A stretch of 64,000 nt of DNA from an uncultured Poribacteria bacterium (GCA_958296135.2 CATQHZ020000001.1:4192001-4256000), one strand, 5' to 3'. Numbered from the stretch's first letter, positions 1 to 64,000 are shown. Numbers and translations: made by a program. Notes: generated by a model not told the origin, from the letters alone.

Positions 1-519
1 TGTGAACGCCAGCGCGCCCGCCTTCGCGGCGCAATACGCGCTGGACGCGGGGAAAGACTCCCGCGCCGCAATGGAAAGCACGTTGATAATTTGTCCACTG
101 CCTTGCGCGAACATCGATGGAAGCGCGTGCTTCGCGCAGAGAAAGACACTCTTTAAATTGGAATCAAGGACGCTGTCCCAATCCTCCGGGGCGAAATCCA
201 CCACAGGACCGAAACGGCCGCTGCCCGCGTTGTTCACCAAAATATCCACGCGCTGATACGTCTCCAGCGTCCGTTGGAAGAGCCGCGCCACAGCGTCTAC
301 CTGCGTGACATCAGTAGGAACGGCTATCGCCGCAACACCTTCCTGTCGGAACGCCGCAGCGACGTTCTCAACATCGTCAGGGGTGCGCGCGGCGAGAACC
401 AGCTTCGCGCCTGCCTCAGCGAAAGCGAACGCTGTCGCCTTGCCGATGCCTCGCGATGCACCGGTAATGACTGCAACCTTTCCCGCAAGCGTTTCTACCT
501 CTATAGCTGGGTATCTCAT
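1..519 (-). CDS. SDR family oxidoreductase, 3' end runs off the window (possible sepiapterin-reductase-like role)
   Basis: Not in the ORF track. Manual translation from ATG 519 gives MRYPAIEVETLAGKVAVITGASRGIGKA...LVNNAG...SAYCAAK (TGxxxGIG, NNAG, YxxxK). GGAGG RBS upstream. Confidence 0.9.
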   Translation of the reverse strand, partial: MRYPAIEVETLAGKVAVITGASRGIGKATAFAFAEAGAKLVLAARTPDDVENVAAAFRQEGVAAIAVPTDVTQVDAVARLFQRTLETYQRVDILVNNAGSGRFGPVVDFAPEDWDSVLDSNLKSVFLCAKHALPSMFAQGSGQIINVLSIAARESFPASSAYCAAKAGALAFT

Positions 520-554
520 GAGCGAGTGCCTCCTAGCGCGCCGCTTGTCCTGCG

Positions 555-1136
555 CTACGTGCTATTTTGGATGCATTTCAGAAATTCGGAGCGAGTGGAA
601 TTGTTCTCCCGAAAGATGCCGCGCATGACATTCGTCGTCATCTTCGGTGCCTGCTTCTCAACGCCGCGCGCCATCATGCACAGGTGTTGCCCTTCCATGA
701 CGACAGCGACACCTTGCGGCTCCAAGGCGGTTTCCAAGGCCTCGGCAATCTCGCGGGTGAGCCGCTCCTGCACCTGCAACCGTCGTGAAAACATATCCAC
801 GATGCGCGGAATCTTACTCAACCCGATAATCCGTTGCCGCGGAATATAACCGACGTGACACCGCCCCCAAAACGGGAGGATGTGGTGCTCGCAAAGACTG
901 TAAAACTCGATGTCTTTGACAATCACCATCTCGTCGTAGTCCTCGTTAAATACCGCGTTGTTCAAGATTTTGTCAATGTCTTGATGGTAGCCGCTCGTCA
1001 AAAATTGCATCGCTTTCGCGGCGCGGTGCGGCGTTTTCACTAAGCCTTGGCGGCCCGGGTCTTCACCCAGATTCTCTAGCATCCGCGTGAAGAGCCCTTC
1101 TAATTCAACAGTCTCGTTACGCTGTTTATTTTTCAT
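555..1136 (-). CDS. folE: GTP cyclohydrolase I
   Basis: [26 protein letters not shown] and HLCMMARGV motifs; likely start MKNKQ at 1136. Confidence 0.96.
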
Positions 1137-1197
1137 ACCTATAGGCGTAGCATTGGCACACACACCCGCGCTACGCAAGCAAAATGCGTCTCCATCT

Positions 1198-2025
1198 CTA
1201 TTCACCGTAATAGTCAAAATGATTTTTCGGCGTCTCGCGCAAACGGATACGGTGTAAGGACACCGGTGCTACCGCCGGTGCCAGCGCATCCCACAACACC
1301 TTCACGAAGTTCTCCGACGTGGGGTTCAGCGTCTCGAACTCTGGCGTATCCAGATTGAGATGCCTGTGATCAAACCGTGCATAGACTCGGGTTGCCACCG
1401 CTTCGTCCAGCAGATGCAGCCCCGCGACGAGCCCCGTTTTCGCATCGACATCGCCCTTTACGGTGACTTCAAGGACGTAATTGTGGCCATGCCCCGCCGG
1501 ATTGTTGCACTTCCCGAAGATATCGCGGTTTGCCGCGTCGCTAAGGACGTGGCTGTGCAGACGATGCGCAGCACTAAACTCGTAGACTTTGGTTAGGTAA
1601 ACCATCTGTCCTTCTCCATAATAGTCGGCGAATTGCGTTGTCGCCGAATACAGGCGCACCCGATGCAGCAAGCCGCCCGGCAGAGACGAAGCCAGCCGCC
1701 CCCAAATCTCAATCGCGATGTTTTCGTTCGACGGTTGCAGATGCGGGTTGCGTGAGAACACCGGATGCTGAAGGTTCAAATGCCGATGATCATAGTGTGC
1801 AAGCACTTCTGCCTTCAACAATGCGTCTAACGTCACCAAATTGATAACCATCCCGTTGTCCGCATCGAGTTCCCCTTTCAGCATCACCTCAAGCACGTAG
1901 TTGTGGCCGTGGCTATTCGGGTTCGCGGCGGCACCGAAGAGCGCGAAATTCTCCGCGTCGCTCCATTCCGGGATGCGATTGTAGTGCGAGGCTTCAAAAG
2001 CAGTCTGCCGGGTTAAGTAATACAT
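1198..2025 (-). CDS. Tandem two-domain 6-pyruvoyl-tetrahydropterin synthase (PTPS/QueD family)
   Basis: Two T-fold repeats, each with HGHNY; the second has FSAAHRL...[12 protein letters not shown]...ENF...RET. Confidence 0.92.
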
Positions 2026-2058
2026 ATCTTCAAAGGAATCACGCGCGGGAAAGCCCTC

Positions 2059-2343
2059 CTACCGCGGTAGTGCTATCAATTCGTCTCCAGCCGACTCATA
2101 TTGCACCGACATGAGCCATTCGCCGCTACCGCGCAGCTGCACGTTGCAGCCTTTTAGCCATGCAATCAAGAGTGTCCGGTCGCGCGCTTCCCACTCGCAG
2201 ACCATCCGTCCGGAGAGTGTATCGCAAAGCACTCGGATGTTCTTGACATCCGCGGTCGCCTCTTCACGGAACCGCTTCAGCAATCGCGCGACATCTTGGC
2301 GCGTCATGCAGGCGATGGCATGTGTCGTGATAAATTTCGGCAT
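2059..2343 (-). CDS. Small hypothetical protein, DUF4242/SCO4226-like ferredoxin fold
   Basis: MPKFITTH...GRMVCEWEA pattern; sits in the operon between rhodanese and PTPS. Confidence 0.55.
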   Translation of the reverse strand: MPKFITTHAIACMTRQDVARLLKRFREEATADVKNIRVLCDTLSGRMVCEWEARDRTLLIAWLKGCNVQLRGSGEWLMSVQYESAGDELIALPR

Positions 2344-2374
2344 AAGTCAAATCCGGTCCATCCTGATTCCGTTT

Positions 2375-3223
2375 TTAGTCGCGGGCGATGGGCGCGCCGA
2401 CAAGATTGCCCCACTCCGTCCAGCTGCCATCGTAGTTGCGCACCTTCTCATAACCGAGCAGATACTTCAGCACAAACCACGTATGCGATGAACGTTCACC
2501 GATGCGGCAGTAAGCGATAGTCTCCTTGTCCGCGTCAACGCCTGCGCCGCCGTAGATTTCCTGCAGTTCGTCGTGAGATTTAAAGGTGCCGTCTTCGGCG
2601 ACAGCGGTTGCCCACGGGATGTTCGCCGCGCCGGGGATATGTCCGCCGCGCTGCGCTGTCTCGTTCATGCCGGGCGGCGCGATGACTTCGCCTGAAAATT
2701 CTGCCGGCGACCGGACATCCACGAGGTGAATCACACCCTGCTCCAACGTCGGCAGGATGTTGTCCTTCGTCGCGCGCACGTTATCGTCAGGAAATTTCGC
2801 CCGATACCCGGTGCTCGGATAAGAGGGAACCGCGGTGACGAGGGCTCTGCCTTCATCTATCCATTTTTGGCGGCCGCCGTTCATCACCTTGAGTAGGCTT
2901 TCGTCATGCCCATAGTAACGGAATTGCCACAACGCGTAAGTCGCGAACCAGTTGTTATTGTCGCCATAAAAGACGACGGTGGTATCGTTGCCGATGCCGC
3001 TGTCGTTGCAGAGTGTCTCAAACTGCTCTTTCGTGAGAATGTCGCGCCGAACCTGGTCGCAGAGCTGCGTCTGCCAGTTGAGCCCGACTGCACCGGCGAT
3101 ATGTCCTTCGGCGTAAGCAGACGTATCGACATCCACTTCAAGCAGGCGGATGCCGGCATCGCCGCCGTGTTGTGCTACCCACTCCGTGCTTACCAAGACA
3201 TCGGGGTTTGCGTAATTTGCCAT
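2375..3223 (-). CDS. Two-domain thiosulfate sulfurtransferase (rhodanese, SseA/CysA type)
   Basis: GHIAGA, GHIPGA, active-site YCRIGERSS, C-terminal YDGSWTEWGN. Confidence 0.95.
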   Translation of the reverse strand: MANYANPDVLVSTEWVAQHGGDAGIRLLEVDVDTSAYAEGHIAGAVGLNWQTQLCDQVRRDILTKEQFETLCNDSGIGNDTTVVFYGDNNNWFATYALWQFRYYGHDESLLKVMNGGRQKWIDEGRALVTAVPSYPSTGYRAKFPDDNVRATKDNILPTLEQGVIHLVDVRSPAEFSGEVIAPPGMNETAQRGGHIPGAANIPWATAVAEDGTFKSHDELQEIYGGAGVDADKETIAYCRIGERSSHTWFVLKYLLGYEKVRNYDGSWTEWGNLVGAPIARD

Positions 3224-3254
3224 TTCTGTTTTAAGTCTCCTTTGTTGTTACTAT

Positions 3255-3283
3255 ATTATACTTTGCTCACAGCAGTTTGTCAA
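3255..3283 (-). promoter_or_regulatory. Sigma70 promoter of the rhodanese-pterin operon
   Basis: TTGACA-17 nt-TATAAT on the minus strand. Confidence 0.8.
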
Positions 3284-3377
3284 CTACCGGAGGCGTTTTT
3301 CGTTTGTCCCGGTAGGCGAGCCCTCCCGGGCTTGATACCCATTGAAGGCCCCGCCTCACTGGGATGTTCACAATACC

Positions 3378-4958
3378 TCATAACCTATTCGTCGTCTTCG
3401 GTGCGGTTTTCGGGACGCGCTCCGCATCCTCATCCGCGAGTGCCGCCGCAGGAATATAGTTGCTGTAATCCGATATATTCCCGTGCGTCACGGCGTAAAC
3501 GACAATGTTGATGAGTTGCCGCGCTGCTGCAGGCGCGAATTCGTCTAACACCTTATTCCGGTCTTGATAGTGACCGAAGAAAGGTTTCTGCACCGCGCCA
3601 TCCATCACGTGTATCATCGCCTCGGTGTCTACGAGAACAGCCAGCCGCCCGTCAATGAAAACGCCTTGCAACTGGCTATACGCTCCATGATGGAGAAGGG
3701 TGCGTCCGATCTTCCGCACAGGAAAACGGAGCGGGCCGTTCAATTCATAGAAACTGTCGTAGAGCTCGTGGTCGCGGGGGATAACCGTGAGGTGGTATTC
3801 CGGCAAAATTTGCCGTAAGACACGCCGCGCCGGACGCATTGCGTCCTCCGTATTGCCGTGCGTCGGCATATAGATAAACCCACCGCGATTGATAACGTAT
3901 TCACGGATGCGCTGCGCCTCCCGCTCGGTATACCCTTTGGTAGCACGCGCACTCTGCGTATCCCAGATAGCGTCGCTGAGACCAAGCGTGTTACTCTGAA
4001 GGACCGAACCAGAGACCGGCTCCATGAAGATAATCGGCGATTCAAAGAACGCCGCATCGGTAATTTGAACTGCGTCAACAAGTTGAGTGTGAACGCCGGT
4101 TTGCGCGTTCAACGCCTTGACTAAATAGGGCAGACCTGCCCCAAATCGGAGATGTCCGATACCGCTGCCTCATATATCAAGGTTCGGGTGCAGCGGATCA
4201 TCGAGCCGGACGAGGTTGAGCCGCCCCAGTATCTCCTTGCCACGGCCTTGGATAATAGCCCCCGGTGTGCCCTTCGGGAGCGGCGGCACACTGTTACCGA
4301 GGACAATGTTCTCCGTAACGTCTGCCAAGGCGGCATTCATATTTGCAACGCCAGCCCCTCCGACGAGCGAGTCCAATCCGGAATGGCTTTTCCCGCGGCC
4401 TTGACTAACTCCACCGGCGGAGCCGAAAGCCCCGCGCCCGGTGCCAGCATCCGCACCGCCGCCATCTCCACCACTGAGTGCTGCTGTGAGGGAACTCCCC
4501 TGACTCAAGCCTGCGGAAATCGGCGCATCCGATTCTATCGCCAGGTCTGCCGCCGTTGAGAGCGGCTGTGTCGTGTCTGGCCGAATAGGCGCTGCGCCGG
4601 CAACGTTCACCTGCTCACGCTTGGGGGCTGCCGGCCTGTCGGCTATCACCGGCATCGTAGATACCGATTTCAGAGACGATGTCGCCTCCCGCGCAACGGT
4701 TTCCGAACGACGCGAAGTCGGCTCAGATTCCCGCGCCACTTGCCAATTGACCACGGGCGTAGGCGCAACAAACGGCTCCGGGGCATTCAACTCCCGCAAC
4801 TTCGCCTTCGGCGGCGTGACGGTGAAGAAACTGACATCGATGGTGTCCCTTGGCATCTGATATTTGACAGTGAGCGCAATATACGCTACGGCGACCGCGA
4901 GGCACACGTGCGCCACCAGCGATAGCGTCAATGCCAAATGTATACGACGCGATTTCAT
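3378..4958 (-). CDS. Membrane-anchored DUF4159-like protein interrupted by one in-frame TGA at 4172-4170 (recoded or nonsense allele)
   Basis: ORFs 4170-4973 and 3378-4112 are in the same frame with only one TGA between them. N-terminal TM and low-complexity linker; C-terminal YVINRGGFI...HELYDSFY...GVFIDGRLAVL. Confidence 0.7.
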
Positions 4959-5015
4959 GATACCTACCTCCATTTCTTATGAAAGGTTAGAACATTACAA
5001 TCTTTATTATCTTAT

Positions 5016-5044
5016 ATCTTACCTGTTTTTCACATATTTGTCAA
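5016..5044 (-). promoter_or_regulatory. Sigma70 promoter
   Basis: TTGACA-17 nt-TAAGAT upstream of the DUF4159-like gene. Confidence 0.65.
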
Positions 5045-5519
5045 GTTTTTTATGCAAAATCCCAGAACGATTCGTTTTCGGTGTTTGATGTCATCCGTGA
5101 AAATCAACACCGGACCGCGCTCTGTAGGGCAGTCCCGCCTGCTCTTGACCTGTTCGGGCTCGGGCACTCCCGAACGACAGAAAGAGGATAACTAAATCGT
5201 CCTGGGGATTCAATGAGCCCAGTGGAGAAAAAAGTGCAAATAGTGTAAGGTGTAAAATGAATGCACGATGCAATGTTTTGACAGACTCATTAGGTGCCGG
5301 ATATAGGCTCGGTTTCTAGCCGCGCGCCTCGGCCCCGGTAGGCGCGGTTTCCAACCGCGCACTTTGTAGAACGCGCTTCCACTGCGCTCCTACCGATTCG
5401 GCACCGGCCCTAAATAACGGTTGATGCTCAACTACAGCGGCGCGCATCCCAAGACGCACCCGCGACAACTAATACGGTGCGCGCTTACAACGCGTGCCTA
5501 CCGATGAGGAGACAAATTC

Positions 5520-7823
5520 GTGACGAATAAACAGATTCTCGCCGCCATTTTGGCACTGCTGCTAACCGCCACCCTCTTTGTGACAACCGCCACCGCCCAA
5601 CTCGAGGCGGCGGTACCGGGTACCGACGCAGCAGTCGTTATCCCCGATGCGGCCTTGGCAGCAGCGATCCGTGAGGCACTCAGCCTGCCTGCCGAGCACT
5701 CCCTCACCGCACAAGACATGTTCGCATTAAGGACACTTGACGCAACCAATCGCGGGATAACAGCCCTCACCGGCTTGGAAGCCGCAACGAATCTTATAAC
5801 TTTGAACCTTGCTGGGAACACCGGTGTCTCGGATGTGTTGCCGCTTGCCAGTCTCACACAATTGGAGGAACTGTGGCTCGACAACACCGGTGTCTCGGAT
5901 GTGTTGCCGCTCGCAGGCCTCACGCAATTGGAGGAACTGTGGCTCGCCAACACTAGTGTCTCGGATGTGTCGCCGCTCGCCAGTCTCACACAATTGGAGG
6001 TGCTGTATCTCCACGGCACTGGTGTCTCGGATGTGTCGCCGCTCGCCAGTCTCACACAATTGGAGGTGCTGTATCTCTGGGGCACCGGTGTCTTGGATGT
6101 GTCGCCGCTCGCAGGCCTCACACAATTGGAGGAACTGTCTCTTGACAACACCGGTGTCTTGGATGTGTCGCCGCTCGCCAGTCTCACACAATTGGAGGAA
6201 CTGTGGCTCGGCGGCATCGGTGTCTTGGATGTATCGCCGCTTGCCAGTCTCACACAATTGGAGAAACTGTATCTCCACGGCACTGGTGTCTTGGATGTGT
6301 CGCCGCTTGCCAGTCTCACACAATTGGAGGAACTGTCTCTTGACAACACCGGTGTCTTGGATGTATCGCCGCTTGCCAGTCTCACACAATTGACGAGGCT
6401 GTGGCTCAACGGCACTGGTGTCTCGGATGTATCGCCGCTTGCCAGTCTCACACAATTGACAGGGCTGTATCTCTGGGACACTAGTGTCTTGGATGTATCG
6501 CCGCTCGCACGCCTCATACGATTGGAGGAACTGTCTCTCGGCGACACCGGTGTCTTAGATGTGTCGCCGCTCGCAGGCCTCACACAATTGACGGGGCTGT
6601 GGCTCAACGGCTGTCCGCTGAGCGATGCCTCCCTCCACACCCATATTCCCGCCCTGCAGGCGAAAGGGATATACGTGGCATTTGATGCCCCTACCGAGTT
6701 GTCGCCTGTCGTCCACGTCGGAACGGATGCACTGCCACCAATGTATTGGATAAACACAACGTATCGCAAGTTGTATCGGCTCACCGGGGATGCCGTGAAA
6801 TACCTTAATCCGTATGTTCAGAACGCCACCAGCATCGTCGTGGATGTGGCAGGAAATAAGCTCTACTGGACAGAGCAGACCGGGGAGAGAAGCGGCAGAA
6901 TTCTTCGCTCAAACTTCAACAGTTTCACCAGTGAATTGGTAAGGGACTTAACCAGCGTGCCGCGCGACTTGGCGATTGACTCGGCGGGCGGCACACTCTA
7001 CTTAACGAACTCCTGGGGTAAGATTCAACGTCTCAATGTCGACGGTTCAGGCTTCCAGCCCAATCTCATCACCGGCTTGGAGTCGCCACAGCACCTAGCC
7101 CTGGATGTGGCGGGCGGCAAGGTTTATTGGACAGCACCGGGGAGCATCTGGCGTGCGACTCTCACCGGCAAAAACAGAGAAAAACTCATCGCAGATTTAG
7201 GTGCTATAGGCAGCATCGCGGTGGCAGGATCCAAGATTTATTGGACAGAGGAGAACAAAAATGACACAAAGAGCGGGAAAGTCCGGCGCGCCGCCCTAGA
7301 CGGTTCCAATGTCCAGACGCTCGCCACGTTGCTGAGCGTTCCGAGTGGGATTGCGGTGGATGCAGTGGGCCGTAAACTCTATTGGACAAATTCCAAGGGA
7401 CGCATCCAACGGGCGAACCTTGCGGGCAACAATATCCAGAATCTGGTGACGGGACTTGGCATGCCTGCCGAGCTTGCGTTGGGACGCACCGGCGGACGTG
7501 CTGCACCCACAGTGCCTGCAATACTTCCAGAAAAAACTGTCCTGCTCCCAAACTATCCAAATCCGTTCAATCCGGAGACGTGGCTCCCCTATCTGTTGTC
7601 AAAACCAGACGAAGTCACTGTGACGATTTACGCGGCGAACGGCGCAGTAGTGCGCACCTTGGCCCTCGGACATCAGCACGCTGGCAGTTACGCAAGCCGA
7701 AGCCGTGCAGCCTATTGGGATGGCCGGAACGCGCTAGGTGAGCGCGTTGCTAGCGGTGTCTACTTCTATACGCTCACCGCTGGCGAATTCCACGCAACGC
7801 GGAAGATGCTCATCCTGAAGTGA
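5520..7823 (+). CDS. Secreted internalin-like LRR protein with LDL-receptor class B (YWTD) propeller and FlgD/T9SS-like C-terminal domain
   Basis: Signal peptide; about 13 22-aa LRRs; LYWT repeats; C-terminal PNYPNPFNPETW...TRKMLILK. Confidence 0.9.
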   Translation: MTNKQILAAILALLLTATLFVTTATAQLEAAVPGTDAAVVIPDAALAAAIREALSLPAEHSLTAQDMFALRTLDATNRGITALTGLEAATNLITLNLAGNTGVSDVLPLASLTQLEELWLDNTGVSDVLPLAGLTQLEELWLANTSVSDVSPLASLTQLEVLYLHGTGVSDVSPLASLTQLEVLYLWGTGVLDVSPLAGLTQLEELSLDNTGVLDVSPLASLTQLEELWLGGIGVLDVSPLASLTQLEKLYLHGTGVLDVSPLASLTQLEELSLDNTGVLDVSPLASLTQLTRLWLNGTGVSDVSPLASLTQLTGLYLWDTSVLDVSPLARLIRLEELSLGDTGVLDVSPLAGLTQLTGLWLNGCPLSDASLHTHIPALQAKGIYVAFDAPTELSPVVHVGTDALPPMYWINTTYRKLYRLTGDAVKYLNPYVQNATSIVVDVAGNKLYWTEQTGERSGRILRSNFNSFTSELVRDLTSVPRDLAIDSAGGTLYLTNSWGKIQRLNVDGSGFQPNLITGLESPQHLALDVAGGKVYWTAPGSIWRATLTGKNREKLIADLGAIGSIAVAGSKIYWTEENKNDTKSGKVRRAALDGSNVQTLATLLSVPSGIAVDAVGRKLYWTNSKGRIQRANLAGNNIQNLVTGLGMPAELALGRTGGRAAPTVPAILPEKTVLLPNYPNPFNPETWLPYLLSKPDEVTVTIYAANGAVVRTLALGHQHAGSYASRSRAAYWDGRNALGERVASGVYFYTLTAGEFHATRKMLILK
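5815..6612 (+). repeat. About 12 near-identical 66-nt tandem repeats encoding LRR units
   Basis: Unit ...ggtgtct(c/t)ggatgt(g/a)tcgccgct(c/t)gccagtctcacacaattggaggaactgt... recurs every 66 nt. Confidence 0.95.
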
Positions 7824-7960
7824 GTGTGTCTCGCAGTTATAGTACCGGTTTCACAAACTGCTAGAATGACGGGGCATGCCATCGCCAGAGGCCGACGGTG
7901 CCTTGGCCCGCCACGGCATGTCCGAACCGTCATGGGCAGTCCCGTGCCTGCAACGATGTC

Positions 7961-8003
7961 AACCCCTGTCGTGGACATTCCCCCCCACGGCGGGGGTTTC
8001 TTC
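7961..8003 (+). terminator. Possible intrinsic terminator
   Basis: AACCCCTGTCGTGG...CCACGGCGGGGGTT hairpin followed by TCTT, downstream of the LRR gene. Confidence 0.4.
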
Positions 8004-8291
8004 TGGAGGTACCCTGCTTTTGCGGCGATGCGTTTAATACCAAATGAGGTTGATTTGTCTCGTCACTGTAAGTCCAGATCGGATGAAGTTTAAAGAAAGA
8101 AACGGCTCATTTTTCCCCGACAGAAACGGGCGGAAACCATAGACATCCGCCCTTACACTCGCAGCGCGTGCTCGCTTCCCGAACATTGTCCGATTTCATA
8201 CTCAACCTTCATCTGCTCCTACCCTATAAGGATGGACCCAGCGTAGCTTTTCATGGGTGCCATCAAAAACGAAAAACTGAATACCTCGGAG

Positions 8292-8321
8292 TTGACACGC
8301 AAACCGAAATTAAGGTATACT
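8292..8321 (+). promoter_or_regulatory. Sigma70 promoter of livG-livF
   Basis: TTGACA-18 nt-TATACT. Confidence 0.65.
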
Positions 8322-8383
8322 ATATTTAGAAACATTGAGACTTGGAGGGCTCTCCTACTGGGGAACACGATTCGGGAGTGAAC

Positions 8384-9166
8384 ATGACAGAAAATACCCA
8401 ACATATCTTGGATACAAAGCAGCTGAGCCGACACTACGGCGGTGTCATCGCCCTGCACGATGTCACGCTGCATGTGCGCCCATCCGAAATTTTTAGCCTC
8501 ATCGGCCCCAACGGGGCAGGAAAAACGACACTGTTTAACTGCGTCACAGGATTGGATAAACCGACAGCCGGAACCGTCAATTTTTTAGGCACACAGATTA
8601 CGGGCCTCCGGCCAGACCAGGTTACGGAGCGCGGCATCGCCCGAACGTTCCAGAACATCCGGCTCTTCTCAGAACTGACAGTGCTCGATAACGTCAAAAT
8701 CGGCAGGCATCCGCGCACGTCGAGTGCACTGCTCGGTGCTGTGCTACGCTCGAAGAAGCAACAACAGGAAGAAGCAGACATCGCCGAACGCGCACGGGAA
8801 ACACTAGTGTTTGTGGGACTCGGCGACGTTGTGGAGCAGACAGCAGGAAACCTCTCCTACGGAGATCAGCGGCGCGTCGAAATCGCCAGAGCCCTCGCAA
8901 CCGAGCCCAAACTCCTCTTGTTGGACGAACCCGCCGCCGGGATGAACCCACAAGAAACACAGGAACTCATCACGCTTATCTATACCATCCGCGAACAAGG
9001 AATTGCAGTACTGCTCATCGAACACGATGTTAAACTCGTCATGCAGATTTCCGACTGGGTCACCGTTTTGGACCACGGACAGAAAATCAGCGACGGGAAA
9101 CCGGCAGACGTGCAAAACGACGAACGCGTCATCACGGCGTATTTAGGAACAGCTGACGATGCTTGA
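8384..9166 (+). CDS. livG: Branched-chain amino acid ABC transporter ATP-binding protein (LivG type)
   Basis: GPNGAGKTT, ARTFQNIRLF, LSYGDQRR, LLLDEPAAG, AYLG; likely start ATG 8384. Confidence 0.92.
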   Translation: MTENTQHILDTKQLSRHYGGVIALHDVTLHVRPSEIFSLIGPNGAGKTTLFNCVTGLDKPTAGTVNFLGTQITGLRPDQVTERGIARTFQNIRLFSELTVLDNVKIGRHPRTSSALLGAVLRSKKQQQEEADIAERARETLVFVGLGDVVEQTAGNLSYGDQRRVEIARALATEPKLLLLDEPAAGMNPQETQELITLIYTIREQGIAVLLIEHDVKLVMQISDWVTVLDHGQKISDGKPADVQNDERVITAYLGTADDA

Positions 9167-9863
9167 ACTCAGGAACGTTCACACCTCATACGGTAATATC
9201 CGCGCCGTCCGAGGCATTTCAATTGAGGTGCATCCGGGCGAAATGGTCTGCCTCATCGGCGCAAACGGTGCCGGCAAATCGACAACACTGATGACTATCT
9301 CCGGCGTTCATAAGCCCGCACAGGGAAGCATCCACTTTGAAGGCGAGGACATTACTGACACCTCGCCTGAGCAACGCGTCGCGCTCGGTATCTCACAGGT
9401 ACCGGAAGGACGGCTTATCTTCCCGGAGATGACAGTCTTGGAAAACTTAGAGCTGGGGGCATACCTCCGAACCGATAAACCCGCGGTCAGCACCGATTTA
9501 GACAAAATGCTTGCCATGTTTCCGGTGCTAGCCGAACGGCAGAAACAGCGCGGGGGCAGCCTCAGCGGCGGCGAACAGCAGATGCTCGCCATCGGCCGCG
9601 CACTGATGTCAAACCCGCGGCTGCTCTTGCTGGACGAACCCTCGCTCGGGCTCGCACCGCTCATTGTCAAACAGATTTTTGAAATCCTCCAGCAGATTAA
9701 CGCCGAAGGCACGACAATTCTGCTGGTAGAACAGAACGCGCACATCGCGCTAGAACTCACACACCGCGGCTATGTCATGGAGACAGGCGAGATTCCCATC
9801 GAAGGCTCTTCCGCCGAATTATTAGCCGATGAACGAGTGCAGCAAGCGTATCTGGGGGAGTAA
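9159..9863 (+). CDS. livF: Branched-chain amino acid ABC transporter ATP-binding protein (LivF type)
   Basis: GANGAGKST, QVPEGR, LSGGEQQMLAIGRALM, LVEQN. Confidence 0.93.
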   Translation: MLELRNVHTSYGNIRAVRGISIEVHPGEMVCLIGANGAGKSTTLMTISGVHKPAQGSIHFEGEDITDTSPEQRVALGISQVPEGRLIFPEMTVLENLELGAYLRTDKPAVSTDLDKMLAMFPVLAERQKQRGGSLSGGEQQMLAIGRALMSNPRLLLLDEPSLGLAPLIVKQIFEILQQINAEGTTILLVEQNAHIALELTHRGYVMETGEIPIEGSSAELLADERVQQAYLGE

Positions 9864-9970
9864 CAATTTTTTCGTTCGCGATGCGTTGTTCGGGTGTCTC
9901 TGGGGTTGAGACGTTGTCTTGTCAGGCCGCATTGACGTTGTCAGTGCTTACGTTTTTGAGGTATAGTTTA

Positions 9971-10792
9971 ATGTATCCAACGCTGATTGATTTCGGGCAC
10001 TTCGGTATCCACAGTTATGGACTGATGTTGGCATGCGCGTTTATCACTATCGTGTTCGTGTTGCAACATGAATTGAAGCGGCGCGGTTTTGTCTCGGAAA
10101 TCGCATCGGCCATCGTGATGGCGGCAGGAATAGGCGGCGTTGTCGGCTCGAAACTCTACTCCGCACTTCAAGACGGCCAACTCCGCTTTGACGAACTCTT
10201 CTCAACGAGTGGACTCGTCTGGTACGGCGGCTTAATCGGGGGCAGTCTCGCCGCGAGTCTCTACATCCTCCGTTCGCCGAACCCTTATTTACCGACAATC
10301 GATATAATTGGTCCGACGCTGCTACTCGGTTACGGCATCGGACGCATTGGGTGCTTTCTCGCCGGCGACGGTGACTATGGCCCACCATCAGATTTACCGT
10401 GGGCGATGGCATTCCCAAACGGCACCGTGCCGACAGATGTCCCAGTGCATCCCACACCGCTCTATGAGACCCTCATTTCGCTCGCTTTCTTCGGTATCCT
10501 ATGGACGCAACGCCGCCGAATTGAGAATACGCCCGGGGTCATGTTCGGCGCGAGTCTTGTCCTACTCGGTGTAGAAAGGTTTATCGTGGAATTTTGGCGC
10601 ATCAATCCGCCAGTACTGGCGGGATTGACAACGGCACAAGTTTTTAGCGTGTTCCTCGTCATTTTCGGCATCGGTTTTATCTTCTGGATGCGCAGCCGCC
10701 CGAAGACTGTGCCGGTGGCACCTGAAGTGGAACCGTCTGCACGGGAAGCGTCAAAAGGGAGGCCGCGGCCCCGGAAACGGCGGCGTAGGTAG
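9971..10792 (+). CDS. lgt: Prolipoprotein diacylglyceryl transferase
   Basis: WYGGLIGG, GRIGCFLAGD, HPTPLYE, RFIVEFWR; likely start MYPTL at 9971. Confidence 0.92.
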   Translation: MYPTLIDFGHFGIHSYGLMLACAFITIVFVLQHELKRRGFVSEIASAIVMAAGIGGVVGSKLYSALQDGQLRFDELFSTSGLVWYGGLIGGSLAASLYILRSPNPYLPTIDIIGPTLLLGYGIGRIGCFLAGDGDYGPPSDLPWAMAFPNGTVPTDVPVHPTPLYETLISLAFFGILWTQRRRIENTPGVMFGASLVLLGVERFIVEFWRINPPVLAGLTTAQVFSVFLVIFGIGFIFWMRSRPKTVPVAPEVEPSAREASKGRPRPRKRRRR

Positions 10793-10930
10793 GTGACATT
10801 CTTCACGCTAAGGAGCAAAACCCATGATGAATTCACAATTTGAGTTCTGGGACGACACGGAAAACTACCGTGCATGGGAAGAAAACGCAATAGCAAGCTT
10901 CCTTGAAGATGAAATGTGAGGATAGCAGAT

Positions 10931-11044
10931 GCGGGGGACAGGCCCCCGCACTACGGTGAGGTGGATTCGGTTTGAAATCGCTGCGGCGGAGAACAGGCCC
11001 CCCGCGCTACGGTATCGGCAGGCGCGGTTGCAAACCGCGCCTAC
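10931..11044 (-). repeat. Cluster of three GTAG-type REP palindromes at the left edge of the defence island
   Basis: gcgggggacaggcccccgcactac, a degenerate second copy, and ggcgcggttgcaaaccgcgcctac. Confidence 0.8.
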
Positions 11045-11051
11045 TGATACC

Positions 11052-11423
11052 CTACTCCAACTTATTCTGATTTGTCTTCGGCCGCCACGTCCGAATCAAC
11101 TCTGTCTCCAATAATAACGTCGCCGCCGCATCCCCCGTGAACTCTACCGAAAAGACAACAATCGTCCGATACAACTGCAATTGATTCCGCAATTCCACGT
11201 TCGGTTCTTCTGACGACAAATGCTCCAGCAACCGCCGACGCACGCACGTCCGAGACTCACCGACATAGACGCACTCCAGCCGCTCACTACCGCTGCGCGG
11301 CCGCCATATCGCATACACACCCCGCCGCTCTTTCGGTAACTGCGAGACCTCGGCGCGCGTATACGGACGAAACTCACGCCGCAAGTTATGTGCCACTAAA
11401 TAAGCGTTCGATGCCTCTCGCAT
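11052..11423 (-). CDS. GIY-YIG nuclease family protein
   Basis: GVYAIW...CVYVGES...RRRLLEH...LETELI...N; start ATG 11423 with GGGGG RBS. Confidence 0.8.
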   Translation of the reverse strand: MREASNAYLVAHNLRREFRPYTRAEVSQLPKERRGVYAIWRPRSGSERLECVYVGESRTCVRRRLLEHLSSEEPNVELRNQLQLYRTIVVFSVEFTGDAAATLLLETELIRTWRPKTNQNKLE

Positions 11424-11437
11424 GACGAAAGTCCCCC

Positions 11438-14250
11438 CTAGAACAAGCTGCGCTGCCGCGCCGAACGGCTCGCATCCCATATCTCTGTCCACTGCTGAAC
11501 CAACGTGTTGTAAGCCAACGCGCTCGCCGAATCGTCTAACGCCTCATAATAACTATACAACACGCGCGCCAGACGCTCCGCCGAATCCTCCTGAGCCCCC
11601 ATCGCACGAACCACCGCCGCACACGCCTGAATCCCACCGCCAACCGCCGTATCCGTCAGGTGAAATACCATCCGCTGGCACCCCTCCCACGCCGACACCT
11701 CGGCACTCAATTCCCGCTCATAATACTCATCGCGACGGAAAAGCTTCACCCGGCCGCGCGCCGCTGTCAATACCTTCTCGTGCAGATGTGCTACGTCTAC
11801 ACCCGTAGCGGTAGCCAGCAGCTGCGCCGTGCCAAAATTCCCCTCCTGATACCCGTGCTGCTTGAACCACGTCAAACAGAATTGCGTCGTCTTATCCAAC
11901 GCGCCGCTCTCCTCCTCATGATACGCGGTGATCTCGTCGTTGATAGACTTCAGTGCCTCACGGATAGGGATAATCTCCCCGCTGATGCGCATCACCTTGC
12001 TATAACGGGAATATACCTCCATGCCAGGGCCGATGGCGGCTTGCGCCAGATCTACGGGACTGATTCGTGCCGTGCGGGTAAGTCTGCGAAGCGCGTCCGG
12101 CATCGCCTTTTTCAGTTCCGCCTGAAAGTTCCGGAGGGTGATGAACGGTGCGTCTTTCGGGCGCGGCCGGCAGACGAGCACAATAGACGAGGCGAGCATG
12201 TTTTTCGTTGTCTTGAACCCTTTCGTTTGCTCAGTGCGCATGGGCCAGGTGCAGACTATCTGAAAGCCGGCGTTCACGATTGCCATCAGCATTGTTTCCC
12301 AACCGGTGGAGGTTTTGCCATCCTTTTCCTCTTCCTGCTGTTTGTAGGCATAAAAAATAGAAGAGGGAAACTCAGCGGAGCAATGTTGGCGCATCCGCAG
12401 CAGTGCCTTGCTGAGCAACTTCTCGAACCGAGTTGACGAAGCATCAAACCGCGATGGGATAGCGACTATCTCTTCCGCCTTGGGCGTTAGCATACCCGAG
12501 AACAACTCCGGATACATATCGCGAAGCAGCGGCCGGATCCACACATAGAAGAAATCCGAGAGGTCGGCGTAGTCAATATTATCGTAGTAGGGCGGATCTG
12601 TGACAAAAACGGGCCCATCGGCGGCGTGACGGGTAGTGGTTGCATCGGCTTGATACACTTCACCTTGATGCGCAGAAACTGGCAGATTCCCAATCACCTT
12701 TGCAATCCACGCCACCTGCGCCATCCAATTCTGGGTTGAAGTGGAGAAAGGATTGACTTCAGAAAAACTCCACGTCATCTGAAGTGCCTGGCGCGTGAAT
12801 GTAGGTGCGATAAAGGTGCCAGAAGGTTCCCAATACGAGAAACGGCAGTTAGTTTCAGCAGTTCTGCCAACGGCCAAAGCGAGATAGGTGCACACGGAAT
12901 CCGCGTATTTGGCTTCCGCGCCATCGTGTGTGAGACGCGTGTGAACCTCTGACAGCAAATCGCCGAAGGTATTCAAAGCGACGAGTTGCCTTTCGGTAAA
13001 AAGTTGATGCCAATGCGTAATGCCGTAGCTGCGGCCGCTCACCAAAGTTGGGTTATTTGGCATCGCTTGCCGCGGGCGCCGCTGGGATTCAGCGGACATC
13101 GCCACGTCAATATGTTCCGCTGTCGGCGCGACGAATAACTTGGGTTGTCCCTCGGCGACTATCGCTGTCATCGTTTCGCCCATCTTGCCGGCTCTCGCCT
13201 GCTCGCGGACATAATCCAATCTGACTGCGCTACCGCAGGCGATACAGTGCGCGCCTGTGCGTTGGACGGTAGGTTTAGGCATACCATCATCATCGTGATT
13301 AATATACTTATTTATTGTGAGGGGGGGGGCGAAGGCCCTTTCACCACCCACGAAATAGTATTCAATTCGCGATTAACAACGGGCTTAACCCAATGCTCAT
13401 TCCCTTTCTTTTTACAAAGGTGGAACGTTGTCATCAGCGGCTTATGCAGACCGCAGGCAGGGTTAATACACGGCACCGTGCGCGTCCACAACCATGCAAC
13501 TACAGTAGCAGAGGTCCCGTCGGGCAGCTGCACATCGGGGTAGAGATGCCCAATGCGTTTGTATGCCTCCTCGCGCATCCACGCACCATAGTAACGGATA
13601 TCGTTCGCCAGCCCTGACGTGCCTTTCCAAGAAACGCGCTCGGCATGTTTGCCTGTGCCGGCGAACATGCCGAGCGGATCTGCATCGGGATTCACCGGTT
13701 TCTGATTGTGGAACTGCGGCGGCAATTCAATCATCGCCTTTGTTATCAGCACAGGCAGCGGGTTCAAATCGGAACCGCGGGCGAGTAAGCCCAGTCGCTG
13801 CGCCTCCAGCGAGATGGAACCGCCGCCACAAAACGGATCGTAAACCGCGGGGCAGTGCTCGCCGAGGTATCGCAACACCGCATCGGGTTCCGCGGGGGCA
13901 GTCTCGCCGCGGTGACGTGCAATAGAACGGGCAATTTCATATCGCGCCGCCGCCAAGATATTCTCATCGTTGCTATTTTTCCACACAACGAGCTGCCGGA
14001 GGATACCGTGGAGTCGGTTGCGTTCTGCGCCCTGGTCGCTCTCGGTAGGAAATTCATCCTCGCAAGAGCCCGGGTCATCCACCATACTGGCAAAAATCAC
14101 AGCGCGGCATGCTGCGAGGGGTCGCCGCGCCCAATATCGGTGTAACGTTGAGGGGTGGCCATGCGTCAGGGAGGCATCCTTCGCTGACTCTCGGTTGATG
14201 GTCTCCAACGGCAGGCTCACCTCAATCAGTTTCTTTCGGTGTGTTGACAT
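11438..14250 (-). pseudogene. DUF1156 adenine DNA methyltransferase, frameshifted at a C9 tract (phase-OFF allele or homopolymer error)
   Basis: N-terminal half has LHRYWARRPLAACRA and DPFCGGGSI; C-terminal half has TDPPYYDNI. The frame breaks at G9 13321-13329, and one added C joins the halves. Confidence 0.88.
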
Positions 14251-14399
14251 ACCGGTATCTCGCTATTATCAGGACTCTTTCATTTTCGATTTCAGTTTCC
14301 GGCCTGTAAGGGTGGATTGCTATATCCGCCTGTCATCGGATGCGAACAGACAGTTATAGAAATCTGTCCTTACAGGGCTCAGTGGAGAAAGGCATCGTT

Positions 14400-15182
14400 C
14401 TAAGTTTGCGGCGGGGCATCTAACCCCAAACGTCCCCGCAGGTAGAGGCTCAATTTTTTCATCAACCGCAGATGACGCGTTGGCGAAATGGAACCGATAT
14501 AAGCTGCTGCCTTCACCGGACCGACCGGCATCCATTCCAGAAAACCGAGCCGAATCACCGATTCCGGTGCTTTCAGGTGCATGAGGTTATCGTCTTCTGG
14601 TGTGACTTTCTCGTCAAAACCTTCAATGTAGGAACGCCGTGCCGCCGCGCTTGAACTGAGGCCACAACACAAGAAACAGGCATAGTTTGATGGCAGCGTT
14701 CGATAACCTGCTGGTGCCTTGCGGAGTAAAAGCACCGGGCGCGGTTTTGCGATACGCGCTACCTTTTCCTGCAGACGCGCTGCCCGCTCTTGATATTTTG
14801 TGAGTGCTGCCGCGTAACGTTTTTGGCGTTCATACAGCGAACTCAACCGAATATAGACATCGGGGAGTTCCGCAGAGATTTCTAGCGCGCTCTCAAGCCG
14901 AAGTATTGCCGCCGGCAGGTTATCCTGCATCTCACAAAGCATTGCCACTCGGAGCAACGTCTGGATGCGGGCATGTGGTTCTTGCTCTTGGGCAAGTCGA
15001 TGCTCCTCGCTCAGCTGCAGTGTGCGAAGACGAGCCAGCGGCAGCCGCGCCAAGGCTTGCTTTTCCTGAAAGTAGGCCTGAATCCCCTTTTGAAACGCCT
15101 GTGCTTCGGCGTGGAGGGCCGCCGCCGCTTCATGCACGCCTAACGAAAGAACGATGACATCACGCGCCTTAGGTTCATGCAT
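14400..15182 (-). CDS. TPR-repeat protein fused to a C-terminal PemK/MazF-like domain
   Basis: TPR-like helices, then KPRPVLLL...LCCGLSS...GFDE...SVIRLGFL...IGSISPTRH; start overlaps the upstream stop (ATGCATGA). Confidence 0.65.
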   Translation of the reverse strand: MHEPKARDVIVLSLGVHEAAAALHAEAQAFQKGIQAYFQEKQALARLPLARLRTLQLSEEHRLAQEQEPHARIQTLLRVAMLCEMQDNLPAAILRLESALEISAELPDVYIRLSSLYERQKRYAAALTKYQERAARLQEKVARIAKPRPVLLLRKAPAGYRTLPSNYACFLCCGLSSSAAARRSYIEGFDEKVTPEDDNLMHLKAPESVIRLGFLEWMPVGPVKAAAYIGSISPTRHLRLMKKLSLYLRGRLGLDAPPQT

Positions 15183-15702
15183 CCACATCTTCTCCTGCAT
15201 CCACGGTATAGTCGGGTTCATCGTCACCATAAGCTGCCTCAATCCCGCGCGGACCGAGACGTAACAACGAATCCCACGGCTCTTCAGCATCGTCATCCCC
15301 GATGCTATAGTCGGGTTCATCGTCGCTGTAGGCCGCTACAAGTCCTCGCGGGCCGCCGCGCAGCAGCGCATCCCACGGCGCGTCCGATGTTTCTCCCTCT
15401 ATCGGCGTAACCCACGGGCTCAGCCCATTTTCCGCTTCATACTTTTCCAGGAGATTCTGAATGAAGTCTATCAACGGGGAGAAAAACTGTTGCTCATCTG
15501 CACCGATGTTAGTGATGAGCCGGTCCAACGTCATCACCAACTGTTGATACTCTTCATCCTTCAATGATGTTACGAACGGTTCTTCGGTTCCGTTGACGAA
15601 TGTGTCCACCGCTGCGGCAAGCAAGTGCGGCGCGCTATCCGTTTTAACGGTAGGCACCACACCGACAGAGTTGGGTGGCATGCGTTGGCTGTCCGTTGAC
15701 AT
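15175..15702 (-). CDS. Putative antitoxin: HigA-N-like helix pair plus a duplicated acidic AY(G/S)DDEPDY motif
   Basis: EEYQQLVMTLDRL...LLEKYE; two repeats PWDxLLRxGPRGxxAAYxDDEPDY; AAGGAG RBS. Confidence 0.6.
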   Translation of the reverse strand: MSTDSQRMPPNSVGVVPTVKTDSAPHLLAAAVDTFVNGTEEPFVTSLKDEEYQQLVMTLDRLITNIGADEQQFFSPLIDFIQNLLEKYEAENGLSPWVTPIEGETSDAPWDALLRGGPRGLVAAYSDDEPDYSIGDDDAEEPWDSLLRLGPRGIEAAYGDDEPDYTVDAGEDVDA

Positions 15703-15730
15703 GATTAACTCCTTTTGTGTCGTTCTAAGT

Positions 15731-15759
15731 AGTATACCATGCAAAAGTGGTATCGTCAA
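15731..15759 (-). promoter_or_regulatory. Promoter with an overlapping palindromic operator for the TA-like pair
   Basis: TTGACG-17 nt-TATACT; inverted repeat ATACCA-N8-TGGTAT spans the spacer. Confidence 0.7.
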
Positions 15760-15775
15760 AAAAAGCGGAGGCACC

Positions 15776-18700
15776 TTATCCTTGGAATTCGGCACCGAGT
15801 TCCGCGCTGTTATTTTTCACAGAACGCGCGGTGTTCTCCGAGAACCCATCGGCCTTGTCTGCCGTGACGATAACCTCCACAGTCACCTCGCCGCCATCGT
15901 CGTGCAAAGCGCGGGCAATCTCACTCTGTAGGAATTCGATATCCTCCCTGAAATCTATCTCCAATTGCAGCGTTTTAGTGACGACAACGCGCCTCGGCCC
16001 GGTCATCTCTGCGGAGTCGGCCTCTGGGAGCACTCTCACCAGCGGTTCTTCGGGCTCCGGTTCAGGAACCGGCTCCTCCATCAGCAATTTCGCCATTTCG
16101 GGACTTATCAGCACGGCGGCACTCCCCTCGCCTATTCTGACAGCTCCCGACACCGGTTCGAGAAACCGGTGGTTTACGTAGTTTCCATCTTCATACGCCT
16201 GTGCGTATCCGAAGTGACCCTCCGCCACCCCGGCTCGGATGCATCGGATGAGGACATCCGGGCTTTTCAGGCGTGGCATGTAAAGGTGACGCGCCATGAA
16301 CTCCCAAAGCGTATCCAGCACAATATGCTCCTGATAATTCTCGCTGGACCAGATATATCGGCTCAGCATGTCTGCGAATAACGCCGGTGCCATATCCGTG
16401 ATGATTGTCTCGTCCTTTTCAAACTGTTTGCGCGCATGCCAGAGAATCCGGCCATCATCGGGGCTAATCTCCGTTTCAGTGATGTGGTATTCATCCTTCC
16501 TCGGGTTCTCTTGCGATGGCACCAACAAACGTCGATACGTCTTGAACAACCGCTCCCTCGCCGCATCGTCAGTTACCTGCACATTATCTACCGTCTGGTC
16601 AAAGCGCGCATCTTTCAGGTTTGGCACAGCGGAGTAGAGTTCGTGCCCGTTGAGGATAGAATCCCAAGCGAGGTAGCTTCTGACGATATTTTCCAACTCT
16701 CGGATATTGCCGCGCCGCGCGCCGATGAAGAGAAGCGTATTCCGATAGGCGCGCTGCGTCTCGTCAGAACCGCGGTACCGGAGAATATGCTCCACTTCCG
16801 CCCGCGCCGTATCCGAATCTGTGTGCCGGCTCGGTAGAAGGCGATGCGGCGGCAAAATCACAATCTGGAGCCTATCCGAATCCGGCACCTCCCGCGGCGA
16901 TGTCGGACAGACGTGAGCCCCCGGGTCCCTCCCCACAGTTTTATTCAGCATCTCAATGATATGTCCATGCACATCTCCCTCCGTGAATCCCTTCGACCGG
17001 TCGACTGCCACCTTAGTGAGGTTTTCCTCGGCGTGGAAATAATACCGGTCGTCCAGATTATAGAGGAAATAGAGCGCGTTGCTCATGCGGTGGAGCGCGT
17101 CGTTGTAAACCGAAACGCTCTGCCCCGGCAGCACGGTGCCGAGGTGAATGCTCCGGATATTAATGCCTTTGACGGCACCACTCGGCGCGCTGCCGAAGAA
17201 TACCGTGCGCGCAACGCGCCGCGCCGCCCCACCCATATCAAGAAACGATTGACTCGCGCTGTCAATCCGGTCTGTCAAACCACCATCGCTATCAACTTCG
17301 GTGATGACAGGAGGCCACTGGCCGCCTTGGCGGCTCAGCAGCCCCGTAAATTCGTCCGCAAGCGACGGATCGCTCAAGGTGAGGTCTGCAGGCATTATCA
17401 TCGGCGAACGGTTCTCCCGCTGATAGAGGCGGCTAATACAATTCGCCATGATGCGCAGGACACCGCGCGTACGCTGGAAACCGGGCACAGCACCCCAATC
17501 CGAATGGAGCCTGTCGAAGACCTCGGGATGAATCGGGTAGCAGTCCTTCATCCGCTGAAGGTATTTTGCATCGCTGACATTGTCGGGGTATTCACGGCGC
17601 GCATTCTGGTAGTGCTTTCGGAACGCCTCACACGTCAAATCGCGAGCATCCTCGTCAATCTCGCTGCCGAACAGCCGGCGGCGCACCACCTCAAACGCCT
17701 CGTTAATCTCTAACGGTGCCCAGACGTTCTCAATCCGTTCAAAGATTTCCTCAACAACGTTCGCTTCCTGGCCCGCGTCTTCTTCCTTACCGCTCTCGTC
17801 AGGGCGAATGTCTATATCCGCCTGTTCCGCCAGGAGTTCCTCGAGTTTCTGGAGTGCCTCGTTGCCGGCTGCCGCGCCTGCCTGCGTCTGGCTCTCTGGC
17901 AACGTCACAACCAGCGCGATGTGCTCACAGCGGCGCACCGACTCGGTCAGCGTCTGGAGGAAGGTATAGATGCTATCTTGCGTAACACCTGTGACATTGC
18001 GGACATACGCAACCAGCTCATCGATTAAGATGACAGACGGACCGACTTTCTCAAAGAGAGCATCCAACTGCTTGCCACCGGGGGAGATGCCCTGCCGCGC
18101 CGCTTCACCGATGATGTCGTAAGCATCTTGTCCGCCAAGTTGATTCGCCATCATGCCCCAGAGGGTGTTGAGCGGCTCGCCGCGCTTTGTCGCATCGGCA
18201 TCCGTGGTGGAGAGGTAAGTGCCGACAAGCACAGAGACGTTTGCATCGATACCCATCGCCGGATGCCATTCGGCTTCCTGCATGATGTCGTGAATTTCCG
18301 CGCGCAGGCGGGCGTATGTGTCTTCCGGCAGCGTGGTGAGAATTTCCGCACTCGTCACGAGGTGATAGAGCGCAATGAGGCTGTGCGTCTTGCCACCGCC
18401 GAACCCTGTCTTCATCTGGATAACTGGTTCGCCGCCCTGGTTTCCGCTGAGCCGCCGCAAAGTATTAACGATTAATCCGCGGAGCCCCGGCGTAATGTAC
18501 GTTTGGTTGAAAAAAATCTCCGCCTCGCCGTACTCCGCCGTCTTCGCTCTGCCTTCGTAGACTTCCTGCAAGTCCGCCGCGAATTCGGATTTCCGGAAGG
18601 TGCCGGTGATGACATCCTCGTTGGGACGAATCACATCTCGCCAAGCGGGAAGCTCGACACCCTTTCTCCGGTTTTTTGTTTTTCGCACAGCATTGTTTGG

Positions 18701-19195
18701 CTGCTTCTGTCCTGATGACGTTGGATTAGCAGACCGGATTGACGTTGTCAATGCTGGCATGTCTGTCCCCTTTTGTTGTTTTTCGTGCTCTTCGATGAGA
18801 TTATCACGTATCCCCTCAACTTGTTGTCTTTCGATGGGACAATTGATTGCGCCAAGCATATAGGCAATATCATTGAGGCGCGCGCGGGTATCCTCCCGGT
18901 CCAAGTCGCCTGCCCCGGGGTGCGCCGAGAGGTTCCGCGCGTCCGCTATCATGCCGACACGGCTGCGGATATCCCGCTCGGTGTTGAACTGCAGCGCGAA
19001 GACATCGTCCCAATATCTCCTGATGCAGTGTGCGAAATCGCCCACATCTAACGGACTCCTCTCTTCGGAGAGCTCTTCCACCGTCGTGCCGCGAACCTGC
19101 TTGAGACACCGCCTCAGGAACGGGCGCATCGCCTCGCGATAGATGTTCAGCGCGCGATTGAGGGTTTCTTGGTTCGGGTATTTGGATTGATTCAC
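15776..19195 (-). CDS. Swt1-like HEPN + DUF499 AAA+ ATPase
   Basis: HEPN motif RNLSAH; WRDVIRP..D...EFAADL; TGFGGGKTHSLIALYH; LIDELV; YPIHPE; FQRTRGVLR. GTG 19195 with AGGAGG RBS is the likely start. Confidence 0.9.
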   Translation of the reverse strand: MNQSKYPNQETLNRALNIYREAMRPFLRRCLKQVRGTTVEELSEERSPLDVGDFAHCIRRYWDDVFALQFNTERDIRSRVGMIADARNLSAHPGAGDLDREDTRARLNDIAYMLGAINCPIERQQVEGIRDNLIEEHEKQQKGTDMPALTTSIRSANPTSSGQKQPNNAVRKTKNRRKGVELPAWRDVIRPNEDVITGTFRKSEFAADLQEVYEGRAKTAEYGEAEIFFNQTYITPGLRGLIVNTLRRLSGNQGGEPVIQMKTGFGGGKTHSLIALYHLVTSAEILTTLPEDTYARLRAEIHDIMQEAEWHPAMGIDANVSVLVGTYLSTTDADATKRGEPLNTLWGMMANQLGGQDAYDIIGEAARQGISPGGKQLDALFEKVGPSVILIDELVAYVRNVTGVTQDSIYTFLQTLTESVRRCEHIALVVTLPESQTQAGAAAGNEALQKLEELLAEQADIDIRPDESGKEEDAGQEANVVEEIFERIENVWAPLEINEAFEVVRRRLFGSEIDEDARDLTCEAFRKHYQNARREYPDNVSDAKYLQRMKDCYPIHPEVFDRLHSDWGAVPGFQRTRGVLRIMANCISRLYQRENRSPMIMPADLTLSDPSLADEFTGLLSRQGGQWPPVITEVDSDGGLTDRIDSASQSFLDMGGAARRVARTVFFGSAPSGAVKGINIRSIHLGTVLPGQSVSVYNDALHRMSNALYFLYNLDDRYYFHAEENLTKVAVDRSKGFTEGDVHGHIIEMLNKTVGRDPGAHVCPTSPREVPDSDRLQIVILPPHRLLPSRHTDSDTARAEVEHILRYRGSDETQRAYRNTLLFIGARRGNIRELENIVRSYLAWDSILNGHELYSAVPNLKDARFDQTVDNVQVTDDAARERLFKTYRRLLVPSQENPRKDEYHITETEISPDDGRILWHARKQFEKDETIITDMAPALFADMLSRYIWSSENYQEHIVLDTLWEFMARHLYMPRLKSPDVLIRCIRAGVAEGHFGYAQAYEDGNYVNHRFLEPVSGAVRIGEGSAAVLISPEMAKLLMEEPVPEPEPEEPLVRVLPEADSAEMTGPRRVVVTKTLQLEIDFREDIEFLQSEIARALHDDGGEVTVEVIVTADKADGFSENTARSVKNNSAELGAEFQG

Positions 19196-19278
19196 GTTTT
19201 TCGTCCTCCTACAATAGGCGATTTTTGGGAATTGTATCAAAATTGTTTTTTGTATGAAGAAAAAACGTCCCGCAGCAC

Positions 19279-19302
19279 GTAGGGCGAGGGCCTGTCCCTC
19301 GC
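19279..19302 (+). repeat. Single GTAG REP between the STAND and DUF499 genes
   Basis: gtagggcgagggcctgtccctcgc. Confidence 0.8.
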
Positions 19303-19322
19303 TATGCACTCCGAGCCCCGCA

Positions 19323-22300
19323 TTAAATAGGTTTCCACCATGGCGCAATTCGTGGCCGGAAGCCCCTCTGGAGTTCATCGCCGCGGCAATAATCACGAAG
19401 TCTTCTGCTGCCAAATACCTCGCGATGCGGGTTTGATTTGTGGGAGTTGCCCCATCGATACCAAAATTGATACAGGAGCGCGTGCAGTTTGGCATCGCTG
19501 TCTGGTGGGACACCGCCGAGCTCTTCCTCTTCAATCACGTGATGCCACCACAAGGCGATAGGTGAAAGTGCCGGTTTCAGTTGCTCCAAAACCGCCGAGA
19601 TGCGAAACAAATCTCTAGTTTTTAGTGCCTCGCGATAAACCTTTCTGCAGCTTCGTTCGTACTGGGCGATTTCAGCAGCCCACGCTGCGTGTTTGCGAAC
19701 CCACTCACTCGGATCGTTTGCTTGCAATGCCTTAAGCACCTGAACCGCTGCGCAGGTGCCAAACCATGGCAAAATGGAGACCCCTAGGTTGCGTTCCTTC
19801 GCGGTGTGGCTCACTAAGTATTTCTGCGTTGCCAACTGCCACAATTCGTCCTTGCCACCCTCAGTCAAAGCGGCAAGTGTCATACGCATAATGTCGTAGT
19901 CGTTTGGACTTTCTTCCAAGAGTCTGCGCCGGAATTGACGGTGTTCCGGCAAGTTGCAGTCCTTCACCCGCCAGAGCTGCGCGAGAAACGTGGCATTGTA
20001 CGTTCTGGCGTTCTCTGCCTCCCATCGGCGATAGTAGTCCATCGCAGCACTCGGTTTGAAACGGAGTAGTAAACAGAGGACTGCGTCTGTCAGGTCCAAT
20101 ACCTTTCGATGCTGTGGCCTTCGTGCGAGAAACCCCTCTGCCACTGCTGCGAGAAACCCCTCTGCCACGTCCAAGAATTCGTCTGGGTGTTGTTCGGCCC
20201 AAATCCGAAGGACATCTCTGTTGATGGTAAAGCACGATTCGGCTACCAGACCTGGGATACCCTCAGGCCCTTGAAGGATTGAACTCGGTGTCTTCAGCAG
20301 GTCGCGCCCCCACCGGGAAAATGCCGTGCGCCGGTCTGGGGAGCAGAGGAAAGAGCCCACAATTTCTGGCGGTAGGGACTTGAGTGTCTCATCCGGAGGT
20401 GCATCGTTGCCCTCATAAATAGGGACTGTGAAGAGCCAGCTGTTCTCGGCGAAAAGATGCAGGCGGAGTCTTTCATCAGTAGCAGCATGAGTCAAAAATT
20501 GATGTGGTTCCGATAACGCGAGCCAGATGAGCGGAAATGTTCCGGCCGCGTTCGGTTCTCTCCTTTTTAACGCTTTCACCGCCCGTGCAGCGGCGTTCTC
20601 TTCCATTTGGGTGCCATAGGCGTAAAGCGCACACCAGTACTCTTGCACAGACCAGACAGGCACGCCGCCGGTCATCGTGGGTTGAGCGTCGGCGGAGAGT
20701 GGCGGTAAGGCTGCCAATTGTTGCTGCGCCAAATCCCGCACCGCTGCCGGGAGCAAATATGCAAGCAAACTTGGTATTGGTTCATAGGCAATGGAGTACC
20801 GCAGCAACTCATTGTCCGCCAAAAATTCAAACCACTCCATCAATTCACCCTCGGCGGCGGAGAAAAGGAGGGTTTGGGTTAACAAACTTGCATCATGAGC
20901 AATATTCTGTGAGGACGCATCTTCTTGAGCCAGACGTTGCCGCATGCCAAGAATAGCCGCCGTGATTTTAGCACAATCGTTTGGCTGAAAAATAACGCAT
21001 TGAACGTCGTGGAGGTTATACAGCGGTGCGTTGTGTTTCAAAATGTCTACCTTGAACTCACACGCCAGTGTCGCGTAATGTTCGGGCTCGAATTTGGCCC
21101 ACCAGGGCATTAATTCCTGCATACAAGCAACCTTTAGAGTCATACTATGGTTTTGATGCCTGCCTGAATCCGGTAGGACGTAGCGCAAAACTTGCTTGAT
21201 TTGAACCAGATCCAGCTCCCTCAAAGCCGGCAAATCGGTGCGAACCGCTAATTCGCCCAGGCCAGGATAACTCTGATTCGCATTCTCGACCGGTGACTCG
21301 CTTGTGAATAACGACTCCCGCGCGCGAATCCGATCGACAAAGGGTCTGAAACGATGCTGTCGCCATTGGGCTTGCCCCTCTTTCTCTTCTGCCGAGAGGG
21401 GCCATTGTAATCTCGGCGGTAGTTCCACGAGACAAAGGGACGCCGCGAGGTGACGAACACCCGCCAAGACATCCGAATCCTCGTCGGCTTGTTCGGCTAA
21501 TGAGCACAGCGCATCTACAACCGCTTCAGTGTATCCCCAACGCATCAAGAGACTCAACGTTTTGTCAAAGTCGTGCACGTAACGGTTGTCCTCGTCACGC
21601 AGGTGTGCGGCGCACCTTGCAAGCGGTTCTAGGAATGGCGGTGCTGGCCGCTGTGAGAGTATGGAGAGGGCAGCGGCGGCTAAGCGCGTTTGCGCAGCCT
21701 CTCGCTTCCGCGTCGCTTGCGATATCGCGCCCCCTTCGCTAGGGTTCACTATTGGATTTGCTGGCGTGCGGAGCCATCGGGTAAGATATGGATGCCGATG
21801 CAGTGCTTTCTCGGGTGCCTTGCGCCAGACGGTGGCGAGCGGTACGATGAGTGCCATTTCCCGATTGGGGAAGTTGGATTCTTCAAACTGAAGTTCAACA
21901 AGGTGTGCATAGGCATCCGGATCTTCTTCCGCCCAAAAGGAGACCCGGGCTTCCGTAATTCGCGCGTTGTGACTTCCGAACCAAGCCTGCATTAACGCGG
22001 CGCGTTTTTGCGACAGTCGCTTGGGCGGGATGTCAGGCGGTGCTATCGCTGTCAGTTGTAGCGCGACAAAAAGTGCCTCGGTTCGCAACTCTTCTGAAGG
22101 AATTGGTTCAAGTTCTTGCCGGAACCGATCTGCCAACTCCCTCACGTCGGTAACGTCCGTCGCGTCAAAAATCTTGGAAAGGTAAAGTGCCCACCCGAGT
22201 ATCACGTGTTCCCGACTTAACACCGCTTGCATCTTGGAAGCCTTTGAAGCGATGCGTTGTTCTACCAAGTCTTGACGAATTTCCGAATAGCTTGGCTTGT

Positions 22301-23777
22301 CGAAGCACTCACGGAGCAGTGAATAGGAAGCATGTGGGGCTGTTTCAGCATTCCGCCACTTCGCTTCGCGTGCAAGTTTGGCCAGGATGTCCTCAGCGTC
22401 CTCGGTTCTTTGCCAATCCAGTTTTTGACGAATCTGTGGGGCTGTCCGTTCGATTTTGTCACGCAAATCCATCCACAAGACTAACTCCTTCGTCACGGAA
22501 TCAAAGGTATGCAATCGCTCCCGGAGCCGAACGCATGTCTGAAAGTATCGAGGAATGCTCGCAATCTCCCGCAAGGCATCCGGTAATTCGTCTGCAGGGA
22601 GCCCTTCTCGAGCGAGGGCTGCCGTTAATTCCGAGTCATTAAAAGCGGGAACCGAAATGTGATGGCATCCTTTCCACAAGGTGTGTTCGAAGTCCCGGTA
22701 TGCTTCCAAAGTACGTGTGGTAAACAGCATACGGATTCTGCCCTTCCATGCATCTTCGTGGGTGAAATATTCGTCCAGAATTCGCTTTGCCGCTGTAATT
22801 GCCTGCCTTTCATTGACACCGTCAAGGACAATAAGAGTTGGCTGGCACCATCTGTTTTCAACCTTCTTTTGCAACGTGACGATTTTCCGCGCCTCCCGAG
22901 AAGGATAGACGTGCTTGAAGCAAGAATGCAGCAGCTCCTGTATGGAGTTGCAATGCTCCCACTCTGGACTGTTTAACCAAAAAGTGACGACATTTTCATC
23001 CGCGCAAATGGGCTTCACTGCCTTGGCCGCGAGCCACGATTTACCGGTGCCTTCCTCGCCTTCCAGATAGCAAGGTTGGGGCGAGTTCTGCCACCATTCT
23101 TCGACGGCCGCTGCGAGGGATGGGCGCGGTATCGCTTTGGACAAGTTTATCTCATAACTGAAGCGCATGTGGTGAGCCCGATGTTCACCAAAACGCTTGC
23201 AGAGATAGGCTGCAGCATCCTTCTGAACCCGCTCGTACGTCTGAATGCCTTGTCCCAGTTTGCATCGGAGTTCCTCGATTTTCTCACGCGTTTTTGGGTC
23301 TGCCGCCTCCGCTTGAACCCACTCCGATAATGCTTTTTCGTTGGTTGCAAAGCAACCAAAGCCTTGGAGACTTTCCCAGTAGGTAACGCAGAGAGCCCCG
23401 ATGTCTGAAAGTTCATCAGACAACTCAAGGGTGACAATATCCAAGCCCGTTTCTTTTTCAACCTCCTCCAATCTATCCCGCAATTGAGCCGTATCACGGG
23501 ATACGGCTAAGACATAAACTTGGAGCTCGGACACGGTTCGTACAGCGCGGCGAATGTCTCCTTCAATTGATGATGCTTCAAAGTTTGTTGTGGTATACCG
23601 CTTGGCTTGAATCGATACCTCACCCGATAAACTTCTCGCATCGCCGCTGGGTTGGTCACCCGATCTCGCGACGACAAAAGGAATTTCAAGCGGCGATTTT
23701 AGCAATATAGCAGCGAATTCTTCAAACTCTCTAGGTTTCAAAGACTGAACGAGTTTTTTTAATTTTTGCCATTCCAT
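19323..23777 (-). CDS. Large STAND/NACHT-like NTPase with an N-terminal Mrr-like PD-(D/E)xK nuclease and a helical C-terminal region (Avs/NLR-like defence protein)
   Basis: REFEEF...GDQPSGDA...IQAKRY; Walker A GEEGTGKS; Walker B LIVLDGVNE; LFTTR; HEAT-like DPSEWVR near the C-terminus. Confidence 0.78.
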   Translation of the reverse strand: MEWQKLKKLVQSLKPREFEEFAAILLKSPLEIPFVVARSGDQPSGDARSLSGEVSIQAKRYTTTNFEASSIEGDIRRAVRTVSELQVYVLAVSRDTAQLRDRLEEVEKETGLDIVTLELSDELSDIGALCVTYWESLQGFGCFATNEKALSEWVQAEAADPKTREKIEELRCKLGQGIQTYERVQKDAAAYLCKRFGEHRAHHMRFSYEINLSKAIPRPSLAAAVEEWWQNSPQPCYLEGEEGTGKSWLAAKAVKPICADENVVTFWLNSPEWEHCNSIQELLHSCFKHVYPSREARKIVTLQKKVENRWCQPTLIVLDGVNERQAITAAKRILDEYFTHEDAWKGRIRMLFTTRTLEAYRDFEHTLWKGCHHISVPAFNDSELTAALAREGLPADELPDALREIASIPRYFQTCVRLRERLHTFDSVTKELVLWMDLRDKIERTAPQIRQKLDWQRTEDAEDILAKLAREAKWRNAETAPHASYSLLRECFDKPSYSEIRQDLVEQRIASKASKMQAVLSREHVILGWALYLSKIFDATDVTDVRELADRFRQELEPIPSEELRTEALFVALQLTAIAPPDIPPKRLSQKRAALMQAWFGSHNARITEARVSFWAEEDPDAYAHLVELQFEESNFPNREMALIVPLATVWRKAPEKALHRHPYLTRWLRTPANPIVNPSEGGAISQATRKREAAQTRLAAAALSILSQRPAPPFLEPLARCAAHLRDEDNRYVHDFDKTLSLLMRWGYTEAVVDALCSLAEQADEDSDVLAGVRHLAASLCLVELPPRLQWPLSAEEKEGQAQWRQHRFRPFVDRIRARESLFTSESPVENANQSYPGLGELAVRTDLPALRELDLVQIKQVLRYVLPDSGRHQNHSMTLKVACMQELMPWWAKFEPEHYATLACEFKVDILKHNAPLYNLHDVQCVIFQPNDCAKITAAILGMRQRLAQEDASSQNIAHDASLLTQTLLFSAAEGELMEWFEFLADNELLRYSIAYEPIPSLLAYLLPAAVRDLAQQQLAALPPLSADAQPTMTGGVPVWSVQEYWCALYAYGTQMEENAAARAVKALKRREPNAAGTFPLIWLALSEPHQFLTHAATDERLRLHLFAENSWLFTVPIYEGNDAPPDETLKSLPPEIVGSFLCSPDRRTAFSRWGRDLLKTPSSILQGPEGIPGLVAESCFTINRDVLRIWAEQHPDEFLDVAEGFLAAVAEGFLARRPQHRKVLDLTDAVLCLLLRFKPSAAMDYYRRWEAENARTYNATFLAQLWRVKDCNLPEHRQFRRRLLEESPNDYDIMRMTLAALTEGGKDELWQLATQKYLVSHTAKERNLGVSILPWFGTCAAVQVLKALQANDPSEWVRKHAAWAAEIAQYERSCRKVYREALKTRDLFRISAVLEQLKPALSPIALWWHHVIEEEELGGVPPDSDAKLHALLYQFWYRWGNSHKSNPHREVFGSRRLRDYCRGDELQRGFRPRIAPWWKPI

Positions 23778-23848
23778 GTTTGTCTCCTTTAAGTAAACTC
23801 ATAACGTACCGCAATAGGCGGTGAATTTTTGCGGCGTGGGCAATCCGA

Positions 23849-23924
23849 TTAAACGCGACTCGGTTTCGTTAATAATTATATCATATTAAACGCCACTCGG
23901 TTTCGTTAATAATTATATCATATT
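23849..23924. repeat. 37-nt tandem duplication overlapping the island promoter
   Basis: ttaaacgc(g/c)actcggtttcgttaataattatatcata x2. Confidence 0.9.
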
Positions 23925-23940
23925 CATGTCGAAATTGCAA
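23912..23940 (-). promoter_or_regulatory. Strong sigma70 promoter of the defence island
   Basis: TTGCAA-17 nt-TATAAT with TG extended -10. Confidence 0.75.
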
Positions 23941-24025
23941 GCAAAAAGACTTTTGCACCCAGGTGCCTCAGTTTCCCCGAAAACACACGCGACTGTTGAG
24001 CGAGGGCCTTCCCCTGTCATGCAGG

Positions 24026-24130
24026 TTTGCTGAGTGATGAACGCTCGCGGGGGACAGGCCCCCGCGCTACGGGAAAAAAACGGGTTGCTGAGTGATGAAC
24101 GCTCGCGGGGGACAGGCCCCCGCGCTACGG
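24026..24130 (-). repeat. Two tandem REP units at the right edge of the defence island
   Basis: ttgctgagtgatgaacgctcgcgggggacaggcccccgcgctacgg x2. Confidence 0.85.
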
Positions 24131-24144
24131 TAGAAGGAGCCCCT

Positions 24145-25404
24145 TTACCTTACTTGTCCATCGCCATAAATAATATACTTATAACTCGTCAACCCCTCAA
24201 GTCCCATCGGCCCGCGGGAGTGGAGCTTCTGTGTGCTAATCCCTACCTCCGCACCGAGCCCAAATTCATAGCCATCCGTGAACACCGTGCTGGCGTTGAT
24301 ATAGACAGCGGCGGAATCCACCTCCTTCAGGAACCGTTGCGCGGCGGAATAACTCTCGGTGATAATCGCATCCGAATGGTGCGAACCGTATGTCTCGATA
24401 TGCTCCACCGCGCTGCCAAGACTATCAACCACCCGCACCGAGAGGATATAGTCAAGGTATTCGGTGCGCCAATCGGTTTCAGTCGCGGGGGTGGCCTCCA
24501 GAACGAGCTGCCGCGTCCGTTCGCACCCGCGCACCTCTACCTTGGCATCGCGCAACTGCTCCCCGATAACCGGCACGAATTCTTCGGCGACTGCCTCGTG
24601 GACGAGCAGTGTCTCTACTGCATTGCAGACACCCACTTTGTAACCGACTTTCGCATTCAGGGTGATGTTGGCTGCCATGCCCAGGTCGGCGGCTTCATCG
24701 ACGTAAATATGGCAGATGCCATCCGCATGGCCAAGCACGGGGATGTCCGATTCACGCATGAGGTATTGGACGAATTCGTTGCTACCCCGCGGAATAACCA
24801 GATCGATGAATTCCGGCAGCCGGATGAGTTCACGCACGGCTTGTCTATCCGTTGTTTCCACGAACTGAATCGGGTCTGGGATGCCTTCGGCTGCCGCCGT
24901 CTCACTGAGAATACGCGCCAACACGGTATTAGAATGAATCGCTTCCGAACCACCGCGCAGGATAACGCCGTTCCCAGATTTAATGCACAGCGCGGAGACT
25001 TCCACGGTGACATCGGGACGCGACTCATACACCACGGCAACGACACCGATAGGCACGCGGATTGTGCCGATTTTGAGGCCATTCGGCCGCTCGCCCATGC
25101 TGATGATTGAACCAATCGGGTCTGGGAGTGCTGCCACTTGCCGAAGGTTGTCCACCATCCGGTCGATTTTCTTGTCGTCAAGCAGCAGCCGTTGCATGAG
25201 TGGCGCGGCGAGTCCTGTTTTCTCACCGTTACCCAGGTCTACGCGGTTTGCCGACTGAATTTCGTCTTTGGTGTTGCTGACGTTTTCCGCCATCGCTAGA
25301 AGCGCGTTATTTCGCACATCGGCGGAGCTGCGCGAGAGGACACGCATCGCGGCTTTCGCCTTTTGGGCTTTGGATTGAATCATTTGTTGGATGTTTTCAC
25401 TCAT
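24145..25404 (-). CDS. proA: Glutamate-5-semialdehyde dehydrogenase
   Basis: YESRPDVT, LRGGSEA, CNAVETLL, GAEVGISTQKLHSRGPMG. Confidence 0.97.
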   Translation of the reverse strand: MSENIQQMIQSKAQKAKAAMRVLSRSSADVRNNALLAMAENVSNTKDEIQSANRVDLGNGEKTGLAAPLMQRLLLDDKKIDRMVDNLRQVAALPDPIGSIISMGERPNGLKIGTIRVPIGVVAVVYESRPDVTVEVSALCIKSGNGVILRGGSEAIHSNTVLARILSETAAAEGIPDPIQFVETTDRQAVRELIRLPEFIDLVIPRGSNEFVQYLMRESDIPVLGHADGICHIYVDEAADLGMAANITLNAKVGYKVGVCNAVETLLVHEAVAEEFVPVIGEQLRDAKVEVRGCERTRQLVLEATPATETDWRTEYLDYILSVRVVDSLGSAVEHIETYGSHHSDAIITESYSAAQRFLKEVDSAAVYINASTVFTDGYEFGLGAEVGISTQKLHSRGPMGLEGLTSYKYIIYGDGQVR

Positions 25405-25521
25405 CGTGTTTCCTCCACTTGGTTTGTTTGAGCTCGCCTGCGCTCAAACACGGCGAGCTAGGAAATGAACGGCTAATCTTTTCCATCGAAGATAGGCGGA
25501 TACAGACATCCGTCCTGACAC

Positions 25522-25729
25522 TCATCGCGGTTCTTCCCATTTGACGTTCTCGTAAATATCCGGTACGGGCAGCGCGCAGTTAATTGATGCCAGCCGCAGC
25601 ACCTCATCACGCGCTCGGAGTTCGCGCACTATCCACTCGGAGCCTCGGCGCAGGTAGTGTTCCACGCGAACCTCTTTTTGCGCGACGAGCACATATTCCC
25701 GTAGAGATGCCAATTGCCGATGCAGCCAT
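25522..25729 (-). pseudogene. Internally deleted Uma2 (DUF820) endonuclease remnant
   Basis: ATG GCT GC joined out of frame to RQLASLREYVLVAQ...LASINCALPVPDIYENV, the Uma2 C-terminus. Confidence 0.75.
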
Positions 25730-25752
25730 TTTTTGTTTTTCCTACGTGGTTT

Positions 25753-25885
25753 GGCCCGGCGCGGGACAGGCCCGCGCCCTACGGTTCTTGCGTCAACGTG
25801 GCCCGGCGCGGGGCAGGCCCTCGCCCTACGGTTCTTGCGTCAATGTGGCCCGGCGCGGGACAGGCCCTCGCCCTACGGTTCTTGT
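25753..25885 (-). repeat. Three 47-nt tandem REP units
   Basis: ggcccggcgcggg(a/g)caggccc(g/t)cgccctacggttcttg x3. Confidence 0.9.
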
Positions 25886-25886
25886 G

Positions 25887-27059
25887 TTAATCCAGCAAGA
25901 CGAGATTATCGCGATGGATAATCTCATCGTAATCGCGGTAGCCGAGGATTTTATCAATATCCTTCGTCTGCTTGCCGGCAAGTTGCGCCGTTTGGGTTGA
26001 GTTATAGTTGACAAGCCCGCGCGCAAACTCCCTTCCCCAGGTTGACGAAATGTCCGTGAAACACGAGACAGTATCGCCGTAGTCAAAATGTCCCTCAACG
26101 CGGCGAATGCCAACAGGCAGCAGACTTTTTCCGCCTTGCACGAGGGCATCCCGCGCGCCGTTATCGACTAACAGTCTACCTTTCGGCGGGCGCGAATAAG
26201 CAATCCACCGTTTCTTGCCAGCGATGCGCGATTGCGGCAGGAATAACGTGCCGAGACGTTCGCCTTTCAGGAGCCGCGTCACGACAAGCGGTTCACTCCC
26301 AGCTGCCAACACCATCATCTCCCCGGAGCCGGTGACAATCTCGGCGGCGCGCAGCTTCGTCAGCATGCCGCCCGTGCCCGCGCTGGTGCCCGCATCCCCC
26401 GCCGCCGCCCACATCTCCTCCGATATCGCGGCGACGGTATCAATGAGCTGCGTTTCCTGATGAAGCCGCGGATCGGCGGTATAAAACCCCGCCTGATCGG
26501 ACAAAATGACGAGGAGCTGTGCCTCGGCGAGGTTCGTTACGTAGGCAGACAGCGTATCATTATCGCCGACTTTGATTTCTTCCACCGCAACGGTATCATT
26601 CTCGTTGATAATCGGAATCACGCCGAGGTGGAGCAACGTCCGGAGCGTGTCGCTCATGCGGATGTAGCGTTTTCTGTCGGAGAAATCGTCCTGCGTGAGC
26701 AGCATCAGCGCGGCACGCTGCCCATAGTAACGAAACCGCTCTTCATACGCCGACATCAGCCGAATCTGTCCGACTGCGGCAGCCGCTTGCAACCCCGGTA
26801 ACGTCTGTGGACGCTGCCGAAAACCAAGCTGCGGCCACCCCGCCGCAATCGCACCCGACGTGACAAGGATTACCTCCACCCCATCTTGTTTGACAATCGC
26901 CAAGTCATGGACAAGCCCATCAAGGGCGGCCTCGTTGAGGTTCGCGCCCGTTGAAAGCGTGCTACTGCCTACCTTCACGACAAGGCGTTGCACCCGGGAG
27001 AGGTGCCGCTCGCTACGCGGCAAACTCAGGAGCTCTGGTTGCCCTACAGATTCCCGCAC
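25887..27059 (-). CDS. proB: Glutamate 5-kinase with PUA domain
   Basis: VVKVGSS, TSGAI, INENDTV, GDND, GTGGMLTK, SLLPVGI. Start uncertain; GTG ~27059 follows AAGGAGG. Confidence 0.95.
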   Translation of the reverse strand: MRESVGQPELLSLPRSERHLSRVQRLVVKVGSSTLSTGANLNEAALDGLVHDLAIVKQDGVEVILVTSGAIAAGWPQLGFRQRPQTLPGLQAAAAVGQIRLMSAYEERFRYYGQRAALMLLTQDDFSDRKRYIRMSDTLRTLLHLGVIPIINENDTVAVEEIKVGDNDTLSAYVTNLAEAQLLVILSDQAGFYTADPRLHQETQLIDTVAAISEEMWAAAGDAGTSAGTGGMLTKLRAAEIVTGSGEMMVLAAGSEPLVVTRLLKGERLGTLFLPQSRIAGKKRWIAYSRPPKGRLLVDNGARDALVQGGKSLLPVGIRRVEGHFDYGDTVSCFTDISSTWGREFARGLVNYNSTQTAQLAGKQTKDIDKILGYRDYDEIIHRDNLVLLD

Positions 27060-27078
27060 CGAGGGCTTTCCGCCTCCT

Positions 27079-28371
27079 TCACGACTCGCCATGCAAGGCT
27101 CGGGGGCTGTATGTGAACTCGAATTCATCGATCTGGACTGTATCTCCTTCTACTGCGCCTGCGCGATGGAGCGCATTCATCACACCCATCTTTTTCAGTT
27201 TCCGATAGAGCAGAATCAACGCTTGCTCGTTCTCCATATCTGTCATGAGCACCGCGCGCCGCGGCTCCCCACCCCGGATAACGAAGCCGTCAGCCGTTTC
27301 GACAAGTTCAAAGCGCGCCCGCGGCTCTGATGGCAGCTTTGGTTCAAACGTCATCGTGGCTTCCGCCGCTGTTCGCGCGCGCGCCTCCAGATGCCGTAAC
27401 GAACGATACGCTTGATGCATCAAACGGTTCACGCCTTCACCCGTGATTGCCGAGATGGGGAAGACGGGCCGTTTGCCGAAATAGGCCTGCACGCGCGCCA
27501 AATTCGCCGCCGATTCTGGCATATCTATTTTATTCAAGGCGATGAGATGCGGCAACTCTGTCAACATTGCGTTGTAATGCCCCAACTCAAGATTCAGTTG
27601 CTCATAATCAGCAACCGGGTCCCGCCCATCTGTTGCACCCAGGTCAAGCACGTAAATCAACATTTTCGTGCGCTCAATATGGCGCAAAAATTGATGCCCG
27701 AGCCCTGCGCCTTTGTGCGCGCCCTCTATCAATCCGGGAATGTCTGCGAGGACAAAATTCTGCTCACGATTGATGCGGACTACCCCTAAATTCGGACGAA
27801 GCGTGGTAAACGGATACGCCGCGATTTTCGGCGTGGCGGCAGAGGTTCGCGCCAATAACGTCGACTTGCCTGCGTTCGGATACCCCACCAACCCGACATC
27901 GGCGATGAGTTTCACCTCAAGGCTTATCTCGCGTTCTTCCCCCGGCTCACCCTTTTCCGCGACGCGCGGGGCCTGGAACGTGCTGCTTTTAAAGCGAGCA
28001 TTGCCTTTGCCACCGATGCCGCCGCGGGCCACGACAACGCGCTGTGCCGGCACCGTCAAATCGGCGAGAACCTCCGCGGTGTCCAACGTTCTCACAATTG
28101 TGCCGACAGGGACTTTGACGATGCAGTCTGCGCCATCTGCGCCGTTACGCTGTTTGCCGGTGCCGTGCGCGCCGTTACCCGCGACTTGACGAGGGTTATG
28201 ACGAAAATCGATGAGTGTGCTCATGCCGAGCGTCGCGACGAAAATCACATCGCCACCGTGGCCGCCGCTGCCACCATCGGGCCCACCGCGCGGCACATAT
28301 TTTTCGCGACGGAAACTGATGCACCCGTTGCCGCCATTGCCGGCTTTGACTTCAATTTTGGCAGTGTCCAT
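27079..28371 (-). CDS. obgE: GTPase ObgE/CgtA
   Basis: FRREKYVPRGGPDGG, GYPNAGKST, YPFTT, DIPGLIEGA, NKID. Confidence 0.97.
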   Translation of the reverse strand: MDTAKIEVKAGNGGNGCISFRREKYVPRGGPDGGSGGHGGDVIFVATLGMSTLIDFRHNPRQVAGNGAHGTGKQRNGADGADCIVKVPVGTIVRTLDTAEVLADLTVPAQRVVVARGGIGGKGNARFKSSTFQAPRVAEKGEPGEEREISLEVKLIADVGLVGYPNAGKSTLLARTSAATPKIAAYPFTTLRPNLGVVRINREQNFVLADIPGLIEGAHKGAGLGHQFLRHIERTKMLIYVLDLGATDGRDPVADYEQLNLELGHYNAMLTELPHLIALNKIDMPESAANLARVQAYFGKRPVFPISAITGEGVNRLMHQAYRSLRHLEARARTAAEATMTFEPKLPSEPRARFELVETADGFVIRGGEPRRAVLMTDMENEQALILLYRKLKKMGVMNALHRAGAVEGDTVQIDEFEFTYSPRALHGES

Positions 28372-28604
28372 TTTTTTGTTGTTCCTAGCGGTGGTTCAGC
28401 TGTGTCTATGAAAATAGCGGCTGCCTATCAGGCCGAACTCACGTTGTGAGTTCTTACCAACTTGTTGAACTTTTTGTTGTTCCTAGCGGTGGTTCAGCTG
28501 TGTCTATGAAAACAGCGGCTGCCTATCAGGCCGAACTCACGTTGTGAGTTCTTACCAACTTGTTGAACTTTTTTGTTGTTCCTAGCGGTGGTTCAGCTGT
28601 GTCT
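28372..28604. repeat. 2.3 tandem copies of a 98-99 nt unit with an internal GAACTCAC-GTT-GTGAGTTC hairpin
   Basis: cctagcggtggttcagctgtgtct starts at 28384, 28482 and 28581. Confidence 0.92.
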
Positions 28605-28660
28605 GTGTGTGCGCAGGGGACAGGCCCCCGCGCTACGGTGAATAAGGACGGTTAGCGTCT

Positions 28661-28867
28661 TTACACCGCCTCAAAACCGGCTTCCGTTATTGCCGCTGTA
28701 AGGTGGGCAGTTGTGACGCGCGTCTCGTCAAAGCGCACGTCGGCTTCGCCCTTCCGCAGGTTAACTTTGGCGCGCTGAACGCCTTCGACTTCTGTCAATG
28801 CCGCTGTCACCGTCTTCACGCAGTGTTGACAGGACATCCCGTTAATTTTGAGTTTTAGTTTTGTCAT
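28661..28867 (-). CDS. copZ: Heavy-metal (copper) chaperone, HMA domain
   Basis: GMSCQHC motif, 68 aa. Confidence 0.88.
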   Translation of the reverse strand: MTKLKLKINGMSCQHCVKTVTAALTEVEGVQRAKVNLRKGEADVRFDETRVTTAHLTAAITEAGFEAV

Positions 28868-29049
28868 GATGATACCTTCCTCGGAAAATTACGGCCACAT
28901 TCAGGGCACCGCCGCGTCTCTGTCCGAATAGCTAAACCGCAGTTTGGACAGACGCGCTTCGTCTGAAAACGGGTGGAGATACGTGAGATAAGGATTATCC
29001 CAAAAAAGAGGATGAGTAGGAACGCAACTTCCCAAAATCCGATATTCAC
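28864..29049 (-). CDS. Small membrane protein with zinc ribbon
   Basis: TM segment, then CPNCG...CPECG; overlaps the copZ start (ATGA). Confidence 0.7.
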   Translation of the reverse strand: MNIGFWEVAFLLILFFGIILISRISTRFQTKRVCPNCGLAIRTETRRCPECGRNFPRKVSS

Positions 29050-29143
29050 CTTTTGTTCTCCGCAGCTCCTGATAACGGGTTGTAAGCCCTAGTCATTCAA
29101 CGGTTCATTTTAACAATTGCGCAAGGACAGCCCCTCAACCGGG

Positions 29144-29983
29144 CTATGTGGCCAAGCCGCGCAAGGTTGCCAGATTCACCGCGTGCATCGTTTTCAATTC
29201 CGGCGTTTCAATGATGAGCGGCACCTCCGCAAACCGGGCATCATTGACGATGAACGCGAACGCCTCCAAACCGATGTTGCCTTTGCCGAGGTGCGCATGC
29301 CTGTCCACGCGGCTCTCATATTCCGATTTCGCATCGTTGAGATGAAACGCCTGCAACCGTTCCAAGCCGATAACCGCGTCAAACCGCGCAAAAACTGCCT
29401 CGCAATCCGCCGCCGTCCGCATATCGTAACCGGCGGCGAAGACGTGACACGTGTCAAAACAGACACCGAACCGCGCCGGATACCGCGACATCGCAATCAC
29501 ATCGCGCAGGTGCTCAAAGCGGTACCCGAGGTTTGTCCCTTGCCCAGCGGTGGTTTCAAGTAGCACAGTGACTTCCGGCGCATCGGTAGTTTCAAAGAGT
29601 TCGTCAAAACTTTCTGTCAGCCGTTTCAAACCGAAACGTTCGCCTTCGCCCAAATGCGCACCAAGGTGTGTGACGATGCCGCTGATGCCGAGCCGCGTCG
29701 CCAATTCCAGCTGCACCTGAAACTGCGCGCGCGACTTTGACAGCACATCCGGTTTCGGCGAGGCAAGATTGCTCAAGTGGATATCGTGCGCCACCACCTC
29801 GCGAATCGGCGACTCGCTCCACGCCGCCCTAAATTTTTTGAGCCCATCAGTGGCAATGGGTTTGGGTTTCCACTGGTTCGGATTTTGAAGAAAAATTTGT
29901 ATCGCATCACAGCGGAGTTTATCGCCGTTTTTGATGGCGTTGTGTAAACCGCCCGCTGTCGATACATGCGCACCAAGAATCAT
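29144..29983 (-). CDS. nfo: Endonuclease IV
   Basis: GAHVSTAGG, LETTAGQG, DTCH, HLND, DRH, IETP; start MILGAH at 29983. Confidence 0.95.
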   Translation of the reverse strand: MILGAHVSTAGGLHNAIKNGDKLRCDAIQIFLQNPNQWKPKPIATDGLKKFRAAWSESPIREVVAHDIHLSNLASPKPDVLSKSRAQFQVQLELATRLGISGIVTHLGAHLGEGERFGLKRLTESFDELFETTDAPEVTVLLETTAGQGTNLGYRFEHLRDVIAMSRYPARFGVCFDTCHVFAAGYDMRTAADCEAVFARFDAVIGLERLQAFHLNDAKSEYESRVDRHAHLGKGNIGLEAFAFIVNDARFAEVPLIIETPELKTMHAVNLATLRGLAT

Positions 29984-30057
29984 TTTTTTTGTATGTTCGC
30001 CAAGCGTCCGGTCAGTCAAGACCGCGCAGGGCACCCTCCTTTGCGTTTCGGTTTTTT

Positions 30058-30238
30058 TCGAGACCGGGAGGCTCTCTTACCGCAGGCAATCGAGACCGGG
30101 AGGTCTCTCCTACCGAAGGCAATCGAGACCAGGGGCTCTCCTACCGAAGGCAATCGAGACCAGGGGCTCTCCTACCGAAGGCAATCGAGACCAGGGGCTC
30201 TCCTACCGAAGGCAATCGAGACCAGGGGCTCTCCTACT
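30058..30238 (-). repeat. Six 31-nt tandem REP units
   Basis: aatcgagaccaggggctctcctaccgaaggc repeated with a constant linker. Confidence 0.92.
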
Positions 30239-30297
30239 GATGATGTCCTGAAACTTCATGCGAGCCCGACTACAGAAGTTAATCCGGTAAACAAGGG

Positions 30298-31347
30298 TTA
30301 GCATCGGTGCAAGGCAGTCTTCACACCGCGATGCGCGGCGGCATTCTCAAACGCCTCTAAGCCGCGCTCAATCGGGAACCGCGCGGTTAACAACGGCGCG
30401 AAATCTAACGCCTTTTCTATCAACAGCTGCCGCGATGCCGCAAGGCTTGCGCGCGAAAATGCCCACGATGCCATCAGTTTATGTCCATCGTAGTGAAACT
30501 GTTCTAAGTTAATGCGGAGTTCCTCGCCTTCCGGGGCGAGCCCGAAGAAATTGATGCACCCGCCTCGCCGCACAACGTCAAACGCGAGCGCGATGGCAGC
30601 AGCGTTGTTCGTCGTCGCTGAAATGACGGTGTCCACCCCACCGTGAGTAATGTCTCGGAGGTGCGCGACAGCGTCATCAGAGACATCAAACGCTGCATCG
30701 GCACCGACTTCTTCGGCGACGGTTCTGCGATGCACGAGCGGTTCCAGCATATACGTTGCTAAACCGCGTCGTTTTGCGAGCTGCGTTAACATCAATCCGA
30801 CCGGTCCCGCGCCGAGGATTGCGACGGTACCAGTAGGCGCGTCCTCCCGGCCGCAAGGGCTATCACCCAACGTCTCCTGCATCGCATTGAGACAACAGCC
30901 GAGGGGTTCAAGGAATAGCAGCACCTCTGCAGGAATAGTTTCCGGCACGCGGATGAGTTTGCCGGTATCCACACCGTGCTTTGGCATGCGGATGTATTCC
31001 GCGTAGCCGCCGTCAATGTCATGTCCGATGCCTTCGATGGTGTTGCAGTATTTATCCCGGTCATTTTTGCAGTCAAGACAAACGCCACAGGAAAGCATTG
31101 GATTGACGGTAACCTTCTCGCCTATTTTGACATCCGGGTGTCGGCTCTCCACAATGAACCCGGCAAGTTCATGTCCCATCACGACAGGGGGCGCGTAGTC
31201 GGATACGTCGCCTCGGAGGGCGGCCAGGTCGGATGCACAGATGCCGCACAGTTCCATCTGGATAAGCACATCGCCCGCGTCAAGCATCGGGATAGGTTTA
31301 TCTTCGATGCGCAGTTGGCCGATTTTTTCAAAAACGATGGTTTTCAT
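30298..31347 (-). CDS. Zinc-dependent alcohol/polyol dehydrogenase (MDR family)
   Basis: CGICASD, GHE, CGVCLDC..C, EP, GAGPVG. Confidence 0.92.
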   Translation of the reverse strand: MKTIVFEKIGQLRIEDKPIPMLDAGDVLIQMELCGICASDLAALRGDVSDYAPPVVMGHELAGFIVESRHPDVKIGEKVTVNPMLSCGVCLDCKNDRDKYCNTIEGIGHDIDGGYAEYIRMPKHGVDTGKLIRVPETIPAEVLLFLEPLGCCLNAMQETLGDSPCGREDAPTGTVAILGAGPVGLMLTQLAKRRGLATYMLEPLVHRRTVAEEVGADAAFDVSDDAVAHLRDITHGGVDTVISATTNNAAAIALAFDVVRRGGCINFFGLAPEGEELRINLEQFHYDGHKLMASWAFSRASLAASRQLLIEKALDFAPLLTARFPIERGLEAFENAAAHRGVKTALHRC

Positions 31348-31450
31348 GTTTTCATTTGTTGGAAACTACGGCGCGGGAAAACCTGTCCCTCGCGCGCGCT
31401 TCTTTCTCCCAGCACAGCGAGGGACAAACCCTCCTACGGAAACAAGGACA

Positions 31451-32461
31451 TTAGGAAAATTCATACGGCACAGTTTCCGCCTGATGTGTCTTAGAGGATT
31501 TCTCTGCCAAGTCCATCACGGCGATGACGCGGCGCGCCGATTCTGGCGTTACCAACAGCGGGGTGCCATCGTTCAAGTGCGCGACGATGTTCTGGTAATA
31601 ACTGGGGCCAGGGCGACCGTGGAACCCTACCATCTGCTCCTTCGGGTGTCCTTCCACTTCAGAGAGCACCTTGAACTGTCCATCGCCTGAAACAATCGCG
31701 CCGTGAGAACCGAGCAGTTTCCACCGCGGTCCGCCGATTTTCGCGATGTTTGACATTTGGATATTCGCCATGCACCCGTCTGCGAAGCGGATGATGGCTT
31801 GCACGTGGTCTTCGTTGGAAATGTCGTCCCAGACGAGGTTCGGCTGGTAGAACCCGGTGACGTTAATCATCGGTGCTTCAATGACGTTGAGCAACCAATC
31901 GAGGTAGTGCGCCCCCCAGTCGTAGAATTGCCCACCGGAGATGGCTTTCACGCTACGCCACCAATCCGGATTCGGTCTGCCGTATCCGCCGCCCCACATC
32001 TCGACGTTGAAAACTTTGCCGATAACGCCGGAATGAACCAGCTCGCGGAGCGTCCAAAAATCTGCATCCCAACGCCGGTTGTGATGCACGGATAACATGA
32101 CACCGTTTTCCTCGGCGGCGGTAATCATCTCGGTGGCTTCCGCAATCGTGATGCACATCGGTTTCTCGACGACAGCGTGCTTGCCGGCATTGAGGCACGC
32201 CACCGTCGGTGCGCAGTGCAGACTGTGCGGGAGAACGTTCGCAACCAGATCGACCTCGGTGTCGGCGATGAGTTCTTCAACGGTGTTATAGGTTCGGATG
32301 CCGGGGAAATCCTGTTTCGCCGCATCGGTGCGTGATGCGTCAATGTCGCACACGGCGACGCAGTGGATGCCATCGGTGCGCTCCATCATATTCGCGTGTG
32401 CCTTGCCCATATTAAAGGCTGCGCCGTAACCAAGCACAGCACCTCTAATCGTATCTGCCAT
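31451..32461 (-). CDS. Gfo/Idh/MocA family oxidoreductase
   Basis: GYG, AGKHAVVEKP, HNRRWD, GG.FYDWGAHYLD. Confidence 0.92.
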   Translation of the reverse strand: MADTIRGAVLGYGAAFNMGKAHANMMERTDGIHCVAVCDIDASRTDAAKQDFPGIRTYNTVEELIADTEVDLVANVLPHSLHCAPTVACLNAGKHAVVEKPMCITIAEATEMITAAEENGVMLSVHHNRRWDADFWTLRELVHSGVIGKVFNVEMWGGGYGRPNPDWWRSVKAISGGQFYDWGAHYLDWLLNVIEAPMINVTGFYQPNLVWDDISNEDHVQAIIRFADGCMANIQMSNIAKIGGPRWKLLGSHGAIVSGDGQFKVLSEVEGHPKEQMVGFHGRPGPSYYQNIVAHLNDGTPLLVTPESARRVIAVMDLAEKSSKTHQAETVPYEFS

Positions 32462-32778
32462 TAATTGTGGCTCCTTCTTTCAAATCTGAATACGTTAATT
32501 ATAACATAAAAGTCGGAATAATGGATAGATTTTTTGACAATTCGGCAGAAAGATGCAAAAATATCGATTTTCTTGAAAAAACTGCATTTTTTATGGTACC
32601 TTTTGCCGCAAAACAACGTCTACGTTTTTAAAAGCGTTCATTGCGCATTCCGGAAATTACGTTTACTATGACGAAATCGGGCCCGGCGATTCAGAACTCT
32701 GGCAGGGGTGGACGTATCTGCAAGTAACCGATAGTGACACACCCTTAGGTTCTCTCCGACATCAAAAGGAGCGAAACT

Positions 32779-33654
32779 ATGCGAATGCTTGTTTTCACGA
32801 CGATGCTCGCTCTGTGCCTACTTGGCACGGGAGAGGCTGCGCCACCATCTCCAGCCGGTGGCGAATACCTCCGCATCTACGAGCAAGGCGACTATGCCGC
32901 TGTCCCAGACCACGACGACTTTGACGTTAACTTGCAAAAAAATGGATTCACCATTGAAATGTGGGTGTATCTGGAGCGGCCCTTGAAGGAACGCGACGAC
33001 GCAAGGGCCCAACCCTTGGAAGTCTGGTCCCTCCTTTACAAAAACGAGAGTTACAGATGGGATATGTTTCCGCCCGGCTCTCCGAGTTTTCACTTTACCT
33101 TCCGAGAAGGATTCCACGCAGGAGGCCTCCCCGGTTTGAAGGCAAAGTTGCCGCTGGAGCAGTGGCACTACATTGCTGTCACCTTCACAGAACAGTATCG
33201 GCAGCGCTGCGTCAACAACCGGCTGCGAGGGACGCGTGGCAGCCTGCTGAGATTTGATAACACCGATGGGCCCCTCCGCATTGGCGGCGGCCGCAAGCCC
33301 TTACTCGGGATCGACCCCGGGCCCTTCCTCGGAAAACCGGTTTGGGTGGACTTCACCGGGGGCCTGATTGACGAAGTCCGCATCTCAAATGTCGTCCGAT
33401 ATCCCGCAGAGGGTATAGCGGAAAAAAAATGGAACGAAGTCTGGGAGAAAACCATAGAAGTGCCGAAAGGCCGGTTTGAACCCGATGAACACACGATTGC
33501 TCTCTGGCATTTTGATTTTGAGGGCGCACCGGAGTCAAAGTGGCGGGATGCCGCCGGAAACGGACATCACCTCACCTACAATGGCACCTACTTGCATGTC
33601 AACCCCCATGGCAAACTAGCCACGACATGGGCAGACTTCAAGATGCGTCGCTAG
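32779..33654 (+). CDS. Secreted LamG/concanavalin-like domain protein with GKLATTW tail
   Basis: Signal peptide; FTIEMWV, WHYIAVT, GLIDEVRISN; C-terminal VNPHGKLATTWADFK. Confidence 0.85.
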   Translation: MRMLVFTTMLALCLLGTGEAAPPSPAGGEYLRIYEQGDYAAVPDHDDFDVNLQKNGFTIEMWVYLERPLKERDDARAQPLEVWSLLYKNESYRWDMFPPGSPSFHFTFREGFHAGGLPGLKAKLPLEQWHYIAVTFTEQYRQRCVNNRLRGTRGSLLRFDNTDGPLRIGGGRKPLLGIDPGPFLGKPVWVDFTGGLIDEVRISNVVRYPAEGIAEKKWNEVWEKTIEVPKGRFEPDEHTIALWHFDFEGAPESKWRDAAGNGHHLTYNGTYLHVNPHGKLATTWADFKMRR

Positions 33655-33796
33655 CGCGTAGACACCCAGATTCAAGCCCAGGGCTGCTAAAGCAGAAAAA
33701 TGCAAAAATGCAGGGATAACGCATGCAGGAACGAATGTCCCGTTTTTACGCTAATTTTTTGGCGGACGAAAGTCGTGGGCTTAGCCCAATCTTTTA

Positions 33797-34137
33797 TTGC
33801 ACGCGTCTTGTAGGAGAGACCTCCTGGTCTCGATTAGGAGGGACATCCCTGTCCCGATATTGCACGCGTCTTGTAGGAAAGACATCCTGGTCTCGATATC
33901 GCACGCGTCTTGTAGGAGGGACATCCTGGTCCCGACACCGCACGCCTCTTGTAGGAGGGACATCCCTGTCCCGATTAGGGGGGACATCCTGGTCTCGATA
34001 TTGCACGCGTCTTGTAGGAGAGACCTCCTGGTCCCGACACCCCACGCCTTCTTGTAGGAGGGACATCCCTGTCCCGATTAGGAGGGACATCCTGGTCCCG
34101 ATATCGCACGCATCGAGACGCGGGAGGTCTCTCCTAC
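33797..34137 (+). repeat. Array of about 10 GTAG/TTAG REP palindromes
   Basis: gtaggagagacctcctggtctcga and ggagggacatccctgtcccga variants joined by gcacgcgtctt linkers. Confidence 0.9.
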
Positions 34138-34244
34138 GGGGGCGCGCCGCTGCCAGCGCGCTAGCCCGCGAGGAAAGACTGATGAATTCAGGCGAGCCCG
34201 AACTACTGAAATACCGTATGGTGCCATACGGTGCAAAGGCACAC

Positions 34245-37200
34245 CTACCGCGCTTTCAATTCACCCCAACGCGTCGTGAACTTGCCGCGCGCACCGACAT
34301 GCCCCTTCAGGCGCGTCGTCGCCAAGGGCAAACGCACACCACCAAAAGATACCTCTTCCAGCCGATAATACGAGACAACCCCCGGCTCCGCCGCAGTATC
34401 CGTGAACGTGTAAATATGCTCCTCACCAGACGTGCCAGCACCCAGAATCAACGCCGGGTTGATAATGCGAAACGGCCCCTGTCGACTCGCGCCGCGCAAG
34501 ATGTTGAAACCCGCCAAGTCTACCTCTGACTCGGTAGTCCAACGGATAACAACGCCCGCCTCCGTTTGAAGCGCGTGGAACTGCGACAAGACAACCGGCA
34601 ACGCACCGCCTCGCCGATAACCAGGGGTACCGAGGTCTGTCTCACGTCCGAAATAGGTGATACCCACGAGTTTCACCTGTGACGCGCTCACCCAACTCGC
34701 CGCCTCCGTACCCGGCAGCGGCGCGCCATCGGCATACTTGCGCAGCAGCGAGACACGCACGCCATCGGCCGTCTCAAAGGGCGGAACTTGCCACACCGGT
34801 GCGTCTTTCGTCCGAGCCACACCATCTAAATTCCCAACCCTGTCAACCAGAACACCCGCCGCATCCAAGAGCTGCACCGAGAAACCCAGCGGATTCAACA
34901 TGTCGTTCCGCCGCTCACGTAGGTTAAAAGCCCGCTTATGACGGAAACCAAGGTGGTACACCCGACTCTCCGGAAAATGCCCAGAATGCTCATCATGCCA
35001 CGTCGTGAGTAGGAGAGTCTGGTTGGGCAACACGGTGAACGGCGAGAAAGAAATCCCCTCATGCCGATGCCGCCGCGCATTCTCTACATCCAGATATTCC
35101 ACTACCAACCGCCAGCCTTCCAGCGCCACCGGCGCTGTCAAGGACGGATTGTAGAGCTCTATCCACTGCGGACCGGCACGGGCACCGCCAGTCGTGAGCA
35201 TCAATTCGCTCACACTCAGCTGCGCCGTAGGAGTTGCCGCGGTCACAGCCGGCACGTCATACCCGGGTGTGCCGAGGCTCGTCGCCGCATCCGCAGCACG
35301 ACGATACCCAAGCCCGCCGTGATACCCACTCGCGCGCCAAGCAGCAGCGACATAACCGCGTTTCTCCGTGGAGACCCGCTGCCAGGCCTCTCCTTCTGTC
35401 AATGGCGGCGCATCGCCCGGAAGCTCGGTGCCTTGCAGCGGCCACACTTGCGTGCCCCCCTCTGCAGCGAAATAGCCGGTCTCGCGGAAGTAATTCCCCG
35501 CCACATCCTCCAGTGCCTCCGAGGTGCCATTCTTATCAATAGCACTGCGCAGCAACAACAGGTAGCGCGTCGCCGGCAATTTCAACCCCGATGCGACGAA
35601 ATAGCGATGCGTCGCACCTTTTTTGCCAGCACCTGTCGCAATGTTCACCCCACTAGCCAAGGCTGTCTCGCCCGGCGCGGTGTTTGTGATGAGCAACACC
35701 TCCCCCGCCGGCAACGTGTAGGCCGGGAACGTGACGAGAACCACATCCCGATTCGCCGCATCGCCTGATGGCGCAACGATACTGAGCTCCCAGCCCGAAA
35801 GCGAAAGTGACGCATCGCTGATGTTTTTCACCTCTACCCAATCGTCTCGGGCTGCCGAAGCATTCCGAATCTCGTTGAAAACAAGCCGATCCAAGGCGAC
35901 AGGCGCAGGCTCCTTCACCAGCACGGGCACATACCCCGTGGTGCCGAAACCGGATGGAGACCAGGGGCTGAAGCCCGCCTCAGTCTTCGCCCGCACTTGC
36001 AACTCATAAGTGGTACCCGGGATTAAGTCGGTGAGCGTGAGGCGCGTCTCTGTCCCCTTATGGCCTGCATCTGTCCACGCCTCGCTGTCCTCTACCCGAT
36101 AGCGCAGCTCATAGCCTCGCACGGCATACGACGGCGCGGCCCACCCTACCGGTAGACTGGTAGGCAGGAGGGGGGGGGTAACTGTTGTTACCATCGGTGC
36201 CGCGATCCTCGTGGTGCCGAAACCGGATGGAGACCAGGGGCTGAAGCCCGCCTCAGTCTTCGCCCGCACTTGCAACTCATAAGTGGTACCCGGGATTAAG
36301 TCGGTGAGCGTGAGGCGCGTCTCTGTCCCCTCGTGGCCTGCATCTGTCCACGCCTCGCTGTCCTTTACCCGATAGCGCAGTTCATAGCCTTGCAAGGCAT
36401 ACGACGGCGCGATCCACCTTACCGGCAGACTGGTAAGCAGGGGGGCACCTGTTGCTATCGTGGGTGCCGCGAGGGCACCGGGGACCACGTTAATAGTGAA
36501 GGTAGCCTGGAGCGTCGTTTCCTCGTGTGTCACCGTCGCCACCACGGTTCGCTGCCCGAGGGGTTTGCCCGGCGTGAAGGTAGTCTGTACCTCTCCTTCC
36601 TCCGCGTCGCGCAGGTTATACGTGGGGTCCAACGCCGTTGTTTCCGCCGGATCCACGGTGCCCTCTCCCTCTGTCACTGCAAACGTCACCGGCACGCCAG
36701 CAAACCGTTCGCCGTTTTCATCCAGCACCTTCACGACGAGTGCTTCCGGCAGTGCCTCGCCCGGCCCGACGGCTTGCCCATCACCAGAGACTATCTCAAG
36801 CGTTGTGGGAACGCGAGAGGCAAAGGAGATTCCCCAGATCCAGTCAGGGCGGTAAATAATAACCTCATTTCTTTCTACAATAATGGGAATATGCGTGTAG
36901 AGTGAAGGGTAACTCAGCGGGTTAGTAAGGTGCAAGGTCGTGGGTACGTTTCCCATGAAAATTAAGTTAATTAATGCCGTGAACTCCGTGAGCGGTGAAA
37001 CATCACGAATCTCATTGCCCTCAAGCCAAATTTCTTTTAACGCTGTGGCACCTCGGAGCGGTGAGATATCGCGGATTTCATTGCCCCTAAGCCATAACTG
37101 CTCCAAATTTGTCAAATCCCCGAGCGGCGAGATGTCAGTGATTAGGTTGTTCATGGCATATAGCGATTCCAAATTCGTCAGTGCTTGAAGCGGCTGAAGG

Positions 37201-37766
37201 TCCCGGACACCGATAGAAGCGATCTGTAACTCTGTCAGTGCCGTCAGGGTGCTGAGTCCCTCAATGTTATCGCCAAGATTCCGGTTAGCCGAGATTCTTA
37301 ACGTCTTTAACAGTGTCAGGTTTCCGAGCGACGGGATGGATTGAATGTCATTAAGGCTGACATCTAATGTCTCCAAACTCGTCAGGTTTTGGAGAGGCGT
37401 GAGGTCGCGAACGTTATTACCTAGGACGTTAATGGTCGTCAAAAGCGGTAGATTTCCGACCGGTGTGAGGTCGCTAACGTCATGATGCCAGACAGTTAAT
37501 GTCGTCAAATTCCTCGCATGCTCTAGCCCGACTAAGTTTTTTATAGGCGTCGCTGGTTCTCTCAGATCCGATGCACCGATAGTCAGCGTTTGCAGGCCGT
37601 TCATCCAGATCACGGGAATGGGATTGTCATGCATTATAGAGAGTTCTGCCCTCACCGTAGCTTCCAACGCTGAATCAGTGAAAACAACATTCTGTGCAGA
37701 AGCCACGGGGATCCAACAACTGAGAAACACCAGTAGCATGACAAAAAGTGAGATAAAACGCCTCAT
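34245..37766 (-). CDS. Secreted multidomain protein: LRR, Ig-like, 2x FN3, 2x lamin-tail domain, GKFTTRW tail
   Basis: Signal peptide; internalin-type LRRs; SGDGQ...VPVTF; two LIPGTTYELQVRA; FNEI/SELM...WIELYN; C-terminal GKFTTRWGELK. Confidence 0.85.
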   Translation of the reverse strand: MRRFISLFVMLLVFLSCWIPVASAQNVVFTDSALEATVRAELSIMHDNPIPVIWMNGLQTLTIGASDLREPATPIKNLVGLEHARNLTTLTVWHHDVSDLTPVGNLPLLTTINVLGNNVRDLTPLQNLTSLETLDVSLNDIQSIPSLGNLTLLKTLRISANRNLGDNIEGLSTLTALTELQIASIGVRDLQPLQALTNLESLYAMNNLITDISPLGDLTNLEQLWLRGNEIRDISPLRGATALKEIWLEGNEIRDVSPLTEFTALINLIFMGNVPTTLHLTNPLSYPSLYTHIPIIVERNEVIIYRPDWIWGISFASRVPTTLEIVSGDGQAVGPGEALPEALVVKVLDENGERFAGVPVTFAVTEGEGTVDPAETTALDPTYNLRDAEEGEVQTTFTPGKPLGQRTVVATVTHEETTLQATFTINVVPGALAAPTIATGAPLLTSLPVRWIAPSYALQGYELRYRVKDSEAWTDAGHEGTETRLTLTDLIPGTTYELQVRAKTEAGFSPWSPSGFGTTRIAAPMVTTVTPPLLPTSLPVGWAAPSYAVRGYELRYRVEDSEAWTDAGHKGTETRLTLTDLIPGTTYELQVRAKTEAGFSPWSPSGFGTTGYVPVLVKEPAPVALDRLVFNEIRNASAARDDWVEVKNISDASLSLSGWELSIVAPSGDAANRDVVLVTFPAYTLPAGEVLLITNTAPGETALASGVNIATGAGKKGATHRYFVASGLKLPATRYLLLLRSAIDKNGTSEALEDVAGNYFRETGYFAAEGGTQVWPLQGTELPGDAPPLTEGEAWQRVSTEKRGYVAAAWRASGYHGGLGYRRAADAATSLGTPGYDVPAVTAATPTAQLSVSELMLTTGGARAGPQWIELYNPSLTAPVALEGWRLVVEYLDVENARRHRHEGISFSPFTVLPNQTLLLTTWHDEHSGHFPESRVYHLGFRHKRAFNLRERRNDMLNPLGFSVQLLDAAGVLVDRVGNLDGVARTKDAPVWQVPPFETADGVRVSLLRKYADGAPLPGTEAASWVSASQVKLVGITYFGRETDLGTPGYRRGGALPVVLSQFHALQTEAGVVIRWTTESEVDLAGFNILRGASRQGPFRIINPALILGAGTSGEEHIYTFTDTAAEPGVVSYYRLEEVSFGGVRLPLATTRLKGHVGARGKFTTRWGELKAR
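35938..36483 (-). repeat. Recent 273-nt tandem duplication of an FN3 domain
   Basis: Near-identical DNA blocks start at 35938 and 36211. Confidence 0.9.
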
Positions 37767-37961
37767 GGTCTGTCTTCTCCTTTTCGGTGTAAGGTATGCG
37801 AGGAAGCAAGCGGTGCTTGCGCCGCATACGCAATAGGTTTGAGTTGTCTCCCTAGGGCCAGATTTCCGTATCTCGTCCTACAGAGACGCTGCAAATCAAA
37901 TAGATTATATCTAATTTGCGGAAAAAAAGCCAGTTTTTTGCAAAAACTCCTCCTCTAACCC

Positions 37962-38088
37962 GTAGGGCGAGGGCCGTCACGGTCACGCCTACAGAAAATG
38001 TGCGTGTGTCGCCCCGCGTAAACACGCTACCTTACTTTAACTTTGTCATCTCTGCAGCCTCGCTGCAGAGATGTCCACTGCCCCTCGC
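37962..38088 (+). mobile_element. Composite REP-derived element, copy 1
   Basis: REP halves gtagggcgagggcc and tgcccctcgc enclose about 100 nt shared with 44717-44938. Confidence 0.65.
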
Positions 38089-38135
38089 CAGGCTGTCTGC
38101 GTCAAACGCACAATCGCGGGGGCCACGTCCCCGAA

Positions 38136-39599
38136 CTACAGCGTTGTGCGCGTCAACCCCAGCGGCCGCCGCCGAATCTCATGCCACGGCCCCGTAATCG
38201 CAAGCGTAATCCCCTGATTCTGGATGTTTATGAACAGCGTCGTCCCATCCGGTGAAAAGGTTGCGCCTGCTAATTCGGACGTATTCCCGGCGTTACGCGC
38301 GAATCGGTAGAGATGCCCGTCTGGCGTTACGCCTACCAAAAACTGCTCCCTCGGTCCGTCTTCACAGAGGATCAGGTCTCCCCACGGTGTCACCGTCAGG
38401 TTATCGGCGTTTTCGAGGAGATTACTGTTGTTCGGTTCAATGAAGAGTGCCAGCGTGCCGGGCTGTTTGTCTTCGTCGGTTGTGCCTTCGTAGGGGCTCG
38501 GCGTGTATCGCCAGATTTGCCCTTTTCGCTTGATACCGCCGTTCGTGCAGGCGATATAGAAGTCGGTGCCGCTGAACCATATCCCTTCACCGCGCGCGAA
38601 CTTTGCCGCGGCCTTTCCGTCAACGCCTTGTTTGCGAAGATCATCCTTCGGCGACTCCACGTTCTCAATATCCACCCATGCTACATCCAAAACTTCGCCT
38701 ACCGGGAGAGGTTTGTATGTCCAGGGGAAGAACTTTTGTGTGCCGCTTTTCCAATTGCGGGTATCCGCGCCTTTCACATCACGAATTTGCAATGCCTGCA
38801 GGCGGCCACCCTTAGCAAGTTCACCTTGTTGTTCAGGAATAAACCGATAGATGAGCCCATCGTTTCTATCCTCGGTCTGGTAGACAATGCCGGTTCGCGA
38901 GTCCACAGCGATAGCCTCATGGTTGAACCGTCCCATCGCCTTGAGCGGCACGGGCGGGGCAAGTCCCACCGTAGCGGAGACAGGCACCTCAAAGTTGTAA
39001 CCGTGGTCCCGTTCGTAAGTTTTCTCCGCCTTTTGGACGGTTTCCTCGCAGGTTACCCAGGTCTGCCACGGAGTCGGCCCGCCGGCACAATTACGGATAG
39101 TGCCAGCCAAACTCAGGAAATGTTTGTCCAGCGTCCCCGTGCGGGTGTCATAGACGAGCGTCGTCGTGCCCCCAAGCCCTGGTGTCTCCCCTGAGCCTGC
39201 CTCGTAGAATTTGCCGATTTCTGCCCGCTCAATCTTCTCGTTATTCCACCCAAAGGCACCGAGAGTCTTGTCGGTTGCGTTCAATTCGTGATTGCGGACG
39301 AGGAGTGTCTTTCCATTTGGGCCGGGGAAGGCGGCCATGCCATCGTGTTTGCCCGGCACCCACAGCCCATCGTCCATCATCTCCCCGGTTCGTGAGATAC
39401 CGATGGCGGTGAAGCCTTCCGGCAGGTCGAGGAGCCGATTTGCGCTCGGCATAAACTGATAGGGCAGCTCAGGTTTGAAGCAAGGGATGTTGTTGAGTAA
39501 GGCGCGGTTACATCCTAGAAAACCGAGGCTGACTGCGACAGATGCACTGGCGAGCGCGCCCGTGCGTAGAAACTGCCGACGCGATAATTTGCTCTTCAT
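38136..39599 (-). CDS. phoX: Tat-exported PhoX-family alkaline phosphatase (DUF839)
   Basis: SRRQFL Tat motif; HDGM, NHE, NCAGG.TPW.TW.TCEE, GRFNHEA, RGEG, DNL, CED, ELAG.TF. Confidence 0.88.
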   Translation of the reverse strand: MKSKLSRRQFLRTGALASASVAVSLGFLGCNRALLNNIPCFKPELPYQFMPSANRLLDLPEGFTAIGISRTGEMMDDGLWVPGKHDGMAAFPGPNGKTLLVRNHELNATDKTLGAFGWNNEKIERAEIGKFYEAGSGETPGLGGTTTLVYDTRTGTLDKHFLSLAGTIRNCAGGPTPWQTWVTCEETVQKAEKTYERDHGYNFEVPVSATVGLAPPVPLKAMGRFNHEAIAVDSRTGIVYQTEDRNDGLIYRFIPEQQGELAKGGRLQALQIRDVKGADTRNWKSGTQKFFPWTYKPLPVGEVLDVAWVDIENVESPKDDLRKQGVDGKAAAKFARGEGIWFSGTDFYIACTNGGIKRKGQIWRYTPSPYEGTTDEDKQPGTLALFIEPNNSNLLENADNLTVTPWGDLILCEDGPREQFLVGVTPDGHLYRFARNAGNTSELAGATFSPDGTTLFINIQNQGITLAITGPWHEIRRRPLGLTRTTL

Positions 39600-40144
39600 T
39601 TGTTTTTTCTGCCTAGTGGTGGTTCAGCTGCGGCTGTGAATAGGAAAAGCCACATGCCTTTGAAACCCCTCTACGGGGTGCAATGTTTATGGACAGCGTC
39701 CACCTACCAGGCCCTCCATGTTGAAGTGCTGTGTCATCCTGCGCGCTGCAAAAGCGCGACATTTGCATCCTCCAATTCATTCGTAACTTAACTATAGCGT
39801 AATTGTTTTGAAAAATTGATAAAAATTTATGACAAATTCAATTTATTAGGGCCCCCGCGAACTCCCGCCCTGCACGAAAAACGCCCAAGGCTTTCTCTCT
39901 TGGCATCAGTATACCTTCAAACGTTTAACGTGTCAAACAATCTTTTAAAATAGCATAGGTATCCCGTCTTCAGTTTTTAATTTTGAAAAGCAACAACAGG
40001 CCCTTTCCTTAATGGGACAACTAAATGCCGCTGTGGGCTCACCCTAGGAGCACGTCCCAAAATCGCCATGCCTAAGAATTTTCTTGCATTAACCTTGCAC
40101 AATATGTTTTAATACGATAAACGCTTAAGGAGAACCTGAAACGA

Positions 40145-42751
40145 ATGGAAAATCATGGATATGCCCCCGCGGAAATCGAACCGCACTGGCAGGCAGTGTG
40201 GCGCGAACGCGAGGCATTCAAAGTGCCAAACGACATTCACATACTGAAACAGAAGCCCAAATTTTACGTGCTAGGCATGTTCCCTTATGCTTCCGGCGAA
40301 GGACTGCACATGGGGCACCCTAAAAACTATGTCCCCACCGATGTCTTCGCCAATTTCCGGCGCATGCAGGGGTATCACGTCATGCACCCGATGGGATGGG
40401 ATGCCTTCGGGCTGCCCACCGAACGAACCGCCGTGCGTGAAGATATACACCCCGCACACATCACTCAACGGAACACCGATACGTTCCGACAGCAAATACA
40501 ACGACTCGGCTTCTCATACGACTGGGCACGGGAAATCGATACCTCCGCGCCTGACTATTATAAATGGACGCAGTGGATGTTCCTCCGCCTTTACGAAAAA
40601 GGGTTGGCATACCTCGCTGATGTCCCTGTCAATTGGTGCCCCGCCCTCGGCACCGTCCTTTCTAACGAGGAAGTCAAAGACGGAAAATACGTCGACACCG
40701 GTGACCCGGTGGAACGCCGACTCATGCGCCAGTGGATGCTTAAAATCACCGCCTATGCCGAACGGCTCCTCGAAGCACTCGAAGCACTCGACTGGCCCGA
40801 TGGCCTCAAGGAAATGCAACGCCACTGGATCGGCAAGTCCGAGGGCGCGGATGTTCAATTTCGTGTTGTAGGAGAGACCTCGGGGCCCGACACTGATAAA
40901 ACCTTCACCGTCTTCACGACGCGGCCCGATACGCTCTTCGGTGCAACCTATTGCGTGCTGGCACCAGAGCATCCACTCGTCCCCGAAATCACATCGCCGG
41001 AACAGGAAGCCGCTGTCACCGCCTATGTCCAGGAAGCAGTCAACAAATCCGACTTGCAACGCACAGACCTGGCGACAGAGAAAACCGGCGTTTTCACGGG
41101 GGCTTATGCCATCAACCCGGCGAACGATGAACCTATCCCCATCTGGGTGGCGGACTATGTGCTGCTTACCTACGGCACGGGGGCCATCATGGCAGTGCCC
41201 GGCCATGACGAACGCGACCACGAGTTCGCCACAACGTTCGGTATACCCATCGTTGAGGTGATTCAGCCGCTCGAAGATGAAACGTCTCCCGGAGACGCGG
41301 TTTCCAAACGCGCGCCCTCGGCGGACTTACCCTTCGTCGGCGACGGCACCTGCGTCAACAGCGGTTTCCTCAACGGACTGCGCGTCGCTGATGCTAAGGA
41401 GAAGATGATTGCATGGCTAGAAAGGGACAAGAAAGGCGCGCGGCAAGTCCAATATCGCCTACGGGATTGGCTCTTCTCCCGGCAACGTTATTGGGGCGAA
41501 CCGTTTCCGCTGGCACACTGTGAAGATGGCAGCATCGTCCCACTATCCGATGAAGAACTGCCAGTCGAACTGCCGCCTGTCGATGCCTATAAACCGACAG
41601 CAGATGGCGAACCACCCCTCGCGCGCGCCGCAGACGAGTGGCTGAATATAACGCTCCCAGATGGACGGAAAGCGCGCAGGGAAACCAATATTATGCCGCA
41701 ATGGGCCGGTTCCTGCTGGTATTATCTCCGCTATCTGGACGCGCACAACACGGAGACACCGTGCGACAGCGAATTGGAACGCTACTGGATGCCGGTAGAT
41801 CTCTACATGGGCGGCACCGAACACGCCGTTCTACACCTACTTTACGCACGGTTTTGGCACAAAGTGCTTTACGACTGCGGACTCGTCTCAACGGAGGAAC
41901 CGTTCCAAGGCCTGGTAAATCAAGGGCTAATTCTCGCTGAATCTTATCAAGACGAGGCCGGCAAATACTACTACCCGCACCAAGTTGAGGAGAACGACGG
42001 CACGTTCATCGCGAAAGCCACCGGGACACCGCTCCTCGCGCAAATGGAGAAAATGTCCAAGTCAAAGTTAAACGGCATCAACCCCAACGATGTCATCGAT
42101 ACCTATGGCGCGGATGCCATCCGGCTCTACCTCCTGTTCATCGGACCGGTCACGGCGAGCACGCCGTGGCAAACCGCGGGGGTAGAAGGTGTCCATCGGT
42201 TCCTCCAGCGCATCTGGCGGCTCATCGTCAACGAAGAAAACGGCGAACTCAGCACGCGGCTCACCGATGCACCCGGCGAAAGCAACCCCGAACTCTGGCG
42301 CACACTGCACCAGACTATCAAGCAAGTCACCGAGGATACCGAGTCCATTGACAAGATGAACACCGCCGTGAGCGCGATGATGGTCTTCGTTAATAATGCA
42401 ACTCAAGCGGCGACACTCCCGAAGGAGACGCTCAAAGTCTTCCTGCGGCTCCTCGCGCCGTACGCGCCGCACATCGCGCAGGAATTGTGGCACCGCCTCG
42501 GCGAAGCGGAGCTCCTCGCGCATCAAACCTGGCCGAGACACGACGAACAGGTCCTCGCAGCGGCCACCGTGACGATTGTCGCACAAGTGAACGGCAAACT
42601 CCGCAACCGGCTCCAACTGCCTGTGGATGCTACCGACAAAGAGGTCCAAGAAGCCGCCCTCGCTGACGAACGCGTCCAGCGGTTTGTCGCAGGCAAGCCG
42701 ATCCGGAAGACCATCGTTGTGCGGAATCGGCTCATCAACATCGTCGTGTAG
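40145..42751 (+). CDS. leuS: Leucine--tRNA ligase
   Basis: HMGH (HIGH), GWDAFGLP, FTTRPDT, GTGAIMAVP, SRQRYWG, KMSKS. Confidence 0.98.
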   Translation: MENHGYAPAEIEPHWQAVWREREAFKVPNDIHILKQKPKFYVLGMFPYASGEGLHMGHPKNYVPTDVFANFRRMQGYHVMHPMGWDAFGLPTERTAVREDIHPAHITQRNTDTFRQQIQRLGFSYDWAREIDTSAPDYYKWTQWMFLRLYEKGLAYLADVPVNWCPALGTVLSNEEVKDGKYVDTGDPVERRLMRQWMLKITAYAERLLEALEALDWPDGLKEMQRHWIGKSEGADVQFRVVGETSGPDTDKTFTVFTTRPDTLFGATYCVLAPEHPLVPEITSPEQEAAVTAYVQEAVNKSDLQRTDLATEKTGVFTGAYAINPANDEPIPIWVADYVLLTYGTGAIMAVPGHDERDHEFATTFGIPIVEVIQPLEDETSPGDAVSKRAPSADLPFVGDGTCVNSGFLNGLRVADAKEKMIAWLERDKKGARQVQYRLRDWLFSRQRYWGEPFPLAHCEDGSIVPLSDEELPVELPPVDAYKPTADGEPPLARAADEWLNITLPDGRKARRETNIMPQWAGSCWYYLRYLDAHNTETPCDSELERYWMPVDLYMGGTEHAVLHLLYARFWHKVLYDCGLVSTEEPFQGLVNQGLILAESYQDEAGKYYYPHQVEENDGTFIAKATGTPLLAQMEKMSKSKLNGINPNDVIDTYGADAIRLYLLFIGPVTASTPWQTAGVEGVHRFLQRIWRLIVNEENGELSTRLTDAPGESNPELWRTLHQTIKQVTEDTESIDKMNTAVSAMMVFVNNATQAATLPKETLKVFLRLLAPYAPHIAQELWHRLGEAELLAHQTWPRHDEQVLAAATVTIVAQVNGKLRNRLQLPVDATDKEVQEAALADERVQRFVAGKPIRKTIVVRNRLINIVV

Positions 42752-42845
42752 GCTCGCAAGAACGTAGGGCGAGGGGCTGCCCTCGCCGTGCCATAGCACC
42801 CCGTAGGCGCGGCTTCAAACCGCGCCTCCGGCAAGGCGAAAATAT

Positions 42846-44603
42846 ATGAATCATAACATCGAAAACGTAGTCATCAACAACATCGATAACGGCACTGGTA
42901 GCGAGGTGTCAAACTACCAAAGAACGGATCTGAACACATTGCGAAATACAGAAATCTCTATCATCCCCTTGGGCGGGCTCGGCGAATTCGGTTTGAACAT
43001 GATGGTGTATGAAACCGACAACGACATCATCGTCATTGATACCGGGTTCATGTTACCAAGTTCCGATATGCCCGGGGTCGATCTGATTTTCCCGGACATC
43101 GGTTACCTCGTGGAACGCCGTGACAAAGTGCGCGGCATCCTCCTCACGCACGGCCACGAAGACCACATCGGCGCGTTAGCCTACGTGTTGCAGCAATTAG
43201 ATGTGCCTGTCTACGGCACGCAATTGACGCTCTCCATCGCCAGCGGCCGCCTGCGAGAATACGGCGTGTTCGGGAAAGCCCAACTGAATAGCATCGCCCC
43301 CGGCGATACGGTAACCCTCGGTGACTTTACCGCCGAGTTCATTCACGTCACGCACAGCATTCCGGACGCAGTCGCCATTGCACTGCGCACGCCCGCGGGG
43401 ATTATCGTCCACACCGGCGATTTCAAATTCGATACGACACCGGTTGATGGGAAGTTAACGGATATCCATACGCTCGCACGCCTCGGGGAGGAAGGCGTTC
43501 AACTGCTTGTTTCCGACAGCACTAACGCCAACTGGCCGGGACACACGGCATCGGAACGGAGCATCTACGACGCGATAGACACCATCTTCCAGAAAACGGA
43601 GCAGAAACTCTTCCTCTGCACCTTCTCTTCAAGCTTGCATCGCATTCAGCAGTTCATCGATTTGGCGGACACACATCGGCGGCTCATCGCTGTCACAGGA
43701 CGTTCGCTCATCAACAATGTCCGCACCGCCTCCGAGCTCGGCTACTTGAAAATTAACCCGGACTATCTGATAGATGCCCGCGATGCCTCGATGTTCAAAC
43801 CGCACGAAGTCGTCATTTTGAGCACCGGCAGCCAAGGCGAACCGCGCTCGGCGATGGCGTTGATGGCCCTCGATAATCACCCCTTTTTGAAGGTGGAACC
43901 CGGCGATACCGTCGTCATCTCCGCACGGATTATCCCCGGTAACGAAAAGTCCATCGGCCATGTCATCAACCACCTGCTCAAGCGCGGCGCGAAGATATTC
44001 CACGAACGGAACGCAAACGTGCATGTATCAGGACACGGGGCTAGCGAAGACCTGAAGTTGATGCTCAACCTGCTGCACCCCAAGTTTTTTATTCCGATGC
44101 ATGGCGAGTATCAGAACCTCGTGCGGCACGCCGAACACGCCGAATCTGTCGGAATCCCACACGAAAACATTAAAATCGCGGAAGACGGAGAACTCATTCG
44201 GTTGACGCGCGATACGTGTGAAGTATTCGGCAGAAAAGGACGCTCAGGACGCGTGCTGGTTGATGGCAAACCTGAAATTGAGTTGGAGGACATCGTCCTC
44301 CGCGACCGGATTACGCTCTCGCAAGATGGCATGGTAATCCCGATTATTGTCCTGCACAGCGACGCAGGCGCGGTTGCCACCGAACCGGAAATCGTATCCC
44401 GCGGCTTTGTCTACATGGACAAATCGGAGGAGTTGATCGATGAGGCGAAACAGATTACGCTGCGCGTCATCCAGAACCTGAGTGACGAACAGAAGGCCGA
44501 AACAGAGACAGTCCAAGACGAAATTCGGGGCGCGCTCCGCCGCTTTTTCGCAAAGCAAATGCAACGGAGCCCCCTTGTGCTCCCCGTTGTCATGCGCGTG
44601 TGA
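42846..44603 (+). CDS. rnj: Ribonuclease J
   Basis: PLGGLGEFG, THGHEDHIG, HSIPD, HTGDFK, GSQGEP, HVSGH, HGE. Confidence 0.96.
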   Translation: MNHNIENVVINNIDNGTGSEVSNYQRTDLNTLRNTEISIIPLGGLGEFGLNMMVYETDNDIIVIDTGFMLPSSDMPGVDLIFPDIGYLVERRDKVRGILLTHGHEDHIGALAYVLQQLDVPVYGTQLTLSIASGRLREYGVFGKAQLNSIAPGDTVTLGDFTAEFIHVTHSIPDAVAIALRTPAGIIVHTGDFKFDTTPVDGKLTDIHTLARLGEEGVQLLVSDSTNANWPGHTASERSIYDAIDTIFQKTEQKLFLCTFSSSLHRIQQFIDLADTHRRLIAVTGRSLINNVRTASELGYLKINPDYLIDARDASMFKPHEVVILSTGSQGEPRSAMALMALDNHPFLKVEPGDTVVISARIIPGNEKSIGHVINHLLKRGAKIFHERNANVHVSGHGASEDLKLMLNLLHPKFFIPMHGEYQNLVRHAEHAESVGIPHENIKIAEDGELIRLTRDTCEVFGRKGRSGRVLVDGKPEIELEDIVLRDRITLSQDGMVIPIIVLHSDAGAVATEPEIVSRGFVYMDKSEELIDEAKQITLRVIQNLSDEQKAETETVQDEIRGALRRFFAKQMQRSPLVLPVVMRV

Positions 44604-44716
44604 TTTACTGCCCCGGTAGGCGCGCCCCCTGGTCTCGATGCGTGCATCATTTACCACGCACCCCGTAGCGCGAGGGCCTGTCCCTCGCGATGCGTGCATC
44701 ATTTACCACACGCCCC

Positions 44717-44938
44717 GTAGCACGAGGGCCGTCACGGTCACGCCTACAGAAAATGTGCGTGTGTCGCCCCGCGTAAACACGGTCACGTCTACAGAAAATG
44801 TGCGTGTGTCGCCCCGCGTAAACACGGTCACGTCTACAGAAAATGTGCGTGTGTCGCCCCGCGTAAACACGCTACCTTACTTACTTTAACTTTGTCATCT
44901 CTGCAGCCTCGCTGCAGAGATGTCCACTGTCCCTCGCG
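44717..44938 (+). mobile_element. Composite REP-derived element, copy 2, with a triplicated 45-nt internal unit
   Basis: ggtcacg(c/t)ctacagaaaatgtgcgtgtgtcgccccgcgtaaacac at 44736, 44781 and 44826. Confidence 0.7.
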
Positions 44939-44961
44939 AGGCTACATCCTGGAAGAAATCT

Positions 44962-46365
44962 ATGCAATTAAAAACAATGTATGAAAAAATATGGGATGCG
45001 CATCTCGTGCGTGCAGACGCAGGCGAGGTGCCAATCCTCTATATTGACACGCACCTCGTGCACGAAGTCACATCACCACAGGCGTTTGAGGGATTGCGGC
45101 TCGCCAACCGAAAAGTGCGCCGCCCGGAACGCACCTTCGCCACGATGGATCACAACGTCCCGACGACAGACAGAACCTTGCCGGTCGCGGACCAGATTGC
45201 CGCCAAGCAGATGGAGACGCTCGCGGAAAACTGCGCCGAGTTTGACATCCCGCTCTACGACATCAATAGTCCCGACCAGGGTATCGTGCATGTCATCGGC
45301 CCGGAACTTGGCATCACGCAACCCGGCAAAACCATTGTGTGCGGGGATAGCCACACCTCAACACACGGCGCGTTAGGCGCGCTCGCCTTCGGTATCGGCA
45401 CCAGCGAAATCGAACACGTGCTTGCAACGCAGTGCCTATTGCAACAGAAATCGGAGACTTTTGAAATTCGCATCGATGGCACACTCCCCTACGGCGTAAC
45501 AGCCAAAGACATCATCCTCGCCATCATCGGACACATCGGGATTGATGGCGGCACCGGCGCAGTGGTTGAGTACACCGGGGAGGCCATCCGGGCACTCAGC
45601 ATCGAAGAACGGATGACGATTTGCAACATGTCCATTGAGGCAGGCGCGCGCGCCGGGATGATAGCCCCCGATGACAGCACCTATGAATACCTTGCAGGGA
45701 AACGCTTCGCACCGAAAGGCGCAGACTTCGATGCCGCCGTGGAACGCTGGAAACAACTCCCTACAGACGAGGCGGCAACTTACGACAAGACTTTGCAACT
45801 TGACGCAGCCGCCATCGCACCGCAGGTGACGTGGGGCACAAACCCAGGGATGGTAACCGATGTGACAGGACGCGTACCAGCTCCTGCAGAGATGTCCACC
45901 GACGACGAGAAGCGCGCTACCGAACATGCACTGGAATACATGGCACTCACCCCCGGCACGCCGATGACAGACATCGCCGTGGACAGAGTATTCATCGGCA
46001 GTTGCACGAATTCTCGCATCAGCGATTTGCGCGCCGCCGCCGAAGTCGCGAAAGGCAGAAAAGTCGCCGATACCGTCAGTGCGATGGTAGTCCCCGGGTC
46101 GCAGGCAGTCAAACGGCAAGCGGAGACGGAGGGCCTTGACGACATCTTCCGCGCAGCAGGTTTTGAATGGCGTGAGGCGGGTTGTAGCATGTGTCTCGGC
46201 ATGAACCCGGATACTCTCACGCCGGGCCAACGCTGTGCCAGCACATCGAATCGGAATTTTGAGGGACGGCAAGGCAAAGGCGGCCGCACGCATCTCGTCA
46301 GTCCACAGATGGCGGCAGCGACAGCCATCGCAGGCCACTTCGTCGACATCCGCACATTCCGGTAG
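44962..46365 (+). CDS. leuC: 3-isopropylmalate dehydratase large subunit
   Basis: [43 protein letters not shown]. Confidence 0.98.
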
Positions 46366-46585
46366 GAGAGCCCTCCCGCGTCTCGATTCTCTCCCGAGTA
46401 GATGCTCGCGGAATTGGCATCTGAAAAACGGTGGGCGCAGCTGTTTGCGGACTCCCAATGAGGAACATCGGCGCGGCGAAACGCAACCCCTGATTCCTTA
46501 ATCGTAGGGCGAGGGAAAACCCGGCGAGCGCGAATCGCCGAGGGTTCCCCTCGCCACGTTTATTTAATAGGAGGATACTAGAAAA

Positions 46586-47170
46586 ATGGAAGCATTCAAA
46601 GAACACGTGGGGCTCGTTGTCCCCCTTGACAGAATCAACGTTGACACCGATCAGATTATCCCGAAGCAATTCCTGAAACGCATCGAGCGGACCGGCTTCG
46701 GCGACTTCCTCTTTTACGACTGGCGGTATCTCGAAAACGGCGAACCGAACCCGGCGTTCGTGCTGAATCATTCGCGCTACCAACGCGCGAGCATCCTCAT
46801 CGCCGGTGTGAACTTCGGCTGCGGCAGTTCGCGCGAGCATGCGCCGTGGGCGTTGCAGCAATACGGATTCAAGGCGATTCTCGCGCCTTCGTTCGCCGAT
46901 ATCTTCCGCAATAACTGCTATAAGAACGGCATTCTGCCGATAACCCTCCCTGCCGAGGTCATCGCGGATTTGAGTGATGCGGCGCAAGTTACGGAGAGTT
47001 ACCGTTTGATGGTAGACTTGGAGGCGCAATCGGTTATCTGTCCCGATGGCACCGCGCACCCGTTTGAGATAGGCACTTTTGAGAAGCACTGCCTCCTCAA
47101 CGGGCTTGATGAAATCGGCTGGACGCTCCAGTTTGAGGCAGATATCGCCGCATTTGAAGCGGCAGAATAA
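46586..47170 (+). CDS. leuD: 3-isopropylmalate dehydratase small subunit
   Basis: [34 protein letters not shown]. Confidence 0.98.
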
Positions 47171-47400
47171 ATAAAAACGGGCAATGTTCCGGGAGGTCCC
47201 GCCTACCGAAATCAGATGCATCTGGTATGACTTCAAACCGACAAACCCGTCGTTTTCCAAGCCATCAGTGCGCCCCGGTAGGCGCGTCCTCCCGCGTCTC
47301 GATTTTTGTCGGCTCTCCCCGGTAGGAGGGACCTCCCGGTCCCGATGCCGAGAAAACGGCGTTCTCGTCAAAAACAGAATGCCTCTGACAAATCCGCGCA

Positions 47401-47446
47401 TTGACATTTATTATACTTTAGAGTATAATACTTTAGCGTATAATAA
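47401..47446 (+). promoter_or_regulatory. Consensus sigma70 promoter with tandem palindromic operator-like sites
   Basis: TTGACA-17 nt-TATAAT; TTATAC-N6-GTATAA followed by TAATAC-N6-GTATAA. Confidence 0.75.
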
Positions 47447-47551
47447 AACGGACGCGGAACACCCGGTAGACGCGCTTTCCAAGCCCGCCCGCTAGGAAGA
47501 ACGGAGTGACAAACCGCGCCTACCGGTAGGGCCAGCTATAGAGACAAACCC

Positions 47552-47990
47552 ATGTTCATCAACCGCGAACAAGAATTAACCTCCCTCGACCAAATGTGGC
47601 ACTCGGATGCCGCCGAATTCTTCGTCCTCTACGGCAGAAGACGCGTCGGGAAAACCGAGCTCCTCACCCAATTTTGCAAAGGCAAAAGGAGCATCTATTT
47701 TCTTGCCAGCCAACTGAAAGAACGGGACCAGCTGCGGCAGCTCACCGAAGCCGCACGATACGTCATCGAGGACGCGCTGCTCCACAGCCTCATTTGCGGA
47801 ATGCAAATGGTGGCATGCCCCGGTCGGCGAAAACGTGCTCAACCGTCTCATCGAAAATTCGCAGAAAGTCCCCGGTGCATGGCGGCAGCATCCCCGATAT
47901 CTACTATTTTCCCTCAGCGGTTGGACAGATGCTCTCAAACAGCGAGCGGCGAAAGAGGGAGTCTGCCTCATTGACGCAAACGCTTTATAG
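47552..47990 (+). pseudogene. Internally deleted archaeal-type ATPase (ATPase_2) + DUF234 nuclease gene
   Basis: MFINREQEL...YGRRRVGKT N-terminus joined near 47790 in a shifted frame to FAECKWW...YLLFSLSGWT, ending at TAG 47990. Confidence 0.8.
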
Positions 47991-47999
47991 GAACAAAAA

Positions 48000-49361
48000 A
48001 TGCCAAAACTGATTGTCAAAAATTTCATTCATATCCGCGAGGCGGAAATCGACATGGACAAAAAGCTCGTCGTTTTTATCGGTGAACAGGCGAGCGGCAA
48101 AAGCACCCTTGCGCGGCTGCTCTACTTTTTCCGCCACGTCACCTACGCCCTCCGCAAATGGGTCTGGATGGTGAATTGGGAAGGCGAGCAGCGGCTCAGT
48201 TCAGCGTTCTATCACCACCTCGCGCAGCAATTCCGCCTCTTTTTTGGCGAACTAACGCGCCTCGGGCCGTTTGAGATGACGTATCACTATACCGAGGAGA
48301 GTTCCGTCACCATCGCTTTAACGGACGATGGGCAACTCAACATCACGCTACCCGCGCCTATGGACGAGATGAACGAACTTTACGGGGAGTATCAAGAAGA
48401 ACTGCGCGACGCGAAGGCGAAGTCTCTCAAGGAGGGCGATGCCCGAGAAACTACGTTTACCCCCGGCGAACGGATGCTCATTGAAATCTTCCTCGGGGCA
48501 GGGATTAGCAGCATCTCCGAACGGCTCTTCGGCACGTATCTCAGCAGCCTCTATATCCCGGCAGACCGGCAGATTGTCTCAAACTATCCCGATGCCTTCA
48601 AACGTGTCTTCTACGGCGGCATCAAAAGGGATATCTTTGAACGCGACATAGAACGCAACCCCGCACCCGCCGCGCAGAGCTACTTACTGTCGCGGCTCCT
48701 GGAGAAAAACGAGGAGTTCTTGCAAACCTTTAACGAGCAAGACTACCATGCCCTCCTTGCCGAACGAACAAGCGATGAGGATGACGATGTTGATGCCGCA
48801 CCGGTAGAATTCCTCATGGAGAAGATGGCGCGCATCCTCAAAGGCACTTACGGACCGGCGGACGACAAAAAATCGATGTTCAATCAGCCTACCGGCGAAG
48901 GCTCGGTGCCGTTACAGGCAGCTTCAGCCGGTGAACAGAACGCGCTCCGCCTCCTCCAAGACATCTTCTTCACCGTGCTATATGATGAAGGCACATTTCG
49001 CGTCATCGAAGAACCGGAGGCAAGCCTCTATCCAACCGCGCAGAAGGAGCTGATCGAGATTATCGCGTTGATGCTGAACACGGCGAAATGCCAAGTGGTG
49101 CTGACAACGCATAGTCCGTATGTGTTGTCCGTGCTTCAAACCCTGCTGCGTGCGAAGCAAGCAATACAAAATCAGCCTACCGCAGCAGACCGGATAGCCG
49201 CACTTGCACCTGAACGCTGTTGGCTCTCTGCGGAAGATATTGCTGTCTATCAGTTGAAAGAGGGCGCGTGTCATTCCTTGATAGATGCCGAGAGCGAAGA
49301 GATTCTCCGCAATCCGCTAGCGGCGTTATTGACAGCATTTTCGCTTGACATTTCGGCGTGA
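48000..49361 (+). CDS. ABC-type AAA_15/AAA_21 ATPase (AbiEii/OLD/PtuA-like)
   Basis: GEQASGKST, YIPADR, ASAGEQ, VIEEPE..LYP, TTHSPY. Confidence 0.85.
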   Translation: MPKLIVKNFIHIREAEIDMDKKLVVFIGEQASGKSTLARLLYFFRHVTYALRKWVWMVNWEGEQRLSSAFYHHLAQQFRLFFGELTRLGPFEMTYHYTEESSVTIALTDDGQLNITLPAPMDEMNELYGEYQEELRDAKAKSLKEGDARETTFTPGERMLIEIFLGAGISSISERLFGTYLSSLYIPADRQIVSNYPDAFKRVFYGGIKRDIFERDIERNPAPAAQSYLLSRLLEKNEEFLQTFNEQDYHALLAERTSDEDDDVDAAPVEFLMEKMARILKGTYGPADDKKSMFNQPTGEGSVPLQAASAGEQNALRLLQDIFFTVLYDEGTFRVIEEPEASLYPTAQKELIEIIALMLNTAKCQVVLTTHSPYVLSVLQTLLRAKQAIQNQPTAADRIAALAPERCWLSAEDIAVYQLKEGACHSLIDAESEEILRNPLAALLTAFSLDISA

Positions 49362-49373
49362 ATTGGGTATCAT
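49345..49373 (+). promoter_or_regulatory. Sigma70 promoter of the lipoprotein cluster
   Basis: TTGACA-17 nt-TATCAT. Confidence 0.65.
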
Positions 49374-49510
49374 TTTATGCGTAAGGAACAAAGCGATTTT
49401 CGCGGTGGAAGCACATCTGCCTTCGCCGCTAACTTAACAGGATTGACGCAGAACGTCCCCAGTCGGCGCGATTTCAAACCGCGCCTACCGATTAAAAAAG
49501 GAACCGCATT

Positions 49511-50140
49511 ATGAACAAAACCGTTTTCAATTTCATGACTCTCCTCTGCATCGGGGCACTCGTGTGCCTCATGGGTTGCGGAAGTAAGCGCACTTCGCCG
49601 CTTGCACAACAATCACCACCGCCGCCACTGCCCGATCTGCCCGACTGGGTAGATAGCCCACCGCAGGATGACGACGAATTTCTTTACGTTGTCGAATCCG
49701 GCGCATCCCGCGACCTGGGCCGCGCGCAACGAAAAGCGATCCAAAACGCGAGAGCCGCCCTCGCACTGAAAATCGAGGCAGCTGTCACCGTCCTCGTCAA
49801 AAGTTTTGAGGAAGAAGTGGGCGGCGACGCGGCGAGCGCGGAGGCCAATGGGCTCTTCGCCCAAATCTCGAAGACCGTGGCGGATCAGCGGCTCGTCGGC
49901 TCGAGCCCTGCCAAAGTCCATCGGCTTCAGAACGCAGATGGACTTAGCAACACCGTTTACGTCTTGATGGAACTGCCGACCGGCATGCTCGGGGCTCAGG
50001 CTGTTGACACTATCAGCCGGGATAGGGCGTTATACAACCGCTGGCGCGCTTCAGAGGGGTTCAAGGAACTTGAGCACGCTGTCAAGGAAAAACGTGCACA
50101 AGATGGCGAGGAACAACCAGAAACCGGGGCAACGCCGTAA
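49511..50140 (+). CDS. LPP20-like lipoprotein
   Basis: Lipobox LMGC; PDWV...A..KA...ARAALA pattern. Confidence 0.75.
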   Translation: MNKTVFNFMTLLCIGALVCLMGCGSKRTSPLAQQSPPPPLPDLPDWVDSPPQDDDEFLYVVESGASRDLGRAQRKAIQNARAALALKIEAAVTVLVKSFEEEVGGDAASAEANGLFAQISKTVADQRLVGSSPAKVHRLQNADGLSNTVYVLMELPTGMLGAQAVDTISRDRALYNRWRASEGFKELEHAVKEKRAQDGEEQPETGATP

Positions 50141-50192
50141 CTCCTGCTAGGCGCGGGCACCGACCCGCGCCTCTCCGGCCCCAACGATAGCA

Positions 50193-50963
50193 ATGGAGAA
50201 AATGCAACGCCTTTGCCTCCTTTTTATCCTCACGTTTCTGCATGTCGGATGTCAGCAGGCGAAAGTGAAAGCACCTTTTACTGCTACCGTGAAAAGGGCA
50301 AAAATCGCCTATCCGCAGTGGTTTTGGGCACCGCCACCCCGTCTTCCGTTTCCGACCGCGGTGGGTTACTCGGCTGTCTCACACTTCCATCCCGACAAGG
50401 CATTAGAAAATGCAACAGAAGACGGTATTGAGAGGCTAGCGAAATCTATCCATGTTCGCATCCGCGGCGAACGGAGCACTATCAACGGCAAACTGGTGCA
50501 ACAGTTTCAGGAAGAGACTGAGACCCGGGTCAAGGAAAACGTCCGGGAGGCACATGAAATCTTGGCAATCTATCAGGAAGAAGGATTGACGATGGTGCTG
50601 GTAGGAGCAAGCACCCAATCTCGACAACTATCCGCAAGCGTTACCGAGCCCAATGCCACTGTACCCGACTGGATAGGTGAACTTCCTCGGCATCGCGGCT
50701 ATTTCTATGCGCGCGGGCAAAGCGTCCTGAAAAATCGTCCGAAAACGGCGTGGGCGCAGGCAGAATATCAAGCGCGCATCGCGCTCGCCTTGACGGTAAC
50801 CGCCAGCGTCTCGCACCTCGAAAGATCCGCGCGGGGGCAAATTGACAAAGTCACTCGGACGTGCGTAGATTTAACGTTGAGGGGAATCCAGATCGTTGCG
50901 CGGTGGTATGATGCGGCGGAGCGTATCTGCTATGTCCTTGTCCGCGTCCCAATTAACGCATAG
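50193..50963 (+). CDS. Lipoprotein with two LPP20-like repeats
   Basis: Lipobox HVGC; PQWF and PDWI...AEYQARIALA repeats. Confidence 0.7.
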   Translation: MEKMQRLCLLFILTFLHVGCQQAKVKAPFTATVKRAKIAYPQWFWAPPPRLPFPTAVGYSAVSHFHPDKALENATEDGIERLAKSIHVRIRGERSTINGKLVQQFQEETETRVKENVREAHEILAIYQEEGLTMVLVGASTQSRQLSASVTEPNATVPDWIGELPRHRGYFYARGQSVLKNRPKTAWAQAEYQARIALALTVTASVSHLERSARGQIDKVTRTCVDLTLRGIQIVARWYDAAERICYVLVRVPINA

Positions 50964-50974
50964 CAAACCACCCT

Positions 50975-51165
50975 TGTCGGCGCGCCCTCTGGTCTCAATG
51001 CTCTTCCGGTAGGAGAGACCTCTGGTCTCGATTTTTCCCTGTCGGCGTGCCCTTTGGTCTCGATTCTTGTAGGCGCGCCCTCCCGGGCCCGATACAACGC
51101 TGCGGGTAGGAGGGACCTCCCGGGCCCGATATCGCACGCATCGAGACCAGGAGGTCTCTCCTACG
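50975..51165 (+). repeat. Cluster of REP palindromes
   Basis: gtaggagagacctctggtctcga, gtaggcgcgccctcccgggcccga, gtaggagggacctcccgggcccga and an inverted copy. Confidence 0.85.
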
Positions 51166-51330
51166 GGTGGTGTTCGTCTGCACCCGAAGTCCCCGATCAA
51201 AATCGGGAGAACTGGTTTCCCTACGGAGACAAGACAAATCAACGTCATTTGGTATAAGTCAGCTGCACAGTAGCGCGGAAGCGTCTGCCTATGCGGTGTA
51301 TTAACCACTAGGTCAAAAACGAGAAACTCT

Positions 51331-53310
51331 ATGAAAACCTTTCTCATCTCACTTTTTGTCGTTTTACTTTGCGGTGCCCTCATCTTCCTCGGCACCACAG
51401 CCCTGTTCTCCCAAACCCGCCGCGGCATGAAAATCAGCGTCCGCACGAACACCGGCGAAGACATCGCCCTCTACAACGCCTCCTACGCGCTCGTCATTGG
51501 AAACGGAAATTACCGAAACGGCTGGGACCCGCTCCCCGGTGCCCTACAAGACGTGAAAGAAGTCGCCGAGGCACTCAAAACACACGGCTTCAACGTCACA
51601 CTCAAAACAGATCTCACCGCAGATGAATTTATGGACGCGTTACTGACGTTCGGGTTAGAGCACGGCGAAGACGAAAACAACCGTCTCCTCTTTTACTACG
51701 CCGGACACGGCTACACCCTGCCGCTCGCCAACGACCAGGAGCGCGGCTACCTCGTGATGATCGACGCGCCAGACCCGGACAGCGACAAACGCGGCTTTGT
51801 GCGAGCGAGCGTCAACATGGAGACGATCGTCGGGGAATCCAAGGCGATTCTCGCACGGCACGTGCTATTTCTGTTTGATTCCTGCTTCTCCGGCACCATT
51901 CTCAACGCCCGCGACCGGGTGAGACCCGAGAGCATTTCAGATAACATTCGGTACCCCGTGCGGCAATTCATCACCGCCGGCCGCGCGAACGAACCCGTGC
52001 CGGACCGGAGCGTTTTCAAGACAGCGTTCCTGGACCTCATTGAAGGCCGCGCCACCGATCCGTTCCGTGATGGTTACATTACCGGTACGGAGTTAGGAGT
52101 GTATCTGGTGAATCAGGTGCCGATATACAACCCGGCACAACATCCACAACACGGCAAAATCCGAGATCCGAAGTTAGATAAAGGCGATTTTGTGTTTGTG
52201 CTACCGCGGCGAAACACTGCCGAACTGCCTACCCTCGCAACCTTGAGCGTGACGAGCACGCCGAGCGGCGCGACCGTCTACGTTGCCGGTACCGCTATCG
52301 GCAAAACGCCCTTACGCGCCTATGCAATTGACACGGGGGTGCGGCGCGAGAAGCAGGTAGACATCGGCTTAGAACTTGCCGGTTACAAAAGCCGTGTGAA
52401 AAGCGTTACATTGACAGGTGGACAAACCCTCCCCTGGGATGTCCCCTTGGAACCTATGATTGCGCCGACGATTATTGGACAAGATGGCGCGGAGATGGTG
52501 CTGATTCCCGCCGGCGACTTTCAGATGGGCAGCAACGACAGCGAGGCAGAAGACTATGAAAAACCGGTGCATACCGTCTACGTGGATGCGTTCTACATGG
52601 ATAAATACGAAGTGACGAATGCGCAGTTCAAGGCGTTTGTCGATGCCAACCCGCAGTGGCAGAAGGACAAAATCCCTGACAAATACCACGATGGAAACTA
52701 TTTGGGTCACTGGGATGATAGTACTCTCAAGAGTTTCTTGGGGGAAGGGAACCAGCCAGTGGTGTATGTGAGTTGGTATGCGGCGATGGCGTATGCACAG
52801 TGGGCCGGCAAACGGCTGCCGACAGAGGCGGAGTGGGAGAAAGCCGCCCGCGGCGGGTTAGTGGGCCAGAAATATCCCTGGGGCAATCGTCCGCCGGATG
52901 GCACACAGTGTAACTTCGCTGATATCCACCTAGCCAACTTGAATTTCGAGGGGCTAGATTGGGCAGATGAAAGTGTGGACGATGGTTCCGCGCTGACTGC
53001 CCCTATCGGCCGTTATCCGGTCAACGGCTACGGCCTACATGACATGGCTGGCAATGTGTGGGAGTGGTGTCTTGATGAATATGATGAGACTTTCTATAGG
53101 CGTTCGCCGCGTCGGAATCCGCTCGCGGGGGAGATGCCCCGAAGGGAAGTGATTACTAATTACAGAAACGTTACAACCTCCCGCGTGTTGCGGGGTGGCA
53201 GTTGGTACAATACCGCGCAGAACCTGCGCGTCGCCAATCGCCTCAGCAATACGCCCTCGTACACGTTCAACGGCATCGGTTTTCGTTGTGCGAGGGCTGT
53301 TACCCCTTAG
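51331..53310 (+). CDS. Caspase-like (C14) peptidase - PEGA - FGE-sulfatase (CLec) protein; putative DGR target 1
   Basis: N-terminal hydrophobic signal; YYAGHG and FDSCFSG (His/Cys dyad); VTSTPSGA PEGA; FQMGS, RLPTEAEWE, GNVWEW, RGGSW...GFRC. Confidence 0.92.
   Translation: MKTFLISLFVVLLCGALIFLGTTALFSQTRRGMKISVRTNTGEDIALYNASYALVIGNGNYRNGWDPLPGALQDVKEVAEALKTHGFNVTLKTDLTADEFMDALLTFGLEHGEDENNRLLFYYAGHGYTLPLANDQERGYLVMIDAPDPDSDKRGFVRASVNMETIVGESKAILARHVLFLFDSCFSGTILNARDRVRPESISDNIRYPVRQFITAGRANEPVPDRSVFKTAFLDLIEGRATDPFRDGYITGTELGVYLVNQVPIYNPAQHPQHGKIRDPKLDKGDFVFVLPRRNTAELPTLATLSVTSTPSGATVYVAGTAIGKTPLRAYAIDTGVRREKQVDIGLELAGYKSRVKSVTLTGGQTLPWDVPLEPMIAPTIIGQDGAEMVLIPAGDFQMGSNDSEAEDYEKPVHTVYVDAFYMDKYEVTNAQFKAFVDANPQWQKDKIPDKYHDGNYLGHWDDSTLKSFLGEGNQPVVYVSWYAAMAYAQWAGKRLPTEAEWEKAARGGLVGQKYPWGNRPPDGTQCNFADIHLANLNFEGLDWADESVDDGSALTAPIGRYPVNGYGLHDMAGNVWEWCLDEYDETFYRRSPRRNPLAGEMPRREVITNYRNVTTSRVLRGGSWYNTAQNLRVANRLSNTPSYTFNGIGFRCARAVTP
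53182..53310 (+). other. Putative DGR variable region 1 with IMH-like 3' end
   Basis: Differs from the paralogue almost only at codon positions 1-2 of NNC/NNT codons; invariant GGTTTTCGTTGTGCGAGGGCTGTTAC 3' end. Confidence 0.75.
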
Positions 53311-53330
53311 TCCTTTACCTCTTTACCCCT

Positions 53331-53353
53331 TCTGATCTGCCTTGCAGATCAGA
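53331..53353 (+). promoter_or_regulatory. Hairpin/cruciform downstream of the putative VR
   Basis: TCTGATCTGC-CTT-GCAGATCAGA, 10-bp perfect stem 20 nt after the stop, no U-tract. Confidence 0.6.
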
Positions 53354-53466
53354 CCGGTATGGAGGGGGTACTTAATAAGACCTAACGGCCGGCCCGGCAC
53401 CTATTTTTCTGCGATAACCCCGCTTACTATGCGGTTTCGTCCTGCGAAGTTTTTTTAAGGATTGCT

Positions 53467-55095
53467 ATGAAAACCACGCGCCTCTCTCTATTTCTCATAT
53501 TCCTCATCTCCCTCACAACAACCGCGCACGCCGCCAAACCGGATTGGGTCAGCAATTTCGGCGTGTCCAAAAGGCATCCAGCACACAGTTATCTCGTCGG
53601 GTTCGGGAGCGCGCGGGGGAACGGTGCCGAATCACGCCAGATCGCCGCAGATAACGCACGCGCAGAGGTGTCTCGCCACATTGTCACAAATATCAAAAGC
53701 GTGATTTCCACGGGCGAGGCAGAGACAAGGCACGGTGTCTCCGAACATTTCAGCGCAACCACTCAAAGTTCCACTGCACTGCAACTGATGGGACTTTCGC
53801 TTGAGCACTACGCTGACCAGCATGCCACGTATGTCCTGGCATGGATTTCCCGCGCCGAGCTCAAGCGGCTCTATACGCAACGTGCCGTGGAGTTCCGCGA
53901 GAAAATCCGGCGGATCATAGCGGATGCCCACGCCGCAGAAAACGACGAAAAGCCCTCCCTTGCCGTGGAGAAATACCTGAGCACCGCGCCGCTCTACGAA
54001 GCGTTGAAAGAGGCGGAGACCATCTTGACGGTGGCAAAACTCTCCAGTAGGCGCGATTTGCAACTTGCAAGCGATGCCTTCGCCGAATTAGAAAAAGCCA
54101 CAAAGGGCGATTCCGGCGTGGGAGATACCCCCCTGATGTCGCACACCGAGGTGATGAACCGCGTCGAGAAACTTGTCTCAACCGCCGCAATCACTTCCGT
54201 TGATGACATCGCGCGGGCTGTCGTCTTTCAACTCTCAAAACAGATGAGTCACCTCACAGGCAAAGTGTTGCTGGTAGCCCCTACCTATCAGGATACGCAG
54301 ATGAATAGCCGTTTTTCGCGTGAATTCCGCGCCGCGCTGGAGACACAATTCGGACAAATCGGCAAGTGGCATACCGTGACTGAAAAGCATCGTTCCCGCG
54401 GAAACGTTCGTCCCCGTTCCGCGCAATTGATGCGCGATTGGACCAGAAGTGCGGGCGCGACGTTGCTGCTCTCCGGCACCTATTGGGAAAGCAGCGATGC
54501 AATCACCCTCCGGACGACGCTGCGCGATGTGAATACCGGTGCAGTCAAGGCAGGCACCGCAGTCACCTTCTCGCGTCTTACGGATATGGACTTCAAACCG
54601 CAAAATTGGCAGTCTGCCCTCATATCACAAAAAGCGTTCGCCGAAGGCGAATTCGTCAGTGGCGCGCTGCGGGTGGAAGTCTGGACAAACAGGCCGAGTG
54701 AGCATCCGCTTTATACCGAAGGCGAGACGATGACAGTCTCTGTCCGCGTCAATCAAGAGGCTTACATCCGCCTCCTCTATATCCTTGCCGATGGCCGGTA
54801 CACGCTCCTCTACGATAACTACTACATTGACGGGTCGAAGGTTAATCGCGTCGTTGAGATTCCGGAAGAGTTTGAGTGTGCAGAGCCGTTTGGCGCAGAA
54901 TTGCTTATCGTCGCGGCGCGCACCGATAAGTTCCCTGCCATCGATACCTACGAAAGCGATGGGTATTCATTCTTGAAGGCAGAAGATGCCGAACAAGCAG
55001 CTCGCGCTTTTCGCGGCATGAAAAAGAAGCAGCAACGTCCCGAGGCCCAACAGAGTGAAGCGCGCCTTGTGATTACAACCCTCAGCAAAAAGTAG
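53467..55095 (+). CDS. Secreted protein with an LPP20-like N-terminus and C-terminal DUF4384-like domain
   Basis: Signal peptide AHA-AKPDWV; A..NARAEVS; C-terminal VEVWTNR...Y.EGE...YIRLLYI...PFGAE. Confidence 0.7.
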   Translation: MKTTRLSLFLIFLISLTTTAHAAKPDWVSNFGVSKRHPAHSYLVGFGSARGNGAESRQIAADNARAEVSRHIVTNIKSVISTGEAETRHGVSEHFSATTQSSTALQLMGLSLEHYADQHATYVLAWISRAELKRLYTQRAVEFREKIRRIIADAHAAENDEKPSLAVEKYLSTAPLYEALKEAETILTVAKLSSRRDLQLASDAFAELEKATKGDSGVGDTPLMSHTEVMNRVEKLVSTAAITSVDDIARAVVFQLSKQMSHLTGKVLLVAPTYQDTQMNSRFSREFRAALETQFGQIGKWHTVTEKHRSRGNVRPRSAQLMRDWTRSAGATLLLSGTYWESSDAITLRTTLRDVNTGAVKAGTAVTFSRLTDMDFKPQNWQSALISQKAFAEGEFVSGALRVEVWTNRPSEHPLYTEGETMTVSVRVNQEAYIRLLYILADGRYTLLYDNYYIDGSKVNRVVEIPEEFECAEPFGAELLIVAARTDKFPAIDTYESDGYSFLKAEDAEQAARAFRGMKKKQQRPEAQQSEARLVITTLSKK

Positions 55096-55197
55096 AAAAC
55101 GCCGAACAACCACAGCGCGAGGGCCTGTCTCTCACGATCGTCCCTCAAGACAAAAACTGAAGGAAAAAACACAACGTTCATCCGGTATCGAAAAACC

Positions 55198-55226
55198 TTG
55201 CTTTTTAACACGCAACATGCTAGAAT
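55198..55226 (+). promoter_or_regulatory. Sigma70 promoter with a very short leader
   Basis: TTGCTT-17 nt-TAGAAT; ATG 10 nt after the -10 box; near copy at 57470-57498. Confidence 0.6.
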
Positions 55227-55236
55227 ACACGTCATC

Positions 55237-57381
55237 ATGAAGCCCTTCTTCATCTCTCTCATTATCATAGCCCTCTGTAGTGCCGCGATTTTCATCGGCG
55301 CGCCAGACCTGTTCCCCCAAACCCGCCGCGGCATGAAAATCACCGTCCGCACAAACACGGGCAAAGAAATCGAACTCTACAACGCCTCCTACGCGCTCGT
55401 CGTCGGAAACGGCAATTACACAAACGGCTGGGACCCGCTCCCCGGCGCAACTCGCGACGTGCAGGAAGTTGCAGCGGCTCTCAAAACACACGGCTTCAAC
55501 GTCACACTCAAAACCGACTTGACAAAGAACAGGTTTGAGGATGCGTTTGAGACGTTCGTCCAGAACGGAAAGAACAAGGATGCCCGACTCCTTTTCTACT
55601 ACGCGGGACACGGTTACACCGAGGAACTCGCCGATGGCGAAAACCTTGGATACCTCGTCATGGTAGACGCACCTTTGCCAAAAAGCGGCGGCATCGACGG
55701 TAGCAAAAGTGTGGACATGGAATCGCTGGTGACACAATCACGGCGGATGCAGTCACGGCATGTGCTGTTTGTGTTTGACAGTTGTTTCTCTGGCACGATT
55801 CTCAATACGCGCAGCCAGATTCTGCCGCCTTATGTCTCAAACAACGTCAAATATCCCGTGCGACAATTTATCACCGCCGGCCGCGCGGATGAAACCGTGC
55901 CGGATCACAGCGTTTTTAAGCAGGCGTTTCTGAACCTCCTTGAGGGCCGCGCGCCTGAACCTATTAAGGACGGTTACGTTACCGGCGAGGAGTTAGGGCT
56001 CTATCTAAAAACCGAAGTCCCGAAATATAACCGCGGGCAAAACCCGCAATATGGCAAAATCAACAACCCGAAACTGAACCAGGGCGATTTTGTGTTTGTG
56101 CTGCCCCAGGAGGCTCCACCACCCCCCGGCGAAGTCTTATCCACAACAGCAACGTTAAACGTAACAAGCACGCCCAGCGGCGCGACGCTCTATCTTGATG
56201 GAATCGTCATCGGGAAAACGCCGCTGCGCGGCCATCAGATTGACACGGGGGTGCGACGCGTCAAAAAGGTTCAGGGCCGCTTGGAATACGATGGTTACAA
56301 AAGTCGAACAACAACCTTGACACTGAAGGGTGGGCAAAGTGTGCCTTGGAGGGTTCGGTTAGAAAAGTTTGCCACCATCGCAACCTTGCAGGTAACCAGC
56401 ACACCGAGCGGGGCGAGTGTCTATATTGACGGGGCCGCCGTTGGGAACACACCGTTACGCGGCCATGAGGTTGACACGGGAACAAAGCGAGAAAAGCGGG
56501 TAGAACTTGGCATAGAACTTTCCGGTTACAAAAGCCAAGTGAGAGGTGTAACGCTGAAGGGAGGACAAGCGGTGCCGTGGGATGTCCAATTGGAAAAACA
56601 GGCAACTCCTCTGCAAGGCGCGCACACATCAACGATTATTGGGAAAGATGGCGCGGAGATGGTGCTGATTCCCGCCGGCGACTTCCAAATGGGCAGCAAC
56701 GACAGCGAGGCAGACGACGATGAAAAACCGGTGCATACCGTCTATGTGGACGCGTTCTACATGGATAAATACGAGGTGACGCATGCGCAGTTCAAGGCGT
56801 TTGTCGATGCCAACCCACAGTGGCGGAAAGACCGGCTCCCTGACAAATACCATGATGGAGACTACCTGTCTGAGACAGGGAACAGTTGGGAAGGCAACTA
56901 TCCGGTGGTGTCTGTGAGTTGGTATGCGGCGATGGCGTATGCGCAGTGGGCCGGCAAACGGCTGCCGACAGAGGCGGAGTGGGAGAAAGCGGCGCGCGGT
57001 GGCTTGGTAGGCAAGAAATACCCGTGGGGGAATACAAAGGCAAACTACAGCATGGGTGGTCGCTACACCAAGCCGGTTGGCCGTTATACACCGAATGGTT
57101 ACGGTTTATACGACATGGCTGGTAACGTGCAGGAGTGGTGTCTGGATGCGTATGATAGCGATTTCTATAGGCGTTCGCCGCGTCGGAATCCGCTCGCGGG
57201 GGAGATGACCCGAAGGGAAGTGATTACTAATTACAGAAACGTTACAACCTCCCGCGTGTGGCGGGGTGGCGGTTGGGCCAATCCCGCGCTGTACCTGCGC
57301 GTCGCCGATCGCGACGACGGTGCGCCGCCGGACGCGAACGGCTACGTCGGTTTTCGTTGTGCGAGGGCTGTTACACCTTAG
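55237..57381 (+). CDS. Caspase-like (C14) peptidase - 2x PEGA - FGE-sulfatase (CLec) protein; putative DGR target 2
   Basis: Paralogue of 51331-53310; YYAGHG and FDSCFSG; two VTSTPSGA repeats; start MKPFFI at 55237. Confidence 0.92.
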   Translation: MKPFFISLIIIALCSAAIFIGAPDLFPQTRRGMKITVRTNTGKEIELYNASYALVVGNGNYTNGWDPLPGATRDVQEVAAALKTHGFNVTLKTDLTKNRFEDAFETFVQNGKNKDARLLFYYAGHGYTEELADGENLGYLVMVDAPLPKSGGIDGSKSVDMESLVTQSRRMQSRHVLFVFDSCFSGTILNTRSQILPPYVSNNVKYPVRQFITAGRADETVPDHSVFKQAFLNLLEGRAPEPIKDGYVTGEELGLYLKTEVPKYNRGQNPQYGKINNPKLNQGDFVFVLPQEAPPPPGEVLSTTATLNVTSTPSGATLYLDGIVIGKTPLRGHQIDTGVRRVKKVQGRLEYDGYKSRTTTLTLKGGQSVPWRVRLEKFATIATLQVTSTPSGASVYIDGAAVGNTPLRGHEVDTGTKREKRVELGIELSGYKSQVRGVTLKGGQAVPWDVQLEKQATPLQGAHTSTIIGKDGAEMVLIPAGDFQMGSNDSEADDDEKPVHTVYVDAFYMDKYEVTHAQFKAFVDANPQWRKDRLPDKYHDGDYLSETGNSWEGNYPVVSVSWYAAMAYAQWAGKRLPTEAEWEKAARGGLVGKKYPWGNTKANYSMGGRYTKPVGRYTPNGYGLYDMAGNVQEWCLDAYDSDFYRRSPRRNPLAGEMTRREVITNYRNVTTSRVWRGGGWANPALYLRVADRDDGAPPDANGYVGFRCARAVTP
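57253..57381 (+). other. Putative DGR variable region 2
   Basis: Gap-free alignment to VR1 with 26 substitutions in 30 codons, 25 of them at codon positions 1-2. Confidence 0.75.
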
Positions 57382-57469
57382 TCCCTTACTCCTTTACCCC
57401 TTCTGATTTGCTGTGCAGGTAGTGGCATGACATACAATGGCATTTCCAAAATCGGAGATGAAAATGCCC

Positions 57470-57498
57470 TTGCTTTTTAACGCACAACATGTTAAACT
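57470..57498 (+). promoter_or_regulatory. Sigma70 promoter, near copy of 55198-55226
   Basis: TTGCTT-17 nt-TAAACT. Confidence 0.55.
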
Positions 57499-57532
57499 TT
57501 CCTCATCACAACACAATAACGGAGTCAACCTT

Positions 57533-59797
57533 ATGTCCCCAAAAACCCTATCCCTCATCGTCACCTTCACCTTAATCGCGATGGTATCGCCAGGCCCAAC
57601 TCCTGCCGCGCCAGACGCGGACTATTTCAACCACATCACCCTCTTTTCAGATGGCAGAATCACGCGCTTCACGGAAATGCCCATCCGTGTCTACATCTCA
57701 CCCATCCTCAAGGAGAGCCCCTATCTCGCCGAACTCCGCTACGCGATGAACGAATGGGAAACCGCCGCCCCCGAAACCATCCGTTTTGAAGAAACAGCGG
57801 TGCCAGAACAGGCTGACATCCGCGTCAGCTGGGGACACAGCAGCCTCATGGACATTCAGGATACGCGGCTCGGAAGCGCGGAATTGACGCGCTTGAACGC
57901 CGCGCAAGGGTTTAAGGTGGAGGTTATCCTGATGCTGGAGGGAAATGGCACTATTGGGGAACTGTCGCAGGAAGAAATGCGCACAGTCTGTCTGCACGAA
58001 TTCGGACACGCTATCGGGCTCTGGGGACACAGCCCCCACCCCGCCGATATCAACTACCCCACGGCGACAGCGCAGCATCCTACCGGGCGCGACATCGCAA
58101 CCTTGCTGAAACTTTACGCCACGCCGCTCGATACGCCTCAGCACGACATCGCAATAGAGCTGTTGAAAGCGGAGGTTGCGCGGAAACCGAGAAATCTGCG
58201 GGAACACTATCTGCTAGGCGCAGTCTATTTTGATAAAGGCGATATGGCAGCGGCGATTGATTGTTTCCAGACGTGTCGCAAACTTGATGCCAACTTTCAA
58301 CCGGCGATAGAGAGACTCCTGCAGGCATACCAAGAGACAGGACAGGCACCGGCGGCGATTACGTTGCTTGAAAAACGCATCTCGCAAAAGCCGTCGCCGG
58401 CCGGCTATAACACCCTCGGCATTTTCTATTACGGGCAAAAAGAGAACGAGCGCGCAATGCGTGCGTTTGAGAACGCGTTAGAGATGGCACCGCATCATAA
58501 AGCCGCAAGGCGGAACCTGCATCAACTCCTCCGAGAAAAAGCGTTCAGTGCACTGGCTGACAAAAATTTCGCGGCGGCGACAGCGGCGTTTGAGAAGGCG
58601 CTGCGGATTAAGCCGCTTGATACCACCACGTATCACCTGATGGGAAACGGCTACGCGCAAGTCGGCGAGTTTGAGAAGGCAATTGCGTATTATGAGAAGG
58701 CACGAGAAATGAACCCTATTGACGCAGTCATGCGCCGAGATCTGGCGCAATGCTACAACAACTACGGTGTCGCCTTGAGAAACCGAAAGCAATGGGACGC
58801 GGCAATTCGTGCTTATCGGAATGCCTTGAACGTCATGCCAACGTTCGGGCTCGCGCGCTCAAACCTCATCGATGCGTTATGGCAAAAGGGGCGTGCCTAT
58901 CGGGAAGCGGGGGAATTGGACACGGCGATTAACGCGTATCAAGAGGTGTTGAAGCTCCAGCCGAACGATATGCAGGGACGCAGCCTACTTGGCGAACTCT
59001 ATCTCAAAAAAGGGGACTATACAGCGGCACTAGCAGCATTTCGCCAGGTTTACACCGCGATGCCGAACGCCGAATGGGTGCAACACAACCTCATCGCCGC
59101 CTATCATCACGCCGCCCGAAGTTGCATCCAGCAGGAACGTTACGATGTGGCCATTCAACACCTTACGGCGGCACTCCGCATCGTTCCAACAGACCTGAAC
59201 CTCCGTTTAAGTCTCGTGCATGCGTATCAGGGCGCAGGCGATGACAAACGTGCCGACGCAGAACTCTCGCGCGTTCTCGCGCAAGAACCGCATAATCCTC
59301 AGGCGAAAGCGGCACTGATGAACCTGCACATCCGACGCGGCAACAAACTGATGCAGCAACGGAACTACGCCGCCGCCCTCAACGAATTTGAGGCGATTCT
59401 CGAAGACGACAGAGACATTCATATTGACAATACCATCGCCTATCTCTATCTGATGCAGGGAGAGTTTATGAAAGCATTGACAGGGTTTGAGAAGGTTTTT
59501 CAGCGCGACCGGCTCAATATGCCCGCGTTTCGGAATCTGCTATCGCTTGAATCGCAACTCGTGCGGCGGTCTGACAAATCGAAGGCAGACACCTTGGTCC
59601 GCGTGCGGTGTGCAGTCGCAATCTGTTTGATGCACCGGAAGCAGCTGGACGCAGCGATGAAAAAATATGCATTGGCGTTGAAAGGGAAACGCGAGCCTTT
59701 GCACGCGCTTCTGATTGAAACGGGTAGGGAATTAGCTCAGCACGATGCGCGCAATCGGGAAGAGATTTTGCAGTGGGTAGAAACCCTGAAGCCCTGA
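57533..59797 (+). CDS. Secreted matrixin-like (metzincin) metallopeptidase with multiple TPRs
   Basis: Signal peptide; ADIRVSW; HEFGHAIGLWGH; long TPR array; GGAG RBS before ATG 57533. Confidence 0.85.
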   Translation: MSPKTLSLIVTFTLIAMVSPGPTPAAPDADYFNHITLFSDGRITRFTEMPIRVYISPILKESPYLAELRYAMNEWETAAPETIRFEETAVPEQADIRVSWGHSSLMDIQDTRLGSAELTRLNAAQGFKVEVILMLEGNGTIGELSQEEMRTVCLHEFGHAIGLWGHSPHPADINYPTATAQHPTGRDIATLLKLYATPLDTPQHDIAIELLKAEVARKPRNLREHYLLGAVYFDKGDMAAAIDCFQTCRKLDANFQPAIERLLQAYQETGQAPAAITLLEKRISQKPSPAGYNTLGIFYYGQKENERAMRAFENALEMAPHHKAARRNLHQLLREKAFSALADKNFAAATAAFEKALRIKPLDTTTYHLMGNGYAQVGEFEKAIAYYEKAREMNPIDAVMRRDLAQCYNNYGVALRNRKQWDAAIRAYRNALNVMPTFGLARSNLIDALWQKGRAYREAGELDTAINAYQEVLKLQPNDMQGRSLLGELYLKKGDYTAALAAFRQVYTAMPNAEWVQHNLIAAYHHAARSCIQQERYDVAIQHLTAALRIVPTDLNLRLSLVHAYQGAGDDKRADAELSRVLAQEPHNPQAKAALMNLHIRRGNKLMQQRNYAAALNEFEAILEDDRDIHIDNTIAYLYLMQGEFMKALTGFEKVFQRDRLNMPAFRNLLSLESQLVRRSDKSKADTLVRVRCAVAICLMHRKQLDAAMKKYALALKGKREPLHALLIETGRELAQHDARNREEILQWVETLKP

Positions 59798-59801
59798 TAC
59801 C

Positions 59802-60167
59802 GTAGTGCGCGGGCCCGGCGAGCGCGAATCGCCGAGGGTTACCCTCACCATGCAGCCACCCTCGCTAAACCGCCCCTGATACCGTAGGGCGAGGGCCCGG
59901 CGATCACGAATCGCCGAGGGTTACCCTCGCCATGCAGCCCACCCCTTTAACCGTAGGGCGAGGGCCCGGCGATCACGAATCGCCGAGGGTTACCCTCGCG
60001 AAACCGCCGCCCTCTACCGTAGCGCGAGGGCCTGTCCCTCGCGATCTCCCGACCGTAGGGCGAGGGCAGTTCCGCCTACATGGAAGCCAGCCTGCATTGC
60101 ACCGCATAAGCAGGATGACCTCCGCCCGCGCCATGCAGCGATCGCGGGGGACAGGCCCCCGCGCTAC
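59802..60167. repeat. REP/REPIN cluster, including the left 174-bp direct repeat (59994-60167)
   Basis: Multiple gtagggcgagggcc...ccctcgc units and an inverted REP pair. Confidence 0.85.
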
Positions 60168-60215
60168 CGGCCCGGGATAATTTTCTCAACATGACTACCG
60201 AAAGGAAATCTTAAC

Positions 60216-63200
60216 ATGGCAAAACAGACAGAAAACCCGGTGACAAGTCAAATTGTTCCGTTATTACGCGAGATGTGTCCCGAATGGAAATTTGAAGAAC
60301 AGCAGCAACCGTTAAAAGGTAGCCGCCGGCAGCCCGATATCCTAGCGATGCGCAGAGGACATGAGACGGTTGCCATCGAGGCGAAGTGGAGCGATGCCAC
60401 CGCGCGTAACGGCGTAGCCCAAGTCCGCGAACGGTATCTGGGACGCACGTTGCTGCCCGAATTCGTCGGCGCGAGCCTGAAACTGAAATCGGCCATGGTA
60501 ATTAGATACCCGACACGCCTAAAGAAAAAGCCGGGTGCGGAGATACCAGCGGCTCTGCGGGCAGCGGATGACATTGAATCACTGCTCATCGGCGAAAGCC
60601 GGGGCGAATACTACGAATTCCCAAACCTCGGCTATGCCCGCGGCACCCTCGCCGACATGGCAAACGCCCTGAAAGTGGGCGCAGTGCCAAGCCAACACAT
60701 CGCCGAAGCAGCCGAGAAAATGGAGGCAGAAATTCAGGTTGCCGCGAAGTGGTTGAACGATGCTACCGAAGACAAGTCTATCATCGGCAACAAATTGGAT
60801 AACATCTTGGATCAGCACTACTGCGAGCAGACCGCGCGGATGGCATGCCTCATTATCACCAACGCGTTCGTCTTCCAGCACGCTGTCGCTGGAAAACCGC
60901 AAATGGAGTCAGTGCGGCCGCCTGCCCACTACAAGGTGAACGGCATCAAGTTGACAGAAGTGGTGGAAGATTGGGCGGCGATTCTCAAGGTGAACTACCA
61001 ACCCATTTTTAAGGATGCCCGCCGAATGCTGTCCGAAGCGTTCGTATACGATGAAGCGATGGCGAACAAGGTGCTTGAACAACTTTGCGATGCCGCATGC
61101 ACGCTAGTGGCATCCCACCTCCCCCAGATTCACGAGCTCGCCGGTGAGGTATTCCAGAGCCTGCTGATAGACAGGAAATACGTCAAGGCGAATTACACGC
61201 TCCCGACAAGCGCAACCTTGCTGGCCGCCTTGGTATGTCCGAACCTCCCAGACGATGGACGGTTACCGAAAGTAGCCGACTTCGCATGCGGAACAGGCGC
61301 GCTACTGAACGGTGTCTATAAGCGCATCCAACGCCTGTACGAAGAACGCACCGGCGAGAGCAGCATCGCTATCCATCGTGAAATGCTCGAAAACAATCTC
61401 GCAGGCTCGGACATCTACTCCCACTGCACCCACCTCACCTTCGCCGTAATGGCGAGCGCGCATCCAGAAGTAACACTCGGCGCGACCCGGGTCATCACCG
61501 CCCCATGTGGACAGCAAGCCGATGGGACATACAAAACCGGTTCGTTGGAATTGTTGGATAGCCAACTGCTGTTCGCCAATTTCGAGGCAGAGGCGGAGAT
61601 AGCGGGGGGCGACAGCGAGGCAACGGCGGAACTGAAGCGGACATTCCCACACGGCGAAATGGACATCGTCATCCAGAATCCGCCGTTTTTAACGTCTGGG
61701 GCGGATCCTAACTCTAGCGATCCGAAGCGCGTATTTGCGTCGGAAGGACGCAGTGATGCTGAACAGAAAGCGATGCTGAAGGAACTCGCATCAAAGGATA
61801 CTCGTGTTTCAAACGGTCAGGTTGCATATTCCTACTTCGTGGAACTTGCAGAACTGAAGTTACGGGATGGCGGCCGGATGGGAGTAATTCTTCCGGCGAC
61901 AATTTTAACGAGTGCTCTCTTCAGTAAGGTTCGTGAGATGTGGGCAACAGAGTACCACAACGTCGTCGTAATCACAATCGCCCAGAACGATGGACACGAC
62001 AGCGCATTTTCAGCCGACACGAGCATGGCGGAGTGCATGGTTATTGCCGACAAAGGCATCGGGAGAAACACGGGCAGAGCGACATTCGTCTGTTTATCCC
62101 AACGTCCCGATAGCACCCTAGCCGCACAAGCAGTATCCGATAGCATCCAGCGTCAACCGCTCTCTCGTCAGTTGGAGGATGACGCGCTGGGCGGTGATAA
62201 TTTGAAAGTTGGGGATGTCAGCATGGCGCAGGTGTTAGAATGTCCCATCGGTGCAGGCGAATGGGGCGTGTCCCGTGTGAAGTCCATGTCGTTGGCGCAA
62301 ATTGCCTACCAGTTACGTCAGGGACGCTTGCTGTTGCCGCAATTGATGGACGGAATTGACATCCCAATGTGTCCGTTGGGCGAGATTGGACAAGTCGGTG
62401 CAAGCCATCGCGACATCAAGGATAAGGATAAACGTGGTGCATTTGAGATGCACAGGTGCGAATCCAACGTGCAAGAAGGATATGATGCCCTGTGGAACTT
62501 GCAATACATAACGCCGCAACGTTCGATGCAAGTCGTGCCAGACCATAAGGCACAGATTAAGCCGCAGAACGTAGAAAAGGCACACAGAATTTTGCGTCAG
62601 CACAACAGCCGAACGCATTATCACCTGTATCTGGGATTTAATGCCAATTCGGTGTTGGCGCATTGGACCGAGGTTCCAGCGTTAGGAGTCAATCTCGTTA
62701 CCAATGTGAAGTTGGAAGACGTTCGTTACGACGCTGCGTGGACGCTGTGGACAAATTCGACGTTGGGAATGCTATGTCATTGGACGACAGCGGGGAAGCA
62801 ACATCCTGGACGTGGGACGTTGACGTTAATGACTCTCCCGAATGTTCCGACGCTGGATGTGCGTCAGTTATCCGCCGAGCAGTTACAAGCCGCCGAAGTG
62901 GTGTTCGCCGATGTGAAAGCCTATCGGATGAAGCCCTACAACGAGTGCGCGGACGATGCCTGGAGAGCGGTTCTTGATGCGCGGTTGCTGTCAGAGGTGC
63001 TAGGTATTACCGATGCAGCGACGCATCAGGCGATGCAACGGTTGCGTGAGATGCTGTCTGCTGAGCCGAGCATTGCTGGCACGAAGAAGGAACGGTGTTG
63101 CTACGCGAAAGATCGGAAAAAGGCGGTGCGCAGCGGTGTGCCTTACGCCTACGACGACGATGTGGAGGAGCGGGCGTTAGCAGCGGCGCAGGCTGAGTTA

Positions 63201-63227
63201 GCAGGGCGGGGCATCTATCTTCCCTGA
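60216..63227 (+). CDS. Type IIG-like fused restriction endonuclease / N6-adenine methyltransferase
   Basis: N-terminal PDIL...IEAK PD-(D/E)xK motif; MTase motif I DFACGTG and motif IV NPPF; C-terminal putative TRD. Confidence 0.82.
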   Translation: MAKQTENPVTSQIVPLLREMCPEWKFEEQQQPLKGSRRQPDILAMRRGHETVAIEAKWSDATARNGVAQVRERYLGRTLLPEFVGASLKLKSAMVIRYPTRLKKKPGAEIPAALRAADDIESLLIGESRGEYYEFPNLGYARGTLADMANALKVGAVPSQHIAEAAEKMEAEIQVAAKWLNDATEDKSIIGNKLDNILDQHYCEQTARMACLIITNAFVFQHAVAGKPQMESVRPPAHYKVNGIKLTEVVEDWAAILKVNYQPIFKDARRMLSEAFVYDEAMANKVLEQLCDAACTLVASHLPQIHELAGEVFQSLLIDRKYVKANYTLPTSATLLAALVCPNLPDDGRLPKVADFACGTGALLNGVYKRIQRLYEERTGESSIAIHREMLENNLAGSDIYSHCTHLTFAVMASAHPEVTLGATRVITAPCGQQADGTYKTGSLELLDSQLLFANFEAEAEIAGGDSEATAELKRTFPHGEMDIVIQNPPFLTSGADPNSSDPKRVFASEGRSDAEQKAMLKELASKDTRVSNGQVAYSYFVELAELKLRDGGRMGVILPATILTSALFSKVREMWATEYHNVVVITIAQNDGHDSAFSADTSMAECMVIADKGIGRNTGRATFVCLSQRPDSTLAAQAVSDSIQRQPLSRQLEDDALGGDNLKVGDVSMAQVLECPIGAGEWGVSRVKSMSLAQIAYQLRQGRLLLPQLMDGIDIPMCPLGEIGQVGASHRDIKDKDKRGAFEMHRCESNVQEGYDALWNLQYITPQRSMQVVPDHKAQIKPQNVEKAHRILRQHNSRTHYHLYLGFNANSVLAHWTEVPALGVNLVTNVKLEDVRYDAAWTLWTNSTLGMLCHWTTAGKQHPGRGTLTLMTLPNVPTLDVRQLSAEQLQAAEVVFADVKAYRMKPYNECADDAWRAVLDARLLSEVLGITDAATHQAMQRLREMLSAEPSIAGTKKERCCYAKDRKKAVRSGVPYAYDDDVEERALAAAQAELAGRGIYLP

Positions 63228-63239
63228 GCCCTTCCTCCC

Positions 63240-63710
63240 GTAGGGTGAGGGCCTATCCCTCGCGAAACCGTCCCCTTCTACCGTAGCGCGAGGGCCTGTC
63301 CCTCGCGAATCGCCGAGGGAAACCCTCGCCATGCCGCCACCCTCGCGAAACCGCCACCCTCTACCGTAGCGCGAGGGCCTGTCCCTCGCGATCTCCCGAC
63401 CGTACCGCGCGGACCGTCACGCCTACATGGAAGCCAGCCTGCATTGCAGCGCAAAAGCAGGATAACCCCGCCCTCGCCATGCAGCGATCGCGGGGGACAG
63501 GCCCCCGCGCTACGGGCTCAGGCGCGTTTACTCCGCGCGACAACTCGCGGGGGACAGGCCCCCGCGCTACGGGCTCAGGCGCGTTTACTCCGCGCGACAA
63601 CTCGCGGGGGACAGGCCCCCGCGCTACAGGCTGGGGCGCGTTTACTCCGCGCAACGCATCGCGGGGGACAGGCCCCCGCGCTACGGGCTCAGGCGCGTTT
63701 ACTTCTGCGT
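63240..63710. repeat. REP/REPIN cluster: right 173-bp direct repeat (63341-63513) plus four 57-nt tandem units
   Basis: cgcgggggacaggcccccgcgctac at 63489, 63546, 63603 and 63660. Confidence 0.9.
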
Positions 63711-63733
63711 AGGGTGCGGGTTGGTATTAGCAC

Positions 63734-63774
63734 AAAGCCCCTGTCCCCCAAACAGATTGGGGGACAGGGGCTTT
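63734..63774 (-). terminator. Intrinsic (probably bidirectional) terminator
   Basis: AAAGCCCCTGTCCCCCAA...TTGGGGGACAGGGGCTTT perfect hairpin between convergent genes. Confidence 0.75.
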
Positions 63775-63819
63775 CAGGAACTTTCGGGGTTGCCTTGTTG
63801 GGCAGTCGTTCGCTTCGCG

Positions 63820-64000
63820 CTAACGGCCGCCGCCACCACCGCCGCGGCGGTTGCCACCGCCACCCCAGCGGTTCATGCGTTGTGCTTGTTCCGTCTGGCG
63901 TTTCTTCGTCATGGCGTTGAGCTTCGTCATCTGTTCTTCTGACAAAACCTCTTTAAGTGCCATCTGGAATTCGCCACCGACTTTTCCAGCGATAGCCATC
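63820..64000 (-). CDS. 3' end of a gene entering from the right; Spy/CpxP-like LTxxQ protein with a Gly/Arg tail
   Basis: Manual translation ...ALKEVLSEEQMTKLNAM...RWGGGGNRRGGGGGGR*. Confidence 0.6.
   Translation of the reverse strand, partial: MAIAGKVGGEFQMALKEVLSEEQMTKLNAMTKKRQTEQAQRMNRWGGGGNRRGGGGGGR

Follow-up and report, generated by a model that had tools for sequence, protein, structure and literature searches.

Target recognition by the DGR of Bordetella phage BPP-1 uses an IMH and a downstream hairpin or cruciform. In cyanobacteria, DGR variable proteins, remote targets included, combine an N-terminal orthocaspase with a C-terminal CLec (Vallota-Eastman et al. 2020, PMC7517822). In the sections of that paper considered here, the remote targets are many dispersed paralogues with 3′-terminal VRs, cis elements are invoked, the RT and TR are in the genome, and most of the proteins are predicted to be cytosolic. 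Dore et al. (2024, PMC10907252) describe for Thiohalocapsa PB-PSB1 a DGR target with a caspase-like CHAT and a TIR, together with incomplete or remote loci that are supplied in trans; in the corresponding portions of the text, a matching TR and RT can be located at another place in the genome or in structural variants, and the proposed role is that of intracellular STAND/VMAP conflict systems. Treponema denticola TvpA (PDB 2Y3C), a lipoprotein with no protease domain, has an FGE-sulfatase fold and a VR in the C-terminal ligand-binding segment. We found no paper on DGRs in Poribacteria; a paper naming both concerns cold-seep viruses.

The two genes described here (copy 1 and copy 2) occur in a 64,000-nt stretch (the window, counted from its first nucleotide) of the genome G000 of Candidatus Poribacteria, which places DGR-type targeted hypermutation in these dominant uncultured sponge symbionts. 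The preliminary description had overstated their novelty: orthocaspase–CLec and CHAT–CLec targets are described in the parts of PMC7517822 and PMC10907252 considered, and the window genes are therefore further caspase–CLec targets with a missing-cassette puzzle. As in the cyanobacterial proteins of PMC7517822, a caspase-family peptidase is fused to a DGR-diversified C-terminal CLec, and the VRs are 3′-terminal, on dispersed paralogous targets with cis elements. Unlike those targets, as far as that part of the source describes them, the window genes have a hydrophobic N-terminus, one or more PEGA domains, and lipoprotein and protease neighbors, they belong to another phylum (Poribacteria), and their assembly is without RT or TR. 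The likeness to Thiohalocapsa, within the same limits of PMC10907252, lies in FGE-type CLec VRs on proteins bearing caspase-like proteolytic domains; on the other hand, the assembly yields no matching TR, and the window proteins look extracytoplasmic.

Domains and neighbors of the two genes

The features of the locus are as follows.

49511-50140 and 50193-50963, + strand, two upstream LPP20-type lipoprotein genes
51331..53310, + strand, copy 1 gene (ORF, 659 aa: hydrophobic N-terminus, Peptidase_C14, PEGA, FGE-type CLec)
51331..51414, + strand, copy 1 hydrophobic N-terminal segment, aa 1-28 (by sequence; also in homologues)
51484..51918, + strand, copy 1 caspase (C14) domain (Pfam; PADLOC label "caspase")
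51706-51708, + strand, copy 1 His126, within AGHG
51883-51885, + strand, copy 1 Cys185, within DSCFSG
52237..52455, + strand, copy 1 PEGA domain (Pfam)
52489..53295, + strand, copy 1 FGE-sulfatase (CLec-type) domain (Pfam), without the catalytic Cys pair
53182..53293, + strand, copy 1 VR (TR-homologous span), variable columns within 53189-53275
53278..53303, + strand, IMH-like 3′ segment, same in both copies
53311..53353, + strand, conserved spacer (CTTTACC...TTTACCCCTT) and perfect hairpin, matching relatives
53467..55095, + strand, intervening exported LPP20/DUF4384 protein, 542 aa (ORF, Pfam)
55198..57381, + strand, copy 2 gene (ORF, 727 aa counted from a TTG start)
55390-55818, + strand, copy 2 Peptidase_C14 (Pfam)
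56383-56601, + strand, best of two copy 2 PEGA stretches (Pfam, 84.3 bits over both, above cut-off)
56653-57366, + strand, copy 2 FGE CLec (Pfam)
57253..57364, + strand, copy 2 VR (alignment to relatives' TRs)
57402..57424, + strand, degenerate target-hairpin remnant after copy 2 (alignment, fold energy)
57437..59797, + strand, downstream matrixin (M10)–TPR protein with a HEFGHAIGLWGH motif (ORF, Pfam)

The Peptidase_C14 matches reach 65.5 bits in copy 1 (aa 52-196) and 68 bits in copy 2 against a curated cut-off of 21.4; of the 233 profile positions, only 3-142 are covered. MALT1 shares the AGHG motif in the alignment, and its His is invariant in 12/12 homologues; 10/12 have the Cys of DSCFSG, both window copies among them. 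We take these two residues to be the catalytic ones of the C14 dyad, which is predicted to be intact, as had been proposed. Pfam also finds PEGA (43.1 bits in copy 1, aa 303-375, above cut-off) and FGE-sulfatase (230 bits, aa 387-655). Residues 1-28 of copy 1 look like a signal peptide or a membrane anchor, and export is thus predicted; the N-terminus of copy 2 reads as similarly hydrophobic. The fusion of an export-type segment to C14, PEGA, and FGE-sulfatase domains put forward in the preliminary description is therefore found in all its parts, with export itself a prediction. In copy 2, an alternative start is the ATG at 55237 (MKPFF...).

The window FGE domains belong to the same family as the formylglycine-generating enzymes (PDB 2Q17, 6MUJ, 1Y1E) and are much closer to true FGEs (E 2e-43 against solved FGEs) than to TvpA (E 1.2e-8 for the whole protein, 3e-7 for the C-terminal part). 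In the alignment to 6MUJ, 2Q17, 5NXL, and 6S07, the CHDSYC stretch is replaced, with a three-residue deletion and no Cys. The window domain lacks this C-x4-C stretch (LCHDSYC in the solved FGEs) and is therefore not an FGE enzyme. Its VR sits exactly in the loop that holds the Cys stretch of solved FGEs. A CxxxxC motif occurs in the last 62 residues of none of the 24 FGE-sulfatase domains of the genome, which suggests that its expanded "FGE/SUMF1" family consists of variable lectins and not of sulfatase-maturing enzymes. The AlphaFold full-length model has a mean pLDDT of 44.4, too low for use.

Variable regions, templates, and cis elements

The 3′ ends of the two copies align without gaps. 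Over the 90 coding nucleotides directly before the common GGTTTTCG... segment (53188-53277 vs. 57259-57348), there are 26 differences, of which 25 affect a first or second codon position and only 53256 a third (P = 3.7e-4 for at least 25 of 26 at positions 1-2, given p = 2/3); 19 of the 26 have an A in one copy, as counted from the difference table. Over the last 161 nt, stop included, 16 of the 27 differences are at codon position 1, 9 at position 2, and 2 at position 3. The upstream ~95 nt (53093-53187) contain a single difference, at 53137. The counts for the 90 nt and for the upstream segment reproduce those of the preliminary description. The identity is 59/60 just upstream of the VR vs. 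~55-85% per 60-nt block in the rest of the two genes, so that flanks ~99% identical surround a 29%-divergent VR. Because the flanks differ at only 1-2 of ~145 nt, the last rewriting must be very recent. Both VRs sit at the 3′ end of the ORF, inside the CLec/FGE-type fold. Compared with the VR majority of the genome, the framework is kept at 73/73 positions in copy 1 and 72/73 in copy 2, where one non-adenine change occurs at 57260 (RVLRGG to RVWRGG).

Three genomes of the same family (G004, G009, G024) contain canonical cassettes with an FGE target and its VR, a bAvd (83 bits), an RT (84 bits for RVT_1), and an AAC/AAT-rich TR. The mismatches between cis TR and VR fall at TR adenines in 18/19 cases in G004 and in 16/18 in G024. 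These TRs, which closely resemble the AAC/AAT-rich template that had been deduced from the two copies, serve as an independent proxy, with a TR-A column defined as A in at least two of the three (31/112 columns). The copy 1/copy 2 differences fall on such columns in 22 of 26 cases (P for at least 22 = 1.7e-12); of the remaining four, three hit columns where a single relative's TR has A. The assignment of DGR-type VRs to these C-termini is therefore strongly supported. Similarly, the six VRs of G000, at two loci, vary at 28/31 TR-A columns vs. 15/81 other columns, and four of the six keep 72-73 of the 73 strict non-A framework columns despite unrelated upstream flanks. Between G000 and a congener, six framework columns differ, four of them as fixed synonymous states (6/6 vs. 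8-9/9 VRs). Such genome-specific synonymous bases imply that each set was written from its own lineage-specific TR after the species split.

In the relatives, the VRs end in ...GCGAGGGC and the TRs in ...GCGAAGAC. The hairpin after copy 1 (53331-53353) has a 10-bp stem and a 3-nt loop; the 61 nt past the stop fold, as DNA, with -14.5 kcal/mol in copy 1 and -3.9 in copy 2. Alignment and folding thus bear out the identical 3′ segment, the homology beyond the stop, and the perfect and degenerate hairpins seen earlier. The spacer and hairpin recur at the same position, with covarying stems, after the cis VRs of seven relatives and after four VRs of a congener; the element previously pointed out is the one found after bona fide cis targets. 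As in BPP-1, the 3′ end of the VR is GC-rich and distinct from that of the TR, and a short inverted repeat follows it; unlike in BPP-1, the hairpin lies ~20-33 nt past the stop, behind the CTTTACC...TTTACCCCTT spacer, and its stems covary between genomes. Copy 1 therefore has both an IMH-type end and a hairpin, as a putative recognition element, and in copy 2 the hairpin is degenerate.

Search for the cassette

The assembly comprises four contigs with a marker completeness of 94.7%. An RVT_1 profile search of it gave no match at E ≤ 0.001 (best 16.1 bits), and the Avd profiles PF05635 and PF22296 gave none. With the three RTs and three Avds of the relatives, the best tblastn match to the assembly has E 0.18 (best RT E 0.56); with the three whole cassettes, blastn returns only VR-like matches and one 69-nt terminator-like match. 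Every VR-related copy in the genome is coding and none has a TR-like A occupancy, the highest being 20/39 (copy 1 itself) vs. 31-35/39 in control TRs. A covariance model of the post-TR element gives only a partial match in the assembly. RT, Avd, and TR were not found in two same-genus genomes either (RT in 0/3 genomes of the genus). Thus, the proposal that both genes are remote targets of a template in this genome found no support, and the expected non-coding copy beside an RT/avd did not turn up in the genome-wide VR search.

In the contigs of the likely source sample, the VR alleles look clonal. At VR1, exactly matching contigs reach depths of 19.4 (run X6) and 38.2 (run X7), with the flank at 20.9 and 41.7, respectively; the VR2 contig reaches 119.8 vs. 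113.2 (run X4). We saw no ongoing variation in the contigs of four runs from one sample, probably the source of the assembly itself; Logan contigs drop rare variants, and minor VR alleles may therefore be present in the sample.

In Poribacteria as a whole, a full-length RT with at least 49% identity occurs in 12/176 genomes, and four of the seven genomes with at least four VR-like copies are without such an RT. Cassette decay is visible in relatives. In G007, the VR (with a 1-nt deletion), a truncated avd, the TR, and the post-TR element are kept and the RT is deleted; in G084 and G064, the RT contains an in-frame TAA. In G135, there is only an RT fragment. The cassettes of G004 and G009 occupy different syntenic sites, both empty in G000, and Transposase_31 genes flank that of G009.

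Origin and present state of the variable regions

Could the pattern have arisen without a DGR, through paralogue divergence, diversifying selection on the lectin loop, and gene conversion of the flanks? The RGGSW-to-GFRC region is variable across FGE-like proteins generally, and other patches with 93-98% identity between the copies, within the FGE domain, attest to conversion between the two. Conversion would, however, homogenize the variable columns too, and the differences lie where the TRs, identified independently, have adenine, next to a DGR-specific downstream hairpin and with synonymous framework sites fixed per genome across unlinked loci; we regard this origin as hardly credible. The VRs could also be ancient fossils of a DGR that an ancestor of the family carried and that has been inactive in the lineage ever since; the patchy RT clade and the RT-less genomes rich in VR-like copies would agree with this. 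The reading is very improbable, given the synonymous framework states fixed differently in G000 and the congener, the framework identity among VRs with unrelated flanks, and the ~99% identical flanks around the divergent window VRs.

The choice is then between a cassette that is gone and one that escaped the assembly. We consider it probable that these genes for caspase–PEGA–CLec proteins, predicted to be exported, are orphan DGR targets and static at present. A DGR would have written the C-terminal ~95-nt segments through adenine-specific mutagenic retrohoming, and a lineage-specific template would also have rewritten four or more further FGE genes at a distance of 2.8 Mb. The avd–RT–TR cassette would then have disappeared from the genome, and the targets would consequently be orphans with their predicted binding-site sequences fixed. 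On the other hand, live remote targets, rewritten in trans by a cassette that the binned assembly does not include (carried by a plasmid, a phage, or an unplaced contig, or lying in an assembly gap) at a rate too low to appear in consensus contigs, are conceivable though rather unlikely. Both same-genus genomes are without RT and each has its own recently homogenized framework, so that two separate recent losses, one per lineage, would be needed; an unbinned replicon with the cassette would account for both genomes together. Copy 1 is undecayed, with a perfect hairpin, an intact IMH-like segment, and a complete framework, which also speaks against a static state, as does the very recent last rewriting that the flanks of the two copies indicate. 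The cassette looks mobile, judging from its insertion sites and flanking transposase genes, trans-acting, incomplete loci are documented in the part of PMC10907252 considered, and the assembly is in four contigs. Against a live system, the cassette of the relatives is chromosomal and target-adjacent, the small contigs C2-C4 contain no RT, the depth of the VR alleles equals that of the flanks, and the RTs of viral and metagenome contigs are not close, with at best 44% and 56% identity, respectively. In addition, single-contig relatives reach 94-96% completeness, and the assembly may therefore already be essentially complete. We infer, with the preferred reading of orphan targets, that the cassette was lost and not merely unassembled.

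More tentatively, a mobile cassette, not a stable part of the chromosome, might service a family of chromosomal genes for exported receptor-proteases and lectins in sponge-symbiotic Poribacteria. It could be an extrachromosomal element common to the poribacterial community of the sponge and still rewriting chromosomal genes in trans, or a "hit-and-run" visitor: once acquired, it would use a lineage-specific template to rewrite as many as a dozen targets or more, and its later deletion would leave a strain-specific surface repertoire frozen. Freshly homogenized VR families without RT in several chromosome-level genomes offer a handle on the gain, use, and loss of DGR cassettes, as well as on cassettes acting from outside the chromosome.

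If the two proteins are exported, as predicted, the variable lectin tip may direct the protease to a ligand, and they would be candidates for a ligand-targeted proteolysis on the cell surface of the symbiont. The upstream LPP20-type genes read as having a Cys-containing lipobox-like N-terminus (49511-50140 scores below the Pfam cut-off), and the intervening LPP20/DUF4384 gene has 89.7% nucleotide identity with the syntenic gene of L079.

The variable 3′ ends and their adenine columns

In the window (C1:4192001-4256000 of genome G000), the two caspase–PEGA–FGE/CLec genes lie on the same strand:

51331-53310: copy 1, ORF of 659 aa
55198-57381: copy 2, ORF of 727 aa

Their 3′ ends align without gaps, and 26 of 90 nt differ (53188-53277 vs. 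57259-57348). Codon positions 1 and 2 hold 25 of these differences (P = 3.7e-4 for the codon-position skew by itself) and, counted from the difference table, an A is present in one copy at 19 of them. The 95 nt upstream of the variable part contain a single mismatch, the 26 nt 3′ of it none, and the similarity extends beyond the stop codon to a 10-bp hairpin at 53331-53353, the counterpart of which after copy 2 is degenerate. Over the remaining gene length, the identity per 60-nt block is ~55%–85%. The preliminary description of these ends (26 of 90 nt, 25 at codon positions 1 and 2, hairpin) is accurate.

Canonical cassettes of diversity-generating retroelements (DGRs) occur in three genomes of the same family (G004, G009, and G024), with an FGE target containing a variable region (VR), a bAvd gene (PF22296, 83 bits), a reverse transcriptase (RT) of ~355 aa (RVT_1, 84 bits) and, downstream, an AAC/AAT-rich template repeat (TR). 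Mismatches between TR and cis VR fall on TR adenines in 18 of 19 cases in G004 and in 16 of 18 in G024; in G009, there are 18 adenine mismatches before the ungapped count is spoiled, the cis VR being 3 nt longer. We define a TR-A column as one with A in at least two of these three TRs, independently of the window copies. Twenty-two of the 26 differences between the copies are on the 31 TR-A columns and four on the 81 others (p = 1.7e-12). At three of these four, A is present in the TR of one relative, and the sole true non-adenine change is at 53189 (T/G). Among six VRs of the window's genome (G000), 28 of the 31 TR-A columns vary vs. 15 of the 81 others. A CTTTACC...TTTACCCCTT spacer and a hairpin, the stems of which covary, follow the bona fide cis VRs of seven relatives, and copy 1 has both intact. 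With this coincidence of variation and TR adenines and the shared spacer and hairpin, a DGR origin of the window VRs is very well supported.

Four VRs of G000, at two loci 2.8 Mb apart and with unrelated upstream flanks, have the genome-majority framework at 72–73 of the 73 strict non-adenine columns. Six framework columns differ between G000 and a congener (loci L048, L073, L074, and L079); four of them are fixed synonymous states, CGG/CGC, GGT/GGC, CTG/TTG, and TGT/TGC (6/6 VRs in G000 vs. 8–9/9 in the congener). Such concerted, genome-specific synonymous states together with unhomogenised adenine columns are the expected outcome of repeated homing out of a single genome-specific TR and would not arise by plain gene conversion. 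Since flanks that are ~99% identical enclose a 29%-divergent VR in the window copies, rewriting took place at least once after the flanks were last homogenised. Judged from these patterns, a DGR was active in the window's lineage, and recently.

Absence of the cassette from the assembly and its possible fates

The preliminary description had taken both genes as remote targets of a DGR template. Its VRs are true DGR VRs, by their TR-A columns and shared hairpin; the template and the RT are absent from the assembly. Indeed, no part of the retroelement is in the G000 assembly. The RVT_1 profile gives no match at E ≤ 0.001 (best, 16 bits), the Avd profiles PF05635 and PF22296 give none, and three RTs and three Avds of relatives reach at best E 0.18 in tblastn. 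With three whole cassettes as blastn queries, the G000 matches are all VR-like except for one of 69 nt that resembles a terminator. This match (contig C1:3522430-3522498) is located where an unrelated gene ends, comprises only the terminal hairpin/terminator part and is unconvincing as a cassette relic. No TR-like sequence emerges from a position-wise scan of G000 for the framework with adenines: A occupancy peaks at 20/39, in copy 1 itself, vs. 31–35/39 in control TRs. A 24-residue tblastn match to a relative's RT in the 1.41-Mb cluster (C1:1414005-1413934, E 6.9) sits in a 1-kb gap downstream of a VR; whole-cassette blastn gives nothing there, and we treat it as chance.

Neither RT nor the RNA element that follows the TR is found in two same-genus genomes. 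Among 176 Poribacteria genomes, 12 encode a full-length RT with an identity of 49% or more; none of the three from the window's genus does. At least four VR-like copies are present in seven of 41 genomes, and RT is absent from four of those seven (G000, G001, G002, and G007). The G000 framework is not found in 11 TRs extracted from other Poribacteria (best, 65/73), and a scan of public collections with an RT alignment has its best matches at 56% (metagenome contigs) and 44% identity (viral contigs), none from the window's lineage.

One sample in four runs (X4–X7, Logan contigs) contains 97% of the words of the stretch and is probably the source of the assembly; runs X1–X3, with only 5%–6%, are excluded from the conclusions. 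Exact contigs across the VR of copy 1 have depths of 19.4 and 38.2 vs. 20.9 and 41.7 in the adjacent unique contig (X6 and X7, respectively), and the contig across the VR of copy 2 has 119.8 vs. 113.2 (X4). Alternative letters at VR positions are explained by the paralogous VRs of G000, as are all the A readings at 53242-53273, considered as a hidden TR. With depths at flank level and alternative letters from paralogues, the assembled VR alleles look clonal; rare variants can escape contigs. In copy 2, the hairpin is degenerate and the conserved RVLRGG motif has an L-to-W change that is not at an adenine; this copy seems to be no longer a target of homing.

We consider it probable that the cassette was lost from the window's lineage. 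Decay is visible in relatives: in G007, the RT is cleanly deleted with the target VR, hairpin, truncated avd, TR, and post-TR element retained; the RTs of G084 and G064 have an in-frame TAA; G135 keeps an RT fragment only. The G004 and G009 cassettes are at different syntenic sites, both empty of a cassette and occupied by other genes in G000, and the G009 cassette has Transposase_31 genes on its flanks. However, loss would have to be recent and independent in two congeners, and copy 1 has no decay whatever. A cassette located off the assembly and still active is possible, if rather doubtful. With the cassette lost, the repertoire of variable tips would be frozen.

Orthocaspase–CLec variable proteins of DGRs and remote targets are described for cyanobacteria (PMC7517822), and a CHAT+TIR–CLec target, trans-served loci, and incomplete loci for Thiohalocapsa (PMC10907252). 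In a search of literature mostly outside the subscription journals, we found nothing relevant on DGRs or on FGE genes in Poribacteria. Caspase-like–CLec DGR targets being already known, the interesting aspect is the missing-cassette pattern across chromosome-level Poribacteria genomes.

The decayed DGR of G007 lies at ~2592954-2593860 (L268, G007:C1:2592193-2595354); its avd is cut after ~85 codons and fused to pre-TR sequence, and the TR and post-TR element are intact. The VR has a 1-nt deletion and a frameshifted tip; with a gap allowed, 21 of the 23 TR/VR differences are at TR adenines. The post-TR element, a structured stretch of ~160 nt directly 3′ of the TR, is conserved in poribacterial cassettes (L156–L166 and L179; model R1), with compensatory changes at 13 of 28 predicted pairs. 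Rfam gives no family at E ≤ 0.1 for three cassette loci (L057–L059) or for C1:3517000-3528000. In G009, matches to the element number 27 at E ≤ 1, of which 25 are at E < 1e-7, and several lie directly downstream of remote VRs and Transposase_31 genes. By this distribution, a repeat or terminator module is as plausible as an RNA priming element of the DGR.

Protein architecture and neighbourhood

Peptidase_C14, PEGA (one in copy 1, two in copy 2), and FGE-sulfatase domains are matched by Pfam in both copies, and the generic "caspase" model of PADLOC matches them as well. No fewer than 10 further Poribacteria genomes have this architecture, which also places the organism in that phylum. The AGHG His aligns with the same motif of MALT1, and the DSCFSG Cys is conserved in both copies and 10 of the 12 poribacterial homologues in the alignment; we take these two to be the catalytic residues of the C14 domain. 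In the two other homologues (L088 and L089), the presumed catalytic Cys185 is replaced by Arg (DSRFSG), and the family may include pseudo-proteases. A full-length AlphaFold model from a 12-row alignment is unusable (mean pLDDT 44.4, pTM 0.39).

The nearest relatives of the FGE domain are true formylglycine-generating enzymes (E 2e-43). In the alignment, their C-x4-C stretch is missing from the copies (a 3-residue deletion, no Cys), which makes this a lectin-like FGE fold, as in TvpA of T. denticola, likewise matched by this domain. The former active-site loop is exactly the variable segment. In the last 62 residues of the 24 FGE-sulfatase domains encoded by G000, including those at window 52489-53295 and 56653-57366, CxxxxC never occurs, so the whole expanded "FGE/SUMF1" family may be lectin-like and not sulfatase-maturing.

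Both copies have a hydrophobic N-terminal segment of ~25 residues, from which export is predicted. Signal- or lipoprotein-like N-termini are found in all neighbouring genes as well:

Upstream of copy 1: two LPP20-type genes
Between copies 1 and 2: LPP20/DUF4384 protein
57437-59797 (+), downstream of copy 2: matrixin–TPR protein

The last of these has a matrixin-type zinc protease region (HEFGHAIGLWGH; Peptidase_M10, 33.4 bits) fused to a long TPR array and is predicted to be the second exported protease of the cluster. The copies thus combine lectin tips written by a DGR with a C14 dyad that is apparently intact, and they lie in a conserved cluster whose products are predicted to be exported. 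The variable tip would bind a variable ligand (a host, phage, or neighbour surface), and binding could bring the caspase-like protease to its target or activate it.

The gene at 48000-49361 (+) encodes an ABC-type ATPase with a full-length match to PADLOC AriA (114.5 bits); no AriB-like partner is seen among the upstream ORFs of at least 120 aa. The ATPase is syntenic in L079 of the congener (84.5% nt identity), where it also adjoins caspase–FGE genes. L079 is the syntenic locus; region C1:1238000-1268000 of G002 is a different FGE cluster and was rejected as orthologue.

Related 3′ ends in G000, searched at the DNA level, are in a tandem FGE cluster at C1:1.414–1.422 Mb and at a few other sites, and all are coding. 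That cluster (L076, C1:1412476-1423822) consists of five minus-strand FGE genes, and two of these encode a pair of FGE domains each. Its VRs have the same framework as those of the window; in place of the DGR spacer and hairpin, a different repeated element (GACCCTAACCCCCGGAGGG... hairpin) comes after them. L079 has three caspase–PEGA genes (2844-14866; 948, 986, and at least 1021 aa) vs. two in the window. Two FGE domains in tandem are present in every one of the three, whereas the window genes have a single one: the domain number is fluid at this locus.
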